DNA from: Candidatus Omnitrophota bacterium
GTDB taxonomy: Bacteria; Omnitrophota; Gorgyraeia; Gygaellales; UBA12090
NCBI GenBank assembly: GCA_030674475.1
Contig: JAUSCZ010000033.1
Span: forward strand, 52,018 to 116,017
Reading direction: 5' to 3'
Length of the DNA: 64,000 nucleotides
Below the pieces are notes generated by a model. That model searched no databases. It was not told where the DNA came from and saw only the letters and a program-made list of their open reading frames with translations. The first letter of the stretch is position 1. Each line of letters starts with the position of its first letter. Shown here in pieces: positions 1 to 64,000 of the stretch. Both the position numbers and the translations under genes were made by a program.

Positions 1-729
1 CGCTGTGTTAATCCCTGGTGTCCGGCCCAGATGGAAAAAGGGCTGACCCATTTTGCCGGCCGGAGCTGTATGGATATTGAGGGCTTGGGAGAGGCGGCAG
101 TCCGGCAGTTGATTGAAAAAGAATTGGTCCGGGATTTTGCCGATGTGTATTATTTGAAGAAAGAACAGCTTTTAACCTTAGAGCTTTTTAAAGACAAAAA
201 AGCCGATAATTTACTTTTGGCTATTGAAAAAAGCAAGACTCGCCCCTTGGGCAGGCTTATTTATGGATTGGGGATTCGCCATGTAGGTGAGAAGGCGGCT
301 TATGTCTTGGCTCAAAGGTTTAAAAGCTTAGACAAGATAGTCTTATTAAAAAAAGAAGATTTAGACGCCGTCTATGAGGTTGGGCCGGCCATATCCGGCT
401 CTCTCGCGGCTTTTTTTGCCCAGGAGCCGGTAAAAAAGTTGATTAAAAAATTAAAGGAAGCCGGGGTTAATATTAAGGAAGATGAGGAAGGATTACTGTA
501 TATGCCTTTAGCCGGCAAGACGCTTGTCTTTACCGGAGGGCTTGAGTTTTTAAGCCGCCGCCAGGCCGAAGATTTAGCGCGAAAAGCCGGGGGAAGCCCC
601 GCCTCAGCCGTAAGCAAAAATACCGATTTTCTGGTGGCCGGAAAAAATCCCGGCTCAAAATATGACCAGGCGCTTAAATTAGGGGTAAAGAGTATCAGTG
701 AAGCGGAATTTAGGGGGATGCTTGGATGA
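1..729 (+). CDS. ligA: NAD-dependent DNA ligase LigA, C-terminal part (HhH + BRCT); 5' end lies outside the window
   Basis: Reading frame is open from base 1. HhH motif (DIEGLGEAAVRQL) and a C-terminal BRCT-like segment (TLVFTGGL...DFLVAGKNPGSK) are present. Confidence 0.85.
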   Translation, partial: RCVNPWCPAQMEKGLTHFAGRSCMDIEGLGEAAVRQLIEKELVRDFADVYYLKKEQLLTLELFKDKKADNLLLAIEKSKTRPLGRLIYGLGIRHVGEKAAYVLAQRFKSLDKIVLLKKEDLDAVYEVGPAISGSLAAFFAQEPVKKLIKKLKEAGVNIKEDEEGLLYMPLAGKTLVFTGGLEFLSRRQAEDLARKAGGSPASAVSKNTDFLVAGKNPGSKYDQALKLGVKSISEAEFRGMLG

Positions 730-1238
730 AATTCAAAATTCAAAATTCAAAATTCAAAATTACCGCTCTGGTTATGGTTTTTTTAATGATAATTTCTCTC
801 ACTGGCTGCGAGGCCTTTGTGAAGAAATTTAGACGTAAGCCTAAAGAAGAAAAGATGGAAGAGCCGATAATTCAGCCGGAGAGTTATCCTGATGTTGCCT
901 TAAATAAAGATGAATTATACCGGGATTATTTTCTTTTTTGGGAGAGCTGGGCGGATGAGCTGGTATCTTTTTTAAAGGATAATGCCAATACCAAAAAACA
1001 GAAGGAATGTATCCAGCAGGCAATGGATAATCTGCTTAAGATGCAATCGCTTTTAAATGAAGAAAAGGCTGTGTCTTTGGATAAGTTTGTGATAGAGCTG
1101 ACCACGGTTAAGAATGTCTTATTCCAGAGTTATCTTAACAGCGCGGATTTCTCCTATTTAAAAAACAAGGTAGAGAGAGTCAAGGCCAAGGTGCATCGGG
1201 ATTTTGTTTTTTCTAAGATTAAAAAGGACCTAAGGTAG
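726..1238 (+). CDS. hypothetical lipoprotein (signal peptide + LTGC lipobox)
   Basis: N-terminal hydrophobic segment followed by a Cys lipobox. The start region contains an (aaattca)x4 tandem repeat. Confidence 0.5.
   Translation: MKFKIQNSKFKITALVMVFLMIISLTGCEAFVKKFRRKPKEEKMEEPIIQPESYPDVALNKDELYRDYFLFWESWADELVSFLKDNANTKKQKECIQQAMDNLLKMQSLLNEEKAVSLDKFVIELTTVKNVLFQSYLNSADFSYLKNKVERVKAKVHRDFVFSKIKKDLR
729..760. repeat. heptanucleotide tandem repeat (aaattca)x4
   Basis: Direct reading of the sequence. Confidence 0.9.
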
Positions 1239-1846
1239 TGCGCCTTGACGCTCTTTCGGTAGGAGAGCTGCAGGTGAACTGTTATATCCTCTCCAGTTCT
1301 CAAACCCGAAATGCCATTATCATTGACCCGGGAGACGATTACCCGAAGATAAAATCTTTCTTAGGACTGCATAAGCTCAACCCCAAATTTATCGTGCATA
1401 CCCACGGTCATATTGATCACATCCAGGCGGATGATGAATTCGGCCTCGCGGTCTACGCGCATACATTGGATGTGGAGCTTTTAAAAGACCCGAATAAGAA
1501 TCTCTCTAATTTCTTAAGCTTTCCCTTTAAGGTGAATTCTCCGGTTAAGCCTTTAGAGGACGGCGAGAACATTACCCTGGATGACATATCCTTGGAGGTG
1601 ATGCATACCCCGGGGCATACCCCCGGAGGGATATGCCTAAGAGCCGGGAATGTTGTCTTTACCGGTGATACCCTGTTTGCCGGAAGCGTCGGCAGGACTG
1701 ATTTTCCCGGGGCCTCAGGCAAGCAGTTGATTAAATCAATCAAAGATAGATTATTGACTCTTCCGGATGAGACCCTGGTGTATCCCGGCCACGGCCCTTC
1801 CTCAAGCATAGGAGAAGAAAAAAGGGATAATCCTTTTTTAAAATAA
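1238..1846 (+). CDS. MBL-fold metallo-hydrolase (glyoxalase II-like)
   Basis: HTHGHIDH metal-binding motif; ~200 aa. Confidence 0.8.
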   Translation: MRLDALSVGELQVNCYILSSSQTRNAIIIDPGDDYPKIKSFLGLHKLNPKFIVHTHGHIDHIQADDEFGLAVYAHTLDVELLKDPNKNLSNFLSFPFKVNSPVKPLEDGENITLDDISLEVMHTPGHTPGGICLRAGNVVFTGDTLFAGSVGRTDFPGASGKQLIKSIKDRLLTLPDETLVYPGHGPSSSIGEEKRDNPFLK

Positions 1847-1849
1847 CAC

Positions 1850-2740
1850 ATGCAAGAATTAGTTGAGAATTTTCTTAATTATCTTTCGGTGGAGAGGTCT
1901 TTAAGCAAGAACACCATACTCTCTTACCGTCGGGATTTAGAGAAATACATACACTACCTTAAGAATTCTAATATAAATTCTTTATCCCAGACTGCCCGAA
2001 AAAATATCAGCGATTTTATGTTTGGCCTTAAAGACGGAGGCTTATCCGCGGTATCCATTGCCCGGAATCTGGTAGCCATTAAGGTGTTGTATCGTTTCTT
2101 GGTGCGCGAGAGAATCTTGACCACGGATCCTTCCAGCCTTTTAGATTCGCCGAAATTATGGAAGAAGATACCCGACGTTCTCTCAGGACTTGAGGTAGAA
2201 GCTTTGCTTGAGGTCCCTGATCTTAAGACTGCGCGAGGCCTGAGGGATAAGGCGATTCTGGAACTGATGTATGCCACGGGACTGCGGGTTTCCGAAGCGG
2301 TTAATCTTAAGACGCAGGATGTAAACTTTGATGTGGGTTTTCTGCGTTGTATAGGTAAAGGCTCCAAGGAAAGGATAGTGCCTTTAGGAAAAGAGTCTAT
2401 TCAGGCTATAAAAAAGTATTTAGCGCAGGCGCGGCCAAAATTAGCCCGGGGCACAGGCGGGGATTCATTTTTATTTCTCAGCCGTTTGGGCAAAAAGATA
2501 TCCCGGCAGTCTTTCTGGAAATTGGTAAAGCATTATGCCGAAAGCGCCCGGATAAAAAAGAATATCCGGCCGCATACTCTTCGTCATTCCTTTGCTACCC
2601 ATCTTTTAGAAAGAGGGGCGGATTTAAGGAGCGTGCAGGAGATGCTTGGCCACGCCGATATCTCCACTACCCAGATTTATACTCACATTGATAAGAACCG
2701 GCTCAAGATGATCCATAAAAATTTTCATCCCCGCCCATAA
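1850..2740 (+). CDS. xerD: tyrosine recombinase XerD/XerC family
   Basis: Conserved R..HxxR..Y catalytic region (LRHSFATHLLERGADLRSVQEMLGHADISTTQIYTH). Confidence 0.85.
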   Translation: MQELVENFLNYLSVERSLSKNTILSYRRDLEKYIHYLKNSNINSLSQTARKNISDFMFGLKDGGLSAVSIARNLVAIKVLYRFLVRERILTTDPSSLLDSPKLWKKIPDVLSGLEVEALLEVPDLKTARGLRDKAILELMYATGLRVSEAVNLKTQDVNFDVGFLRCIGKGSKERIVPLGKESIQAIKKYLAQARPKLARGTGGDSFLFLSRLGKKISRQSFWKLVKHYAESARIKKNIRPHTLRHSFATHLLERGADLRSVQEMLGHADISTTQIYTHIDKNRLKMIHKNFHPRP

Positions 2741-2742
2741 TT

Positions 2743-4077
2743 ATGGAAAATTTAGCCGATAAGCTTAACCGGGAACCACCGGAGGTCCTGCGGAGCCTAA
2801 AACTTATAAGCGCTATTGCCGGAGAACTTGGTTATCCGGTGTATGCCGTGGGAGGTTTTGTGCGGGATATTATCCTGGGGGTTGAGGATTTTGACTTAGA
2901 TATAGTGGTGGAAGGAGACGGGATAAATTTCACTCGGGAGTTAAGCCGTAAGTTGAATGTTGGTTGGACCGCGCATATGAGGTTTAAAACGGCAACGATA
3001 CATATTCCCGGCGAAGTGAAAATAAAATTAGATGTAGCCACGGCCAGGCAAGAGATTTATGATTCACCCGCCGCGCTTCCTAAAGTGAATTTTGGGAGCA
3101 TAAAAGATGATTTGAAAAGGCGGGACTTCACTATCAATGCCATGGCAATTGATATATCCCAGGATAGTTTTGGCGGGCTGGTAGATTTTTTTGACGGTAG
3201 AAAAGACCTGCGCGATAAAGTCCTCAGGGTCATGCACGATTTAAGCTTTATTGATGACCCCACCCGGATATTAAGGGCGGTGCGCTTTGAACAGAGGTTC
3301 GGCTTTTACATTGAGCCGCGCACCTTAAAACTGCTCAAGGAATCGCTTGCCCAAGGAATGTTAGAGAGGGTGCATAATCATCGCCTGCGCGATGAACTTA
3401 TCTTAATTCTTAAGGAACCGGATCCGGTTAAATCCTTAAAGCGGATACACGCATTGCGCGGTTTTAAATTTATCCATCCGGGTTTAGCCGTTGATGAAAA
3501 AACCTTCGCTTTATTAAAGCGGATAAATAAGCTTTACCAGTGGTTCGCCCAGAATTTTGTCCATAAGCATAAACATAAGGTTGAAAGTTGGCTTCTTTAT
3601 CTTATTGTTTTACTTGAAAATCTAAGCATAGTAAAGCTTAAGAGAACCTTGCAGAGCTTCGCCTTTCATAAAAAAGATATTCAGAAAGTTATTTCTTTTA
3701 AGAAAGATGCCGCTAAAGTTATAGCTAAGTTAAAAAAGGAAATTCCAATCAGCGGTATCCATAAAATTCTTTTCCCCTTAAGTTATGAAGTCGTCTTGCT
3801 GATGCTTTTAAGGTCCGGGGATGGCCGGGTTAAGAGAAAGATTCAGGATTTCTTACGCGTTTACAGCGGTATTCAAATCCATCTGCGGGGAGATGAGCTT
3901 AAGGAATTAGGCGTCCGGCCGGGCCCGGATTTTAAATTGATTTTGAAGGAGCTTCTGGACGCCAAATTAGACGGAAAATTCAGCACCAGGGAAGAGGAAT
4001 TATTATACTTAAAGAATGAGATTCTTTCCGACAGTGCCGCAATCCCGATTTTTAGCCGGGAAAGCAAAAAACCGTAA
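2743..4077 (+). CDS. CCA-adding enzyme / poly(A) polymerase family class II nucleotidyltransferase
   Basis: GGFVRDIILG...DFDLD nucleotidyltransferase motif; RRDFTINAMA motif. Confidence 0.75.
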   Translation: MENLADKLNREPPEVLRSLKLISAIAGELGYPVYAVGGFVRDIILGVEDFDLDIVVEGDGINFTRELSRKLNVGWTAHMRFKTATIHIPGEVKIKLDVATARQEIYDSPAALPKVNFGSIKDDLKRRDFTINAMAIDISQDSFGGLVDFFDGRKDLRDKVLRVMHDLSFIDDPTRILRAVRFEQRFGFYIEPRTLKLLKESLAQGMLERVHNHRLRDELILILKEPDPVKSLKRIHALRGFKFIHPGLAVDEKTFALLKRINKLYQWFAQNFVHKHKHKVESWLLYLIVLLENLSIVKLKRTLQSFAFHKKDIQKVISFKKDAAKVIAKLKKEIPISGIHKILFPLSYEVVLLMLLRSGDGRVKRKIQDFLRVYSGIQIHLRGDELKELGVRPGPDFKLILKELLDAKLDGKFSTREEELLYLKNEILSDSAAIPIFSRESKKP

Positions 4078-4128
4078 AAATTCGAAAAATATTACCATTT
4101 TTTTAACTTTTATGATATACTTTCTCCT

Positions 4129-4506
4129 ATGGCTAAGAAGATATTGATAGCGGATGATGATCCCGCGGTTTCCCAGACCTTAAAAACAGCTTTGGAAAGA
4201 AGCGGTTATGAGGCTGACATAGCCGCCAACGGCGAGGAATGTCTGCAGAAGGTTTTGATAAATAAGCCGGATTTACTGTTATTGGATATTATGATGCCGC
4301 GGATGGACGGATTTTCTTTTTTGGTGGCCATCAAAGAGTTAAGGGCTTTAACCGGGAGCGCGCCCCAGATGCCGGTGATGGTGATTACCGGCAAAGATAA
4401 TGAAGTAAACCGGAGCTTGATGACCCATGAGGATATTAAGGATTACATCTTAAAGCCGTTTGATCTGAAAGAGCTTTTAAGCAAGATTAAGAAAACCTTA
4501 GAGTGA
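4129..4506 (+). CDS. single-domain response regulator (CheY-like receiver)
   Basis: DDD...LLLLDIMMP...K receiver signature; 125 aa. Confidence 0.8.
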   Translation: MAKKILIADDDPAVSQTLKTALERSGYEADIAANGEECLQKVLINKPDLLLLDIMMPRMDGFSFLVAIKELRALTGSAPQMPVMVITGKDNEVNRSLMTHEDIKDYILKPFDLKELLSKIKKTLE

Positions 4507-4542
4507 TTGCCGGTCTGAGAATAATTTTTGCCTGTTCCCCTT

Positions 4543-4572
4543 GACAAATTAAAATTTTGTGTTATACTTTAA
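4543..4572 (+). promoter_or_regulatory. sigma70-like promoter (TTGACA, 16 bp spacer, extended -10 TGtTATACT)
   Basis: Near-consensus hexamers read directly from the sequence. Confidence 0.55.
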
Positions 4573-4674
4573 TTAGAAATTTGCACTTTGACAATTAAAC
4601 AAGAAATACCATTTGTCCCGCAGAAAAGCGGGATCCCGCTAAAGTGTTAAAATACCAAAGCGGGAAAAAAGGCA

Positions 4675-4760
4675 AATTATCCGCAAGGATAAGACGCAAA
4701 GCTTCCGGTCCCTCGATGCTAAAGTAAGGGATAGCGGAGCTACCAAAGGGTGAAAGCACT
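4675..4760 (+). promoter_or_regulatory. candidate c-di-GMP-I (GEMM) riboswitch aptamer
   Basis: GCAAGG...GACGCAAAGCttCCGGtCC...AGCGGaGcUACC matches the GEMM hallmarks (GACGCAAAGC, GG.C, AGC.GGG.UACC) recalled from the Vc2 aptamer. Sits between a promoter and a terminator. Confidence 0.5.
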
Positions 4761-4765
4761 AATTA

Positions 4766-4799
4766 ACCCTAAAAAATAAGCCTTTAGGGTTTTTTATTG
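4766..4799 (+). terminator. rho-independent terminator (ccctaaa / tttaggg stem + T-run); likely expression platform of the riboswitch
   Basis: 7 bp GC-containing stem followed by TTTTTTATT. Confidence 0.6.
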
Positions 4800-5007
4800 C
4801 CGTTTAAAGAAGAAGATTTCAAAGCCCTTACGGAAAGTTTGCCTTGTGATTCGGTAACTTTAAGTCTGTAAGGGCTTTTTGTTTGAATCTAACCTACCAG
4901 CCACGGTAAGTTTTTTCAATATAGTTATCGCTAATTGGAGAGGAAAGTCTATTCCCCTGGATAAAGCGGTAATTATATTGAAAAGGGGTTAGCCCCGGGA
5001 GGAGAAA

Positions 5008-5286
5008 ATGAAAAAAGATGTAAGTACTCATAGGGTGGTAACCTTTTTGACCAGGGAAGAGCTGGAATTTTTGGATAAACTGGAGAAAGATATGATGTTT
5101 TCTACCGGCAGGCATCTCTCGCGCTCCCAGATTCTTCAGGATATGGCTGAGCTTTTGTCTAAGACCACGATGAACGCGATAGGGATAAAGAGTGATGATG
5201 AGCTCAAAAAGAAAATACAGGAAGCCATATCCAAAATGAACCAACAGGATAAAGAAAAAAATCCCCAGGATAAAAGTGAGGTGTAG
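5008..5286 (+). CDS. small hypothetical protein, possible ribbon-helix-helix DNA-binding protein
   Basis: GGGAGGAG RBS. N-terminus VVTFLTREELEFLDKL resembles the RHH beta-strand/helix. Confidence 0.45.
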   Translation: MKKDVSTHRVVTFLTREELEFLDKLEKDMMFSTGRHLSRSQILQDMAELLSKTTMNAIGIKSDDELKKKIQEAISKMNQQDKEKNPQDKSEV

Positions 5287-5287
5287 A

Positions 5288-5482
5288 ATGAATATCTATC
5301 CGAATAATTTAAAACTGCGGGAACTCTTTACCAAGGGCGGGGTGTTGCTTTTTAATATTTATCGGCCCGAAGCTGTCTATAAAGGCGAGATAACATTATT
5401 ACCCGTGGTGGATTGTTTTCAGAAGCGGGTTGTGCATATAAGGGAATATCTGTATAAGGAAAATGATGGAGAGGAGGAGTAA
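5288..5482 (+). CDS. small hypothetical protein (64 aa from the internal ATG)
   Basis: ORF with GTGAGGTG upstream; no recognisable domain. Confidence 0.3.
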   Translation: MNIYPNNLKLRELFTKGGVLLFNIYRPEAVYKGEITLLPVVDCFQKRVVHIREYLYKENDGEEE

Positions 5483-5484
5483 AG

Positions 5485-6519
5485 ATGAAGTCAAGCAAAT
5501 TATTTTTATTGGTGGGTGTCTTAGACTTGTGTTTTCTGATTGGAGTGCTTCCAAGATTGCAGGCCCAGGAAGAAGCGGCATCTCAGGTTGAGCCTTCCGC
5601 GAGCGCGCCAGAAGTGTCCGGCTCAGGCACCTGGAAGCAGGAGCTTATTTCTGACCGGCAGGCTCTTAAAGAACAGCATCAGTCAATAGCGGAAAATGCT
5701 CAAGCCGCCAAGCAGGAGGAGCAGCAGTTAAAGGATCAGATTCATCAGGCGGTACAGTCAGGCGATTATGAAACAGCCAGGAGCCTGAAAGATCAGTTTA
5801 AAGAAACCCATCAGGAAAACATTGAACAGATACATGGCGATATTCAGGCGTTTCAGGAATCAAGGCAGGAGTTTAAAAGTGATTTGCAGAGCGCCCGCCA
5901 GGAAAAGAGGGATTACCAATCACAGGGAGAGGGGGAAACATCAGGTTTTAATCCTCCCGGAGTTGGCCCGAATAATCCCCCGGGCAGAGATTTGCCGCCA
6001 GGACTAAGAGATAAAGCGGAAAACAAGTTTGATCGCCGGGAAGACTTGCGAGACAGACGTGAAGATGTCTGGGATAAGAAGGAAGATGCCCGGGATAAGA
6101 GAGAAGATATCCAGGATAAGAGAGAGGATATCTATGACCGCAGGCACGATGGCGGATTTTTAGACAAGTTAGAGGATAAGGCCGATAGGGCTGAAGATAA
6201 ATTTGACCGCAAGGAGGATGTCCGCGATAAAGCTGAAAACAAGTTTGATCGCCGGGAAGATAGGCGGGATAGGCGTGAGGATGTCCGGGATAGAAAAGAA
6301 AATTTGGGAGATAAAGTCCGGGCGCATCAAGACCGCGGCGTCCGAGATCACGGCGCGGGTGTCGGAGCTGGCAGGGGGCAAGGTGGTGAGCATAGGGCGG
6401 ATGCCTCAATGCATAGGGAAAATAAACCCGCGCGTGCCGGAGGCGGCGAACATAGAGGTGGCGGCGCTCCAGCGCGTGCCGGCGGAGGTGGTCATGGAGG
6501 CGGAGGCGGCCATCATTGA
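5485..6519 (+). CDS. secreted low-complexity protein with R/D/E/K-rich repeats and a Gly/His-rich C-terminus
   Basis: Signal peptide; duplicated DKxENKFDRREDxRDRREDV blocks (nt 6001-6060 vs 6226-6300); GGGGHGGGGGHH tail. Confidence 0.6.
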   Translation: MKSSKLFLLVGVLDLCFLIGVLPRLQAQEEAASQVEPSASAPEVSGSGTWKQELISDRQALKEQHQSIAENAQAAKQEEQQLKDQIHQAVQSGDYETARSLKDQFKETHQENIEQIHGDIQAFQESRQEFKSDLQSARQEKRDYQSQGEGETSGFNPPGVGPNNPPGRDLPPGLRDKAENKFDRREDLRDRREDVWDKKEDARDKREDIQDKREDIYDRRHDGGFLDKLEDKADRAEDKFDRKEDVRDKAENKFDRREDRRDRREDVRDRKENLGDKVRAHQDRGVRDHGAGVGAGRGQGGEHRADASMHRENKPARAGGGEHRGGGAPARAGGGGHGGGGGHH

Positions 6520-6663
6520 GGAGGTTCAAGGCGTTGATTCTTTGGATAAGGTAAAGGCTTAAAGATGAATAGAGAGGCTGTTATCTGAAAATGGTATCAG
6601 CCTCTTTTGTTTGTGGATTTTGCTATTGCAAAATCCAGGTTTATGCGTTAATATGATGGTTAT

Positions 6664-7665
6664 ATGCGTGCTATAAATAAAATCACAATCTTAGGTGATG
6701 GCGGATGGGGGACGACCTTAGCTATACTCTTGGCTAGGAAGGGCTATAAAATAACCCTCTGGGGGGCGTTTAAAGATAATATAGCTGAAGTCAATAAGAC
6801 GCGGATTAATCAAAAATTCCTTCCCGGCATTAGATTGCCTTCCTCAATTGTTCTTACCTCTGATTTGGTTTTGGCCCTTAAAGCCGCGGATTTAATCGTC
6901 TTGGCCATTCCTTCCCAGTTTATCCGTCAGGTATTAAAACGGGTTAAGGAATTAGATGTTAGTTTTATTCCTTTCTTAAGCGTGGTAAAGGGCATTGAAA
7001 CTGAGACCCAGATGCGCGTTTCGGAAATAATTTACCAGGAGTTGGGAAAAAACCTAAGGTTGGCGGTGCTTTCCGGGCCGACCATTGCCTTAGAGGTGGC
7101 TAAAGAGGTGCCCACCACCGCGGTGATCAGCTCATCTGATGAAAAATTAGCCAAGTCATTACAGCGCGTTTTTATGACCCGTAGATTCCGGGTTTATACT
7201 AATCCGGATGTGGTTGGCGTGGAATTGGGCGGGAGCCTTAAGAATGTTATTGCCATAGCCTGCGGGATTTCCGATGGATTAGGCTTTGGCGCTAATACCA
7301 AGGCCGCGCTTTTGGCCCGGGGCCTGGCGGAAATCAGCCGGATGGGGATAGCGGCAGGCGCGAAAAAAGAAACCTTCAGCGGCATAACCGGCTTGGGTGA
7401 TTTAGTTACCACTTGTATCAGTCAGCATAGCCGCAACCGTTCAGTGGGCGAGCAGATCGGAAAGGGCGGGAAATTAAAGAATATCTTATCGCGCATGAAT
7501 ATGGTGGCGGAAGGCGTGGCCACTGCTAAGGCGGCGTACCTCTTAGGAAAGAAATACCGTGTCTCCATGCCGATTACTAATGAGGTCTATTCCGTGCTTT
7601 ACAAAAACAAAGACCCCTTTAGGGCGGTCAATGACCTGATGACCCGGCAGAGAAAAGAAGAATAG
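6664..7665 (+). CDS. gpsA: NAD(P)H-dependent glycerol-3-phosphate dehydrogenase
   Basis: ITILGDGGWGTTLA Rossmann motif; length and overall match to GpsA. Confidence 0.9.
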   Translation: MRAINKITILGDGGWGTTLAILLARKGYKITLWGAFKDNIAEVNKTRINQKFLPGIRLPSSIVLTSDLVLALKAADLIVLAIPSQFIRQVLKRVKELDVSFIPFLSVVKGIETETQMRVSEIIYQELGKNLRLAVLSGPTIALEVAKEVPTTAVISSSDEKLAKSLQRVFMTRRFRVYTNPDVVGVELGGSLKNVIAIACGISDGLGFGANTKAALLARGLAEISRMGIAAGAKKETFSGITGLGDLVTTCISQHSRNRSVGEQIGKGGKLKNILSRMNMVAEGVATAKAAYLLGKKYRVSMPITNEVYSVLYKNKDPFRAVNDLMTRQRKEE

Positions 7666-7861
7666 CTTCTTAATCCGCGGTTTTGTTGGTATATCTAATT
7701 ATTCAACTCACAAATCAGCCCTGGGTAGTGCTATTGATAAAACTTTCCTTTACAGCCTTGGAAAAGGCAGGTATAATCAAATGTTATTATGGAGATTTTA
7801 TCTGCTTAAAGTAATTATTATGCCGCGTGTGATTTCCGCGGCAAGAAGTGAAAATTTATAC

Positions 7862-7936
7862 CGGGGCGTGGCTCAGTTTGGCTAGAGCACTTGAATGGGG
7901 TTCAAGAGGTCACAGGTTCAAGTCCTGTCGCCCCGA
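7862..7936 (+). tRNA. tRNA-Pro (anticodon GGG)
   Basis: Manual cloverleaf: acceptor CGGGGCG/CGCCCCG, D-arm GCTC..GAGC, anticodon stem CTTGA/TCAAG with loop ATGGGGT, T-arm ACAGG TTCAAGT CCTGT, discriminator A. Confidence 0.85.
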
Positions 7937-8020
7937 CTAAAATATTATCACGCGAAGGACTTGAACAAAAGAGGAGTTTGAGGGGAAAAGATGATTTTCC
8001 CCTCAAGAGACGCTTCTTTG
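7916..8020 (+). repeat. direct repeat copy 1 (tRNA-Pro 3' 21 nt + 84 nt downstream)
   Basis: Identical, with one mismatch, to 8103-8207. Confidence 0.9.
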
Positions 8021-8102
8021 ATAAAGCTGCGGGGGTGACAGCGAAGCCCTGATGACACATCGGGGCTGAGCGTCAGAGGGGGCGGGGAGCCCCCTATGAA
8101 AA

Positions 8103-8207
8103 GTTCAAGTCCTGTCGCCCCGACTAAAATATTATCACGCGAAGGACTTGAACAAAAGAGGAGTTTGAGGGGAAAAGATGATTTTCCCCTCAAGAAACGC
8201 TTCTTTG
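8103..8207 (+). repeat. direct repeat copy 2 (duplicate tRNA-Pro 3' end + downstream hairpin)
   Basis: ttcaagtcctgtcgccccgact... repeated 187 bp downstream of copy 1. Confidence 0.9.
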
Positions 8208-8246
8208 CGCCATCAATCATCAACTAAAACTGACGGAGGTGAAATT

Positions 8247-8603
8247 ATGGTTTACGCCGGATCTGAAAGAAGAAAACAGCCACGGGTGGCGGGAAAGTTT
8301 GTGGTGTCTTACCGGATCAAGGCCGAGGTGGACAACTATGACATTTCCCAAACTCGTAACTTAAGCCTGGGAGGAATGATGTTGACTACCAATCGGGAAT
8401 TTACTTTAGGGACGGTTTTGGCTATTGATATACGACTTCCCTTTTTCATTGACGCCATAAATCTAACCGGAAGGGTTATTGATTCAAAAGAGGTGGTCAA
8501 GGATTTGATTTATGATACCAGGATTCAGTTTTTAGAGATTGATTCCAAGTCCGCGGGCATAGTTAATGATACGGTGGGATATTATTTAAAGACCCAGAAA
8601 TAA
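8247..8603 (+). CDS. PilZ-domain protein (c-di-GMP binding)
   Basis: RRKQPR and NLSLGGMML motifs (RxxxR ... D/NxSxxG). Start placed at the internal ATG, because the upstream part of the ORF lies in the duplicated sequence. Confidence 0.7.
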   Translation: MVYAGSERRKQPRVAGKFVVSYRIKAEVDNYDISQTRNLSLGGMMLTTNREFTLGTVLAIDIRLPFFIDAINLTGRVIDSKEVVKDLIYDTRIQFLEIDSKSAGIVNDTVGYYLKTQK

Positions 8604-8652
8604 GCTTAAAAGAGAATTAATATAATGGCTCCCGGCGCGTGGGGAGCTATTT

Positions 8653-9957
8653 TTGAGTATCGCTATGGATAAGATTAATGTGGGATTAATTGGTTTTGGA
8701 ACGGTAGGTGAGGGCGTGGTCAGGGCATTGCTTACCAGGGAAAAGTTCCTGAAAGAGAAGGTTGGCGCGGGCCTGGTTTTAAAAGCCGTCTGCGATAAGG
8801 ATATCCGGCGTCCGCGTGAGATAAAGGTAAAATCGGGTATTTTAACCACGGATATAAATAGGATTTTAAATGATTCGGATATCCGGATTGTGGTTGAGCT
8901 TATCGGGGGGATACATCCGGCCAAGGAATTTATTTTGGAGGCTTTTAAGCGGGGTAAGCATGTGGTTACCGCTAACAAGGCCCTTTTGGCTGAGTGCGGT
9001 GAAGAGATTTTCCAGGCGGCCAGAAACTACAAGGTTGACCTTTATTTTGAGGCTTCAGTGGGAGGGGGGATTCCGATTATCAAGGCCCTGAGAGAGTCTT
9101 TGGGGGCTAACCATATTGATACCGTGCTGGGAATCGTCAATGGGACATCTAATTATATTCTTACCTCAATGGAAAAGGATGGCTTAAGTTTCAATCAGGC
9201 CCTTTTAGAGGCTAAGAAAAAAGGCTATGCCGAGAAAAACTCAGGCCTAGACATTAAAGGTTTTGACTCCGCGCATAAGCTGGCGATTTTGGCTTTGCTG
9301 GGCTTCGGCAAGAGCGTGAACATAAAAGATATTTATGTGGAGGGAATCGAAGATATCTCTTTAAGCGATATTGAATACGCCCGGGATTTTGGTTATGTGA
9401 TTAAGTTATTAGCTATTGCCAAGAATGTCCGCGGCCAGCTTGAGGTGAGGGTGCATCCCACACTTTTATCCAAAGAGCATCTGCTTTCTAATGTCAGCGG
9501 CGTCTATAATGCTATCTATGTGCACGGAGATTACGCGGGAGGAACGCTTTTCTACGGCAGGGGCGCGGGTTCACGCCCCGCGGCAAGCTCGGTGCTGGGG
9601 GATATAATTGATGTAGCCAGAAACATAAAGAGTGGTTCTGTGGGCCGCGTGCCGGTGTATACCGCGGATAAGACGATTAAGAATCTGCGTCCGATCAGCG
9701 AGATCGAAACCCGCTACTATCTTAGGCTTTCGGTTATTGACCGTCCGGGCGGTTTAGCCAGGATTGCCGATATTCTAGGCCGGCAGGGAATTTCTATCGC
9801 TTCGGTGACTCAAAAAGAAAGGCAGCAGGCCAGGATGGTTCCGGTAGTGATGATGACCCACGACGCCAGGGAAAAGAATATGCGCCTGGCTCTGGATGAG
9901 ATTGACAGACTTGACGCGGTTAAGAAAAAAACCGTGGCCATCAGGGTTGAGCGATAG
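8653..9957 (+). CDS. hom: homoserine dehydrogenase
   Basis: GLIGFGTVGEGV NAD-binding motif, central catalytic domain, C-terminal ACT domain. Confidence 0.9.
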   Translation: MSIAMDKINVGLIGFGTVGEGVVRALLTREKFLKEKVGAGLVLKAVCDKDIRRPREIKVKSGILTTDINRILNDSDIRIVVELIGGIHPAKEFILEAFKRGKHVVTANKALLAECGEEIFQAARNYKVDLYFEASVGGGIPIIKALRESLGANHIDTVLGIVNGTSNYILTSMEKDGLSFNQALLEAKKKGYAEKNSGLDIKGFDSAHKLAILALLGFGKSVNIKDIYVEGIEDISLSDIEYARDFGYVIKLLAIAKNVRGQLEVRVHPTLLSKEHLLSNVSGVYNAIYVHGDYAGGTLFYGRGAGSRPAASSVLGDIIDVARNIKSGSVGRVPVYTADKTIKNLRPISEIETRYYLRLSVIDRPGGLARIADILGRQGISIASVTQKERQQARMVPVVMMTHDAREKNMRLALDEIDRLDAVKKKTVAIRVER

Positions 9958-10120
9958 TGCGCTGTGAATTAATTATTAATATGACAGCGCACAGAGCAAT
10001 TGAGCAATAGAAAATAGAACAATAGAGAAAATAAAAGCTCAATTGCGGTCTAATGCTCAATTGTTCTATTGTTCAAAACAGCAGTTTTGCTATCAATAAC
10101 TAATTTCACAGAGCATTAGA

Positions 10121-11179
10121 ATGTATAGCGGCATAATTGAAAGATTTCGTAAACAGCTTCCTGTTTCTAGAGATACTCCGGTAGTCAGCCTCAAAGAAGG
10201 AAATACCCCTTTAATACTTTCGGATTGCCTGAGCCGAATTATAGGCAAAGGTTTTGAGGTGTATCTGAAATATGAAGGCCTGAATCCCACCGGTTCTTTT
10301 AAAGACCGGGGGATGACCATGGCAGTCTCAAAAGCTAAGGAAGCTGGGAGCAGAGTTATAATCTGTGCCTCAACCGGAAACACCTCGGCTTCGGCAGCCG
10401 CCTACGCCGCCAAGGCTGGCATTAAATGCGTGGTTTTAATCCCGGAGGGGGCGATTGCCCTGGGTAAGCTGGCTCAGGCCCTTATCCACGGGGCCAAGGT
10501 TCTGGCGGTCAGGGGAAATTTTGACCAGGCCCTTAGCTTAGTCAAGGAGATTGCCGCCAAATATTCAATTACTTTGGTAAATTCCCTTAATCCTTATCGC
10601 TTAGAAGGGCAGAAGACCGCGGCCTTTGAAATTTGCGAGGATTTAGGATGTGCCCCGGATTTTCAATGTATTCCGGTAGGCAACGCCGGAAACATCACTG
10701 CTTATTGGAAAGGTTATAAGGAATATAAACAGAACGGTAAGATTGAATTTCTACCTAAAATGCTGGGATTTCAAGCTCGGGGAGCAGCCCCGATTGTGAA
10801 AGGGCACCCCATAAAAAATCCTAAAACTATCGCTACCGCCATCAGGATAGGTAACCCGGCAAGCTGGCGTCAGGCGGAGGCGGCCCGCGATGAATCCCGC
10901 GGTTTAATTGACGCGGTCAGCGACGCTGAGATAATCTCGGCCTATAAATTACTGGCTTCTCGTGAAGGCATCTTTGTTGAGCCGGCCTCGGCGGCCTCAG
11001 TTGCCGGTTTATTGAAATTAGTCAAAAGCGGATATTTTAAGAAATCACCAATCACCAAGATAGTTTGTATTCTGACTGGCCATGGCCTTAAGGATCCGGA
11101 GCGGGTAATTAAAGTTATCAAAAGACCCAAAGTGGTTAAGGCGGAATTGAAAGCTGTTCTTAAAGAAATTGGATATTAA
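10121..11179 (+). CDS. thrC: threonine synthase
   Basis: PLP lysine motif SFKDRGM; sits downstream of hom. Confidence 0.9.
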
Positions 11180-11846
11180 AGCAGAGCTAAGAACTAAGAA
11201 TCCAAAATTAAGAAATAAGCGGGTTTTGATTACTGCCGGGCCGACCTGGGTTCCTGTAGATGAGGTGAGGGTTATTTCAAATATAGCCAGCGGGGAGACC
11301 GGAATCCTGCTGGCGGAAAAACTGCTTAAACATGGAGCCGGGGTAACTCTGGTCCTGGGTCCGGTAGAGTCCTGTAGTATCAGTGGTTCGACTACGCCCA
11401 GGATTGATAAAAAGATTAAGCTGGTAAGATTTAAATTCTTTGATCAGCTAAGAAGCCGGCTTAAAAAAGAACTTCTTTCTAAAAACTACGATTGTGTCAT
11501 CCACTGCGCGGCAGTCTCTGATTTTAGGCCGTTAAATCCAATCAAGGGAAAACTTGCTTCGAATAAGACCCATAATCTGAAATTAACCGTTTTACCTAAG
11601 ATAGTCAACGAAATACGGAAATTACACCCCGCGGCAAAATTAGTGATGTTTAAGCTGGAGGCGGGTATTTCCGATATTGAGTTGATCCGCAGGGCCCGCG
11701 AAGCCTTGCTTAAGGCTCGAGCGGATTTAATAGTGGCCAATAGAATTACTCCTTCCTATAAAGCTTTTATTCTTAATAAGAATGAAACCCTGGGCTGTGT
11801 CCATTCCAAGAAAGAATTAGCGGATAAATTGGCTGATTTAATTTAG
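11169..11846 (+). CDS. coaB: phosphopantothenate--cysteine ligase (stand-alone CoaB domain)
   Basis: [25 protein letters not shown] matches the CoaB motif; ~225 aa. Confidence 0.7.
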
Positions 11847-11886
11847 ATTGAGCAGAATTGTCTAAGAAAATACTTGAGGTGAAGTT

Positions 11887-13080
11887 TTGAAATATCTTAT
11901 CTTAGTCGGGGATGGGATGGGGGATTATCCTATTGAGAGCCTGGGGAATAAAACTCCTCTGGAATACGCCAAGACCCCGAATATGGATTTCCTGGCCACA
12001 AACGGTAAGCTGGGATTAGTCAGAACTATCCCCGAGGGCCTGTCCCCGGCCTCGGATGTGGCTAACCTGGCCATATTCGGCTATGATCCTAAGGTTTACT
12101 ATTCCGGAAGAGGGCCGTTTGAGGCGGCTAATTTAGGGGTCGCGCTTAAGGATGATGAGATTGCCTTTCGTTGTAATTTAATTACGGCGAGCGCGGATAA
12201 ACTCATTGACTACAGCGCCGGCCATATTTCCACCAAAGAGGCTAAGGTCTTGATAGAATTCTTAGATGAGAAATTAGGCTCTCCGGAGCTGAAATTTTAT
12301 CCCGGGGTAAGTTATCGGCACCTGGTAGTGGTCAAGGCTAAAGGCTTAACAGCGCGCTGTGTCCCCCCGCACGATATTACCGGAAGAGAATTCAAAAAAT
12401 ACCTGCCTAAGGGCCCGGATGCCCAATTTTTGGTATCTCTGATGCAGGAATCGGCGAAGATTTTAGCCGAGCACGAGGTAAATCAGGTCAGGATTGACCT
12501 GAAAGAAAACCCGGCGAATATGATTTGGCTCTGGGGTCAGGGAAAAAGGCCGTCCCTGGTCAGCCTTAAAGACAAATATGGAATAAGCGGCTCAGTTATT
12601 TCAGCGGTGGACTTGATCAAAGGGATTGGCCGCGTAGCCGGTTTAGAGGTTATAAATGTTCCCGGGGCCACCGGTTATTATGATACTAATTACCTGGGGA
12701 AAGCCGAGGCGGCAATCGCTGCGTTTAAAACTAAAGATTTAGTGTATCTGCATGTGGAGGCCCCGGACGAGGCCTCCCATAACGGCAATATGCAGGAGAA
12801 GATTTTGGCCATTGAGCGATTTGACCAATTAGTGGTAGGAACAATCTTAGAGGCTTTAAAAAAGAAAGAGGATTTTAGAATCCTTCTTCTGCCTGACCAC
12901 GCCACACCCCTGGCCCTGCGCACCCATACCGCTGACAGCGTTTGTTTCGCGCTGTACGGAAAGGGTATTTCCGCCTGCGGTCTAGAGGGATTTAACGAGG
13001 CCCAGGCCAAGAAAAGCGGCATATTCCTGGACCAGGCCCATATCCTGATGGATAGGCTGATTAAGGAAGAGGAAATATAG
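11887..13080 (+). CDS. cofactor-independent phosphoglycerate mutase (ApgM) family; probable non-canonical homoserine kinase
   Basis: N-terminal LILVGDGMGD and C-terminal LLPDHATP metal-binding motifs of the ApgM/PF01676 family. Embedded between thrC and lysC. Confidence 0.7.
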   Translation: MKYLILVGDGMGDYPIESLGNKTPLEYAKTPNMDFLATNGKLGLVRTIPEGLSPASDVANLAIFGYDPKVYYSGRGPFEAANLGVALKDDEIAFRCNLITASADKLIDYSAGHISTKEAKVLIEFLDEKLGSPELKFYPGVSYRHLVVVKAKGLTARCVPPHDITGREFKKYLPKGPDAQFLVSLMQESAKILAEHEVNQVRIDLKENPANMIWLWGQGKRPSLVSLKDKYGISGSVISAVDLIKGIGRVAGLEVINVPGATGYYDTNYLGKAEAAIAAFKTKDLVYLHVEAPDEASHNGNMQEKILAIERFDQLVVGTILEALKKKEDFRILLLPDHATPLALRTHTADSVCFALYGKGISACGLEGFNEAQAKKSGIFLDQAHILMDRLIKEEEI

Positions 13081-13088
13081 ATTTGGGT

Positions 13089-13135
13089 GCGATAAATCGC
13101 ACCGCTACGGTAGCGGCGCCATTTATGGCGCTAAT
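13089..13135 (+). repeat. triple-hairpin intergenic element, copy 1 (gcgataaatcgc / ccgctacggtagcgg / gcgccatttatggcgc)
   Basis: Near-identical 47 nt copy at 47349-47395. Both lie immediately 5' of an RBS. Confidence 0.85.
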
Positions 13136-13153
13136 GTGCTAGGAGGTAATTGC

Positions 13154-14422
13154 GTGGGAAGACTGATTGTGCAGAAATACGGCGGCTCTTCGGTAGCTAA
13201 TCCTGAAAGAATCAAGAATGTGGCTCGCCGGGTGGTTGACTATAAGAAAAAAGGCAATGATTTGGTGGTGGTGGTTTCGGCCTTAGGAGACACTACCGAC
13301 GAGTTGATTGAGCTGGCCGCTAAAATTTCAGACAATCCTCCGGAAAGGGAGATGGATATGCTGCTTTCTACCGGTGAGCAGATTTCAGTTGCCCTTCTGG
13401 CTATGGCCATTCAGGAATTGGGGTTTGAGGCAATTTCTTTAACCGGCTCGCAGGTGGGCATTATTACCGATACCGTGCACACCAAGGCCCGGATTGTCAA
13501 AATTGAGGCCCAGAAACTGCGCCAGGAACTAAAAAAAGGCAGGATTGTGATTGTCGCCGGTTTCCAGGGGATGACCCCGGATCAGGATATTACCACCCTG
13601 GGAAGAGGGGGCTCGGATTTAAGCGCGGTGGCCCTGGCTAAGACCCTGGGGGCTGATGAGTGCGAGATCTATACCGATGTTGAGGGGATATTTACCGCTG
13701 ATCCGCGCGTTGAGCCCAGGGCGCGTAAACTTGAAAACATCACTTATGATGAGATGTTGGAGATGGCCTCATTAGGCGCCCAGGTAATGCAGGCGCGCTC
13801 AATCGAGGTGGCTAAGAAATTTGATGTGCCGATACATGTCAGGTCCTCATTTTCACGAAAACGAGGGACAATGATTATCAGGGAGGTAAAGAATATGGAA
13901 GATGTTTTGGTTACCGGGGTAACCTTAAATAAGAATGAGTCTAAAATTACTGTGTGCGATGTCCCGGATAAGCCCGGTATCGCCGCCAGGATTTTTACTC
14001 AGCTTTCCGAGGGCGGCATCAATGTGGATATGATTGTGCAGAATGTCTCGCATACCAAGCAGACTGATATTTCTTTTACTGTTCCTAAAAACGACGGGGC
14101 CAGGGCAATCAGGTTGACTAAAAAGGCGGCCAGCGGCTTGGGCTATGGGAAGCCCAACCACGGCCCTCTGGCCAGCGGCTTGGGAGAGCTTCAGGTGTTG
14201 GAGGATTCGGATATCGCTAGGATTTCCATAGTCGGGGTAGGGATGAAAACTCATTCCGGGGTAGCCGCTAAAATGTTTGAAACCCTGGCTGAGGAGAAGA
14301 TAAATATTGAGATGATTTCTACCTCCGAGATCAGCATCTCTTGTATCATCAAGAAAAAATCCGCCGAAATCGCCCTCAGGGCCCTGCATCATAAATTCGG
14401 CTTGGATAAAATAAATAAATAA
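13154..14422 (+). CDS. lysC: aspartate kinase with ACT domains
   Basis: IVQKYGGSS start motif; AGGAGG RBS before GTG 13154 (the ORF is open from 13136); two C-terminal ACT repeats. Confidence 0.9.
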   Translation: MGRLIVQKYGGSSVANPERIKNVARRVVDYKKKGNDLVVVVSALGDTTDELIELAAKISDNPPEREMDMLLSTGEQISVALLAMAIQELGFEAISLTGSQVGIITDTVHTKARIVKIEAQKLRQELKKGRIVIVAGFQGMTPDQDITTLGRGGSDLSAVALAKTLGADECEIYTDVEGIFTADPRVEPRARKLENITYDEMLEMASLGAQVMQARSIEVAKKFDVPIHVRSSFSRKRGTMIIREVKNMEDVLVTGVTLNKNESKITVCDVPDKPGIAARIFTQLSEGGINVDMIVQNVSHTKQTDISFTVPKNDGARAIRLTKKAASGLGYGKPNHGPLASGLGELQVLEDSDIARISIVGVGMKTHSGVAAKMFETLAEEKINIEMISTSEISISCIIKKKSAEIALRALHHKFGLDKINK

Positions 14423-14546
14423 AAGACATCCTACTAATGAGAAAGAAACGGGGATGTCTGATTACAACGATTAAAAGGCAGATTACAGAGATTAAAACAG
14501 GTATAATCTTTATGTTTATCTCTGAAGATTACACCAGAGAGGGACT

Positions 14547-16112
14547 ATGCGTAAAATAGAACTTTACGATACCACTTTGCGTGACGGGGCCCAGACCGAG
14601 GGGATTTCCTATTCGGTCCAGGATAAGGTGCGGATTGCCCGAAAGCTTGATCAGATGGGAGTCCACTTTATTGAGGCGGGCTGGCCGGCTAACCCTAAGG
14701 ATAAGGAAGTTTTTAAGATTTTAAGAAACCAGCCGCTTAAGAACGCCGTCCTTACCGCTTTTGGGGCCACTCGCCGGGCGGATAAAAAAGTAAATCTTGA
14801 CCCCAGCCTAAAAAGCATACTTGAGGCCCAAACCAAAGCGGTTACCATCTTCGGTAAGACCTGGGATTTGCATATTAAGGATGTTTTAAAGATTTCTTTG
14901 GAGGAAAATCTTAAAATAATCGCGGATACGGTTTTCTATCTGGTTTCCAAAGGAAAGACCGTGATTTATGACTGCGAGCATTTTTTTGACGGCTATAAGA
15001 GCAATCCCGAATACGCCTTAAAGACGGTTTTGGCCGCCCAGGATGCCGGGGCCGCCAGAATAGTCTTTTGCGATACTAACGGCGGGACAATAAGTTCGGA
15101 GTTGATCCGGATTATTCACCAGGTTGCCCCCAAATTAAAGGCGGCCTTGGGAATCCACGCCCATAATGATTTAGGTTTGGCGGTGGCTAATTCTATCCTC
15201 GCGCTTGAAAACGGCTTTACCCATGTTCAGGGAACCTTTAACGGTTATGGTGAACGCTGCGGTAATGCCGATCTCTCCACCATCATCGGGATTTTAAAGA
15301 CTAAGCTGAATCTTGACTGTATCCCGGACAAGAATCTCAAAGAGCTGACCAAAACCTCGCATTTTATCAGCGAGATTTCCAATCTGCGCCAACAGCCGAA
15401 TCAACCCTTTGTGGGGGCCTCCGCCTTCGCGCATAAGGGCGGGGTGCATATTGATGCCATGCTCAAGAACCCCAAGACCTACGAGCATATTGACCCGGAC
15501 TTGGTTGGCAATCACCGCCGGCTTTTGGCTTCCGAGCTCTCTGGCAAGATGCCTATTGTCTTAAAGGCCAAGGAATTTGCTATTGACTTGGATAAAAAAT
15601 CACCCCAAGCCAGGAAAATCTTAAAGTTACTGCAGGATTTAGAGCACCAGGGTTATCAGTTTGAAGCCGCGGATGCCTCTTTTGAAATCCTGATTAAGCG
15701 CGCCCTTAAACAATACAACAAATTTTTTGATTTGGAGAGTTTTCGGGTGGTGGTGGAAAAAAAGCCTGACGGAAAGATTACCTCGGAGGCGATTATCAAG
15801 GTAAGGGTTAAAGGAATGTTGGAGCATACCGCCGCCGACGGAGACGGCCCGGTGAACGCCCTGGATAATGCCCTGCGTAAAGCCCTGAAATCTTTCTATC
15901 CTAATTTAAGCCGGATGCATCTGTCGGACTTTAAGGTGCGGGTGCTGGACGAGAAGGCCGGCACTGCCGCCAGGGTGCGGGTGCTCATCCAGTCCCAGGA
16001 TGAAAAGGATTCCTGGGGAACGGTAGGGGTATCCGGGAATATCATTGAGGCCAGCTGGCAGGCCCTGGTAGACAGCGTGGAGTATAAGCTGTTAAAAGAC
16101 GGAACAAAATAA
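14547..16112 (+). CDS. cimA: (R)-citramalate synthase / 2-isopropylmalate synthase family
   Basis: YDTTLRDGAQ HMGL-like motif; ~520 aa with a LeuA-dimer C-terminal domain. Confidence 0.8.
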   Translation: MRKIELYDTTLRDGAQTEGISYSVQDKVRIARKLDQMGVHFIEAGWPANPKDKEVFKILRNQPLKNAVLTAFGATRRADKKVNLDPSLKSILEAQTKAVTIFGKTWDLHIKDVLKISLEENLKIIADTVFYLVSKGKTVIYDCEHFFDGYKSNPEYALKTVLAAQDAGAARIVFCDTNGGTISSELIRIIHQVAPKLKAALGIHAHNDLGLAVANSILALENGFTHVQGTFNGYGERCGNADLSTIIGILKTKLNLDCIPDKNLKELTKTSHFISEISNLRQQPNQPFVGASAFAHKGGVHIDAMLKNPKTYEHIDPDLVGNHRRLLASELSGKMPIVLKAKEFAIDLDKKSPQARKILKLLQDLEHQGYQFEAADASFEILIKRALKQYNKFFDLESFRVVVEKKPDGKITSEAIIKVRVKGMLEHTAADGDGPVNALDNALRKALKSFYPNLSRMHLSDFKVRVLDEKAGTAARVRVLIQSQDEKDSWGTVGVSGNIIEASWQALVDSVEYKLLKDGTK

Positions 16113-16120
16113 AAGAAGCT

Positions 16121-18943
16121 ATGATTGAGTTGAATAGCCACTACGAACCTAAAGAGGTTGAGGATAGGATATATGCCTTTTGGCAGGAGCGGAATTTATT
16201 TGCCACCAAGGCCAATCCTGGCAAGAAGCCTTTCTGCATTGTTATCCCTCCGCCTAATGTTACCGGTATCTTGCATATGGGCCATGCCTTGAATAATACC
16301 TATCAGGATATTTTAATCCGCCTGAACCGGATGCGGGGTTTTGAGTCTTTATGGATGTCCGGTACCGACCACGCCGGAATTGCCACCCAGAATGTAGTTG
16401 AGCGTAAGCTGGCCAAGGAAGGCTTAAAGCGCCAGGATTTAGGCCGGGATAAGTTTTTAGAGAGGGTTTGGCAGTGGAAGGAGGAATACGGCTCAACCAT
16501 AATTAAACAGCTGAAGAAATTAGGGTCTTCCTGTGATTGGGAGCGCACCAGATTTACTATGGATGAGGAGTATTCTCAAGCGGTGCGGGAGGTTTTTGTC
16601 AGGCTGTGGGATAAGGGCCTGATTTATCAGGGGGATAGGATCATCAACTGGTGCCCCCGCTGCCAGACCGCCTTATCCGATGAAGAGGCAGTGCATCATG
16701 AAATTAACGGGAATTTGTATTACATAAAATATCCAATTAAGCCGACAGCTGACAGCCGACAGCTGACAGCCGACTATATTGTGGTGGCGACTACCCGGCC
16801 GGAGACAATGCTGGGGGATACGGCGGTGGCGGTTAATTCCAAAGACCGGCGGTATAAAAAACTTATCGGCCAGACGGTTATTTTACCTTTACTTGAGCGG
16901 GAAATTAAAATTATCGCCGATGAATTCGTGGATTCAAAATTCGGCACCGGCGCGGTAAAGGTTACTCCGGCGCATGATCCTAATGATTATGAGATGGGCA
17001 AGCGCCATAATCTGGAATTTATCAACATAATGCATCCGGACGCGCTCTTGAATGTCAATGCCGGGGAATACGCGGGCAGGGACAGGTTTGAGGCCCGGGA
17101 GGCCATAATAGAAGATTTAAGAGCAAGAAAGCTTCTGGAGAAGATAGAACCGCATACACATTCGGTCGGTCATTGTTACCGCTGCAATACCATAGTTGAA
17201 CCGTATTTATCCCGGCAGTGGTTTGTGAAGATGAAACCCTTGGCTGAACCGGCAATTAAGGCAGTTAAAGACGGCACAATTAAATTCTACCCTAAGCGCT
17301 GGACGAAGGTATATTTGAATTGGATGGAAAACATCCGCGATTGGTGTATCTCCCGGCAGATTTGGTGGGGACATCGGCTTCCTGTTTATTATTGCAAGAA
17401 ATGTCAGGAAACAGGAAGCCTAAATTCAAAAGTCAAAAGTCAAAACTCAAAATCCGCGTTTAATGGGATAACAGTATCAAAAGATAAATTAGATAAATGC
17501 CCTGTGTGCGGGTCGGGGGATATTTATCAGGATGAAGATGTCTTGGATACCTGGTTTTCTTCCTGGCTGTGGCCTTTTGCCACCTTTGGCTGGCCGTTTC
17601 AGCCCTCAGTCGAAAGCCGAAAGCCGAAAGCCGAAAGCCATAACCCGCAAGCTGACTTAGATTATTTTTATCCCACCTCGGTTTTAGTTACTGCTCCGGA
17701 GATAATTTTTTTCTGGGTGGCCCGGATGATTATGGCTGGTTTTGAGTTTATGGGTAAAGAACCGTTTCGGGATGTCTATATCCATGGCACGGTCCGGGAT
17801 ATCGAAGGTAAAAAGATGTCAAAATCATTAGGCAATATCATTGACCCCTTAAATATTATCGCTCAATACGGCAGTGATGCCTTAAGATTCAGCCTGATGT
17901 CTTTAACCTCCGTGGGTCAGGATGTCTATCTATCGGAGCAGAAATTTGAACTGGGCAGGAATTTTGCCAATAAGCTTTGGAACGCCTCGCGTTTTTCATT
18001 GATGAATCTGGATTTGAAGGTGGTGAATACGGATCTTTGCCTGTTTTTTAAAAAAGAAAAATTGGAATTGCCGGAGCGCTGGATTTTGAGCCGATTTTAC
18101 TCGATGCTTCAATCTTTGAATAAAGCTTTGGACAGCTATAACTTTAATCAGGCCTCTGGTATTCTTTATGAATTTACCTGGCATGAATTCTGCGATTGGT
18201 ATTTAGAATTGGCCAAGCCAATTCTAGTAAACAGAGAACCCTTCGACTCCGCTCAGGGCAGGCAGAGTGCAGAGAACAGAAATACCCAGATAGTTTTATA
18301 TAAAGTTTTAGAAAAGACCCTGAGGTGCCTGCATCCTTTTATGCCGTTTATTACTGAGGAAATCTGGCAGAAATTGATAGTAGGGGCAGGTTCAGAACCT
18401 GCCCCTACCGAAAGCATTATGACTCAGCCCTGGCCGCACATCCAGAAGCAGATGATTGATAAAAAGGCCGAAGGCGCTATGCGAATAGCCATTGAGGTTA
18501 TTACCGCGATCCGGAATCTCAAGGCCCAAATGAAACTCACTTCGGCTCAAATCGTCAAGGTCAGCTTGTTAACCAAAGACCAGAAGACTCAAAAGATTTT
18601 GGATCAGGTCTCTAAATATATTATCAATCTGGCTAAGCTAGAAGGGTTGAATATCGGTTCGGAAGATTTGACGCGTAAAAGAGGCGTCAGCGCTATTGCC
18701 GGGAACATCCAGGTGTTCTTGGAACTGGAGGGGTTGATTGATATAGAAAAAGAGATAGAAAAACTAAATAAAGAAATAGAAAGCTTAAGTAAGGATGTAA
18801 AGGCTAAGGAAGCCCGCTTAGGCAATAAGGAGTTTAATGAGAAGGCCCCTCCTGAGATTGTGGAAAAAGAGAAGGAATTATTAGCCGCGGGTAAAGAAAA
18901 GTTAACTCACCTGAATAAAATCATCCATGAGCTTAAAAAATAA
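16121..18943 (+). CDS. valS: valine--tRNA ligase
   Basis: HMGH and KMSKS motifs, C-terminal coiled coil. Contains three in-frame short tandem repeat insertions. Confidence 0.95.
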   Translation: MIELNSHYEPKEVEDRIYAFWQERNLFATKANPGKKPFCIVIPPPNVTGILHMGHALNNTYQDILIRLNRMRGFESLWMSGTDHAGIATQNVVERKLAKEGLKRQDLGRDKFLERVWQWKEEYGSTIIKQLKKLGSSCDWERTRFTMDEEYSQAVREVFVRLWDKGLIYQGDRIINWCPRCQTALSDEEAVHHEINGNLYYIKYPIKPTADSRQLTADYIVVATTRPETMLGDTAVAVNSKDRRYKKLIGQTVILPLLEREIKIIADEFVDSKFGTGAVKVTPAHDPNDYEMGKRHNLEFINIMHPDALLNVNAGEYAGRDRFEAREAIIEDLRARKLLEKIEPHTHSVGHCYRCNTIVEPYLSRQWFVKMKPLAEPAIKAVKDGTIKFYPKRWTKVYLNWMENIRDWCISRQIWWGHRLPVYYCKKCQETGSLNSKVKSQNSKSAFNGITVSKDKLDKCPVCGSGDIYQDEDVLDTWFSSWLWPFATFGWPFQPSVESRKPKAESHNPQADLDYFYPTSVLVTAPEIIFFWVARMIMAGFEFMGKEPFRDVYIHGTVRDIEGKKMSKSLGNIIDPLNIIAQYGSDALRFSLMSLTSVGQDVYLSEQKFELGRNFANKLWNASRFSLMNLDLKVVNTDLCLFFKKEKLELPERWILSRFYSMLQSLNKALDSYNFNQASGILYEFTWHEFCDWYLELAKPILVNREPFDSAQGRQSAENRNTQIVLYKVLEKTLRCLHPFMPFITEEIWQKLIVGAGSEPAPTESIMTQPWPHIQKQMIDKKAEGAMRIAIEVITAIRNLKAQMKLTSAQIVKVSLLTKDQKTQKILDQVSKYIINLAKLEGLNIGSEDLTRKRGVSAIAGNIQVFLELEGLIDIEKEIEKLNKEIESLSKDVKAKEARLGNKEFNEKAPPEIVEKEKELLAAGKEKLTHLNKIIHELKK
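16741..16774. repeat. tandem repeat (cagctga/cagccga 14-mer x ~2.4) inside valS
   Basis: Direct reading; encodes TADSRQLTAD. Confidence 0.9.
17422..17452. repeat. heptamer tandem repeat (aaattca/aaagtca/aaagtca/aaactca) inside valS
   Basis: Direct reading; encodes LNSKVKSQNSKS. Confidence 0.9.
17611..17638. repeat. heptamer tandem repeat (cgaaagc)x4 inside valS
   Basis: Direct reading; encodes ESRKPKAES. Confidence 0.9.
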
Positions 18944-19811
18944 ATTATCCGAATACGCGCTTCAGGACTTAATCCGTAACGCCCTCAAGGAGGATATCGG
19001 CTCCGGGGATGTTACTACTGAACTTTTGATTCCCAAAAATAGGGTAATCAAGGCGGTGATAATTTTAAAGGAAAAAGCAGTGGTCGCGGGTTTAGAAATT
19101 GCCCAAAAAGTATTCAAGGTGATAGATAAAAATATCCAATTTAAGGCAATTTCAGCAGATGGTTCCGGGGAGAAGCCGGGTAAAATAATCGCGAAAATCC
19201 AAGGGAAGGCCGGTTCAATTTTATCCGGGGAGAGGACTGCCTTAAATTTCCTCAGCCATTTATCCGGCATAGCCACCGTTACTAGGAGTTTTGTGAATGA
19301 GGTTAAGCCTTACAAGGCAAAGATTATGGATACCCGTAAGACCATCCCCGGCCTTAGAGAATTAGAGAAATACGCGGTGGCCCTAGGCGGAGGCTGTAAT
19401 CATCGTATGGGGCTCTGGGACGCGGTTTTGGTCAAGGATAATCACATCGCGGTTTTGAAAGCGGGTGCGAGAGGGATAAATATTAAGGATATCGCCCGTC
19501 TGGTAAAAGAAAAGAAGCCCAAAGGGATGAAAACGGATATAGAAGTGCGGAATTTAAAGGAATTCCAGGAAGTTCTGGAGATTCCCCCGGACATAATTAT
19601 GTTAGACAATATGGATATAAGTCAGATTAAGAAGGCTGTGGCGATGCGCGATGCCCAAGGCCTAAGGCCTAAGGTCCAAATAGAGGTTTCCGGCGGCGTC
19701 CACCTAGGCAATGTCAAGATAATCGCCAAAGCCGGGGTAGATATAATTTCTATCGGCGCCCTGACCCATTCAGCCAAAGCCGTAGACATGTCTTTGGAAG
19801 TTACAGGATAA
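18927..19811 (+). CDS. nadC: nicotinate-nucleotide pyrophosphorylase (quinolinate phosphoribosyltransferase)
   Basis: RTALNFLSHLSGIAT motif, DNH motif, ~290 aa. Confidence 0.9.
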   Translation: MSLKNKLSEYALQDLIRNALKEDIGSGDVTTELLIPKNRVIKAVIILKEKAVVAGLEIAQKVFKVIDKNIQFKAISADGSGEKPGKIIAKIQGKAGSILSGERTALNFLSHLSGIATVTRSFVNEVKPYKAKIMDTRKTIPGLRELEKYAVALGGGCNHRMGLWDAVLVKDNHIAVLKAGARGINIKDIARLVKEKKPKGMKTDIEVRNLKEFQEVLEIPPDIIMLDNMDISQIKKAVAMRDAQGLRPKVQIEVSGGVHLGNVKIIAKAGVDIISIGALTHSAKAVDMSLEVTG

Positions 19812-19814
19812 AGA

Positions 19815-19846
19815 AATTATGGGGGGTCAGAATTATGGGGGGTCAG
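19815..19846. repeat. 16-mer direct repeat x2 (aattatggggggtcag)
   Basis: Direct reading; located in the nadC-uvrB intergenic region. Confidence 0.9.
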
Positions 19847-19878
19847 CCCTTGAAATGTGAAATGATTCGGATTAAGCT

Positions 19879-21852
19879 GTGGAGAAGTTTAAATTAACTA
19901 GTTCTTTCAAGCCGGCCGGGGATCAACCCCAAGCGATTGAGGCTTTAACCCAGGGGATTAAGGATGGCCGGAAATATCAAACCCTCTTGGGAGTTACCGG
20001 CTCAGGCAAGACCTTTGCCCTGGCTAATACAATCGCCAAAATCAATAAACCTACCTTAGTTATTTCCCACAATAAAACCCTGGCCGCCCAGCTTTACGGC
20101 GAATTTAAGGAATTCTTCCCGAAAAACGCGGTAGAATATTTTGTCAGCTATTACGACTATTATCAGCCGGAGGCCTATGTCCCTTCCACTGATACCTATA
20201 TTGAGAAAGACGCCTCGATTAACGACCGGCTGGACCGGCTTCGCCTTTCCAGCACTACTTCTTTGCTCAGCCGGCAGGACTGTTTAGTGGTGGCCTCGGT
20301 TTCCTGTATCTATAATTTGGGCTCACCCGAGGATTACCGGGAGTCTCTGGTTTTTCTGGATTTGGGCCAGATAATCCGGCGCGATGAATTATTAAGACAC
20401 TTAATTGACATCCAATACGAGCGCAATGATTACGAATTTATCCGCGGTAAAATCAGGGTGCGGGGGGACACGATAGAGGTCTACCCGGCTTACGCCCAGA
20501 GCGCCGTCCGGATTGAGCTTTTTGGCGATGAGATAGAAAAGATTATTGAGTTTAACCCGGTTGACGGTAAAAAGATAACCGAACTTTCTAAGATTGCTAT
20601 TTATCCGGCTAAGCATTTTATTATCCGCGGCCCCCGGATAGAAGACGCCCTAAAATCTATTTCTTATGAGCTCAGCCAACAGCTGGAACTTATGCGCTCC
20701 CAAAATAAAATCTTAGAGGCCCAGCGTTTAGAGTCGCGCACCAAATACGATATAGAGATGTTAAAGGAAATCGGCTATTGCCACGGGATAGAAAATTATT
20801 CCCGCCATCTTTCGGCCAGGCCCACCGGGAGCCGGCCGCACTGCCTGATAGATTATTTTCCTAAGGATTTTCTCTTGGTAATTGATGAAAGCCATGTAAC
20901 TATTCCCCAGATAAGGGGAATGTATGAGGGGGATAAGGCCAGAAAAGAGACTCTGGTAGAGTTCGGCTTTCGTCTGCCTTCCTGTTTGGATAACCGGCCC
21001 CTGAAATTTAACGAGTTTGAGGGTTTGATAAATCAGGCAATTTTTGTCTCAGCTACCCCGGCAGAATACGAGCTCAAAAAATCCAAGGGTCAGGTTATTG
21101 AGCAGATAATTCGGCCTACCGGTTTGATTGACCCGGAGATTATTATCAAGCCCATCGAGGGCCAGATTGAGGACCTGGTTAAGGAAATCTCCCAACGGGC
21201 CAAAAATAACGAGCGGGTTTTGGTAACTACCCTGACCAAGAGGATGTCTGAGGATCTATCCGCCTATTTAAAGGAAAAAGGCCTGAAGGTGAGATATCTA
21301 CATTCCGAGATTCAAACCCTTGAAAGGGTCAGGATACTTAAAGAATTGCGCCAGAAGAAGTTTGACTGCCTGGTAGGGGTAAATCTTTTGCGCGAGGGTT
21401 TGGACTTGCCCGAGGTTTCCCTGGTAGCCATATTAGACGCGGACAAGGAAGGCTTTTTAAGGTCAGCCACCAGCCTGATCCAGGTCTCCGGACGGGCCGC
21501 CAGGAATATTAACGGCCAGGTGATTATGTACGCGGATACCATTACCGGCTCAATGCGCCAGGCAATTGAAGAAAGCTCCCGGCGCCGGAAGAAACAGTTT
21601 GAATTTAATCTCAAGAATAAAATCACTCCCCGGAGTATCCAGAAGTCCATCCGCGAAGGCCTTGAGCTTTTGGATGAAGCCGAGAGCCTGGTTGAAGGCC
21701 TCACCGGCTTAGCCAAAGAAGAATACGAGCTGAGCTCCTATATCAGCGAGCTGGAATACCAGATGGAGCTGGCCGCCCGCAACCTGCAGTTTGAAGAAGC
21801 CGCCCGGATAAGGGATAAGATCAAGGAACTAAAGACAGGCAGCCCTGATTAA
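19879..21852 (+). CDS. uvrB: excinuclease ABC subunit B
   Basis: GVTGSGKTF Walker A, helicase motifs, C-terminal UvrB/UvrC interaction domain. GTG start. Confidence 0.95.
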   Translation: MEKFKLTSSFKPAGDQPQAIEALTQGIKDGRKYQTLLGVTGSGKTFALANTIAKINKPTLVISHNKTLAAQLYGEFKEFFPKNAVEYFVSYYDYYQPEAYVPSTDTYIEKDASINDRLDRLRLSSTTSLLSRQDCLVVASVSCIYNLGSPEDYRESLVFLDLGQIIRRDELLRHLIDIQYERNDYEFIRGKIRVRGDTIEVYPAYAQSAVRIELFGDEIEKIIEFNPVDGKKITELSKIAIYPAKHFIIRGPRIEDALKSISYELSQQLELMRSQNKILEAQRLESRTKYDIEMLKEIGYCHGIENYSRHLSARPTGSRPHCLIDYFPKDFLLVIDESHVTIPQIRGMYEGDKARKETLVEFGFRLPSCLDNRPLKFNEFEGLINQAIFVSATPAEYELKKSKGQVIEQIIRPTGLIDPEIIIKPIEGQIEDLVKEISQRAKNNERVLVTTLTKRMSEDLSAYLKEKGLKVRYLHSEIQTLERVRILKELRQKKFDCLVGVNLLREGLDLPEVSLVAILDADKEGFLRSATSLIQVSGRAARNINGQVIMYADTITGSMRQAIEESSRRRKKQFEFNLKNKITPRSIQKSIREGLELLDEAESLVEGLTGLAKEEYELSSYISELEYQMELAARNLQFEEAARIRDKIKELKTGSPD

Positions 21853-21910
21853 ATTTGAATAGGGTTTCACCAAATTCCCTCTTCTTTCAGAGAAAGGGTT
21901 GTCGGTTCAC

Positions 21911-21958
21911 CAAATTCCCTCTCCCTCCGGGAGAGGGCTAGGGCGAGGGGGAATGAAA
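21911..21958. repeat. GC-rich hairpin element family C (aattccctc...gggagagggctagggcgagggggaa), copy 1; likely the uvrB terminator
   Basis: 9 bp perfect stem ccctctccc/gggagaggg. Homologous copy at 53393-53447. Confidence 0.7.
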
Positions 21959-21965
21959 CGATTTT

Positions 21966-21995
21966 CTTGACAGTGTATTCAATTTTGAGTACAAT
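21966..21995 (+). promoter_or_regulatory. sigma70-like promoter (TTGACA-17-TACAAT) for the 22016 gene
   Basis: Consensus hexamers with correct spacing. Confidence 0.5.
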
Positions 21996-22015
21996 CGTAC
22001 TCAAAAGGAGCAGAA

Positions 22016-22588
22016 TTGTTAAATCTTTATATCACCAAATCCAGAATCAGGCAGGATCTGCTTGCCCTATTTTTCACCAATCCTTCTCAAAGGTATTACC
22101 TCAGAGAGATTCAACGTATTCTCGGGCATTCCGCCGGCACTATCCGCAGGGAGCTTTTAAGATTCCAGGAAGACAGCTTATTCACCACCAAGAGAAACGG
22201 CAATCTTTTATACTATTCGTTAAACAGGAAGCATCCTTTATTTGATGAATTAAAAAGTATTATTTCAAAAACAATCGGCATGGAAGGAAGCCTGAAAAAC
22301 GCGTTAGTATCGCTTAAGGGAATAAGTTTTGCCTTTATTTACGGGTCGTTTGCCTCCAGGAAAGAAAAATCCGCGAGCGATATTGACTTGATGGTAATCG
22401 GGGACCCTGATGCGTCTTTACTTAATGAGAAAATAGCTCAGTCGGAAAATAAGCTGAAGAGAGAAATAAACCACCTGGTGTATTCTTTAGAAGAATACAA
22501 GGCGAAGAAAAAGACAAAAAGCGGTTTTATCACGGATATTCTGAATAATCCCAAAATAATGCTGATAGGACAGGAAAGTGAATTATAA
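22016..22588 (+). CDS. winged-HTH (ArsR-like) + minimal nucleotidyltransferase fusion protein
   Basis: YYLREIQRILGHSAGTIRRELLRF HTH; GSFASR...DIDLMVIGD Pol-beta nucleotidyltransferase motif. Confidence 0.65.
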   Translation: MLNLYITKSRIRQDLLALFFTNPSQRYYLREIQRILGHSAGTIRRELLRFQEDSLFTTKRNGNLLYYSLNRKHPLFDELKSIISKTIGMEGSLKNALVSLKGISFAFIYGSFASRKEKSASDIDLMVIGDPDASLLNEKIAQSENKLKREINHLVYSLEEYKAKKKTKSGFITDILNNPKIMLIGQESEL

Positions 22589-22605
22589 TACCAGGAAAAC
22601 TTTCC

Positions 22606-24414
22606 ATGAGTAACCCTAAATATAAAAATAGCCGCGGCCGGCTGCGCATTGGCGACGATTGGAACGCGATAACAATTATCGCGCTTTCGCAAAACAATCC
22701 TTTAAAGGCAATTGCTGAATTGGTGGAAAATAGCATTGACGCCCAGGCCGGACATATTACCATTATCCGCGGTAAAGAACACGGAGAGCACTACCTTAAA
22801 GTTATCGACGATGGACAGGGTATTCCTTGCGATGGGGAAGGTATTCCTGATTTTAAGTATGTGGCAACCCATATCTGTGATTCGCTGAAACGGCGTTTAA
22901 AAGAAGGAGGCTTCCAAAACATTCAGGGAGAATTCGGTATCGGCCTGCTTAGTTTTTGGACCGTCGGACATAAACTATTGATGGTCTCTTCCGGCAAAGA
23001 TGGCAAGGCCTACCAAATGAATATGGAGAAAGGTAAGCCAGGTTATTCAATATCCCACCGTCCCCATCTGCTACCCATAAAAGGAACGCAGTTAACCATA
23101 GCCTCTTTGCTCGCGGGAATACGTATGCTCAGCGGCGAAAAAATTCAACGATATTTAGCCTCCGAGTTAAGAGACCGGATTCGTCATTCAGGCGTGAAGA
23201 TTAAGATTATTGACCGAACCGCTCGCGCGGAGTTTGAGGTTGAACCGCGCCAATATGAAGGCCAGCTTATCCATGATCTTCCTTTGCTTACAACGGCTTT
23301 CGGTGAACCTATTTATGTGGAGATATATATCGCGGGAAAAAATAGCGAAAACAGCGTTAGCCTTTTTCGTTCAGGGACACGGGTGCTCCCTAATATCTCT
23401 ATACTTGATTTCTTTCAATGTGAGCCCTGGACTTCCGGTTATTTTGAGGGAATTATTGATGCTCCCTTCTTACATCTTACGCCCGGCACCAGAGACGGAA
23501 TAATTCATGATGAACTATTGTCCGGATTCTGTGATTCTATAGCGCCTCTTAAAGAACGGCTGACGGCAATTGCTTTGGAGCAAGGCAAAGCTGAAGAAGA
23601 GCGGATGAGCAAGAATATACTCCGTTCCGTGCAGAAGGCATTCCTTGATGCTATGACCGCTTTGCCGCCCGAAGAATATGATTGGTTTGGTATCGAGCAA
23701 AAGAACGCGCATCGTTCGTCCACTGACAACAATGATATCGCGAAGGAAAATGGCGTAATGATGGTTCCTGACGCGCTAAGGCAGGGAGAGAAGAAAAGCG
23801 GGCAGAAAGAGTTTTTCGAAATCGCCGGGCCGCTCTTTTCCACCCGTATCCAGCCAGGTTCGGCACTGGTGCAGGTGGGCAAGACGAAACCTTTCCGGGC
23901 TATCGGATTAGATCGCAACAAACGTCAGGTAGAAGAGAATCTCTCATATCTATGGTGTATTACGGAAGGAAAAGGAGATCTCGATAAATTAGACGGCGAG
24001 ATGGTTGTTTTTAACGCCCCCCTGGAACCCGGCTTGAGTAAATTAAAACTGGTGATTCAACGAGACGATATACGTTGCGAGACAGAAAGCATCGTTACCG
24101 TTGTGGATTCTTTGTTTAAGGTTTCGGCTGAAAACAGTGAATTCCCACGCAAGGGATTACCCGGCTATACGCTAGAAAGCGCCCCTGGATATACCTGGCG
24201 CTCGCGCTATGACGAAAAACGCAATATTGTTATCATCAACAGCGGCCATCGCGATTTCATTTACGCCGGACGCGAGAAAGCCAGAAAACTGCGCTATATC
24301 TGCCGCCTCTTCGCCAAAGAATTGATTTTGCAAAATTTTGCCGGTCTGTCTTCCGGAGAACTCCTGGAGCGTCTGGTCGAATTATCATTATACACTGAAG
24401 AGAATTTGCGCTGA
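22606..24414 (+). CDS. GHKL (Bergerat-fold, MORC/HSP90/MutL-like) ATPase, 602 aa
   Basis: N-box ELVENSIDA, G1 DDGQGI, G2 GEFGIGLLS. Confidence 0.7.
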   Translation: MSNPKYKNSRGRLRIGDDWNAITIIALSQNNPLKAIAELVENSIDAQAGHITIIRGKEHGEHYLKVIDDGQGIPCDGEGIPDFKYVATHICDSLKRRLKEGGFQNIQGEFGIGLLSFWTVGHKLLMVSSGKDGKAYQMNMEKGKPGYSISHRPHLLPIKGTQLTIASLLAGIRMLSGEKIQRYLASELRDRIRHSGVKIKIIDRTARAEFEVEPRQYEGQLIHDLPLLTTAFGEPIYVEIYIAGKNSENSVSLFRSGTRVLPNISILDFFQCEPWTSGYFEGIIDAPFLHLTPGTRDGIIHDELLSGFCDSIAPLKERLTAIALEQGKAEEERMSKNILRSVQKAFLDAMTALPPEEYDWFGIEQKNAHRSSTDNNDIAKENGVMMVPDALRQGEKKSGQKEFFEIAGPLFSTRIQPGSALVQVGKTKPFRAIGLDRNKRQVEENLSYLWCITEGKGDLDKLDGEMVVFNAPLEPGLSKLKLVIQRDDIRCETESIVTVVDSLFKVSAENSEFPRKGLPGYTLESAPGYTWRSRYDEKRNIVIINSGHRDFIYAGREKARKLRYICRLFAKELILQNFAGLSSGELLERLVELSLYTEENLR

Positions 24415-24590
24415 TTGCAGGCCGGGTTACCCTACTAACAGGAGCAAATTGACCCGCGGAAGATAAAAAGCGAGAATGCCAAGATTCAAGACCCCTTTTA
24501 TCCTATCCACGAGAGCAGATTTGCCAACTTAGAGACAAATTTTACCCAACAGACAAGCTTAGCGCCATGTTTGTTGGGTAATTTATTTTG

Positions 24591-24650
24591 TTGACATTTG
24601 TTACCTAACAAGTTAAATTATAGTATGGTTTGTTAGGTAACAGGAGGACT
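24591..24650 (+). promoter_or_regulatory. promoter with inverted-repeat operator (ttgttacctaacaa / ttgttaggtaaca) upstream of small protein A
   Basis: TTGACA ... TATAGT flanked by a 13 nt inverted repeat. Confidence 0.5.
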
Positions 24651-24651
24651 T

Positions 24652-24972
24652 ATGAGAGGTGTTATAAAAGGAGTATTGGCGGAAGAATTGGAAAATTCTC
24701 TTCGCATGAAGAAGGAATACGAAGGAGCTTTGAGGAATTTGCCTAAAGGGTGTCTTGCGGTAAGAAAAATACGAGGCCATGAGTATTGTTACCTGGCAGA
24801 AAGAGTGGATAAGAAAGTAAAGTATATTTACAAAGGTAAACTATCCGCAGAAGAAAAGAAAAGGTATGAAGAGGCCAAAGAATTAAGGGCTAAATACAGG
24901 AAATTATTGTCTCAAGTCAAAAAGCAAATAAGATTCTTAAGGAGTTCTCTGCGTGGAAAAGAAGCAGTCTGA
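24652..24972 (+). CDS. small basic protein, paralog A (putative regulator/antitoxin-like partner of the nucleotidyltransferase)
   Basis: ~60% identical to the 27362-27679 product; operator palindrome upstream. Confidence 0.6.
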   Translation: MRGVIKGVLAEELENSLRMKKEYEGALRNLPKGCLAVRKIRGHEYCYLAERVDKKVKYIYKGKLSAEEKKRYEEAKELRAKYRKLLSQVKKQIRFLRSSLRGKEAV

Positions 24973-25256
24973 TTTATGCCTTGAAATCTTAAGGAGGCTC
25001 CATAAGGCCGGTATCTTGGATGATTTAATCCTTATAGGCAGTTGGTGCGTATATTTCTATAGAGAATATTCCAGCAATGTGTCCTACATGGATCAAACCA
25101 CTATGCGAAATCAGTCATTCAGGACAAAGAAAGACAGAAAACTTGAACTTGTTTTCAACCGAAAAAGAAATTTCCAGGGGATGGCGTAAGATTGCCGTTA
25201 AGGTGGTTGATATTTTTGGTAATGATACGATAAGAGTAATTAAGGTGAATATATAA
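24953..25256 (+). pseudogene. decayed fusion: N-terminal ~45 codons of nucleotidyltransferase paralog A joined to a 3' remnant of a type III mod gene
   Basis: MEKKQSDLCLEIL...LIGSWCVYFY matches the start of the 27660 protein. SFRTKKDRKLEL and, in another frame, RKIAVKVVDIFGNDTIRVIKVNI* match the C-terminus of the 29779-32064 Mod. Confidence 0.7.
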
Positions 25257-25299
25257 GTTTTTATATGGCCAATATATGATAAAAGGGGGGGGGTAATGC

Positions 25300-26991
25300 A
25301 TGAAAAAAAATCTTTTGGATACAAAAACAGCTTCATGGGGGGAGTTAATTAAGAATGGAAGAACCTTTATGGTCCCAAGATTTCAAAGAGATTATTCGTG
25401 GGAGGAAGAGCAATGGGATGATCTTTGGTATGACTTGGTTAATTTAGAGGAAGAAGATTTTCATTATATGGGGTATTTAGTATTACAAAATAGCCCCACG
25501 AATGAATATCTGGTTATCGACGGACAGCAGAGATTGACGACTTTAAGTATTATTGCTTTAGCGGTGATTCAACACATCGCGGAATTGATTGAGAAAGGTA
25601 AGGACCATAAAAACAACGAAGAGCGCAAGAAATTGTTGATGGACTCGTTTCTTGGATATAAAGATCCGGCTTCTTTGGTAGCCAAGAGCAAATTAACGCT
25701 TAATCGTAATAATAATGATTTTTATCAAAGTTACTTATTGCGTTTTAGAAAACCAACGAGTAAAAGTAAACTCAAGCCTTCTGAAAAACTTCTTATTAAC
25801 GCTGTCGAATATTTTTATGAAAAGATAAAGTTTAAGTTCGGTCAGGATATTTCAGGTGAGAAATTGGCTGATTTTCTTGATAAGAAAACGGCGGATAAAT
25901 TTATATTCACGTTTATTACTGTTGATAATGATTTGAATGCTTACAAAGTATTTGAAACACTCAATTCAAGGGGGGTGAGGCTATCTCCCACGGATTTGTT
26001 AAAAAATTATTTGTTTATGGTGGCGGCTCAAAAAGGCGAAACTGATATCGATCAAGCTGAAAGACAATGGCAAAGTATTAATAATATTTTAGGTGGAATA
26101 GAGCTTACCACATATCTAAGGCATTTTTGGAATTCGAGAAATATGATCGCCAGAAAGCAGAATTTATTTAAAGTTGTTAAGAATTCAATTACTGACGCGG
26201 ATCAGGCCTTCGCTTTATTGGATGAACTTGAAAATAACGCGCAACTTTACGCGGCTTTTTCTCAGCCAGAAGATGAGCTTTGGAAACAGGCTGAGCAAAG
26301 CGAATATATTAGACAATTAAAATTATTCGGCGTGACCCAGTGTTATCCTCTTTTGTTGGCGGCTTATAAGAAGTTTGACCCGAATGAATACGCTCGTTTA
26401 TTGAGATGCTGTTGTGTGATTGCTTTTCGATACAATGTGATTGGCGGGCTAAATCCCAATAAGCTGGAAGATGAATACAGCAAAACGGCTCAGGATGTTT
26501 ATGCCGGCACGCTGAAAAACGCGCGGGAAATATTTCATAACCTGAAATCGGTTTATGTCATTGATGAAGAGTTTGAAAGCTCATTCGCCGCGAAAAGTAT
26601 TACCACCAAGGGAAAGGGCGCGAAATTAGTCAGATATATCCTTTTCTCATTGGAAAATCAGATAAGCAATAAAAAATATGATTTTAGTGATAGCTCCGTA
26701 ACTATCGAGCATATATTACCGGAAAATCCTTCTCAAAGCTGGGAGTCAAATTTTACTATTGAAGAGCAAATTCAATTTGTATTTCGTTTAGGCAATTACG
26801 CGCTTTTGGAAGAATCAAAAAATAAAATGTGTCAAAACGACTTTTATCCGACAAAGAAAGAAATTTACAAAACAAGCAGTTATAAAATAACAGCCCAAGA
26901 TAGCGTATGCGATGAATGGAACCCCGAAAGAATTTCAGAGAGACAAAAGAAGTTGGCAAAATACGCTAAAACTGTCTGGAAATTTGAGTGA
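25300..26991 (+). CDS. GmrSD-like type IV (modification-dependent) restriction enzyme, DUF262 + DUF1524
   Basis: N-terminal DUF262 (ParB-like) motifs (...VIDGQQRLTT), C-terminal His-Me/HNH-like SVTIEHILPEN. Confidence 0.75.
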   Translation: MKKNLLDTKTASWGELIKNGRTFMVPRFQRDYSWEEEQWDDLWYDLVNLEEEDFHYMGYLVLQNSPTNEYLVIDGQQRLTTLSIIALAVIQHIAELIEKGKDHKNNEERKKLLMDSFLGYKDPASLVAKSKLTLNRNNNDFYQSYLLRFRKPTSKSKLKPSEKLLINAVEYFYEKIKFKFGQDISGEKLADFLDKKTADKFIFTFITVDNDLNAYKVFETLNSRGVRLSPTDLLKNYLFMVAAQKGETDIDQAERQWQSINNILGGIELTTYLRHFWNSRNMIARKQNLFKVVKNSITDADQAFALLDELENNAQLYAAFSQPEDELWKQAEQSEYIRQLKLFGVTQCYPLLLAAYKKFDPNEYARLLRCCCVIAFRYNVIGGLNPNKLEDEYSKTAQDVYAGTLKNAREIFHNLKSVYVIDEEFESSFAAKSITTKGKGAKLVRYILFSLENQISNKKYDFSDSSVTIEHILPENPSQSWESNFTIEEQIQFVFRLGNYALLEESKNKMCQNDFYPTKKEIYKTSSYKITAQDSVCDEWNPERISERQKKLAKYAKTVWKFE

Positions 26992-26994
26992 TTT

Positions 26995-27222
26995 ATGGCG
27001 CCGCGCGCGCAAGGTTATGAAAAACTATTCCCGCCTTTTGTGCCGGAGCTTAGGAAGCGGGTTAAGGAGTGGCGGGATAAGGGCTACGAGGGGGCGAGCG
27101 CGACATCAAGGGCTCTTTTAAGCTGGCGGTTCAAAGAAGACCTCTTGCTTATGGAATATAAGCTTACAGTGAGAGAAAGACGAGATAATGTCTACTGTCC
27201 GGGTCTGACCCCTAAAACCTAA
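26995..27222 (+). pseudogene. 5' fragment of a type III res gene (duplicate of the 33113 gene N-terminus)
   Basis: GYEKLFPPFVPELRKRVKEWRDKGYEGASA; ~90% nt identity to 33205-33345, then diverges and stops. Confidence 0.7.
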
Positions 27223-27361
27223 AACCGCTTGAAAGTTACCATACTTAGTATGACATTCCTGCATTTGTATGGTAACTTTTTTGTTTGACAATGGTTGTCA
27301 TACAATATATACTATTATATAGTTTGTATGGTAACTAATTCAATCGAACGGAGAGTTTAAT

Positions 27362-27679
27362 ATGGGAGTCATAAAAGGAGTGCTTAAAGAAGAACTCGAG
27401 AATTCTATACGCATGAAAAGCGACTATGAGCGTGAATTGGCAAAGCTGCCTAAAGGCAGCCTCATTAAGAAAAAGGTTAAGGGGCATGAGTACTATTATC
27501 TTTTGTTGCGGGAGAAAGGGAAGGTAAGATTCATCTATAGAGGGAAAGTGTCTGATGAAGAAATAAAAAAATACAAAGAAGCAAAAGAATACAGGGCTAA
27601 GTACAGAAAATTATTATCTCAGGTAAAAAAACAAATTAGATTCTTAAGGAGCACTCTGCGTGGAAAAGAATCAATATGA
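27362..27679 (+). CDS. small basic protein, paralog B
   Basis: Paralog of the 24652 product; upstream inverted repeats agttaccatac / gtatggtaact. Confidence 0.6.
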   Translation: MGVIKGVLKEELENSIRMKSDYERELAKLPKGSLIKKKVKGHEYYYLLLREKGKVRFIYRGKVSDEEIKKYKEAKEYRAKYRKLLSQVKKQIRFLRSTLRGKESI

Positions 27680-28352
27680 ACTATGCATTAAGGTTCTAAA
27701 AAGATTTGATAAGGCCGGAGTTCTAAAAGACGTTATTCTTATAGGTAGTTGGTGTATTCCATTCTATAAAGAATATTTTGCGGGCATAAAGTATATCTCG
27801 ACCATTAAGACAAGAGATGTAGATTTCTTGATTCCCAACCCGCGCGGAATCAGGGCTAATGTGAATATCCCAGAATTATTAAAAGACTTAGGATTTATCA
27901 TTGGTTATAGGGGAGCAAAAGGATATATTAAATTAGAACATCCTGATCTGGTAGTGGAATTTTTATCTCCAGAGAAAGGAAAAGGCACCGATAGGCCAAT
28001 CCCCTTACCGAAGTTAGGCGTTAACGCGGTTGCTCTGAGATTTTTGAGTTTGCTTACTGATAATGTAATTAAGGCTAAAGTTGAAGATTTTGAAGTCTTA
28101 TTACCTCATCCTGCCAATTTCGCCCTCCACAAATTAATAATTTTCCAGCGTAGACTCAAAGAAGATAAAGCAATAAAAGACAGAAATGCGGCGGTAGAAA
28201 TTCTTAAAGCTTTGATAACTAAGGGCGAAGCGGTAACTATCAAGCACGTTTTTAATTCCATGCTTCCAAAATGGCAGAAAAAAGTTATAAAAGGATTGCA
28301 GGAAGCCAAAGAAAGAGAGATTATTCTTATACTACAAAATGCCGGAAAATAG
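27660..28352 (+). CDS. Pol-beta superfamily nucleotidyltransferase, paralog B (AbiEii/DUF1814-like toxin candidate)
   Basis: LIGSWCIPFY...TRDVDFLIPN (hGS ... DxD). Start overlaps the small protein. Confidence 0.55.
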   Translation: MEKNQYELCIKVLKRFDKAGVLKDVILIGSWCIPFYKEYFAGIKYISTIKTRDVDFLIPNPRGIRANVNIPELLKDLGFIIGYRGAKGYIKLEHPDLVVEFLSPEKGKGTDRPIPLPKLGVNAVALRFLSLLTDNVIKAKVEDFEVLLPHPANFALHKLIIFQRRLKEDKAIKDRNAAVEILKALITKGEAVTIKHVFNSMLPKWQKKVIKGLQEAKEREIILILQNAGK

Positions 28353-28451
28353 TCTATGTAGTGTATGTATAAAGGAATAAGGGGTTATGCCTCAAAACTC
28401 CAAAATAGTCCTTGACGTTGGAATTGATAAGAGATTGGATAAATTGTAAAT

Positions 28452-29732
28452 TTGAGGTCTGACCCTATTAGCTCATTGACTGTTCACATAGGAGAATTAA
28501 ATGTGGCCATATATTTTTTCAATCAATACAGTGCTTTAATTAATGAATTTAACATAGACAATGATAAGGTGGGGCAACAAAAAAAGAAGATTTTTGTTTC
28601 GATGTGGTATGGAGAAGAAAATGATGGCACTAAGCAAGAACAATCGGATCTTTATGACGAATATTTTAAAGGAGCAATCGAGAAAAAAGGAATCTACAAA
28701 GTAATTTCTACAAAGATAAAAGATAATGATAAGGATATTGATATTGATTTTGGTCTGAAATATTTGCTTGAAACCACGATAGCTGATGATACTAGAAAAG
28801 ATGATATAAGTTTTGACATTTTCAGAAAGATTATCGAAGCCAGTCTAATTATTTGTGATGTTACGCCGATTGGAAAAATTCAGGATAAAGAAAAGCCGGT
28901 ATTTTGCGATAATGTCATGGCAGAATTAGGATTAAGCTTAGCATGGAAACTACCCGAACAAGTTATCATCCTTTTTAATATAGAAAATAGTTTTAAATTC
29001 TCCTTGAACGAGCTTCCATTCAATATCAAAGGCTATTTTGTCCACAGATTAGATTTCAATAATCAAAATTTTAAAAAAGACTTATTAAAGATTATTAAAG
29101 TAAGATTTGAAGGCATAAATGAAAAAAAGAGTATTTTTATAAAAAATATAAAGAGCAAGCTTGATCAGGATTCTATTAGCGCTTTAGCGGGACGAAATGG
29201 ATTGATGTTTTTTGATCAGAAAGTAGATGTGCATACGATTCGCTATTTATTATCTCTTGGTATTATACGAACCGAACAATTTCCATCAAGACCTATTAGT
29301 TTTGGATATTGTTTGACCGAAATGGGCAAAGTTGTTCTTACTCAACTCGGTATACAGTTATTTCCAGAAGAATTCATTGATTTTTATTTAGTGCGTTACT
29401 GGGAGGGATATTCTGCTGCGAAGGGTTATGCCCCGCACAATTTTGAAGAAAAGCAGAAAGCTTTCGAAAAAGCTTATGGAATTAAAGATTGGAAAGATAG
29501 TCTACGAATTTTTGTAGAACAAATACTGCAAGAGGTTAAAAAAGTAATTGAAGATGCTCCGACAGTAAAAAGAGGAATAGAAGAGCGTTCTAAGGAAAAA
29601 CAAAATGGATATAGTCATGATTTAGAGATTTTTCCCTATTTCGTTGATTCCTATCCCTTTGAGTTGGTGAATTCAACAGTTTCAAAATGGTTGAAGTTGA
29701 CGCATAATAAGAAGAAAAATGAATCAGCATGA
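28452..29732 (+). CDS. hypothetical protein with N-terminal nucleoside 2-deoxyribosyltransferase/SLOG-like domain
   Basis: IFVSMWYG ... LIICDVTP ... NVMAELGLSLAW...VIIL resembles the N-deoxyribosyltransferase/TIR-like Rossmann signature. Start uncertain: TTG at 28452 or GTG at 28503. Confidence 0.4.
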   Translation: MRSDPISSLTVHIGELNVAIYFFNQYSALINEFNIDNDKVGQQKKKIFVSMWYGEENDGTKQEQSDLYDEYFKGAIEKKGIYKVISTKIKDNDKDIDIDFGLKYLLETTIADDTRKDDISFDIFRKIIEASLIICDVTPIGKIQDKEKPVFCDNVMAELGLSLAWKLPEQVIILFNIENSFKFSLNELPFNIKGYFVHRLDFNNQNFKKDLLKIIKVRFEGINEKKSIFIKNIKSKLDQDSISALAGRNGLMFFDQKVDVHTIRYLLSLGIIRTEQFPSRPISFGYCLTEMGKVVLTQLGIQLFPEEFIDFYLVRYWEGYSAAKGYAPHNFEEKQKAFEKAYGIKDWKDSLRIFVEQILQEVKKVIEDAPTVKRGIEERSKEKQNGYSHDLEIFPYFVDSYPFELVNSTVSKWLKLTHNKKKNESA

Positions 29733-29778
29733 ACCAATTTAAGCGTCTCTACAATGTTACCCTCGGCTGATCCAGGAT

Positions 29779-32064
29779 TTGTTTTTTAAAGGTAAAAAGA
29801 TAATGAGATTATCGGATAACGAAAAAAGAGACGCGATAAAGTTGCTTCAGGAAGGGAAGCCTTTGCCTGATAAATACCGCTTTCTTTTGTTTGCTGATGA
29901 CCGGGAGGTTGAGCTGGTGTGGAATGGGAAGACGCAGGAAGTTTGCAATCTGGTTTTGCCCTTTCAGACTATTGAGCATATTGATGAGCCGAGGAGTGAG
30001 AGAATAAAAAAGGGCGGTTATGTTGGGGATTTGTTTGATCCCTCCGGGCGTCAGATTCGGGGATGGACGAATAAGCTGATATGGGGAGATAACAAGCTGA
30101 TTTTATCGTCTTTAAAGAATGGGCCAATGAGGCGGGAAATTGAAAAACAGGGCGGTTTAAAGCTGATCTATATTGACCCGCCGTTTGACGTGGGAGCGGA
30201 TTTTTCAATGAATGTTGAGATCGGAGACGAATCCTTCACCAAAAAGCCGTCAGTTATTGAAGAGGTAGCTTATCGGGATACCTGGGGGCAAGGTGCGGAT
30301 AGCTTTATTGCTATGATTTACGAGCGGTTGAAGCTCATGCACGGACTTTTGGCGGATGACGGCAGTATTTATGTGCATTGTGATACACGTGTTAGTTCAT
30401 ATATGAAATTAGTACTAGATGATGTGTTTTCCAAAGAAAATTTCATCAATGAAATCATTTGGAAAAGATCAACTGCCCATAGCGACAATAGAGCTTATGG
30501 AAATCTGCATGATACGATTTTCTATTACACAAAAAGCGATGATGCAGTCTTTAATCCCGTTTATGATCCCTATTCGGAAGACTACATTCAAACCTATTAT
30601 CGGCATGATGACGCTAAGGGTAAATTCTTGGATCGAGATTTGTCTGCAAAAGGTTTATCAGGCGGAGGCTATCAGTATGAATGGAAAGGTAAAAATGGAA
30701 TTTGGCGTTGTCCAAAGACCACTATGGAGCGATACGAAGCCGAGGATAAAATATATTACACTTCCAACGGTACACCACGATATAAGCAATATCTAAATGA
30801 GATGCCGGGTATTTCTGCGCAAGACATTTGGACCAATATATTTGCGGTTAATTCACAAGCCAAAGAGCGAATAGACTATCCAACACAAAAACCAGAGACT
30901 CTTCTTGAGCGTATTATCAAAGCGTCTTCCAACGAAGGCGATCTTGTTGCTGATTTCTTTTGTGGTTCCGGCACGACTTTAGCAGTTGCGGAAAAATTGG
31001 GGCGGAAATGGATTGGTGCAGATCTCGGACGTTTTGCTATTCATACATCCCGTAAGCGGTTAATTCAGGTTCAGCGCGAGATGAAAAAAGAGGGTAAGAA
31101 TTTTAGGGCGTTTGAGATTCTTAACCTCGGCAAATATGAGCGGGAGCAATATGTCAATGTTGATGTGGATATCCGGGAGCAGGAAAAACAGCAGATTTTA
31201 GAAAACAAAGAAAAGCAGTTTATTGAACTGATCCTTTCTGCCTATAACGCCCAAGCTGTGGATTCTTACAATTCGTTTGTCGGTAAGAAGCGTGACCGGC
31301 TGGTTGCGGTCGGTCCTGTTGATACGCCGGTATCAGCCGCTTTTGTTGATCAGGCGATTAAGGAAGCTAAGGAGAAAGGAATCACTAAATTTGATGTTCT
31401 CGGTTTTGATTATGAGATGGGGATTGATTTCGCGCAACTTAGCCGCCAGGGCGTTGATGTGCAGTTTAAGGTTATTCCCCGGGAAGTTTTTGACCGCCGC
31501 GCGGTGGAAAAAGGGCAGGTGAAATTCTACGATGTTGCCTACATTGAAGTGAAGCCGATCATCAAAGGGCGGGGGAATAATAAAACGATAGCGGTTGAAC
31601 TGTGCGATTTCAGCGTATTTTATAATCAGGACAGCGTTGAAGAGATAGAGGGATCGCTTAAAGAAGGTTCAAGTAAGATCGTAATTGAGAATGGACAAGT
31701 TATTAAGGTATCCAAAGACAAAAAGACAGCGGTGGTAACTAAAGAAGTTTTGACCAAGAAATGGACGGACTGGGTGGATTACTGGTCGGTTGATTTTAAT
31801 ATGGAGAACAGAAAAGAGATTGTCCGGGTGCCGGTAAATCCCCCCTTGCTCCCCTTTTCCAAAGGGGGGTTGGAATTTGAAGAAAAATGGACTGGCGGGT
31901 ATATATTTGAAAATGAGTGGCAGTCATTCAGGACAAAAAAAGAGAGAAAACTTGAGCTTATATCTGCTGAGAAAGAAGTTTCCCTGGGGCGGCGTAAGAT
32001 TGCCGTTAAGGTGGTTGATATTTTCGGCAATGATACGACAAGAGTAATTGAGGTTAATATATGA
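29779..32064 (+). CDS. mod: type III restriction-modification DNA N6-adenine methyltransferase (Mod)
   Basis: Motif IV IYIDPPF and motif I DFFCGSGTT in the beta-class order. Start may be the ATG at 29803. Confidence 0.85.
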   Translation: MFFKGKKIMRLSDNEKRDAIKLLQEGKPLPDKYRFLLFADDREVELVWNGKTQEVCNLVLPFQTIEHIDEPRSERIKKGGYVGDLFDPSGRQIRGWTNKLIWGDNKLILSSLKNGPMRREIEKQGGLKLIYIDPPFDVGADFSMNVEIGDESFTKKPSVIEEVAYRDTWGQGADSFIAMIYERLKLMHGLLADDGSIYVHCDTRVSSYMKLVLDDVFSKENFINEIIWKRSTAHSDNRAYGNLHDTIFYYTKSDDAVFNPVYDPYSEDYIQTYYRHDDAKGKFLDRDLSAKGLSGGGYQYEWKGKNGIWRCPKTTMERYEAEDKIYYTSNGTPRYKQYLNEMPGISAQDIWTNIFAVNSQAKERIDYPTQKPETLLERIIKASSNEGDLVADFFCGSGTTLAVAEKLGRKWIGADLGRFAIHTSRKRLIQVQREMKKEGKNFRAFEILNLGKYEREQYVNVDVDIREQEKQQILENKEKQFIELILSAYNAQAVDSYNSFVGKKRDRLVAVGPVDTPVSAAFVDQAIKEAKEKGITKFDVLGFDYEMGIDFAQLSRQGVDVQFKVIPREVFDRRAVEKGQVKFYDVAYIEVKPIIKGRGNNKTIAVELCDFSVFYNQDSVEEIEGSLKEGSSKIVIENGQVIKVSKDKKTAVVTKEVLTKKWTDWVDYWSVDFNMENRKEIVRVPVNPPLLPFSKGGLEFEEKWTGGYIFENEWQSFRTKKERKLELISAEKEVSLGRRKIAVKVVDIFGNDTTRVIEVNI

Positions 32065-32165
32065 ATCAATTAAGCAATGACCATTTCGAGGATATCCTCG
32101 AAATGGTAGATAGCAGAAAACATAAAAAAGATTACGAGCAAAAAAAGCAAGAGGTTATTATTTAG

Positions 32166-32963
32166 ATGAAGTGTATCCATATTTATTCAGATGAAAGTCG
32201 GCATAGAAATGAACGATTTTTGCTCCTGGCGGGCTTATGGATTGAGGAATCAAAAATCAAAGCGGCTGAGAATGAAATTACTGCTTTCCGCAAAAAACAC
32301 GGTTTCGTTAATTCTCAAGGGCAGCATGCCGATTTTCTTGGTGAGTTTAAGTGGACAAAGGTTTCTCAGCGTTATTTGCCGGTCTATAAAGAATTGGCTG
32401 ATATAGCGTTTAAATGGATTGCGGAAGATAGAGCTCGTTTTAATGTGATTCTTGTTGACACTCAGGATGCAGCTGTTACGGCGTTCGGAAACATAAAGGA
32501 AGAGGGATATTTTAAGCTTCTTTATCAGCTTTATTACCACAATTCAAAAACTCCTGCTCTATATAAAATCTATCCTGACAGTATCACTAATCCGGTTCAA
32601 GCGCGCGTTAGTCTTGATAAGCTACAGCAGTGTCTTGAAGTGGCCCTGCGCAACAGGTTTCTACCGCTTCTGAACCCCGCGGAGACTCAAGAGCCGGTCT
32701 CTTTTGTGAATAATATTTTACCAATTGATTCAAAGCATGCGCCGTTTATTCAGATTGCCGATGTGATCATGGGCGCGATCGGGTACTTACAAAACGGTTT
32801 GTTTAGAAATCCCGCGGCGAAAAAGGCAAAAGTTGAATTGATGAAATATATTTTTGATAAAATAACTCTATCGGGCGCTATACAGGTGCAAGGAAAGAAA
32901 TACTTTGTCGCGCGGTCAACGAAGTTTAATATATGGTTGTTCCGGCCAAAAAAAACCTCTTAA
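32166..32963 (+). CDS. DUF3800-family protein
   Basis: N-terminal IHIYSDESRH and the overall pattern of DUF3800; located between mod and res. Confidence 0.6.
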   Translation: MKCIHIYSDESRHRNERFLLLAGLWIEESKIKAAENEITAFRKKHGFVNSQGQHADFLGEFKWTKVSQRYLPVYKELADIAFKWIAEDRARFNVILVDTQDAAVTAFGNIKEEGYFKLLYQLYYHNSKTPALYKIYPDSITNPVQARVSLDKLQQCLEVALRNRFLPLLNPAETQEPVSFVNNILPIDSKHAPFIQIADVIMGAIGYLQNGLFRNPAAKKAKVELMKYIFDKITLSGAIQVQGKKYFVARSTKFNIWLFRPKKTS

Positions 32964-33112
32964 AATTTTAAGAGGTTTTTTTGGAGTCCTGGGCCCTGGG
33001 TCAATGCCCCGTGTGACATCAGTCACAGGATACGTGACCCAGTAACTCCAAAAATAGGATATCACAAATCTCGAGTTTGTCAAGGTTTTAGATAGATAGA
33101 GAGAGAAATAAT

Positions 33113-35797
33113 ATGGCATTGCATAAAGATTTTCCTAAGGATAAGTTCGCGATTTTAGAACCGGAGATTCGCTGGTTTCCGGCTGATGAGGCGTTGCGTG
33201 CCCCGGGAGGCTATGAAAAACTGCTCCCGCCTTTTGTGCCGGAATTGAGAAAGCGTGTTAAGGAGTGGCGGGATAAGGGCTACGAGGGGGCGAGCGCGGT
33301 ATCAAAGGCTCTTTTAAGCTGGTGGTTCAAAGAAGAACATCTTGGCTTTGGGGTGGACGGCAACGCGTTTTCATTCCGGTATTATTTTGCCCAGCGTGAG
33401 GCAGTTGAAACTATTATCTGGTTGTATGATGTTGCCGGAGTACGAAACAAATATGACCTTTTGCCGTTTGATTCATTGGGGCGGGTAAGCCCGAATATGT
33501 TTGATGAGGACTGGCTTAGGTTAGTTATTAAGATGGCCACCGGAAGCGGCAAAACAAAGGTAATGAGTTTGCTTCTGGCATGGTCTTATTTTCATAAGCT
33601 CTATGAGCCGGAGTCGGGGCTTTCCCGCAATTTTCTTTTAATTACGCCGAATATTATCGTGCTTGAGCGTATCAAGACCGATTTTGGCGGATTAAAGATA
33701 TTCCATCATGACCCTGTTTTGCCGGATAATGGATATGAAGGTAGAAACTGGCAGGATGATTTTCAGATAACCTTGCATTTACAAGATGATTTGACCGCGA
33801 TTTCTCCTACCGGAAATATTTTTCTTACCAATATACACCGTGTTTATGAGGGCGATGTCAAGGAGTCGTCTTTTAGCGATGGGGATTTGACGGATTATTT
33901 TTTAGGGAAAAAGCCTGTTTCAAAAACAAACGAATCCTTGGTTGAGCTTAGTAATGTGGTCCGGGAAATTGATGAGATCGTTGTTTTTAACGATGAAGCC
34001 CATCACATTCACGATCCCAAGATGGCCTGGTGGACATCAATCCAAGATATAAATAATAAATTGAAACAGAAAGGCAGGCAGATTTCTTTACAGATAGACT
34101 GCACGGCAACGCCAAAACATGATAATGGATCAATCTTCGTGCAGACGATTTCCGATTATCCGCTGGTTGAGGCAATTTATCAAGGGGTGGTTAAGACTCC
34201 CGTGCTTCCGGATCAGGCCAGCCGGGCCAAATTACAGGAAAAACAGAGCGCGCTGTTTACCGAGAAATATGAAGATTATATCAATCTTGGTATCGAAGAA
34301 TGGAAAAAGGCTTCCAAGGAACTTGAACCGACCGGGAAAAAAGCTATTTTGTTTATTATGACCGATGATACAAAAAACTGTGATGAGGTGCAGGCGTATT
34401 TAGAAAAGAATTATTCCGCTTTAAACGGTAAAGTTTTGACTATTCATACGAATAAAAGCGGTGATATATCGGAAAAGGTAACCGGTAAGGCCAAGGAAGA
34501 ATTGGATCGCCTGCGGAAAGAAGCCAATGAAATTGATGGACTGGAAAGCCCTTATCAGGTAATCGTTTCGGTTTTAATGCTCAAGGAAGGATGGGATGTT
34601 AAGAACGTTACCACAATAGTAGGCCTTCGAGCATACGCGGCGGCATCAAACATTTTGCCGGAGCAAACGCTTGGCCGGGGTTTGAGGCGGATGTTTTTCG
34701 GCCAGGAAGATGTGGAAGAATATGTAAGCGTGGTGGGAACGCCGGCATTTATGGATTTTGTGGAGTCAATTAAGGCGGAAGGCGTGGATTTGGAAAAGCG
34801 AAAGATGGACTTAACGACAAAGGCGATTACGCCGACGGTCATTGAAGTTGACCGGGACAATCCCAAAAAAGATATTCAAAGGTTGGATATTGAGCTTCCG
34901 ATTTTAACGCCGAGGATTCAGAGGGAATACAAAGACTTGGCGAGTTTGAATGTAGCAGGTTTTCAGCATGGTAAGTTGAAGGTAAAGACGTTTAGCGAGC
35001 AGGAGCAGCGAGAGATTGTGTTCAAGCACGTGGTTGAAGAAAAGGTTCACCATACGACTATTCTGGAAAGCAATATTGAGCCGAACTATCAGAGCGTGGT
35101 TGGTTTTTTCGCTCAAAGCATTATGCGGGAGCTTCGCCTTTTTGGGTGTTACGACATTTTATTCGGTAAGGTTAAAGAGTTTATTTATTCGCGCCTGTTT
35201 GAAACAGCGGTTGACCTTAATGACAAGAATGTTTTAAGAAACCTTTCAGAAATTGAAGCCATAAAGACAATAATCCAGACTTTTAAGAATGAAATCAACG
35301 CCTTAACGGTGAAGGATGTTGGTGATACCGAGATTAAGAATTATATTAAGGTCAGCAGCAGCCGCCCGTTTGTCGTTAATGACCGGATGTATTTAGTGCC
35401 CAAGAAAAGCGTATTTAACAGAATTGTCGCAGATAATCAGTTTGAGCTTGATTTCGCGGATTTCCTGGAACGATTGGGCGATGATGAAGTTATTTCCTTC
35501 GCGAAGAATTATTATGGAGTGCATTTTAAGATAGACTATAAGAACGCCGACGGGACGATAGCGAATTATTACCCGGACTTCTTTGTTAAAACTGATGAAA
35601 AGACGGTGTATATCGTTGAGACTAAGGGGCGCGAGGATTTGGATGATTCTTTGAAGATTAAAAGGCTTGCTCAATGGTGCGATGACGCGAACGCCCGGCA
35701 GAAAAAGATTACTTATAAAATGCTCTATGTGAAGCAGGAAGTTTGGGAGAAGTATAAGCCTAAGAATTGGAAAGAGCTTATTGTTGCTTGCAATTAA
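33113..35797 (+). CDS. res: type III restriction enzyme Res subunit (SF2 helicase + nuclease)
   Basis: Walker A MATGSGKTKV, DEAH box FNDEAHH, helicase C-terminal motifs; ~890 aa. Confidence 0.85.
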   Translation: MALHKDFPKDKFAILEPEIRWFPADEALRAPGGYEKLLPPFVPELRKRVKEWRDKGYEGASAVSKALLSWWFKEEHLGFGVDGNAFSFRYYFAQREAVETIIWLYDVAGVRNKYDLLPFDSLGRVSPNMFDEDWLRLVIKMATGSGKTKVMSLLLAWSYFHKLYEPESGLSRNFLLITPNIIVLERIKTDFGGLKIFHHDPVLPDNGYEGRNWQDDFQITLHLQDDLTAISPTGNIFLTNIHRVYEGDVKESSFSDGDLTDYFLGKKPVSKTNESLVELSNVVREIDEIVVFNDEAHHIHDPKMAWWTSIQDINNKLKQKGRQISLQIDCTATPKHDNGSIFVQTISDYPLVEAIYQGVVKTPVLPDQASRAKLQEKQSALFTEKYEDYINLGIEEWKKASKELEPTGKKAILFIMTDDTKNCDEVQAYLEKNYSALNGKVLTIHTNKSGDISEKVTGKAKEELDRLRKEANEIDGLESPYQVIVSVLMLKEGWDVKNVTTIVGLRAYAAASNILPEQTLGRGLRRMFFGQEDVEEYVSVVGTPAFMDFVESIKAEGVDLEKRKMDLTTKAITPTVIEVDRDNPKKDIQRLDIELPILTPRIQREYKDLASLNVAGFQHGKLKVKTFSEQEQREIVFKHVVEEKVHHTTILESNIEPNYQSVVGFFAQSIMRELRLFGCYDILFGKVKEFIYSRLFETAVDLNDKNVLRNLSEIEAIKTIIQTFKNEINALTVKDVGDTEIKNYIKVSSSRPFVVNDRMYLVPKKSVFNRIVADNQFELDFADFLERLGDDEVISFAKNYYGVHFKIDYKNADGTIANYYPDFFVKTDEKTVYIVETKGREDLDDSLKIKRLAQWCDDANARQKKITYKMLYVKQEVWEKYKPKNWKELIVACN

Positions 35798-35837
35798 AAG
35801 AAAGTCTGAAGAAGCAACTTGGACAAAGAATTGAAAT

Positions 35838-36632
35838 ATGGATGAAGGAATACTTAGGGTTTTTCAGGGGCGGGAGATTGAGGCGGCGCGCAATCATATA
35901 ATCGGGAAGAGAATCTACAAGTATGATACTGCCGGCTCGACTAATGATTTGGCTTTTCTTAATGCCTTAAAGGGCGAAAAAGAAGGCAGTGTTTTTTGGG
36001 CTCGGGCCCAGACTAAGGGCCGGGGGAGGCTTGGCCGGCGCTGGGTTTCCCATAAGGATAAAGGGCTTTATTTTTCGGTAATCTTAAGGCCGGATATTCA
36101 GCTTAAGGAAGCGCCGAAGATTACCCTCTTGGGCGCCCTGGCTATGTGCCAGGCCTTGCGTAAGTTTTCCGGCCAGCCTTTTTTAATCAAATGGCCCAAC
36201 GACCTGGTTATTGAGGATAAAAAGATCGGCGGGATACTTACCGAGATGGATGCTGAAATCAACAAGGTCCGATTTATCATTATCGGTATCGGCCTGAATA
36301 CCAATCTCGCCCAGGGCGAACTGCCGATTAAGGAAGCAGTGTCTTTAAAGATACTGCTTAAGCAAGAGATAAATCCGGAAGGCCTCTTAAGTGTATGCCT
36401 TAAGGAATTAGACGGTTATTATTATCAATTCCAAAAAGAAGGTTTTTCGGGTATAATTAAAGAAATTAGGAATTTCTCCAGCCTCTGGGGTAAGCAGGTC
36501 AAGGTCAATGGCGTAGACGCGGGCACGGCTATTGACTTTGATGAAGAGGGGGCATTGGTGGCGCGTCAGGCCAGCGGTGTGCGTAAGCATATTTATGCCG
36601 GCGATGTGGAGTTGTTGAGGTCGGGCTTATGA
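35838..36632 (+). CDS. birA: biotin--[acetyl-CoA-carboxylase] ligase (group I, no HTH)
   Basis: QTKGRGRLGRRW motif. Confidence 0.9.
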   Translation: MDEGILRVFQGREIEAARNHIIGKRIYKYDTAGSTNDLAFLNALKGEKEGSVFWARAQTKGRGRLGRRWVSHKDKGLYFSVILRPDIQLKEAPKITLLGALAMCQALRKFSGQPFLIKWPNDLVIEDKKIGGILTEMDAEINKVRFIIIGIGLNTNLAQGELPIKEAVSLKILLKQEINPEGLLSVCLKELDGYYYQFQKEGFSGIIKEIRNFSSLWGKQVKVNGVDAGTAIDFDEEGALVARQASGVRKHIYAGDVELLRSGL

Positions 36633-37390
36633 TTTTAGTTTATGATATAGGAAACACCAATATCACCGCGGGTTTATTCCAAGGGAAGCGGTTAGTTTAT
36701 AAAACTAAATTCCCAACTGCTAAAGTAGGGAACGGTTTAGAACCGTTCCCTACGAGAATTGCCTTTTCTCAAATAAAGGCGATAATTATTTGTAGCGTGG
36801 TTCCCCGGGCACTTACATCTTTAAAGGCCTCTTTTAAAACCTTAAAAAATATCCCGGTCTATTGTTTGGGCAAGAATCTTACTGCCCCAATTAAAAATCT
36901 CTATGCCCGGCCTAAGCAGGTGGGCCAGGACCGCTTAGTCAATGCCTATGCCGCCTCCAGGCTTTACGGCGCGCCTTTAGTGGTTATTGACTTTGGCACG
37001 GCAGTTACTTTGGATGTGATTTCTAAGAACCAGGAGTATCTGGGAGGGATGATCCTTCCCGGATTAGAGCTTTCCTTAGACGCCCTCTCTACGCGCGCCG
37101 CTTTACTGCCTAAAGTAAAATTAGAAAGACCTAAGGAATTTATCGGCCGGGATACTAAAAGCAGTATGCTTAGCGGCGTAGTTTATGGCTTCGCGGCTTT
37201 AATTGATAGTCTAAGCCAAAGGATAAAAAAGGAAATAGGCGATTCGGCCAAAGTCATCGGTACCGGAGGAAACATTAATTTGATGGCTAAATATTGCCAA
37301 AGCTTAGATAAGATTGACCCGGATTTAACCCTCAAAGGCTTGAATTTGGTATTTCGGCATTATGAGGAAAAAAGACCAGAGTTAAATTAA
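36629..37390 (+). CDS. coaX: type III pantothenate kinase
   Basis: MILVYDIGNTNIT start motif; ~250 aa. Confidence 0.9.
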   Translation: MILVYDIGNTNITAGLFQGKRLVYKTKFPTAKVGNGLEPFPTRIAFSQIKAIIICSVVPRALTSLKASFKTLKNIPVYCLGKNLTAPIKNLYARPKQVGQDRLVNAYAASRLYGAPLVVIDFGTAVTLDVISKNQEYLGGMILPGLELSLDALSTRAALLPKVKLERPKEFIGRDTKSSMLSGVVYGFAALIDSLSQRIKKEIGDSAKVIGTGGNINLMAKYCQSLDKIDPDLTLKGLNLVFRHYEEKRPELN

Positions 37391-37637
37391 GTCTGGCGGA
37401 TAATGGTAAAATAGGGTAAAATAATAAAGGTTAAGGCTTAGGTCAAGGCTAAGACAAGCTTAACCTAAACCTTAGCCTCAGCCTTTTCTTTTAACCATTT
37501 GTTAACCGCGGAGGCGCGGAAGATAAGGGAAACAAAAGATTCCGCGGAAACGCAGAAGAAGACTTATTGAATTTCCGCGCTTCAGCGGAGAGTATTTATC
37601 TTAATTCAGCGTTTCAGCGGTTGCAAGGGAGGAAGAT

Positions 37638-37973
37638 ATGGCTATTTCCAGAAAGGGTTTTTTAAAGTTATCGCTAGGAATTGTTTCCGGTCTTTTATTA
37701 GGCGGCGCGGCTAAGGGGGCGAAATCGTTATTGGCCCAGACTGAGACAACAAAAGTAATAGAAACTATGTATAAAGTGGGAGATAAGGTTCTCCAGGCCG
37801 GCAGGTATCAGTGCAGTGTGTGTAAATTTATTGTGGAATACCTGCCTAAGCATATTGAAAATGGAGTAACCTTTGGAATTTGCACGGTTTGTTATTCCGG
37901 AACCGAAAAAGGGCCCAAAAAGCCCAACGAAGAATTTTGGAAATATATTGGACAAGCCGCCAACGGCGGGTAA
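37638..37973 (+). CDS. small secreted 4-Cys (CxxC...CxxC) protein
   Basis: Signal peptide; CSVC...CTVC motifs. Confidence 0.4.
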   Translation: MAISRKGFLKLSLGIVSGLLLGGAAKGAKSLLAQTETTKVIETMYKVGDKVLQAGRYQCSVCKFIVEYLPKHIENGVTFGICTVCYSGTEKGPKKPNEEFWKYIGQAANGG

Positions 37974-37990
37974 ATTAAGAAAGGAAAAAA

Positions 37991-39211
37991 ATGAATTCAA
38001 CCCAAAACCAAAACAGTTTTTACGGGCTGGGTATAGCTCCGGGGCTTCTGGAGGTGCTGGATAAACTTAAGTTTAAGGTACCCACCCCAATTCAGTATAA
38101 GGCCATACCTATAGCCATTGAAGGTAAGGATATTATCGGGATTGCCCAGACCGGCACCGGTAAGACCCTGGCCTTTGGAATTCCGATGATTCAGCAGTTG
38201 GCCCAGAAAAGAGGCCGGGGCCTGGTGTTGGTTCCTACGCGCGAGCTCGCGATTCAGGTTAACGAAGCCCTGGTAAAGTTTGCCCCGATACTCAAGATGA
38301 GAACCACGGTGCTTATTGGTGGAGAATCTATGCATCTGCAGATCCAATCTTTAAGGAATGATCCCCGGATTATTATCGCCACCCCCGGCCGGCTGATTGA
38401 CCATATCGGCCAGCATACCCTGCGGCTTGACGATGTGGTTATTCTGGTGCTTGATGAGGCCGATCGCATGCTGGATATGGGCTTTGCCCCGCAAATAGAG
38501 CGTATCTTAAGACTCATTCCCCGGGAGCGCCAGACCATGCTTTTTTCAGCCACAATACCCCCCAGCATAGTGAAGATTGCCTCCGCCTATATGCATCTTC
38601 CGGTGCGCACCGAGATAGCCCCGACCGGGACCGCGGCCGAGCTGGTTTCCCAGGAGCTGTTTATTGTCAGCCGGGATCTAAAAGGAAGGCTGTTGGGTGA
38701 ATTGCTTAAACAATACAGTGGTTCGGTGCTTTTGTTTATCCGAACCAAAATCGGGGCCCGGAAAGTGACCCGCGTCTTAAGAACAATGGGTCATTCTGTC
38801 GCCGAGATCCACGCCGATCGGACCTTAGCCCAGCGCAAAGAAGCCTTGAGCGGCTTTAAGTCCGGAAAATACCGTATCCTCGCGGCTACCGACATCGCGG
38901 CCAGAGGCATTGACGTGAAAGGAATTGAGCTGGTTATAAATTACGACCTGCCGGATGACCCGGAAAATTATGTCCACAGGATAGGCCGCACCGGAAGAGC
39001 CGGGTTAAAAGGCCGGTCCATATCCCTGGCCACCCCGGATCAGGGAGATGATGTGCGCAATATTGAAAAGATCATGCGAACATCTATTCCTTTGTCTAAG
39101 CATCCCGGTGTTCCCACGGAAAGTTTTTCTTCCGCGCATAAAGCGCCGGCCCGGGCACATAAACCTTATCGTCCCCAGGGGCAGAATTTTAGCCGCTTTC
39201 ATCGAAGATAA
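37991..39211 (+). CDS. DEAD-box ATP-dependent RNA helicase
   Basis: AQTGTGKT, DEAD, SAT and HRIGRTGRAG motifs. Confidence 0.9.
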   Translation: MNSTQNQNSFYGLGIAPGLLEVLDKLKFKVPTPIQYKAIPIAIEGKDIIGIAQTGTGKTLAFGIPMIQQLAQKRGRGLVLVPTRELAIQVNEALVKFAPILKMRTTVLIGGESMHLQIQSLRNDPRIIIATPGRLIDHIGQHTLRLDDVVILVLDEADRMLDMGFAPQIERILRLIPRERQTMLFSATIPPSIVKIASAYMHLPVRTEIAPTGTAAELVSQELFIVSRDLKGRLLGELLKQYSGSVLLFIRTKIGARKVTRVLRTMGHSVAEIHADRTLAQRKEALSGFKSGKYRILAATDIAARGIDVKGIELVINYDLPDDPENYVHRIGRTGRAGLKGRSISLATPDQGDDVRNIEKIMRTSIPLSKHPGVPTESFSSAHKAPARAHKPYRPQGQNFSRFHRR

Positions 39212-39344
39212 ACCCCGTCAGAAAGAGCGATGTTTTCGGCTCTGGCCTTTTCTGATTATGTTTGTCCTCCAACTTTAGGGAGCTTTCTAACGGGGTAAAG
39301 GCTAACCGGTTACACCTCAAAAAAAGTAACCCTAAAAAAAATAC

Positions 39345-39398
39345 TTGACAGATTTTTTTTTACGATTATAATTAGCACTCTGGCACTTAGAGTGCTAA
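39345..39398 (+). promoter_or_regulatory. groESL promoter (TTGACA-16-TATAAT) overlapping a CIRCE operator (TTAGCACTC-N9-GAGTGCTAA)
   Basis: Perfect CIRCE inverted repeat at 39372-39398. Confidence 0.9.
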
Positions 39399-39480
39399 TT
39401 CAGGAGGATAGGCTTTCCTGCTCATTGAAGGAAAGGTCTAAATAAACAAAAATCAGTTAAATTTAAGGAGGAGGTATAGG

Positions 39481-39771
39481 ATGAACATACAACCACTTGG
39501 AGACAGGGTAATAATCAAACCGCTGGAGGCGGAGAGTAAGACTAAGGGCGGGATTGTCATTCCGGATACAGCCAAAGAGAAGCCGCAGGAAGGCAAAGTC
39601 GTGGCGGTAGGTAAGGGCAAGATTTCTGATGACGGTAAACTGCAGGTTTTAGAGGTAAAGGCCGGAGACAAGGTTCTTTACGGAAAATATTCCGGGACTG
39701 AAATCACCACTAAAGAAGGCGAAGAACTGTTAATCATGAAGGAAGAGGATATTTTAGCGATAATCAAATAA
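39481..39771 (+). CDS. groES: co-chaperonin GroES
   Basis: 96 aa; conserved mobile-loop region. Confidence 0.95.
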
Positions 39772-39780
39772 TAATCTTAA

Positions 39781-41433
<1,653 letters not shown>

Positions 41434-41464
41434 AAATTGCCATAATTCAGCAAGGCAATAAAAA

Positions 41465-41510
41465 CCAAAAGGGCTTCGAGATAAAACTCGAAGCCCTTTT
41501 GGTTGTGTAT
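41465..41510 (+). terminator. rho-independent terminator after groEL (a second hairpin follows at 41511-41540)
   Basis: ccaaaagggcttcgag / ctcgaagcccttttgg stem followed by a T-run. Confidence 0.7.
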
Positions 41511-41581
41511 GTAGGGGTCCTTCGCGAAGGGCCCCTACATTTTCTCTATGCTGTTTTTAGCGGTTATGTTATAATTTAAAT

Positions 41582-42556
41582 ATGCTTACCTATATAATCA
41601 AAAGACTATTGGGGATGTTTCCGCTCTTGTGGGGGATAATCACTATTTCCTTTATGGTTATCCATCTTGCTCCCGGCAAGCCGTCCGCTTTAACCGAGGC
41701 CATGAATCCCAGGGTTTCCTCAGAGGTGAGAGAGAGGCTGAATAAGCTCTACGGTTTAGACCGGCCGCTGCCTATTCAGTATTTTGATTGGTGTCGAAAA
41801 ATAGTTACTTTGGATTTCGGCGTTTCGTTTATTGACGGCAGGCCGGTTATCCGAAAGATTGGCGAGCGTCTGCCCTTGACGGTTTTTATCAACCTCACGT
41901 CGCTTTTTATTATTCTCTTTCTGGGGATTATCATTGGTTTAAAATGCGCTTCTCAGGCGGGTTCTCTTTATGACCATTTTATGAGTCTGTTGGTTTTTAT
42001 CGGTTTTGCCATGCCGGGATTTTGGCTGAGTTTGCTGCTGATGGATTTTTTTGGGCTTAAGTTAAGATGGCTTCCTATTTCCGGGATAACCTCTTTGGAT
42101 TTTGAATATTTTACTTTCTGGGGCAAGGCGGGGGATTTACTTAGACATCTGGCTTTGCCTCTTTTTGTTTCTTGTTTTGGCGGCCTGGCCGGGATTTCCC
42201 GCTATATCCGTCAGAATACCTTAGAGATATTAAAGACACCTTATATTCGCGCCGCCCGGGCCAGAGGGTTAACCCGTTCTGCCGTGCTTATTCAACACGC
42301 CCTTCCCAATACCTTACTTCCGGTAGTTACTATTCTGGGATTATCTATTCCTGGTTTAATCGGTGGAAGCGTTATTTTTGAGTCTATTTTTGCCTTGCCT
42401 GGGGTGGGGAGGCTTTTTTATGAGGCGGTAATGGCCCGGGATTACCCGATGATAATGGCGGAGTTGGTTATTGGCGCGGCCTTGACCTTGTGGGGAAATT
42501 TTCTGGCGGATATTGCCTATAGCTATGTTGATCCCCGGATAAGATATAAAAGATGA
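41582..42556 (+). CDS. ABC transporter permease, peptide/nickel (OppB/DppB) family
   Basis: Six predicted TM segments; EAA-like motif region. Confidence 0.8.
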   Translation: MLTYIIKRLLGMFPLLWGIITISFMVIHLAPGKPSALTEAMNPRVSSEVRERLNKLYGLDRPLPIQYFDWCRKIVTLDFGVSFIDGRPVIRKIGERLPLTVFINLTSLFIILFLGIIIGLKCASQAGSLYDHFMSLLVFIGFAMPGFWLSLLLMDFFGLKLRWLPISGITSLDFEYFTFWGKAGDLLRHLALPLFVSCFGGLAGISRYIRQNTLEILKTPYIRAARARGLTRSAVLIQHALPNTLLPVVTILGLSIPGLIGGSVIFESIFALPGVGRLFYEAVMARDYPMIMAELVIGAALTLWGNFLADIAYSYVDPRIRYKR

Positions 42557-43344
42557 AGCCTAAATTATTAGCCGGAATAATTATTATCGGTATATTGAGC
42601 GTGGGCGCGATTTTTGCCCCGCTTTTGGCTAAGTATGACCCGAACAAAATTGTCCTTGAGGATGTCCTTGCCGGGCCAACGCAGAAACACATCTTAGGCG
42701 CCGACCAATTGGGCAGGGATCTTTTTAGCCGGATGCTTTTTGGGGCTCGGGTGTCTTTATTGGTCGGGGTGATAGCCGTGGGCATAGCGGTTTTGGCGGG
42801 CTTGGTTTTGGGTTCTCTGGCCGGATTTCTGGGCGGGATTACGGATACCCTGATTATGCGTTTTGTGGATATTATGCTTTGTTTTCCGGCCTTCTTCCTG
42901 ATTCTGGCGGTGGCGGCAATTTTAGAGCCTTCCATATTTAATATTATGCTGATTATTGGTTTGACTAGTTGGATGGGGATAGCCCGTTTAGTCCGGGCTG
43001 AGATTTTGTCTTTAAAAGAGAAGGAATTTATTCTGGCGGCCAGGGCAATCGGTTTGAGTAATTTCAGGATAATCCTGGGCCACCTTATCCCTAATGCCCT
43101 AAATCCGGTGATAGTCAATGCCGCCTTAGGGGTAGGCTCGGCCATACTTTTAGAGTCATCGTTGAGTTTTCTGGGCCTGGGGGTCCAGCCGCCTCAGGCC
43201 AGCTGGGGAAATATCCTGGCTGAGTCTAAGGCGGTTTTAGGGGCAGCCTGGTGGATGTCGGTTTGTCCGGGCCTGGCCATACTTCTGACAGTCTTGGGTT
43301 TTAATTTATTAGGAGAAGGCTTAAGAGAAACCAGTAACCAGTAA
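42553..43344 (+). CDS. ABC transporter permease, peptide/nickel (OppC/DppC) family
   Basis: Permease topology. The C-terminal ETSNQ* is encoded by an (aaccagt) repeat. Confidence 0.8.
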   Translation: MKPKLLAGIIIIGILSVGAIFAPLLAKYDPNKIVLEDVLAGPTQKHILGADQLGRDLFSRMLFGARVSLLVGVIAVGIAVLAGLVLGSLAGFLGGITDTLIMRFVDIMLCFPAFFLILAVAAILEPSIFNIMLIIGLTSWMGIARLVRAEILSLKEKEFILAARAIGLSNFRIILGHLIPNALNPVIVNAALGVGSAILLESSLSFLGLGVQPPQASWGNILAESKAVLGAAWWMSVCPGLAILLTVLGFNLLGEGLRETSNQ

Positions 43345-43354
43345 CCAGTAACCA
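43329..43354. repeat. heptamer tandem repeat (aaccagt)x3.5
   Basis: Direct reading. Confidence 0.9.
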
Positions 43355-43359
43355 GATAA

Positions 43360-44148
43360 ATGAACAAGCTATTAGAGATTAGAAATTTGAGCATTCAGTT
43401 TTGCCAGCAGCGGCAGATAATTCAGGCGGTGGAGAAAGTAGATTTGGATCTATTTGAGGATGAGATTCTGGCCTTAGTGGGTGAGTCCGGAAGCGGCAAG
43501 ACCATGACCGCTTTAAGTATTACGAAAATTCTTCCTCAATCCGCCACAATAACCGAAGGCAAGGTTATTTTTCAAGGCCGCGATTTGTTAAAAACCGCAG
43601 AGCGGGATTTAGAGGCAATCCGGGGCAAGGAAATCTCTTATATATTTCAGGAGGCTCAGGCCTCTTTAAATCCGGTTTTACCTATTGGCCGGCAGATTCA
43701 GGAGAGCATTATTTTGCATCATCAGGCAAAGGATAAAAAGGAAGCCTTAAGTATGGCTGGAGATTTATTAGAGCTGGTGAGACTGCCCCACCCGCAAAGG
43801 ATATTAAGAAGCTATCCCCACCAGCTCTCCGGAGGGATGAACCAGCGGGTAATGATCGCTTTGGGTTTAAGCTCCGGGCCTAAGCTTTTGATCGCCGATG
43901 AGCCGACCAGTTCTTTGGATGTTACCGTTGAGGCCCAAATTATCCGGATGCTCTTAGAGCTTAAAGAAAAATTGCGTTTCAGTATTTTATTTATTACCCA
44001 TAATCTGGCCTTGGCTGAACGGTTCGCTTCCCGGATTGCTATTATGTTTAAAGGTAAAATTGTGGAAGCGGGGCTAACCAAAGATATTTTCTCAGCGCCC
44101 CAACATCCGCACACCCGGGAGTTGATTAATTCTATAATTCGAATATGA
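43360..44148 (+). CDS. ABC transporter ATP-binding protein (OppD/DppD-like)
   Basis: Walker A GESGSGKT, LSGGMNQR signature, Walker B. Confidence 0.85.
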   Translation: MNKLLEIRNLSIQFCQQRQIIQAVEKVDLDLFEDEILALVGESGSGKTMTALSITKILPQSATITEGKVIFQGRDLLKTAERDLEAIRGKEISYIFQEAQASLNPVLPIGRQIQESIILHHQAKDKKEALSMAGDLLELVRLPHPQRILRSYPHQLSGGMNQRVMIALGLSSGPKLLIADEPTSSLDVTVEAQIIRMLLELKEKLRFSILFITHNLALAERFASRIAIMFKGKIVEAGLTKDIFSAPQHPHTRELINSIIRI

Positions 44149-44882
44149 TTCTTGAAGTAATAAACCTGAAAAAATATTTTCCCATTGAAAGGGGCATCTT
44201 CAGAACTGCCGGCGGTTTTATTAAGGCCGTTGACGGAGTAAGTTTTTTTCTTGCCGAAGGAGAGGTTTTGGGGGTGCTGGGTGAGTCCGGATGCGGCAAG
44301 AGCACCCTGGCCAAGTTAATCTTAAAGTTAATGGAACCTACCAGCGGTAAAATAGTTTTTTCTCCTTTACTAGCTAATATTAGAAGGTCGGTGGGGATTA
44401 TTTTTCAGGATCCGTTTTTAAGCTTAGACCCCAAGATGCGCGTCAGGGATATTCTCCGCGAGCCGTTTTTAGCGCATAAATTAGAAGTCAGCGATGATAA
44501 AATAGGGGAATTGCTTGGGTTGGTTGGGCTGGACGGAGATTTATTGAGACGTTTCCCCCACCAGCTCAGCGGCGGCCAGCGCCAGAGGGTCTGTATCGCC
44601 AGGAGCTTAAGCCTAAAGCCTAAGCTTTTAGTTCTGGATGAGCCGCTTTCTTCCTTAGACTTGATTAGCCAGAAGCAGATTTTAGAATTATTGCTGGGCC
44701 TGCGAATAAAATTTAAAATGTCTTATCTGTTTATCAGCCATAATATCGCGCTTATCCGAGAAATCTCTGACCGGATAATGGTGATGTCTGCCGGTAAAAT
44801 AGCAGAGGAAGGAAAGACGGCAGAAATTTTTAATTTCCCTAAATCCAGTTACACAAAAAAACTCCTTGAAGCGGCAAGTTAG
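44145..44882 (+). CDS. ABC transporter ATP-binding protein (OppF/DppF-like)
   Basis: GESGCGKST, LSGGQRQR, LVLDEP. Confidence 0.85.
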   Translation: MILEVINLKKYFPIERGIFRTAGGFIKAVDGVSFFLAEGEVLGVLGESGCGKSTLAKLILKLMEPTSGKIVFSPLLANIRRSVGIIFQDPFLSLDPKMRVRDILREPFLAHKLEVSDDKIGELLGLVGLDGDLLRRFPHQLSGGQRQRVCIARSLSLKPKLLVLDEPLSSLDLISQKQILELLLGLRIKFKMSYLFISHNIALIREISDRIMVMSAGKIAEEGKTAEIFNFPKSSYTKKLLEAAS

Positions 44883-44993
44883 ATAAGCTATAATAACTTA
44901 GCTTTTTTTCGTATTTAGGGTAATAAATAACAAAATGTAAATGATAAAAAGTAGTTTATAGTTGATGGTGTATAGTTTATAGCCATTACTTTA

Positions 44994-45035
44994 AAACCAT
45001 AAACCATAAACCATAAACTATCAACTATCAACTAT
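44994..45035. repeat. heptamer tandem repeats (aaaccat)x3 + (caactat)x3, with an imperfect inverted copy at ~44950-44968
   Basis: Direct reading; lies in the intergenic region upstream of marC. Confidence 0.85.
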
Positions 45036-45048
45036 TTAACATTAATCT

Positions 45049-45645
45049 ATGCCAGAATTTCTCAGGCCGTATGTATTAACTTTTATTCCTATCTTTGTGG
45101 CGGTGGATGCCCTGGGGAATATTCCTCTCTTTGTCTCTCTGACTCATTCTTTAAACAAGAAACAGAAGCAAAGGGTGATTCGGGAATCGCTTTTAACGGC
45201 AACGGTAATCGCGGTTTCCTTTATGTTTTTAGGTAAGGCAATTTTAAGGGTCTTGAATATCAGCGTGGCTGATTTTCAGATAGCCGGGGGAATATTGCTT
45301 TTGGTTATCTCCACTAATCTTCTTTTGGCTGGTAAGGGCCGGGATTCAGTTTTAAGCAAGGGAAGCTCGGAGGCCGGGGTTTTTCCTTTAGGCACGCCCT
45401 TAGTTACCGGGCCGGCGGTGTTGACCATGATCTTGATGGTGGTGGATAACTTTGGCTGGATGCCGTCTTTGATTTCTTTGCTTTTAAATATGCTGATTGT
45501 CTGGTTTACTTTTCGTTACGCCGATCTTTTTACCGCGTTAATCGGCGAGTCCGGGATGCGCGCGTTTTCCAAGATTATCTATATTTTTCTGGCGGCTATC
45601 GCGGTAATGATGATGCGTAAAGGCATATCGGGGTTTCTTTTATGA
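45049..45645 (+). CDS. MarC/UPF0056 family membrane protein
   Basis: NIPLFVSLT motif; six TM segments. Confidence 0.75.
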   Translation: MPEFLRPYVLTFIPIFVAVDALGNIPLFVSLTHSLNKKQKQRVIRESLLTATVIAVSFMFLGKAILRVLNISVADFQIAGGILLLVISTNLLLAGKGRDSVLSKGSSEAGVFPLGTPLVTGPAVLTMILMVVDNFGWMPSLISLLLNMLIVWFTFRYADLFTALIGESGMRAFSKIIYIFLAAIAVMMMRKGISGFLL

Positions 45646-46889
45646 GTAGTAAGGTTCTGACTTTTATTCTGGCCGGGGGTAAGGGAGAGCGGTTGCATCC
45701 TTTGACTAAGGACCGGGCTAAACCGGCAGTTCCTTTTGGGGGAATTTACCGGATTATTGATTTTACTTTATCCAACTGCATAAACTCCGGACTGCGCCGC
45801 ATCCACGTTTTGATTCAGTATAAGTCCATATCCTTACAGCGTCATCTGAGGATAGGGTGGAATGTCTTTAATTCCGACCTGGGAGAATTCATTGATGTGA
45901 TCCCGGCCCAGCAAAGGGTGGGTTCGGATTGGTACCGGGGCACCGCCGATGCCATTTATCAGAATATTTACACCATTGAACAGGAAAAGGCGGATGATGT
46001 CTTGATTCTGGCCGGAGACCATGTCTATAAGATGAACTATTATAAGATGATTGATTATCACCGTCAATTGGGAGCGGACCTTACGGTGGGCGTGTGTGAG
46101 ATGGAAAAAGAGAAATCTTCCCAGCTGGGCGTGCTTGAGGTGGACGATAAGGGGAGAGTTTTGGGTTTTGAGGAAAAACCGGATAAACCTAAAACTATTC
46201 CCAAAAAATCAGATAAAATATACGCCTCAATGGGAATTTATGTTTTTAACCGCCGGGTGCTGGCGGAGGAATTGATTGAGGATTGCGCCAAAAATACCGA
46301 TCATGACTTTGGAAAGAATATCATTCCTCAGATGATTAAAAAGGCAAAATTAGTCTACGCCTATAATTTTTCTTCCATAAAACGCGAAGGCGAGCAATGC
46401 CTGGCAGGTGAATCAGCGAACTATTGGAGGGATATCGGGACCATTGATGCTTATCACGAGGCCAATATGGACCTCCTGGGGCCGGAGCCGATTTTTAATC
46501 TCTACGACCGGGAATGGCCGATTAGGACCTATCAGGAGCAGTTCCCTCCGGCCCGGACCGTGCATTCCGGAGAAGAAACCAAGGAGAGGATTGGCTTGTT
46601 TTTGGATTCTCTGGTTTCCAGCGGCTGTGTTATCAGCGGGGGAAAGGTCCAACGTTCAATACTTTCGCCCAATGTGCGGATTAACAGTTTCTCCGAGGTT
46701 TATGATTCCATCCTGATGGAAGGGGTGGATGTGGGCAGGTATGCCAGGATAAAACGGGCAATTATTGATAAAGAAGTTAAGCTTCCCCAGGGAGTAATAA
46801 TCGGATACGATTCGGCTGAAGATAAAAAAAGGTTTCATGTTACTGATTCGGGGATTGTGGTGGTGGGAAAAGGAACCGAGATAAGATAG
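45642..46889 (+). CDS. glgC: glucose-1-phosphate adenylyltransferase
   Basis: LAGGKGERLHPLTKDRAKPAVPFGG motif. Confidence 0.9.
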   Translation: MSSKVLTFILAGGKGERLHPLTKDRAKPAVPFGGIYRIIDFTLSNCINSGLRRIHVLIQYKSISLQRHLRIGWNVFNSDLGEFIDVIPAQQRVGSDWYRGTADAIYQNIYTIEQEKADDVLILAGDHVYKMNYYKMIDYHRQLGADLTVGVCEMEKEKSSQLGVLEVDDKGRVLGFEEKPDKPKTIPKKSDKIYASMGIYVFNRRVLAEELIEDCAKNTDHDFGKNIIPQMIKKAKLVYAYNFSSIKREGEQCLAGESANYWRDIGTIDAYHEANMDLLGPEPIFNLYDREWPIRTYQEQFPPARTVHSGEETKERIGLFLDSLVSSGCVISGGKVQRSILSPNVRINSFSEVYDSILMEGVDVGRYARIKRAIIDKEVKLPQGVIIGYDSAEDKKRFHVTDSGIVVVGKGTEIR

Positions 46890-46895
46890 GTCCTC

Positions 46896-47345
46896 ATGAT
46901 AAGAAAGGCCAAGGTCGGCGATATAAAACGGATACAAGAGTTGATTAATTATTTTGCCGGCCAGGACCTAATGCTGCCGCGCTCTTTGAATATCCTGTAT
47001 GAGAATTTAAGGGATTTCTTTGTCTGTGAGGATAAAAATAAAATTGTCGGCTGTTCGGCCCTGCATATCTCCTGGGATGATCTGGCTGAGATAAAGTCTT
47101 TGGCGGTGGCCAAGAATTATCAGAATAAGGGAATAGGCAGAAAGTTAGCTGAGGCCTGCATCCTGGAGGCCAAGGAAATTGGGGCGGGAAGGGTATTTGT
47201 GTTGACTTACGCGCCGGATTTTTTTAAGAAACTCGGGTTTAGGCAGACAGCCCATAACAAATTGCCGCATAAGATTTGGGCGGAGTGTATTAATTGCCCG
47301 AAGTTCCCGGATTGCCAGGAAACGGCGTTAATTAAGAAAATATGA
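46896..47345 (+). CDS. GNAT family N-acetyltransferase (short ArgA-like)
   Basis: QNKGIGRKL acetyl-CoA binding motif. Confidence 0.7.
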   Translation: MIRKAKVGDIKRIQELINYFAGQDLMLPRSLNILYENLRDFFVCEDKNKIVGCSALHISWDDLAEIKSLAVAKNYQNKGIGRKLAEACILEAKEIGAGRVFVLTYAPDFFKKLGFRQTAHNKLPHKIWAECINCPKFPDCQETALIKKI

Positions 47346-47348
47346 GGC

Positions 47349-47395
47349 GCGATAAATCGTACCGCTACAGTAGCGGCGCCATTTATGGCGCTAAT
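47349..47395 (+). repeat. triple-hairpin intergenic element, copy 2
   Basis: Matches 13089-13135 with 2 substitutions. Confidence 0.85.
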
Positions 47396-47413
47396 ACGCG
47401 AGGGAGATAATAA

Positions 47414-48565
47414 ATGGATTATTTGTTTACTGAAGAACAGAAAATGATCAGGGATTTATGCCGCCAGATTGCCAGAGAAAAAATAGCTCCGATAGCGGCA
47501 GAATATGACCGCAGTGAAAAGTTTCCTCATGAGGCAATTAAGATAATCGCCGATTCCGACCTTTTCGCGATTTTCGTGCCGGTGGAATACGGCGGCACCG
47601 GAGGCGGGGTTTTGGATTTATCCATTGCTACCGAAGAGCTGTCCCGGGCCTGCGGCGGTATTGCCGTGTGCTACGCGGCGTCAGCCTTGGGGACATTCCC
47701 CATAGTCTTATTCGGAAACGACCAGCAGAAGAGGAAATATCTGCCGGATTTAGCTAAGGGTAAGACGATTGCCGCTTTTGGAATTACTGAGCCTGAGGCC
47801 GGATCGGATGCCTCGGCAATTAAGACTACCGCTCTAAAAAAAGGGGATCACTATATCTTAAACGGCACCAAGCATTTTATCACCAACGGGGGTGAGGCCG
47901 GGATCTATACCATAATCGCGAAGAGTGATCGTAGTAAGGGGGCCAGGGGAGCCTCCGCCTTTATCGTGGAAAAAGGCACTCCCGGATTTACCTTTGGCAA
48001 AAAAGAAGACAAGCTGGGTATCCGGGCTTCCATTACCAGCGAGCTTATCTTTACTGACTGTAAGATTCCCCAAGAAAATCTGATTGCCAAGGAAGGAATG
48101 GGTTTTGTTGTTACTATGAAGACCTTTGATATGTCCCGTCCCGGGGTAGCGGCCCAGGCCCTGGGGATTGCTCAGGGAGCCTTGGATGTGGCGGTTAAAT
48201 ACGCGCGGGAAAGGCGTCAGTTCGGAAAATCTATCGCCAGCTTTCAAGGGATTCAATGGATGCTCGCGGATATGGCCACTAAAATAGAGGCATCGCGGGC
48301 CCTGATTTATTCTTGCGCTAAGATGATTGACAGCGGCAATACCAATGTGGCTAAAGAGTCGGCAATGGCTAAACTGTTTGCCTCGGATACGGCAATGCAG
48401 GTATCTACCGACGCGGTGCAGATTTTAGGCGGTTACGGCTATATGCGGGATTATCCGGCCGAAAAATATATGCGCGATGCCAAGATCACCCAGATATATG
48501 AAGGAACAAACCAGATTCAACGCAACATCATCGCCTTGCAGTTAATTAGGGAAGCGGCAAAATAA
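47414..48565 (+). CDS. acyl-CoA dehydrogenase (butyryl-CoA dehydrogenase-like)
   Basis: Complete ACAD domain architecture; catalytic Glu near the C-terminus (YEGTNQIQR). Confidence 0.9.
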   Translation: MDYLFTEEQKMIRDLCRQIAREKIAPIAAEYDRSEKFPHEAIKIIADSDLFAIFVPVEYGGTGGGVLDLSIATEELSRACGGIAVCYAASALGTFPIVLFGNDQQKRKYLPDLAKGKTIAAFGITEPEAGSDASAIKTTALKKGDHYILNGTKHFITNGGEAGIYTIIAKSDRSKGARGASAFIVEKGTPGFTFGKKEDKLGIRASITSELIFTDCKIPQENLIAKEGMGFVVTMKTFDMSRPGVAAQALGIAQGALDVAVKYARERRQFGKSIASFQGIQWMLADMATKIEASRALIYSCAKMIDSGNTNVAKESAMAKLFASDTAMQVSTDAVQILGGYGYMRDYPAEKYMRDAKITQIYEGTNQIQRNIIALQLIREAAK

Positions 48566-48593
48566 AGTCAAAAGGTAAAAGTAAAGAGGGGAA

Positions 48594-49373
48594 ATGAATA
48601 TAATTGTTTGTATTAAGCAGGTTCCGGAAACCACGGAAGTCCGGATCAACCCTGAGACTAATACCTTGATGCGCGAGGGGGTAAAGTCCATTATTAACCC
48701 TTTTGATATGTACGCTATTGAGGAAGGGGTGCGGCTAAAGGAGAAGTTTGGGGGTAAGGTTACGGTATTGACTATGGGCCCGCCCCAAGCAGAGGCGGCT
48801 TTAAAAGAGGCAATATCTCTGGGCGCGGATGAGGCGGTATTATTGTCTGACCGGGCCTTTGCCGGAAGCGACACCTGGGCCACCAGCTATACTCTGGCCG
48901 CGGGGGTGCGCAAGCTCAAGGAGTATGATTTGATTATCTGCGGCAAGCAGGCCTCTGATGGAGACACTGCCCAGGTGGGCCCGGGAATAGCCACTCACTT
49001 AGATATTCCGCAGGTAACGTATGTAAAGAAAATAGAGGAAGTCAAGGATAAGACTATCAAAGTGGAACGGATGACCGAGGAGGGCTACGAGATAATTGAA
49101 TCTTCTTTACCTTTATTGATTACCGTGGTTAAAGAGATTAACACTCCCCGCGTGCCTTCCTTACGTGGACTGATGCGTTCCAAGCAGGCCAAGATAACTG
49201 TATTGGGGGTTAAGGATTTAGATGTGGAGACCGCCAACCTTGGGTTGTGCGGTTCTCCTACCCAGGTGGCCAAGATATTTACCCCTCCCGCGCGGCCTGA
49301 AGGAGAAAAAATTAAGGGCACTGCTGAAGAGATTGTGGTTAAATTAGCCGAAATATTAAAGCGGGAAAAATAA
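48594..49373 (+). CDS. etfB: electron transfer flavoprotein beta subunit
   Basis: MNIIVCIKQVPE start motif. Confidence 0.9.
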   Translation: MNIIVCIKQVPETTEVRINPETNTLMREGVKSIINPFDMYAIEEGVRLKEKFGGKVTVLTMGPPQAEAALKEAISLGADEAVLLSDRAFAGSDTWATSYTLAAGVRKLKEYDLIICGKQASDGDTAQVGPGIATHLDIPQVTYVKKIEEVKDKTIKVERMTEEGYEIIESSLPLLITVVKEINTPRVPSLRGLMRSKQAKITVLGVKDLDVETANLGLCGSPTQVAKIFTPPARPEGEKIKGTAEEIVVKLAEILKREK

Positions 49374-49374
49374 T

Positions 49375-50592
49375 ATGCCTATACAAATCATTGTAGAGAA
49401 GTGCACCGGATGCACCCTTTGCCTGAAGACCTGTCCGTTTGACGCCATCCGGATGATGGATAAGAAAGGCCTGCCTACCGGCAGGCAGGCAGTGATTAAT
49501 TTTGATAAATGCACCCTTTGCGGCGCTTGTGTACCGGCCTGCAAATTTAAGGCCATTCTTTTGCAGAAGGAAGTCTGCCCGGTTAAGGTTGATTTTAATG
49601 ATTATAAGGGGGTTTGGGTTTTTGCTGAGCAGAAAAAGGGCAAGGTTCAGCCGATAGCCTTTGAGCTTTTGGGTAAGGCCAGGGAACTGGCCGCGGATTT
49701 AGGCACCGATGTTTCCGCGGTGTTGCTGGGGGATCGGCTGGAGGAGGAAATCCAGGAGTTGATCTGGCGGGGCGCGGATAAGGTCTATGCGGTGGAAAAA
49801 TTTGAATTAGCTAATTATCAGGATGAGCCTTACACCAATGTTATAGTTGAGTTAATCAATAAATATAAACCGGAGGCTTTTCTCTGCGGGGCCACTTCCA
49901 TAGGCCGGTCATTGATTTCCCGGATTGCCATTAAGATAAAGGCCGGGCTTACCGCGGATTGCACGGAATTGGCTGTGGATAAAGAGAAGAAGATTCTTCT
50001 GCAGACCCGCCCGGCCTTCGGCGGAAATATTATGGCAACAATAGTCTGCCCGAATTACCGGCCCCAGATGGCTACGGTCCGGCATAAGGTGTTTCCGGAG
50101 GCAATTTCGGATATGAAACGTAAAGGCAAGGTTATCCGGGAGAATTTTGACGGAGCGATTTTAAACAGCCGCACCCGGCTTCTGGATATCATTGATGAGA
50201 TTGAGTCTACGGTGAATATAGCTGATGCCGATATCATTGTGGCCGGAGGAAGAGGGATGAAGTCCCCGGAAAATTTTAAGCTTTTAGAAGAGCTGGCTAA
50301 GGCTTTGGGCGGGGCAGTGGGGGCCTCCCGGGCCGCGGTAGATTCCGGCTGGATGCCCTATTCGCATCAGGTGGGCCAGACCGGCAAGACCGTCTGTCCC
50401 AAGGTGTATATCGCCTGTGGTATCTCAGGCCAAATCCAGCATTTAGTGGGGATGCAGTCTTCCCGGACCATTATTGCCATAAATTCTGATCCCTATGCCC
50501 CAATTTTTAAAGTGGCTAATTATGGGATTGTGGGAGATATTTTGGAGATAGTACCTCTTTTGACTAAAAAACTAAAAGAAGGTACGAGATGA
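49375..50592 (+). CDS. etfA: electron transfer flavoprotein alpha subunit with N-terminal 2x[4Fe-4S] ferredoxin domain
   Basis: [12 protein letters not shown] and [11 protein letters not shown] clusters followed by the EtfA FAD-binding domain. Confidence 0.9.
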
Positions 50593-51521
50593 AAAATAAC
50601 GCGCTCATAACCGGAGGCGCCGGGTTTTTAGGTTCTTATCTTTGCCAGCGTTTGCTGCATTCAGGATTAAAGGTATTTTGCTTAGATAATCTGATTACCG
50701 GAAGCCTGAAGAATATTATTCAGTTGAAAAACGATAAAAACTTTGAGTTTATTAAACACGATATTAGCAAGCAAATAGTTATTAAAGACAAGATAAGTTT
50801 TATTCTGCATTTTGCCTCACCGGCCAGCCCGGTTGATTATTTAAAATATCCCATCCAGACCCTAAAAGTGGGCTCTTTGGGAACGCATAACGCCTTAGGC
50901 ATCGCCAAAGAAAAAAAGGCCAGGTTCCTTCTGGCTTCCACCTCTGAGGTTTACGGCGATCCCTTAATGCATCCTCAGAATGAAGACTATTGGGGCAATG
51001 TCAATTGTATCGGCCCGCGGGGTGTATACGATGAGGCTAAACGTTTTGCCGAGGCCATCACTATGGCCTATCACCGGGTGCATAAGGTGGATACCAGGAT
51101 AGTACGCATTTTTAACACCTACGGACCCCGGATGCGTAAAAACGACGGCCGGGCAATTCCTAATTTTATCTCTCAAGCCATCCGGAATAAACCCTTGACG
51201 GTTTACGGAAAAGGCCTGCAGACCCGCTCTTTTTGCTATGTGGATGATTTGATTGAGGGGATATGGAGGCTCATTAATAGTGATACCAATTTACCGGTTA
51301 ACATAGGAAACCCTGATGAGATGTGTTTGGTTGATTTGGCTAAACACATAATCCGAATCTCTCAAAGCAAAAGTAAAATTGAATACCGGAAGCTTCCCAT
51401 AGATGACCCAAAGCAAAGGCGTCCGGATATATCCCGGGCCAAGAAGTATCTTAAGTGGCAAGCCGGGGTAGCCCTTGAAGACGGCCTGATCAGAACTATC
51501 GAGTGGTTTAGGCAAAACTAA
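50589..51521 (+). CDS. UDP-glucuronate decarboxylase (UDP-xylose synthase), SDR family
   Basis: GGAGFLGS Rossmann motif, YDEAKR catalytic motif, ~310 aa. Confidence 0.8.
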
Positions 51522-51527
51522 ATTTTT

Positions 51528-52952
51528 TTGAGGATGGTATATGTAATTACGATAGTTATCAGTATCTTGATTGCCCTGGCATTGGTTTATTTTTCGGGTT
51601 TATCCGCCCAAGGGGAGACGGGCCCGGGTAAAAAGAAATCAGATGGTGAACCAAAATCAATAGATGAGCCGGCCGTAGATGAGTCTTTAGAACAGGCCAT
51701 AAATGAGAAGCTGGGAAGTCTGGCCGGTTCCGCCGGCCACAGCCGCCAGGTAACCAAGATAATATCCGAGGTTTTTAATAAAGAGTTAGAGAAAAGAGTA
51801 ACTCAAACCAGCCAGGAGATAACCAGGAAATATGAGACTATTGTCCAGGATAAAGTCAAGAGCGAGGAGATAGCCTGGAAGAAGTTAGAGAAAGTCTCCG
51901 AGGATAAAAAAGAGACCGAAGCGGTTATCCGCAGTATTTCCGACGGGCTGGTAGTGGTGGATGCCAAAGGTAATGTAATGATGATGAATCCAGCGGCTGA
52001 GAAGCTTTTAGGAATGTCCGGAAAAAGCAAGATGGGCCGGCCTTTAACTGAAAACCTCAGAGAGGAACAGCTGGTATCTTTGATTAAGACCGGACAAGAA
52101 AGAAAGAATAGGGAAATAGAGTTAGTCAGTCAACAGGATGAGACCAGAAAGATTTTAAGGGCCTCCAGCGCGGTTATTGAGGACGCCGACGGTAAGACAG
52201 TGGGCATGGTTTCAGTCTTGAGCGATATCACTAAGCAGAGAGAACTGGATGAGCTAAAAGCGAATTTCGTGGCCAGCGTTACCCATGAACTGCGCACGCC
52301 TTTGGTGGCCATGGATAAATCCATTGCTCTTATCCTGAATAAAGACGCCGGTGAGCTTTCCCAGCCCCAGGAGGAAATTTTAAATATTGCCCAGCGCAAT
52401 TTAAAACGTTTGAGTTTCCTGATTAATGATCTGCTGGATTTATCCAAGCTGGAGGCCAGGAAGATGGCCTTTTCACGGCAGGCTTCAAGTTTAGAGAAAA
52501 TAGTTATTGATGCCGCGGAGGGTTTAACCAACTGGGCCAAGACTAAAGGAATTGAGATTATCAAAAAAATTCCTCAAGGCCTGCCCGATGTTGATGTTGA
52601 CCCCAACAGGATGATTCAGGTGTTTAATAACCTGATCGGCAATGCCATCAAATTTACCCCGCATGGCGGAAATGTTACTATTGAAGCAAGGATGGGTTCT
52701 GACAACTTGTATCTGGAGGTGAGTATTTTGGATACCGGAATCGGCATCACTAAAGAAAACTTACCTAAGGTTTTTGATAAGTTTTATCAGATTGGAGAGA
52801 GGTCTCCGGCGGATGTGAGCGGAACTGGGATAGGTCTGTCTATTGCCAAAGAGATTGTTGAGCTGCACGGGGGCAGGATCTGGGTAGAGAGTGAAAAAGG
52901 AAAAGGCGCTCAGTTCAACTTTACCCTGCCGATTGTCTCTCTTAAGGGATAA
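51528..52952 (+). CDS. sensor histidine kinase (TM + PAS + HisKA + HATPase_c)
   Basis: H-box [12 protein letters not shown] boxes [10 protein letters not shown] ... [18 protein letters not shown]. Confidence 0.85.
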
Positions 52953-52957
52953 AAACT

Positions 52958-53368
52958 ATGGAACCCAAAAATATTAAGGTGTTAGTTACCGATGATGAGG
53001 ATGATTTTCGTTATCTTTTAAGATACTGGCTCCAGGCCAGGGGGTATTCGGTGATAATGGCCTCTAGCGGAGAAGAGGCCATTAAGCTTACCAGAGAACA
53101 GAATCCGGATATTATTTTTATGGACTTAAGGATGCCGGCGATGGACGGAGTTCAGGCCATCGGAAAAATCCGCGAGTTTAACCACGATGTGCCGGTAATA
53201 ATCATCAGCGCTTATCTAGAGGATTTAAAGATAAAAGAGGCAAACAATTACGGCATTTCCGGCGTTTTTTATAAGGGCAAGGATTTTCAGCAGAGCATGC
53301 CTTTGATTGAATCAGCCTTAAGAACCCACAAAAAATTAAAAAAACCAGACCCGAATCCGAATGTGTAG
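52958..53368 (+). CDS. single-domain response regulator
   Basis: Receiver-domain Asp/Lys signature. Confidence 0.8.
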   Translation: MEPKNIKVLVTDDEDDFRYLLRYWLQARGYSVIMASSGEEAIKLTREQNPDIIFMDLRMPAMDGVQAIGKIREFNHDVPVIIISAYLEDLKIKEANNYGISGVFYKGKDFQQSMPLIESALRTHKKLKKPDPNPNV

Positions 53369-54392
53369 AGTTCTGTCTAATAATTTATTGCTAATTCCCT
53401 CCACCCTTCCCTCCCCCTTGTGGGGAGGGTTAGGGAGGGGGGAAATAAAAGCCTATCAGAAATTAATTAGACAATGCAGCATAAGTATAGTGTTACTATT
53501 ATTCAGTGTATTGTGCGGCCTTTCTCACGCGTATGCCGATGAGCCGGCTATGGAAGCCAGGAGGCATTATGAGAAGGGGAATCTTTATTACCAGCAAGGT
53601 TACTACCAAGAGGCCCTGGAGGAATTTCAAAAGGCCCTGGATGTTTCTGAGCCAAAAATTCCTCTGGGGGATATTTCTGAGGGCGCTTTAGCTGAAGAGA
53701 AGATCGTTAAATTAGCGGTTAGGAGAAAGGTGGAAGAGGAAGATTCATCTTCCGGTAACAGAGAGTATACTATAGACGTAGGTGATACCCTGGATATTTC
53801 AGTCTGGAAGGTCCCGGACTTATCTTCTTCTGAGGTGATTGTGCGCCCGGATGAAAAGATTTCTCTGCCTTTAATCGGGGATATTCAGGCGGTCGGGCGG
53901 ACCTTAACTGAGCTGGACGCGGAGGTTACCGAAAAATACGCCCTTTATGTGCGCGAACCCCAGGTATCGGTGATGATTAAGAAATTCGGCGGAAGCAAGG
54001 TGGTGGTTTTGGGAGACGTAAAAACTCCCGGGGTTTACAGCTTTAGCGGAGCTATTCGCCTGGCTGAGGCTATTGCCCTGGCCGGCGACTGCACCAAATA
54101 CGCGGTGAGAAACAATATCCTGGTGATAAGGGGAGATATTCATAATAATCCTGAGATAATTTCCGCCAATATGATTTCATTTGTTAAAAACGCGAAGTTA
54201 GGCGAAAACATATTAATCCAGCCCCAGGATGTGGTCTTTGTTCCCCGCAGTGTTATCGGCAATGTCAGTTCTTTCTTTGAAACAATCGCCCCGATTATAG
54301 ACGGTGTCTACAAGACCTCAACCACGGATATCTACATCAAAAATGCCAGAAGGGTAATGGAGAAAAGATCCACTGTCAGCATTTCCCAATAA
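53361..54392 (+). CDS. polysaccharide export protein (Wza/KpsD family, PES + SLBB) with N-terminal TPR-like segment
   Basis: DTLDISVW ... ISLPLIGDIQAVGRTLTEL ... VLGDVKTPG motifs. True start probably downstream (GTG ~53495), because a hairpin repeat occupies 53393-53447. Confidence 0.7.
   Translation: MCRVLSNNLLLIPSTLPSPLWGGLGRGEIKAYQKLIRQCSISIVLLLFSVLCGLSHAYADEPAMEARRHYEKGNLYYQQGYYQEALEEFQKALDVSEPKIPLGDISEGALAEEKIVKLAVRRKVEEEDSSSGNREYTIDVGDTLDISVWKVPDLSSSEVIVRPDEKISLPLIGDIQAVGRTLTELDAEVTEKYALYVREPQVSVMIKKFGGSKVVVLGDVKTPGVYSFSGAIRLAEAIALAGDCTKYAVRNNILVIRGDIHNNPEIISANMISFVKNAKLGENILIQPQDVVFVPRSVIGNVSSFFETIAPIIDGVYKTSTTDIYIKNARRVMEKRSTVSISQ
53393..53447. repeat. GC-rich hairpin element family C, copy 2 (aattccctcc...ggggagggttagggaggggggaa)
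   Basis: Homologous to 21911-21958. Confidence 0.7.
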
Positions 54393-54449
54393 GCCAAGAA
54401 TATCCAGTAGTTACCGCTTTTTCCTCTAAATAGGGGTTCAGTTTCTTAT

Positions 54450-54890
54450 ATGATGTATAGCAATAACAAGCAGGATGTCCTGGCCCGGTTATTGGTAGAG
54501 TCTTTGCGATACGCTGATGTATGGGTAAAGGTAAAAGGCGGCAGCATGGCCCCATGTTTAAAAGACGGGATGCTCGTGCTGGTAAGTAGTCCGGAAAGAA
54601 TATTTTGTTCAGATATATTGGTGTATCATTACGAAGGCGGAATTATTATTCATAGGTTAATGAGAAGATATAGGAAAGATGGGGGCAGCGCGCTCTATCA
54701 GACTAAGGCTGATAATGGATACGCCTTAGATGAACCGGTTAGTTTGGAAGATATCTGCGGAAAGGTTGTTGCTTTAAAAAGCGGTTCAGATATTATTAGG
54801 CTGGATAGTTTTTGGGGGCGGATAAGGGCAACGTGTTCTTACCTAGCTTCTTTGAGCAAGCTTGTGTTTCATAAATATGTCAAGGCATAA
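54450..54890 (+). CDS. S24/S26-family (signal peptidase/LexA-like) serine peptidase
   Basis: KGGSMAP Ser motif; ~146 aa. Confidence 0.55.
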   Translation: MMYSNNKQDVLARLLVESLRYADVWVKVKGGSMAPCLKDGMLVLVSSPERIFCSDILVYHYEGGIIIHRLMRRYRKDGGSALYQTKADNGYALDEPVSLEDICGKVVALKSGSDIIRLDSFWGRIRATCSYLASLSKLVFHKYVKA

Positions 54891-55674
54891 AGTAAGCTTT
54901 AGTATTGCCGGGGTTAATTTTGAGCTTGAGTCTGATAAAGCTGAACCTGTTCGGTGGCTAAGAGCAAGATACGCTCCCTATCTTAGTCAAGCAATGCCCG
55001 GGGTAAGAATCAGCCTTTGTTATAACTCGAGAAGATTACCTCCTCCGGGGAAGAAATTACTATGCGGACCATACATCATCTATGAAAACAGGGGTAGAAA
55101 TCTTGAATTTAAGATTTATGCCAAAGGCAGCTACATTGCCTTAGGAGATGTGCTGCGGTTTTTAATCTCGTTGGTACTTCTTGAAAATGGGGGCTTCTTG
55201 CTGCATTCCTGCGGAGTAATAATTGATGGCGGGGCGTATCTTTTTTCCGGTCCTTCCGGGGCGGGAAAGACCACCCTTGCCAGGCTTTTGCCTCAAGAAA
55301 ATGGCGAGACCATCTTAAGCGATGAAACTACCGCCATCACTAAAAACAGCGGCGGCTATTACGGTTGGGCGACCCCTTTTTTTGGGGACTTTGGCAGTAT
55401 CGGGGCAAATAATAAATCAGCTCTTAAGGCAATATTTTTCTTAAAACAGGCCAGGCGCTTTAAACTCAAAAGGCTTGAACCTGTTTATAGTTCGGCCAGG
55501 CTTTTAGGAAATATATTTCTCCTTGGCGGTAATTGGAGGTATAATTATAACATAGACAGGTTGTGTGATGCCGCCTTAGGCTGCAGCAGGAAGGTCGCGG
55601 CATACGAGTTGGAATTTTTGCCCAATAAGCGGGTATGGAACTATATAAAAGAAAAAATATCCCCTGGCGGATAA
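54862..55674 (+). CDS. HPr kinase/phosphorylase-related P-loop kinase (HprK C-terminal-like)
   Basis: FSGPSGAGKTTLA Walker A in an HprK-like context. Likely start at MSRHK (54877). Confidence 0.6.
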   Translation: MCFINMSRHKVSFSIAGVNFELESDKAEPVRWLRARYAPYLSQAMPGVRISLCYNSRRLPPPGKKLLCGPYIIYENRGRNLEFKIYAKGSYIALGDVLRFLISLVLLENGGFLLHSCGVIIDGGAYLFSGPSGAGKTTLARLLPQENGETILSDETTAITKNSGGYYGWATPFFGDFGSIGANNKSALKAIFFLKQARRFKLKRLEPVYSSARLLGNIFLLGGNWRYNYNIDRLCDAALGCSRKVAAYELEFLPNKRVWNYIKEKISPGG

Positions 55675-55895
55675 TTGATAAAGAAGCGCTGGTGGTTGAT
55701 CCCCAGAGCAGTCTGGTGTATCCATTCAATCGGGTTGCCGCGCGGATATGGCAATTGCTTGACGGCACCCACGGCCTTCAAGAGATAGCCGGTATAATTT
55801 ACAACGAATTTGAGGCGGATCAGGAAATCGCGGCTGAAGATACCAGGAATTTTATTTCTCAACTAAAAGAAGCCCGCCTGATTGAAAAGTTATGA
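55635..55895 (+). CDS. PqqD-family peptide-binding protein (RRE)
   Basis: VARIWQLLDG...LQEIAGIIYNEFE pattern; ~86 aa. Confidence 0.65.
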   Translation: MELYKRKNIPWRIIDKEALVVDPQSSLVYPFNRVAARIWQLLDGTHGLQEIAGIIYNEFEADQEIAAEDTRNFISQLKEARLIEKL

Positions 55896-56977
55896 GCAGC
55901 TTATTAGACGCAATTTATCAAAAGGCTGAAGACCTGCGCATCCCGCTTAATGTCTTGCTTGAGCTTACTAACCGATGCAATGAAGATTGTCTGCATTGCT
56001 ATATAAAAGACGCCAGGGACATAAATAGTCTTTCTAACGATGATAAGGAATTAACCTGCGCGCAGGTAACGGCCCTGTTGGATGAATTAGCCCGCGAGGG
56101 CGCCTTAAATCTTATCTTGAGCGGTGGAGAAGCGATGCTGCGGGAGGATTTTTTTGACATAGCTTATTTTGCCCGGTCCAGAAATTTTGCCCTAACCATC
56201 TTCTCCAACGGTCAGTTGATTGATCAAGCCAAGGCGAAAAGACTGGCGGATTTATCTCCGGTATGTATTTATTTTAGCCTTTACGGCTCAAGCGCCGATA
56301 CCCATGACCGTATTACCAGGGTGCCGGGTTCTTTTGAGAAGCTGCAAAACGCGATCATACTGCTTAAGCAAAATGGCCTTAAGGTCGGGTTGAAAACAAT
56401 CTTGATGCGCGGTAATATAGCTGAGCTTAAGGAAATATATGATTTAGGCCTGAGGCTGGGGATAGAAACGCATCAATTCGCGGAAGAGATAACCTCCCGG
56501 ATCGACGGCTCTGGCGCTTCTGAGGCCGCGCAGATTGATGAACCCGCGCTTTTTGCTTATTATCGCCAGGATGTGCCTAATCCTCCGGAATATATAAAAG
56601 AACTGCCTCAGGAAGAGGCCCGGAAAAAAGAGATTTGTTCCGCCGGGACATACGGGGTGGCTGTCTCTTGCTACGGAGATGTGTATCCTTGCGCGGAGTT
56701 GAGGCTTTCTTTGGGAAATATAAAAAATGAAACCTTTGGGGCTATATGGCAAAGGCAGGATAGTTTTCTGGACAAACTGCGCTCAATCAAACAATACGGG
56801 GATTTAGAAGATTGCCGGGATTGCGCTTTAGTGAATTTCTGCCGCAGGTGCCACGGCCGGGCCTGGTATGAGGCGGGTGATTGGAGCTCCTGTTATGAAA
56901 ACGCCCAGAAGAGGGCCTTTTTAAATAAAAGGATAAATACTGAAATCAGGCGAAAGAAGGAGGTGAACTTAGGATGA
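55892..56977 (+). CDS. radical SAM / SPASM-domain peptide-modifying enzyme
   Basis: CNEDCLHCY (CxxxCxxC) plus C-terminal Cys-rich SPASM (C...C...C ... CRDCALVNFCRRC). Confidence 0.85.
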   Translation: MSSLLDAIYQKAEDLRIPLNVLLELTNRCNEDCLHCYIKDARDINSLSNDDKELTCAQVTALLDELAREGALNLILSGGEAMLREDFFDIAYFARSRNFALTIFSNGQLIDQAKAKRLADLSPVCIYFSLYGSSADTHDRITRVPGSFEKLQNAIILLKQNGLKVGLKTILMRGNIAELKEIYDLGLRLGIETHQFAEEITSRIDGSGASEAAQIDEPALFAYYRQDVPNPPEYIKELPQEEARKKEICSAGTYGVAVSCYGDVYPCAELRLSLGNIKNETFGAIWQRQDSFLDKLRSIKQYGDLEDCRDCALVNFCRRCHGRAWYEAGDWSSCYENAQKRAFLNKRINTEIRRKKEVNLG

Positions 56978-57123
56978 CGAAAAAGGATAACTACGAGAAG
57001 CCGCAGCTTAAAGGTGAAAGGTTATTTGAGGCCGGGGCCAAGACTTGCTGTAAGGGCGCCGCTTGTACTACTTCCGAGAAAACCGGCGGGGGTAAAAGCT
57101 CTAATTCCAACACCACTTCTTAA
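56974..57123 (+). CDS. candidate RiPP precursor peptide, 49 aa (MTKKDNYEKPQLKGERLFEAGAKTCCKGAACTTSEKTGGGKSSNSNTTS)
   Basis: AAGGAGG RBS; ATG overlaps the radical-SAM stop codon (ATGA). Three Cys residues in a Gly/Ser/Thr-rich core. Absent from the ORF track because it is under 60 aa. Confidence 0.5.
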   Translation: MTKKDNYEKPQLKGERLFEAGAKTCCKGAACTTSEKTGGGKSSNSNTTS

Positions 57124-57128
57124 GCATA

Positions 57129-57899
57129 ATGCGTCGTAAGAATAAGGGCATAGCTTGGGAGTGGGGTAGATATTTAATTAATCTGCGAAAAAAGTACGAA
57201 GAGCAGGCAGAGGTAGGGTATTTTATCAGAGAGGTTTCTTTAGGGCTGGATGAGTCTGAAGTATTCCTGGTAAACGGTCCGATGAAAAAGCCCGGCTATG
57301 TTTTGGATGTGGGCTGCGGCGCGGGAAGAGAAGCCATAGTCCTGGCCAAGCTTGGTTACCGGCTAAAGGCAATTGATATCTCCATGGCTATGATCGAGGC
57401 AGCCAAAAAAGAAAGCCGGAAAGAGGGTTTGAACATAGATTTTGAAAGATTAGACATTACGGAATTGAATCCTGATGGCCTTTTTGATTATTGCCTTTTC
57501 TCAAGCGGGGTATATAATAGCATCCCGGCCCGGGCACTACGGATACAAACGCTTAAAAGGGTGGTAAGTTCTCTTAAGCCCCAGGGCAGGCTATTTCTTC
57601 CTATAGGTATTGCCCGGCGTCCCAAAATGATTTTTTCCCGCAGTTTTATAAAATATAATTTATCCGCCGGGCTAAAGTTTGTTCTGGGAGATAGGTGTAA
57701 AATTGAACCCGGGGATACCCTGATTAGTCAGGTGAGTCCGGTTAGTAAAAGCAGGGTGAAGGTATTTCACCACTTTTTTTTTAGCTTTTCAGAGATAAAG
57801 GATGAGCTTGAGGCTTCGGGCCTTTGTGCGCGGATGCTCAGCCCCGGGCTCTGGCAGGTAAGTAAGCCTTTCGCGGATGATATCCAGCCTCCGGTATAG
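57129..57899 (+). CDS. class I SAM-dependent methyltransferase
   Basis: VLDVGCGAGREA motif I. Confidence 0.75.
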   Translation: MRRKNKGIAWEWGRYLINLRKKYEEQAEVGYFIREVSLGLDESEVFLVNGPMKKPGYVLDVGCGAGREAIVLAKLGYRLKAIDISMAMIEAAKKESRKEGLNIDFERLDITELNPDGLFDYCLFSSGVYNSIPARALRIQTLKRVVSSLKPQGRLFLPIGIARRPKMIFSRSFIKYNLSAGLKFVLGDRCKIEPGDTLISQVSPVSKSRVKVFHHFFFSFSEIKDELEASGLCARMLSPGLWQVSKPFADDIQPPV

Positions 57900-58842
57900 A
57901 GAAAGGGCAGGCTTTAATATCGCCTCTTTGGATAAGCTGAATACATTGTTTAAGGAGTTAGAGCCTTTTCTGAAGATTCTTCTTTTAAAGGGAATTTCCC
58001 TGCTTAATACAGTATATGCCTGTGATATCGGAGCAAGGCATTTAGGCGACGTAGATATATTAGTAAGAAAGAAAGATTTCCCCCGCCTAAAAAAAACTCT
58101 TCACGACAAAGGCTACCTATTCAATAATAACATTACCCGGCCCCTGGATACGTGTTATTTAAATAGCGCGACCTGCGCAAAAGAAGATAAATTCTGCCCC
58201 CCATTTCATATCCATTGGCACTTAAGCAACGCCGCCTTTTCTACCGCTCTGTTTAGCCCCAGGATTAACCTGGAGAAAATCTGGCAAGAGGCAGAGCCCT
58301 TGAGCGGTTTTAAGAATGTCTGGATAATGTCTAGCCATCATCAGCTTATTCATCTTGGCGAGCACGCTTTAAAGCATAGCTATGACCGTCCTTATCTCCT
58401 GGAAGATATTCAGAGGGTGATTGAGTATTACCAGCGGAACCTTTGCTGGGAGAAGCTCATTGTTGACGCTAAGGCCTTTAATTTGACCCGTCCGCTATAT
58501 CATAGTTTGCACTTTGCCGCGGACATGCGAGGAGCGCGGGTTCCCGCGCGGGTATTGTCAAGCCTTAAGCCTGAAAGATTTAGTTTTTTGGAAAAGCGTT
58601 TTATCGCCGCGGTCAGGAAAGGAAAACGTTCGGAGCGTTTATCCGGCATAGTATATCTGGAAATGAATAAAACCTGCCTGGATAAGGTAAGCTACGTCTG
58701 GAGGACCTTTTTTCCTCCCGTAAAAATGATGGCCCAATTCAGAAATAGCTCAGGCCTTAAGCGTCTGAACCCTATTGATTATTGCCGCAGGGCCTATAAA
58801 GGGCTGAATTATTTTCTGGATATCGGACGCTGCCTCTTTTAG
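57877..58842 (+). CDS. nucleotidyltransferase-family protein
   Basis: CDIGARHLGDVDILV Pol-beta-like motif. Confidence 0.5.
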   Translation: MISSLRYRERAGFNIASLDKLNTLFKELEPFLKILLLKGISLLNTVYACDIGARHLGDVDILVRKKDFPRLKKTLHDKGYLFNNNITRPLDTCYLNSATCAKEDKFCPPFHIHWHLSNAAFSTALFSPRINLEKIWQEAEPLSGFKNVWIMSSHHQLIHLGEHALKHSYDRPYLLEDIQRVIEYYQRNLCWEKLIVDAKAFNLTRPLYHSLHFAADMRGARVPARVLSSLKPERFSFLEKRFIAAVRKGKRSERLSGIVYLEMNKTCLDKVSYVWRTFFPPVKMMAQFRNSSGLKRLNPIDYCRRAYKGLNYFLDIGRCLF

Positions 58843-58857
58843 GCCGCGGCACAGGCC

Positions 58858-59679
58858 TCAGGAATACAAGAGGCTGCCGTTTTTTTGGGCCTTTTTCAAA
58901 GCCGATTTAAAACTAAAAATACTCAAAGGGAAAAATAGAGCGGAAAAGAAAACTAAGGATAAAATTTGGGGGAGAATTTCTTTTACTGAACTGCCCAAAA
59001 TCAGGCTTTTGCGAACTGCCTCTAAGCAATAGGTAAGGGGAAGAAAAAAAGATATTTTTTGTAACCCTATCGGCAGCACCGCGATGGGAAAATATACTCC
59101 TCCCAGCAAACGAGATGCTCCGTAAAATAGCCAGTTTAGGGGATCCCCGCGTTTAAAGATTAAGGTAAAGCTGGCAGAGAGTATCCCTAATGCGCTAAAA
59201 GAGATGATGGTCAGCGCTAAAATAATCAGCGAAGAAGAAAGATTGGCCCGGCTTAAATTAAGGTCAAAGAATAGCCAGCCCAAGAATAAGTAGACTATAA
59301 CCCTAAAGGAAGTAAAAATAAATTTCCAGATAGAACTGCAGATGAGAACAGTAGATATTTTTGTAGGAGAAAGAACAATTGCCTCCAGCGTTCCGTAAGC
59401 TTGTTCTTCGGAAATTGCCTCGGTAAAGCTGCCCATTGCCGCGCTCATATAGCCGGAAAAAGCTATCCCGATTAAGACAAAAGAAAAATAATCTCCGCCG
59501 TAATCAGCCAGATGTTCCGCGGCTTTTCCGCCAAAAAGTTTGGCAATAAAAAAGAAGGTGACCACTGAAGATAGAATACTGATCAAGTCAAATAAGAATG
59601 CCGCCCGGTAGCTGGCGTTAATCAACAAATCCCTCTTGAGAAAAGCCAGGAGTTTTCTCAAAGATATATCAGGCTTCAT
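58858..59679 (-). CDS. ABC-2 type transporter permease
   Basis: Six TM segments; ABC-2 topology. Confidence 0.75.
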   Translation of the reverse strand: MKPDISLRKLLAFLKRDLLINASYRAAFLFDLISILSSVVTFFFIAKLFGGKAAEHLADYGGDYFSFVLIGIAFSGYMSAAMGSFTEAISEEQAYGTLEAIVLSPTKISTVLICSSIWKFIFTSFRVIVYLFLGWLFFDLNLSRANLSSSLIILALTIISFSALGILSASFTLIFKRGDPLNWLFYGASRLLGGVYFPIAVLPIGLQKISFFLPLTYCLEAVRKSLILGSSVKEILPQILSLVFFSALFFPLSIFSFKSALKKAQKNGSLLYS

Positions 59680-60451
59680 TTTCTTCGTTGATTGTTTTTA
59701 AATATAATTCTTCCAGGGTAGAATCTTTATTCAGGCCGTATTTTATCTTTATTTCATCCGGTTTCCCGAAAGCCTTGATTCTCCCTTTATCCATAATCGC
59801 GATTTCATCAGCCAGGCTTTCCGCCTCTGATATCTGGTGGGTGGTAAAAAATACGGTTTTACCCAATTCTCTCACTAATTTTTCTTTAATGAATTTCCTG
59901 AAATTTAAGGCCCCGGCGGGGTCAAGTCGGGAAGTGGGTTCATCCATAAAGATAATTTCAGGTTCACTCAGTAGACACCTTAGCAGGCTCAGGCGTTGTT
60001 TCATTCCACTGGAATAATTCTGAAAGGGTTTATCCAGGTCATCAATCTCTAATAGGTTAGAAAGATAGCGCGTTTTTTCCTTTATCCGGGCCGGGGAAAG
60101 ATTATAGAGTATGCCGAAGAATTCCAGGTTTTGCCTTCCGCTGAGGCGCCAATAAAATCCCTTTTCTTCAGAGAACACCAGGCCGATCCGGGATTTTAGG
60201 CTTTGGCTCTGGGTAATTAGATCATATCCCAGAATTTTGGCTGTGCCTTGATCAGGTAATATTAAGGTAGAGAGTATTTTTAGGAGTGTGGTTTTACCCG
60301 CGCCATTAGGCCCTAATAGCGCCAGTATCCGGCCGGGGTTTAATTTAAAGCTTACCTGGTCTAAGGCCAGGATTTCTTTATTTTTCTGGAAAGGCGAAAA
60401 TAAAGGTTTAGGCAGAAAAAATCTTTTGCTGATATTGTGGACCTCAAGCAT
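59669..60451 (-). CDS. ABC transporter ATP-binding protein (start chosen at MLEVHNISKRF; the ORF extends to 60733)
   Basis: LLGPNGAGKTTL Walker A, LSGRQN signature-like, IIFMDEP Walker B. Confidence 0.8.
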   Translation of the reverse strand: MLEVHNISKRFFLPKPLFSPFQKNKEILALDQVSFKLNPGRILALLGPNGAGKTTLLKILSTLILPDQGTAKILGYDLITQSQSLKSRIGLVFSEEKGFYWRLSGRQNLEFFGILYNLSPARIKEKTRYLSNLLEIDDLDKPFQNYSSGMKQRLSLLRCLLSEPEIIFMDEPTSRLDPAGALNFRKFIKEKLVRELGKTVFFTTHQISEAESLADEIAIMDKGRIKAFGKPDEIKIKYGLNKDSTLEELYLKTINEENEA

Positions 60452-60659
60452 ATTTTTAACTTTATCAGAACCCCAGAGCTGTGTCAATACATTCATATAA
60501 AACCAATGACCACGGAAGAAGTCTTTTTCGCGGCCAGGCAATTGTTGAATAAACCCCGTTAGAAAGGACGGGGCTTTTATCCTGCCATTTCTACAAGGAA
60601 TTAAACTTTCATATCTTTCATCCCCGCCATAAATGGCGGGGCTTTCTAACGGGGTAAAG

Positions 60660-61829
60660 ATGCTTAAGAGAGTCCTGCATATACATACCTTGCCGGTAAT
60701 TAGCGGTTCGGGAATCCATACCTTGATTACCATGCGGGGATTGAAAGGCCGGGGTTATGAGGTGGAGTTTGCCTGCGCTCCCGGCGGGGCGTTGATTGAT
60801 GAGGTTATTAAGATGGGGATACCTTTTCATCCCATAAGATTTTCCGCGCAAAAGATTAATATATTTGCTGATGGTTACGCTTTAATTGAGCTGGTTTGGT
60901 TAATGCGCCGGCGAAAATACACGATTATTCATACCCACAATACTAAGGCGGGATTTTTAGGAAGATTAGCCGGGGCCTTGACTGGTGTGCCGGTCATTGT
61001 GCATACGGTTCATGGATTCGCCTTTCATGATTTTGAGAAACCAGCGTTTCGTAAATTATTTATTATTCTGGAGAGGATTGCTTCTAGATTTGCCGATAAA
61101 TTGATTGCCGTGTCCACGCCTTTAAAAGAGTGGGGATTAAGGCTTAAGGTGGGTAGTAAAGAAAAATACGTGATAATTCACGACGGAATTGAAATAGAAA
61201 GGTTCAATATAAAGATTGATCCGGAAGAAGTAAAACAAAAACTCGGAATTCAGAGGGGAAATTTAGTAGTGGGAACAGTGGCAAAGTTGTGGCCGGGGAA
61301 AGGTCATCACATTATTCTTGAAGCGGCTCCTGCTATTATTAAGGCGGTTCCCAATGTCCAGTTTCTTTTTGTTGGAGACGGATATCTACGTCCTGATTTA
61401 GAAAGGATCGTTGAGGGAAAAGGCCTGAGTAATTATGTGATATTTACCGGTTTTAGGGCGGATATACCCGAAATCACCGCGATTTTCGATCTGGCGGTAT
61501 TGGCTTCTTTCTTTGAGGGATTGGGCCGGGTGCTTTTAGAAGCCATGGTCTTAGGTAAGCCGGTGGTGGCTAGTCGGGTAGGTGGCATCCCGGAGGTAGT
61601 TATTGAAGGGGTGAATGGTTTTTTAGTTTCTCCGGATGATTCTCAAACTTTGGCCCGGCAGATAGTCAAACTGCTAAAAGATGAGGAGCTTCGCCGGAGA
61701 ATGGGGCAGGCGGGAAAAAGGATGATTGATGAAAGATTTTCCGCCCAGAGGATGGTAAGCGATATTGTGAATGTATACGAGGAATTACTGAAAATGAAAG
61801 GCATTTATAGGAAATCAGCCATTGGATAA
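60660..61829 (+). CDS. glycosyltransferase family 4 (GT1-fold)
   Basis: C-terminal EGLGRVLLEAM...GKPVVAS...GGIPEV motif. Start taken at MLKRV (the ORF is open from 60633). Confidence 0.8.
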   Translation: MLKRVLHIHTLPVISGSGIHTLITMRGLKGRGYEVEFACAPGGALIDEVIKMGIPFHPIRFSAQKINIFADGYALIELVWLMRRRKYTIIHTHNTKAGFLGRLAGALTGVPVIVHTVHGFAFHDFEKPAFRKLFIILERIASRFADKLIAVSTPLKEWGLRLKVGSKEKYVIIHDGIEIERFNIKIDPEEVKQKLGIQRGNLVVGTVAKLWPGKGHHIILEAAPAIIKAVPNVQFLFVGDGYLRPDLERIVEGKGLSNYVIFTGFRADIPEITAIFDLAVLASFFEGLGRVLLEAMVLGKPVVASRVGGIPEVVIEGVNGFLVSPDDSQTLARQIVKLLKDEELRRRMGQAGKRMIDERFSAQRMVSDIVNVYEELLKMKGIYRKSAIG

Positions 61830-61891
61830 AATCATTGTAAATAAAGAGGTTATGAGCTATAATCTTCCCTATAAAAGGAGAAACTAAATAA

Positions 61892-63814
61892 GTGGCTCAG
61901 TATGAATTAAATCTAAGGGATTATTGGCAGATTATCCGCAAGAGGCGAGAGGTGTTGATAACGATATTTCTTTCTGTTTCTATTTTTTCCGTTATCTACG
62001 CCAATACACAAAGCCCAGTTTACCAGGCAAGTGCTTCGGTGCGGTGGATAGAGCGCCGGCCGTTGGGAAGTTTATTGACCGAGTTGGTCCAGGTAGATAC
62101 AGGCGACCCCCTGGCCACTCAGAAGATGCTAATCACCAGCCTCCCGGTTATGGAGAGGGTGGTGATGGACCTGGGGCTGGTTGGTGAGCCAAACGCAAGC
62201 GCCCCAACGACAGAAGTTATGCGTAAGGCTGAGGAATTGCAGGGGGCGGTCTCGGTAGAGGTGATTGGCGATACCAATATATTGAAGATAACGGTAACCT
62301 ATCCCGAGCCTAAGATGGCGGCGGATATAGCTAATAAGGCCGCGGAGTCTTATATCGCCGAGAATTTAAAGGAAAAAACCAGGGAAAGTCGTGGCGTCAG
62401 GGAGTTTATCGAGAGGCAATTGACCGAGGTAAGCGCGAAATTGAGGACTTCCGAAGATGAACTGGCCAGGTTTAATGAAATAGAGTCCCCCTCGGGCATA
62501 GCCGTGCCTTTACAGAACAGGCTCGCGGAATTGGATTCTAAGCGGCAGGGCCTGCTTCAGATCTATACCCCGCTGCATCCGGATGTCAAGGCCATTGATG
62601 AGCAGATAGAGGAAGTAAAGCAGCGGCTCAGGAAACTTCCTCAAAAGGAGCTGGACTTCAGCCGTTTAAGCCGGGAGGTGGAAATCAACTCCAAGCTGTA
62701 TCTTGACCTGAAAGGCAAATTAGAGGGCGCCCGTATTTCCGAGGCGGAAAAAACCGAGGATGTAAGCCTGGTTGATCGGGCTGTTCCGCCCAGCTCTCCG
62801 ATCAGTCCGAATAAACCCTTGAATTATCTTTTCGGGGTAATTGTCGGCGCGATGCTGGGTTTGGCCGGGGCATTTATGACGGAGCAGGTAGATACCTCTA
62901 TCGGCACGATTGAAGATGTGGAGAATTTCTTGAAACTGCCCGCGCTGGGAATTATCCCATATTTAAAGGTTAAAGGTGAAAAACCCCGGGGCTTCATTCA
63001 AAGGCTAATCCCTAAGAAACTCAAGTTTGAAGAAAAGATGGCTTTGGTAAAGAAGCAGTTGGTGATTTATTATTCGGCCTCATCTACTATTTCTGAGGCC
63101 TATAGAATGCTCCGGGCCAAGATTCAGACCGAAATATTTAAGGAAAAAATACAAGGGAAGATACTTTTGTTGAGCAGTTCCAGCCCAGAGGAGGGCAAAT
63201 CCATTACTTCTTCTAATCTGGCGGTGGTGATGGCCCAGGGAGGCTTACGCACCTTATTGATTGACGCGGATATGCGCCGCTCGACCATTCATCATATCTT
63301 TGGATTAAAGAAAAAGGAACCGGGTTTATGCGATATTTTAAGAGGAACGGTCAAGCCGGAAGAGGCCATTCGCACTTTTACTGATATCCTGATGGGTGAG
63401 CTGGGTTTTGATGAGGCCCTGAAGATTCCCGGACTGGACAATCTAAGCATCCTGACCAGCGGCTCGGTCCCCAATATTCCGGCTGAGCTTATTTCCTCCG
63501 GAGAGATGTTCGACTTGTTGGATAAACTGCGTTTGAAGTTTGATCTTATCTTGATTGATTCTCCTCCGGTTTTGGCGGTAGCGGACGCGGTGATTTTGGC
63601 CCCTAAGGCTGACGGGGTAATTCTGGTATACAGGGTAGGGTCTGTGGCTCGTTCGGTATTGTCCCGGGCAAAATCGCAGTTAATAGAAGCCGGAGGCCAG
63701 GTAAAAGGCATAATCTTAAACAATATTTCCTCCGAGATTGAGACGCGCTATGCCTATTCCTATCAGTATAGAGGTTACGGCAAATATTACGCGGATGAGA
63801 AGAAAGGGGAATAG
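61892..63814 (+). CDS. polysaccharide biosynthesis tyrosine autokinase / chain-length determinant (Wzc/GumC-like)
   Basis: N-terminal Wzz-like TM + coiled coil; C-terminal P-loop (SSSPEEGKS ... DSPP) CpsD/MinD-like ATPase. Confidence 0.8.
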   Translation: MAQYELNLRDYWQIIRKRREVLITIFLSVSIFSVIYANTQSPVYQASASVRWIERRPLGSLLTELVQVDTGDPLATQKMLITSLPVMERVVMDLGLVGEPNASAPTTEVMRKAEELQGAVSVEVIGDTNILKITVTYPEPKMAADIANKAAESYIAENLKEKTRESRGVREFIERQLTEVSAKLRTSEDELARFNEIESPSGIAVPLQNRLAELDSKRQGLLQIYTPLHPDVKAIDEQIEEVKQRLRKLPQKELDFSRLSREVEINSKLYLDLKGKLEGARISEAEKTEDVSLVDRAVPPSSPISPNKPLNYLFGVIVGAMLGLAGAFMTEQVDTSIGTIEDVENFLKLPALGIIPYLKVKGEKPRGFIQRLIPKKLKFEEKMALVKKQLVIYYSASSTISEAYRMLRAKIQTEIFKEKIQGKILLLSSSSPEEGKSITSSNLAVVMAQGGLRTLLIDADMRRSTIHHIFGLKKKEPGLCDILRGTVKPEEAIRTFTDILMGELGFDEALKIPGLDNLSILTSGSVPNIPAELISSGEMFDLLDKLRLKFDLILIDSPPVLAVADAVILAPKADGVILVYRVGSVARSVLSRAKSQLIEAGGQVKGIILNNISSEIETRYAYSYQYRGYGKYYADEKKGE

Positions 63815-63865
63815 CTTTCAGAAAGGAATAGATATAAAACCAACCCCTACGTTGGGGTTATTTTT

Positions 63866-64000
63866 ATGAATACGCGCTGGATGCATATTGTGTGTCTGCA
63901 TATTTTTTTAGCAGGCATATGCCTTTCCCGCGCCTTTGCCCAGGAAAAACTTTCAGCCTACCCCGCGGTTATCCATATCCATTCTACCATCAGCCAGGCT
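63866..64000 (+). CDS. partial ORF with signal peptide (continues past the window); possibly a PHP-type phosphatase (HIHS motif)
   Basis: MNTRWMHIVCLHIFLAGICLSRAFA then AVIHIHSTIS; truncated by the window edge. Confidence 0.25.
   Translation, partial: MNTRWMHIVCLHIFLAGICLSRAFAQEKLSAYPAVIHIHSTISQA

What the first reader, a model, noticed from the sequence alone, without database searches (positions are those of the whole stretch)
54450..60451. RiPP-like cluster embedded in the EPS locus: HprK-related kinase + PqqD + radical SAM/SPASM + overlooked Cys-containing precursor + methyltransferase + nucleotidyltransferase + ABC exporter
Consecutive, overlapping + strand genes encode:
- an S24/S26 peptidase;
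- an HprK-like P-loop kinase;
- a PqqD/RRE-like protein;
- a CxxxCxxC radical SAM with a SPASM domain;
- a 49-aa ORF (56974-57123; AAGGAGG RBS; ATG overlapping the rSAM stop) with the motif KTCCKGAACTTSEKTGGG;
- a class I methyltransferase;
- a nucleotidyltransferase.
A divergent ABC-2 exporter pair lies on the - strand.
The combination of HprK-related kinase, PqqD and rSAM/SPASM matches a conserved neighbourhood I recall from TIGRFAMs (the HprK-related kinase A system). As far as I know its product is uncharacterised.
The Cys-containing peptide is the obvious candidate substrate (thioether/ranthipeptide-like). The kinase and nucleotidyltransferase could add further modifications.
Basis: partly seen in the sequence, partly recalled or inferred. 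Interest (0 to 1): 0.8.

Follow-up and report, generated by a model that had tools for sequence, protein, structure and literature searches.

The report
Widespread unnamed radical-SAM peptide cassette
This is a real gene cassette for a small modified peptide whose 49-codon precursor gene one gene caller missed; it belongs to a large unnamed family in groundwater and soil bacteria that pairs radical-SAM chemistry with the kinase and nucleotidyltransferase known from lasso peptides, and its product is unknown.

Summary
Window 54450-60451 (a Candidatus Omnitrophota MAG) encodes a tightly overlapping operon: SipW/archaeal-type signal-peptidase homologue, P-loop kinase, PqqD, radical SAM/SPASM enzyme, 49-aa ORF, methyltransferase and NTP_transf_5. 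A convergent ABC-2 exporter pair follows.

The same peptide type sits beside homologous rSAM genes down to about 35% identity in Omnitrophota, NC10, Acidobacteriota and other phyla. A profile finds at least 3,918 unnamed peptides (739 clusters at 50% identity).

Conserved features:
- Leader Y-x-K-P-x-[L/F], with the first Cys exactly 18 residues after the Tyr.
- An Ala at Tyr+15.
- Two conserved Cys.
- A C-terminal Ser (120/120 and 55/57).

The kinase model has the HprK/PEPCK fold and the catalytic motif of characterised lasso-precursor kinases. Gene fusions (peptidase-kinase, peptidase-NTase, MTase-NTase) tie the enzymes together.

Membership of the HprK-rel-A system is not supported: all models score far below cut-off, and the nearest, SynChlorMet ScmC/ScmD, also fail. 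The EPS embedding is lineage-specific.

Best reading: a new RiPP variant. The leader is bound by PqqD, the Cys are cross-linked by the rSAM, the C-terminal Ser is phosphorylated and further decorated, the leader is cut off, and the peptide is exported. The chemistry is inferred, not shown.

The parts
54450..54890 (+). Leader-peptidase candidate: soluble or tail-anchored homologue of SipW/archaeal-type signal peptidase I (S26B-like), 146 aa
   Evidence: PF00717 scores 32.3 bits (cut-off 23.3). TIGR02228 sigpep_I_arch scores 48.9 bits (cut-off 51.85). In 14 homologues Ser32 (G.SM.P), His68-Arg69 and Asp88 (KGD) are invariant. It is fused to the kinase in P0132 and to NTP_transf_5 in L012 and L082.
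54877..55674 (+). HprK/PEPCK-fold P-loop kinase (Pfam ScmC family PF27840 by precomputed annotation), 265 aa; proposed peptide Ser kinase
55635..55895 (+). Stand-alone PqqD-type RiPP recognition element (RRE), 86 aa
   Evidence: PF05402 scores 57.2 bits. The best NCBIfam matches are ScmD at 37.6 bits and lasso PqqD chaperones at about 28 bits, all below cut-off. It is present in nearly all related loci.
55892..56977 (+). Radical SAM/SPASM peptide maturase, 361 aa (CxxxCxxC at C29/C33/C36; SPASM Cys C249, C267, C308, C311, C317, C320 invariant, plus C334)
56957..56963 (+). Shine-Dalgarno AAGGAGG of the precursor gene
   Evidence: Read directly from the sequence; it lies 10 nt upstream of the ATG at 56974.
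56974..57123 (+). Precursor peptide gene, 49 aa. The leader is about codons 1-22/24 (Y7-E-K-P-Q-L12 at 56992-57009; Ala22 at 57037-57039). The core holds C25, C26, K27 (57046-57054), C31 (57064-57066) and the C-terminal Ser49 (57118-57120).
   Evidence: It is conserved beside homologous rSAM genes at 94% to about 35% identity. A profile finds 3,918 proteins and 739 representatives at 50% identity. Leader nucleotide identity to L003 is 95.8% against 73% for the core, with the Cys and the terminal Ser preserved through synonymous changes. It was not called in L091, an assembly of the same organism. It has no Pfam or NCBIfam hit.
57129..57899 (+). Class I SAM-dependent methyltransferase, 256 aa (tailoring enzyme, target unknown)
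   Evidence: Methyltransf_25 scores 61.9 bits. It is fused to NTP_transf_5 in L001 (494 aa) and L004 (536 aa).
57877..58842 (+). NTP_transf_5 'uncharacterised nucleotidyltransferase', 321 aa; proposed to decorate the phosphorylated peptide
   Evidence: PF14907 scores 97.9 bits. A GDVDIL (DxD) motif is present in the translation. It is present in 7/9 Omnitrophota loci and 30/66 other loci. It is fused to the peptidase (L012, L082) or to the MTase. It has no solved homologue by sequence.
58858..59679 (-). ABC-2 type permease, 273 aa (exporter or immunity)
   Evidence: PF01061 scores 56.2 bits. It travels with the cassette outside EPS loci as well, in 16 of 66 other loci.
59669..60451 (-). ABC transporter ATPase, 260 aa (true start at 60451, not the 354-aa mechanical ORF)
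   Evidence: PF00005 scores 102.4 bits and drrA 216.8 bits. Homology to the 260-aa L003 protein starts at Met95 of the long ORF.
53361..54392 (+). Flanking EPS gene: TPR + Poly_export/SLBB outer-membrane polysaccharide export protein (context, not part of the cassette)
   Evidence: PF02563 scores 81.4 bits. TIGR03027 pepcterm_export scores 129.6 bits against a cut-off of 180.
60633..63814 (+). Flanking EPS genes: GT4 glycosyltransferase (60633-61829) and Wzz/GNVR/AAA_31 chain-length/tyrosine-kinase protein (61892-63814) (context)
   Evidence: Pfam results.

Best explanation
This is a biosynthetic cassette for a ribosomally made, post-translationally modified peptide (RiPP) of a type not yet described. 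The proposed pathway has five steps.

1. The 49-aa precursor has an N-terminal leader (KK..Y-E-K-P-x-L...E..A) that is bound by the stand-alone PqqD protein. This is inferred from the known role of PqqD-type RREs and from the lasso-like YxxPxL leader architecture.

2. The radical SAM/SPASM enzyme then modifies the core at the invariant Cys residues. The most likely product is one or two intramolecular thioether cross-links. This is inferred.

3. The HprK/PEPCK-fold kinase, helped by the RRE, phosphorylates the peptide, most likely on the invariant C-terminal Ser. This is inferred by analogy with paeninodin, pseudomycoidin and the ThcoK/SyanK lasso kinases. The NTP_transf_5 protein then adds a further group to that phosphate (hexose in pseudomycoidin), and the methyltransferase adds a methyl group nearby. 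Both steps are inferred.

4. The signal-peptidase-like Ser/His/Asp protease removes the leader at the conserved [A/V/T]-x-Ala junction, 2-3 residues before the first Cys. This is inferred.

5. The ABC-2 transporter exports the product. This is inferred.

What is shown: the gene set and its conservation, the precursor family and its invariant positions, the folds and catalytic motifs, and the gene fusions. The chemistry and the product are not shown.
For: Precursor:
- A peptide of the same type sits beside the rSAM in all close relatives and in 62 of 90 fetched loci.
- Of 57 distinct peptides, 55 end in Ser. Of the 120 best database members, 120 end in Ser.
- 117 of those 120 have the fixed core C-G-K-x7-C-x6-S.
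- The family has 3,918 members at 90% clustering and 739 at 50%.
- Leader nucleotide identity to L003 is 95.8% against 73% for the core, between strains whose flanking genes are 95.6% identical. The Cys and the terminal Ser are kept through synonymous changes.

Leader and RRE:
- The Tyr of YxxPx[L/F] lies exactly 18 residues before the first Cys in 129/130 peptides.
- Tyr+15 is Ala in 128/130. In lasso leaders YxxPxL spans -17 to -12, so Tyr+15 is the -2 recognition position (PMC10368454).

rSAM:
- It has a full CxxxCxxC plus a 7-Cys SPASM.
- Its nearest structures are the RiPP maturases SkfB and CteB (thioether), SuiB, ChlB and PqqE.

Kinase:
- It has the HprK/PEPCK-specific fold.
- It carries the same H...G..G.GK[ST]...D[DE] motif and spacing as experimentally validated lasso-precursor kinases.
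- The lasso RRE BsfB1 greatly enhances BsfK. Here the kinase and PqqD genes overlap by 40 nt.
- Lasso kinases PadeK, PsmK, ThcoK and SyanK phosphorylate the C-terminal Ser of precursors, and PsmN is needed for hexose on the phosphate (PMC8498205; PMC6993621).

Functional coupling:
- Fusions link peptidase to kinase (P0132), peptidase to NTP_transf_5 (L012, L082), and MTase to NTP_transf_5 (L001, L004).

Peptidase:
- Ser/His/Asp are invariant, and small residues stand at -1/-3 of the proposed site.

Exporter:
- The ABC-2 pair accompanies the cassette in non-EPS loci too.
Against: - No product or modification has been observed, so every chemical step is by analogy.
- Lasso kinases do not always target the C-terminal Ser. 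BsfK phosphorylates Ser3 of the core.
- The C-terminal Ser also occurs in 6 of 8 related loci where no kinase was detected within the fetched flanks. The Ser-kinase correlation is therefore not clean.
- The kinase has no significant match to the Hpr_kinase_C Pfam model or to HprK chains by sequence. Only the fold and the motif agree.
- I could not test whether PsmN or BsfN belong to PF14907.
- NTP_transf_5, the MTase and the ABC pair are absent from many family members. They are accessory, so the minimal product does not need them.
- No conserved thioether acceptor residue is evident across both peptide subtypes.
- The cleavage site is ambiguous among three adjacent positions. The residue before Cys is Leu or Ile in L094 and L093.
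- The rigid acidobacterial core looks more like a cofactor or signal precursor than a typical secreted antibiotic.
Confidence: 0.6

Rival explanations
1. The peptide is the precursor of an intracellular cofactor or a dedicated signal, analogous to PQQ or mycofactocin. In those systems a small, highly conserved peptide, a PqqD-type chaperone, an rSAM/SPASM enzyme and a peptidase together yield a small redox-active or signalling molecule.
For: - The acidobacterial core is rigid in length and sequence: CGKx7Cx6S in 117/120, with T, Q, N, R and K nearly invariant. That is unlike diversifying antimicrobial RiPPs.
- The minimal cassette of peptide, peptidase, kinase, PqqD and rSAM often lacks a transporter.
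- Acidobacterial and Thermomonas rSAMs score 136-143 bits on the mycofactocin maturase model.
Against: - The MftC model cut-off is 265 bits and is not reached. The window rSAM scores 102 bits.
- In the Omnitrophota clade the core is hypervariable between close strains.
- An ABC-2 exporter accompanies the cassette in this window and in many loci.
- The PQQ and mycofactocin systems contain no kinase.
- No dependent oxidoreductase genes were seen nearby.
Confidence: 0.15
2. In Omnitrophota and NC10 the modified peptide is functionally part of exopolysaccharide production. It could be a phospho-Ser-linked primer or anchor on which sugars are built, or a signal controlling the locus. The ABC-2 transporter and neighbouring glycosyltransferases would then act on a peptide-glycan conjugate.
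For: - The cassette lies between Poly_export and GT4/Wzz here.
- It is again inside EPS loci in L001, L005, L010, L094 and NC10 L007, despite different gene orders and only 37-54% rSAM identity.
- A GT2 gene sits between the cassette and the ABC pair in L001 and L093.
- There is precedent for hexoses on the C-terminal phospho-Ser of a RiPP.
- The Omnitrophota cores carry long Ser/Thr-rich tails.
Against: - The family as a whole is not EPS-linked: only 2 of 66 other loci carry EPS markers, and L092 lies next to NRPS genes.
- L093 lacks Poly_export and Wzz.
- No peptide-primed polysaccharide pathway is known.
- Co-location could simply reflect insertion of a mobile accessory cassette into a variable locus.
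Confidence: 0.1
3. The kinase does not decorate the C-terminus. It activates an internal Ser or Thr for elimination, as in class III/IV lanthipeptide synthetases, and a Cys then adds to the dehydro-residue. Alternatively it acts on a non-peptide substrate.
For: - The core contains Cys plus Ser/Thr.
- BsfK shows that lasso-type kinases can target an internal Ser.
- A nearly invariant Thr exists in the acidobacterial core.
Against: - No lyase or cyclase domain is present in any annotated locus.
- The only hydroxyl residue invariant across both peptide subtypes is the C-terminal Ser.
- An rSAM/SPASM enzyme already accounts for the Cys chemistry.
Confidence: 0.08
4. The cassette is a member of the TIGRFAMs HprK-related kinase A system, or of the SynChlorMet cassette.
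For: There are weak hits to HprK_rel_A (19.7 bits), PqqD_rel_X (19.4), ScmC (36.1), ScmD (37.6) and ScmE (96.7). Precomputed Pfam places the kinase in PF27840 'ScmC'.
Against: Every one of these NCBIfam models is far below its curated cut-off (200, 35, 125, 100, 400). The same holds for acidobacterial and Thermomonas members. Going by its NCBIfam models, the SynChlorMet cassette has two rSAM proteins (ScmE and ScmF); there is one here.
Confidence: 0.03
5. The small ORF is a chance ORF, and the rSAM acts on a non-peptide substrate such as a heme-like tetrapyrrole or a sugar, since its best NCBIfam hits are AhbD and NirJ.
For: The top NCBIfam scores are the heme-related AhbD, NirJ2 and NirJ (125-143 bits). 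The ORF was not called in L091.
Against: - Those scores are far below the cut-offs of 500 or more.
- The ORF is conserved as protein across phyla, with invariant motifs and synonymous changes at key codons.
- A PqqD RRE is adjacent.
- The top structural neighbours are peptide maturases.
Confidence: 0.02

Closest known systems
Tailoring module of phosphorylated or phosphoglycosylated lasso peptides (paeninodin PadeK/PadeB1; pseudomycoidin PsmK/PsmN; ThcoK, SyanK; Bradymonas BsfK/BsfB1/BsfN)
   Same: - An HPr-kinase-like peptide kinase with the same His / P-loop / acidic motif and spacing.
- A stand-alone PqqD-type RRE.
- A leader with YxxPxL at a fixed distance from the core, and a conserved residue at the lasso '-2' position.
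- A precursor ending in Ser.
- An accompanying uncharacterised nucleotidyltransferase that is sometimes fused to the leader peptidase.
- An ABC exporter.
   Different: - No lasso cyclase (Asn-synthetase-like C protein) and no transglutaminase-type B2 protease in the window ORFs I annotated or in any annotated relative.
- The core-modifying enzyme is a radical SAM/SPASM protein.
- The peptidase is a signal-peptidase I homologue.
- The core has invariant Cys rather than the Gly1/Asp-Glu ring residues.
- The kinase is too distant for sequence-level detection of Hpr_kinase_C.
SynChlorMet (SCM) cassette of TIGRFAMs/NCBIfam: ScmC, ScmD (PqqD-like), ScmE and ScmF (rSAM/SPASM)
   Same: The same three protein types stand side by side. 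ScmC and ScmD are the best NCBIfam matches of the kinase and PqqD, and precomputed Pfam puts the kinase in family PF27840 'ScmC'.
   Different: All four models are far below cut-off: 36/125, 38/100, 97/400 and 70/400 bits. There is one rSAM here, not two. The cassette also has a signal-peptidase homologue, a defined Cys...Ser-stop precursor, and accessory NTase, MTase and ABC-2 genes. As far as I know the product of the SCM cassette is uncharacterised too; I found no paper on it.
Thioether RiPPs made by rSAM/SPASM enzymes (sactipeptides such as SkfA/SkfB and subtilosin/AlbA; ranthipeptides such as CteA/CteB)
   Different: The RRE is a separate protein rather than an N-terminal domain. The AlbA, SkfB and StsB models score far below cut-off: 64/850, 62/300 and 97/625 bits. 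Only 2-3 Cys are present and no recognisable acceptor pattern. Kinase, NTase and MTase tailoring is not known for these classes.
PQQ and mycofactocin pathways (PqqA/D/E; MftA/B/C/E)
   Same: A short conserved precursor modified near its C-terminus, a stand-alone PqqD-type chaperone, an rSAM/SPASM enzyme and a dedicated peptidase. PqqE is among the top structural and sequence neighbours.
   Different: The PqqE model scores 90.6/381 bits and the MftC model 102/265 bits, so neither is met. The precursor motifs differ, and those pathways have no kinase or NTase.
HprK-related kinase A system (TIGR04352 + TIGR04353)
   Same: An HprK-like P-loop kinase next to a PqqD-family protein.
   Different: The models score 19.7/200 and 19.4/35 bits, so this is not a member.

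Membership tests
HprK-related kinase A system (NCBIfam TIGR04352/TIGR04353) | Kinase reaches the curated cut-off of TIGR04352 (200 bits) | tested here: not met
   19.7 bits. Acidobacterial and Thermomonas homologues score 21.5 and 24.5 bits.
HprK-related kinase A system (NCBIfam TIGR04352/TIGR04353) | PqqD protein reaches the cut-off of TIGR04353 (35 bits) | tested here: not met
   19.4 bits.
SynChlorMet cassette (TIGR04248-TIGR04251) | ScmC, ScmD, ScmE and ScmF models reach cut-offs of 125, 100, 400 and 400 bits | tested here: not met
   36.1, 37.6, 96.7 and 69.9 bits.
SynChlorMet cassette (TIGR04248-TIGR04251) | Two rSAM/SPASM proteins (ScmE and ScmF) in the cassette | tested here: not met
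   There is a single rSAM gene in the window and in all annotated relatives.
Pfam PF27840 (ScmC family) | Match to the Pfam model | tested here: met
   The precomputed Pfam hit PF27840 is recorded for the 100%-identical protein P0121 and for all 85 listed homologues except one, and in the locus tables. The model is not in the local Pfam copy, so no score was obtained here.
HPr kinase/phosphorylase-PEPCK P-loop kinase fold | Specific fold similarity, and the His / P-loop / acidic catalytic motif | tested here: met
RiPP (generic definition) | Genetically encoded precursor with a conserved leader and a core, adjacent to modifying enzymes | tested here: met
RiPP (generic definition) | RiPP recognition element (PqqD-like) present | tested here: met
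   PF05402 scores 57.2 bits.
RiPP (generic definition) | Post-translationally modified mature product | not testable with these tools
   Needs expression and mass spectrometry.
Radical SAM/SPASM maturase | CxxxCxxC motif plus the SPASM Cys set for two auxiliary clusters | tested here: met
   C29/C33/C36 are invariant. C249-x12-G-x4-C267 and C308-x2-C311-x5-C317-x2-C320 are invariant, and C334 follows. SPASM PF13186 scores 40.1 bits.
Sactipeptide / ranthipeptide | Cys sulfur-to-carbon thioether cross-links in the product | not testable with these tools
   Only indirect support: invariant Cys and structural neighbours SkfB and CteB.
Sactipeptide / ranthipeptide | Maturase matches a curated sactipeptide maturase model (AlbA, SkfB, StsB) | tested here: not met
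   64/850, 61.7/300 and 97.3/625 bits.
Lasso peptide | Asn-synthetase-like cyclase (C) and transglutaminase-like leader protease (B2) | tested here: not met
   Neither domain appears in the window ORFs I scanned or in annotated homologous loci.
Lasso peptide | Leader YxxPxL motif at a fixed register, with a conserved residue at -2 | tested here: met
   Y-x-[K]-P-x-[L/F] is present. Tyr to first Cys is 18 residues in 129/130 peptides. Tyr+15 is Ala in 128/130, where lasso leaders have Thr, Ile or Val.
Phosphorylated-lasso-type tailoring (PadeK/PsmK + PsmN) | Precursor ends in Ser, the phosphorylation site | tested here: met
   120/120 and 55/57 end in Ser. Phosphorylation itself was not tested.
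Phosphorylated-lasso-type tailoring (PadeK/PsmK + PsmN) | The nucleotidyltransferase belongs to the same family as PsmN/BsfN | not testable with these tools
The paper calls PsmN a member of 'a family of uncharacterized nucleotidyltransferases' with a catalytic DxD. The window protein is PF14907 with GDVD. No paper in the library links PF14907 to lasso clusters.
Signal peptidase I, archaeal/ER/SipW type (S26B; TIGR02228) | Model cut-off of 51.85 bits | tested here: not met
   48.9 bits, just below cut-off. Pfam Peptidase_S24 is met at 32.3 bits against 23.3.
Signal peptidase I, archaeal/ER/SipW type (S26B; TIGR02228) | Catalytic Ser (G.SM.P), His (HR) and Asp (GD) boxes | tested here: met
   S32, M33, P35, H68, R69 and D88 are invariant in 14 homologues. 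Assigning these to the S26B boxes rests on my own knowledge of the family.
Mycofactocin / PQQ systems | rSAM reaches the MftC (265 bits) or PqqE (381 bits) cut-off | tested here: not met
   102.1 and 90.6 bits.

The most novel reading that the evidence does not exclude
The cassette makes a new class of RiPP: a radical-SAM cross-linked peptide carrying a phosphodiester-linked substituent on its C-terminal serine. In Omnitrophota and NC10 this peptide is mechanistically part of exopolysaccharide assembly. For example, it could serve as the phospho-Ser-linked primer or anchor on which the locus's glycosyltransferases build a chain, which is then exported by the ABC-2 / Poly_export machinery. That would be a peptide-primed polysaccharide pathway with no known precedent.
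Probability: 0.08. Interest if true: 0.92.

Novelty: new variant of a known kind. Interest (0 to 1): 0.68.

Why it matters
**Scale.** The precursor family is large: at least 3,918 sequences at 90% clustering and 739 clusters at 50%. Every name a source gives is 'hypothetical protein', and no Pfam or NCBIfam model matches. The family is common in Acidobacteriota, a dominant soil phylum, and it also occurs in Omnitrophota and NC10, which are known almost only from metagenomes.

**Modular exchange between RiPP classes.** The cassette shows that the lasso-type leader, RRE, kinase and nucleotidyltransferase module can be combined with a radical SAM/SPASM enzyme and a signal-peptidase-type protease. 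This gives a concrete example of such exchange and a directly testable route to a new scaffold: a cross-linked peptide with a C-terminal phospho-Ser.

**Clear experimental handles.**
- A fixed-format 18-19-residue core in Acidobacteriota.
- A hypervariable core in Omnitrophota.
- An invariant Ser to mutate.

**Possible EPS link.** The repeated embedding in EPS loci in Omnitrophota raises a testable question about a link between a modified peptide and polysaccharide export.

Tried and rejected
1. **HprK-rel-A and SynChlorMet membership.** I scanned the window proteins and the acidobacterial/Thermomonas homologues against NCBIfam. All were far below cut-off, so membership is rejected.

3. **Solved homologue of the NTP_transf_5 protein.** None was found by sequence. 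No structure was predicted, because no permitted alignment was available and both prediction jobs went to the kinase and the rSAM.

4. **Literature searches.** These found nothing: 'SynChlorMet/ScmC/HprK-related kinase' (swamped by unrelated acronyms); 'radical SAM + HPr kinase + PqqD + precursor peptide' (0 papers); 'HprK + radical SAM + RiPP' (0); the TIGR accessions (0); PF14907 (one unrelated phosphonate paper); and rSAM/SPASM/Acidobacteria/RiPP/kinase/PqqD (nothing describing this architecture). Much of the subscription literature is not searchable, so absence is not proof.

5. **'Cleavage directly before the first Cys'.** I first proposed this from -3 = Ala and -1 = Ser/Ala/Thr. I then weakened it because L093 and L094 have Ile and Leu at -1. 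Cleavage after the invariant Ala fits better, and the lasso register would put the cut one residue later. This is left open.

6. **Clean correlation between kinase presence and C-terminal Ser.** Not obtained: 6 of 8 loci without a detected kinase also end in Ser.

7. **EPS linkage as a family property.** Rejected: only 2 of 66 non-Omnitrophota/NC10 loci carry EPS markers.

8. **Promoter/terminator scan of 53300-61000.** No enrichment over shuffles.

9. **Second precursor copy in the window.** None found.

Full report
**1. What is in the sequence**

On the + strand there is a chain of genes:
- 54450-54890 (146 aa)
- 54862/54877-55674 (270/265 aa)
- 55635-55895 (86 aa)
- 55892-56977 (361 aa)
- 56974-57123 (49 aa)
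- 57129-57899 (256 aa)
- 57877-58842 (321 aa)

The genes overlap by 40, 4, 4 and 23 nt, with one 5-nt gap. The 49-aa ORF has AAGGAGG 10 nt upstream, and its ATG overlaps the rSAM stop codon (ATGA).

On the - strand, tail-to-tail with this operon, lie an ABC-2 permease (58858-59679) and an ABC ATPase. The true start of the ATPase is 60451, not the 354-aa mechanical ORF.

Pfam and NCBIfam confirm Peptidase_S24, PqqD, Radical_SAM + SPASM, class I methyltransferase, NTP_transf_5, ABC2_membrane and ABC_tran.

The flanks are EPS genes: TPR-Poly_export at 53361-54392, GT4 at 60633-61829 and Wzz/GNVR/AAA_31 at 61892-63814. The EPS locus begins only at about 50.6 kb, and the rest of the window is housekeeping plus a defence island.

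The kinase is 100% identical to a 'hypothetical protein' of a Candidatus Omnitrophota MAG.

**2. The small ORF is a real, conserved precursor**

I fetched loci around rSAM homologues at 94, 58, 54, 45, 41 and 37% identity. Every one has a 49-67-aa ORF of the same type next to the rSAM, even where the gene order differs. Two more long Omnitrophota contigs show the same thing.

A scan of one genome per species returned 80 further loci, from Omnitrophota, NC10/Methylomirabilota, many Acidobacteriota, Thermomonas, Nitrospinae, Aerophobetes and others. An iterative search with the window peptide found a homologue in 62 of the 90 loci. There were 57 distinct peptides, 55 of which end in Ser, and the two exceptions look frameshifted.

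In Terriglobia the gene lies upstream of the peptidase rather than after the rSAM (45 versus 14 loci).

A profile of 21 peptides found 3,918 proteins in the 5.8-billion-protein collection. All are 45-65 aa, every source name is 'hypothetical protein', and none has a Pfam domain. An exhaustive HMM search of 1.84 billion representatives found 739 clusters at E<=1e-3, with the match nearly always running to the last residue.

Among the 120 best hits, all end in Ser. 117 have exactly C-G-K-x7-C-x6-S.

Against the close relative L003 (flanking genes 95.6% nucleotide identity), the leader codons are 95.8% identical. The core codons are only 73% identical, with 12 non-synonymous and 3 synonymous changes. 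C25, C26, K27, C31, G40, K41 and S49 are nevertheless retained, two of them through synonymous substitutions. This is the classic pattern of conserved leader and variable core.

The ORF was not called in another assembly of the same organism (L091), so it was overlooked there. No Pfam or NCBIfam model matches any of the peptides.

**3. The enzymes**

*Peptidase.* It keeps the Ser (G.SM.P), His-Arg and Asp (KGD) boxes and scores 48.9 bits on the archaeal-type signal peptidase I model, whose cut-off is 51.85.

*NTP_transf_5.* It has a GDVD motif.

*Fusions.* Gene fusions link the components:
- peptidase + kinase (P0132)
- peptidase + NTP_transf_5 (L012), and peptidase + GNAT + NTP_transf_5 (L082)
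- methyltransferase + NTP_transf_5 (L001, L004)

**4. Relation to lasso-peptide tailoring**

The literature shows four things:
- HPr-kinase homologues in lasso clusters phosphorylate the side chain of the precursor's C-terminal Ser before cyclisation. They recognise essentially only that Ser (PMC8498205).
- In pseudomycoidin a nucleotidyltransferase-family protein, PsmN, is required to put one or two hexoses on that phosphate (PMC6993621).
- Such nucleotidyltransferases are sometimes fused to the leader peptidase.
- The RRE BsfB1 strongly stimulates the kinase BsfK.

Lasso leaders carry YxxPxL at -17 to -12 and a recognition residue at -2. In the present family the Tyr of Y-x-K-P-x-[L/F] is exactly 18 residues before the first Cys in 129/130 peptides. 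The residue at Tyr+15, the lasso -2 position, is Ala in 128/130.

The leader architecture, RRE, kinase, nucleotidyltransferase and terminal Ser therefore mirror the lasso tailoring module. The lasso cyclase and B2 protease are absent. An rSAM/SPASM enzyme and a signal-peptidase homologue stand in their place.

**5. Most likely mechanism**

This is inferred, with overall confidence about 0.6:
- PqqD binds the leader.
- The rSAM cross-links the core through the invariant Cys, probably as thioethers.
- The kinase phosphorylates the peptide, most likely at the terminal Ser.
- NTP_transf_5 and the methyltransferase decorate that end.
- The peptidase cuts at the [A/V/T]-x-Ala junction. The exact bond is uncertain: after A22, K23 or T24.
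- The ABC-2 pair exports the product.

Caveats:
- BsfK shows that the phosphorylation site need not be C-terminal.
- The terminal Ser also occurs in a few loci where no kinase was seen.
- The accessory genes are missing from many members.
- No acceptor residue can be named.
- The very rigid acidobacterial core suggests a conserved cofactor-like or signalling role there. The Omnitrophota core, by contrast, is diversifying.

**6. EPS context**

The cassette lies inside or next to EPS genes in the window and in L001, L005, L010, L094 and NC10 L007, despite rearrangements. L093 has only a GT2 and the ABC pair. Only 2 of 66 other kinase-bearing loci, mostly Acidobacteriota, have EPS markers. L092 is a bare five-gene cassette next to NRPS genes.

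The ABC-2 pair and NTP_transf_5 accompany the cassette outside EPS loci, so they belong to the cassette rather than to the EPS machinery. The EPS association is therefore lineage-specific. A functional link remains possible but unproven.

**7. Comparison and novelty**

The cassette is not a member of the HprK-rel-A system or of the SynChlorMet cassette. It is also not a member of the curated sactipeptide (AlbA, SkfB, StsB), PQQ or mycofactocin maturase families I checked; every one of those models is far below cut-off.

It works like a hybrid of an rSAM/SPASM RiPP pathway and the lasso tailoring module. I found no paper describing this architecture, though the searchable library is incomplete.

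I rate it a new variant of a known kind (RiPP), with a large, unnamed precursor family. Interest is 0.68. It is a solid, experimentally tractable lead with broad distribution, but the product and its function are unknown and the enzyme types are individually familiar.

Noticed in passing
window 4662-4748 (+): A c-di-GMP-I-GGC riboswitch aptamer (RF03167, 59 bits, exactly at the gathering score). The next large ORF downstream (5485-6519, 344 aa) has no Pfam hit, and about 740 nt lie between them.
   Followed up: partly
window about 22600-35800: A low-GC island (0.34-0.39 against about 0.45 elsewhere) with defence-type genes: HATPase_c_3 (22606-24414), GmrSD type IV restriction enzyme (25300-26991), NTP_transf_8 (27660-28352) next to a 426-aa protein with no Pfam hit (28452-29732), an N6/N4 DNA methylase (29779-32064), DUF3800 (32166-32963) and a ResIII helicase (33113-35797).
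   Followed up: partly
window 51528-53368; L093 5467-9593; L009 1843-7168: A PAS sensor histidine kinase plus a response regulator sits just upstream of the cassette or its Poly_export neighbour, in the window and in two other Omnitrophota loci. This may be a dedicated regulator of the cassette or the EPS locus.
   Followed up: no
L001 15149-17084; L007 3023-5699; L009 7217-9110: An AAA_22/AAA_16 ATPase gene paired with an HD_5 (HD-domain) gene recurs beside the cassette in Omnitrophota and NC10 loci. The window ends before the position where it would be expected, after the Wzz gene.
   Followed up: no
L094 2727-8285: In one Omnitrophota relative a 1,852-aa Peptidase_C25 (gingipain-like) protein is inserted between the NTP_transf_5 gene and the rSAM gene of the cassette.
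   Followed up: no
L082 3892-5970: A triple fusion: signal-peptidase-like domain + GNAT acetyltransferase + NTP_transf_5. It suggests N-acetylation as a further tailoring step in some family members.
   Followed up: partly
L014, L085, L088, L089, L090 (small ORFs after the rSAM): More distant rSAM relatives (Dehalococcoidales, Nitrospinae, Lachnospiraceae, Clostridiales, Aerophobetes) have adjacent peptides that keep the [Y/F]-x-[K/S]-P-x-[L/I/V] leader. Their Cys-containing cores differ, and most do not end in Ser (P, G, K, T; the L088 peptide does end in Ser). These are probably sister RiPP families sharing the same leader/RRE logic.
   Followed up: partly
L092 12316-20816: In an acidobacterial genome the minimal cassette lies directly next to a multi-gene NRPS cluster on the opposite strand.
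   Followed up: no
window 7862-7937 (+): tRNA-Pro (GGG), the only tRNA in the window.
   Followed up: yes
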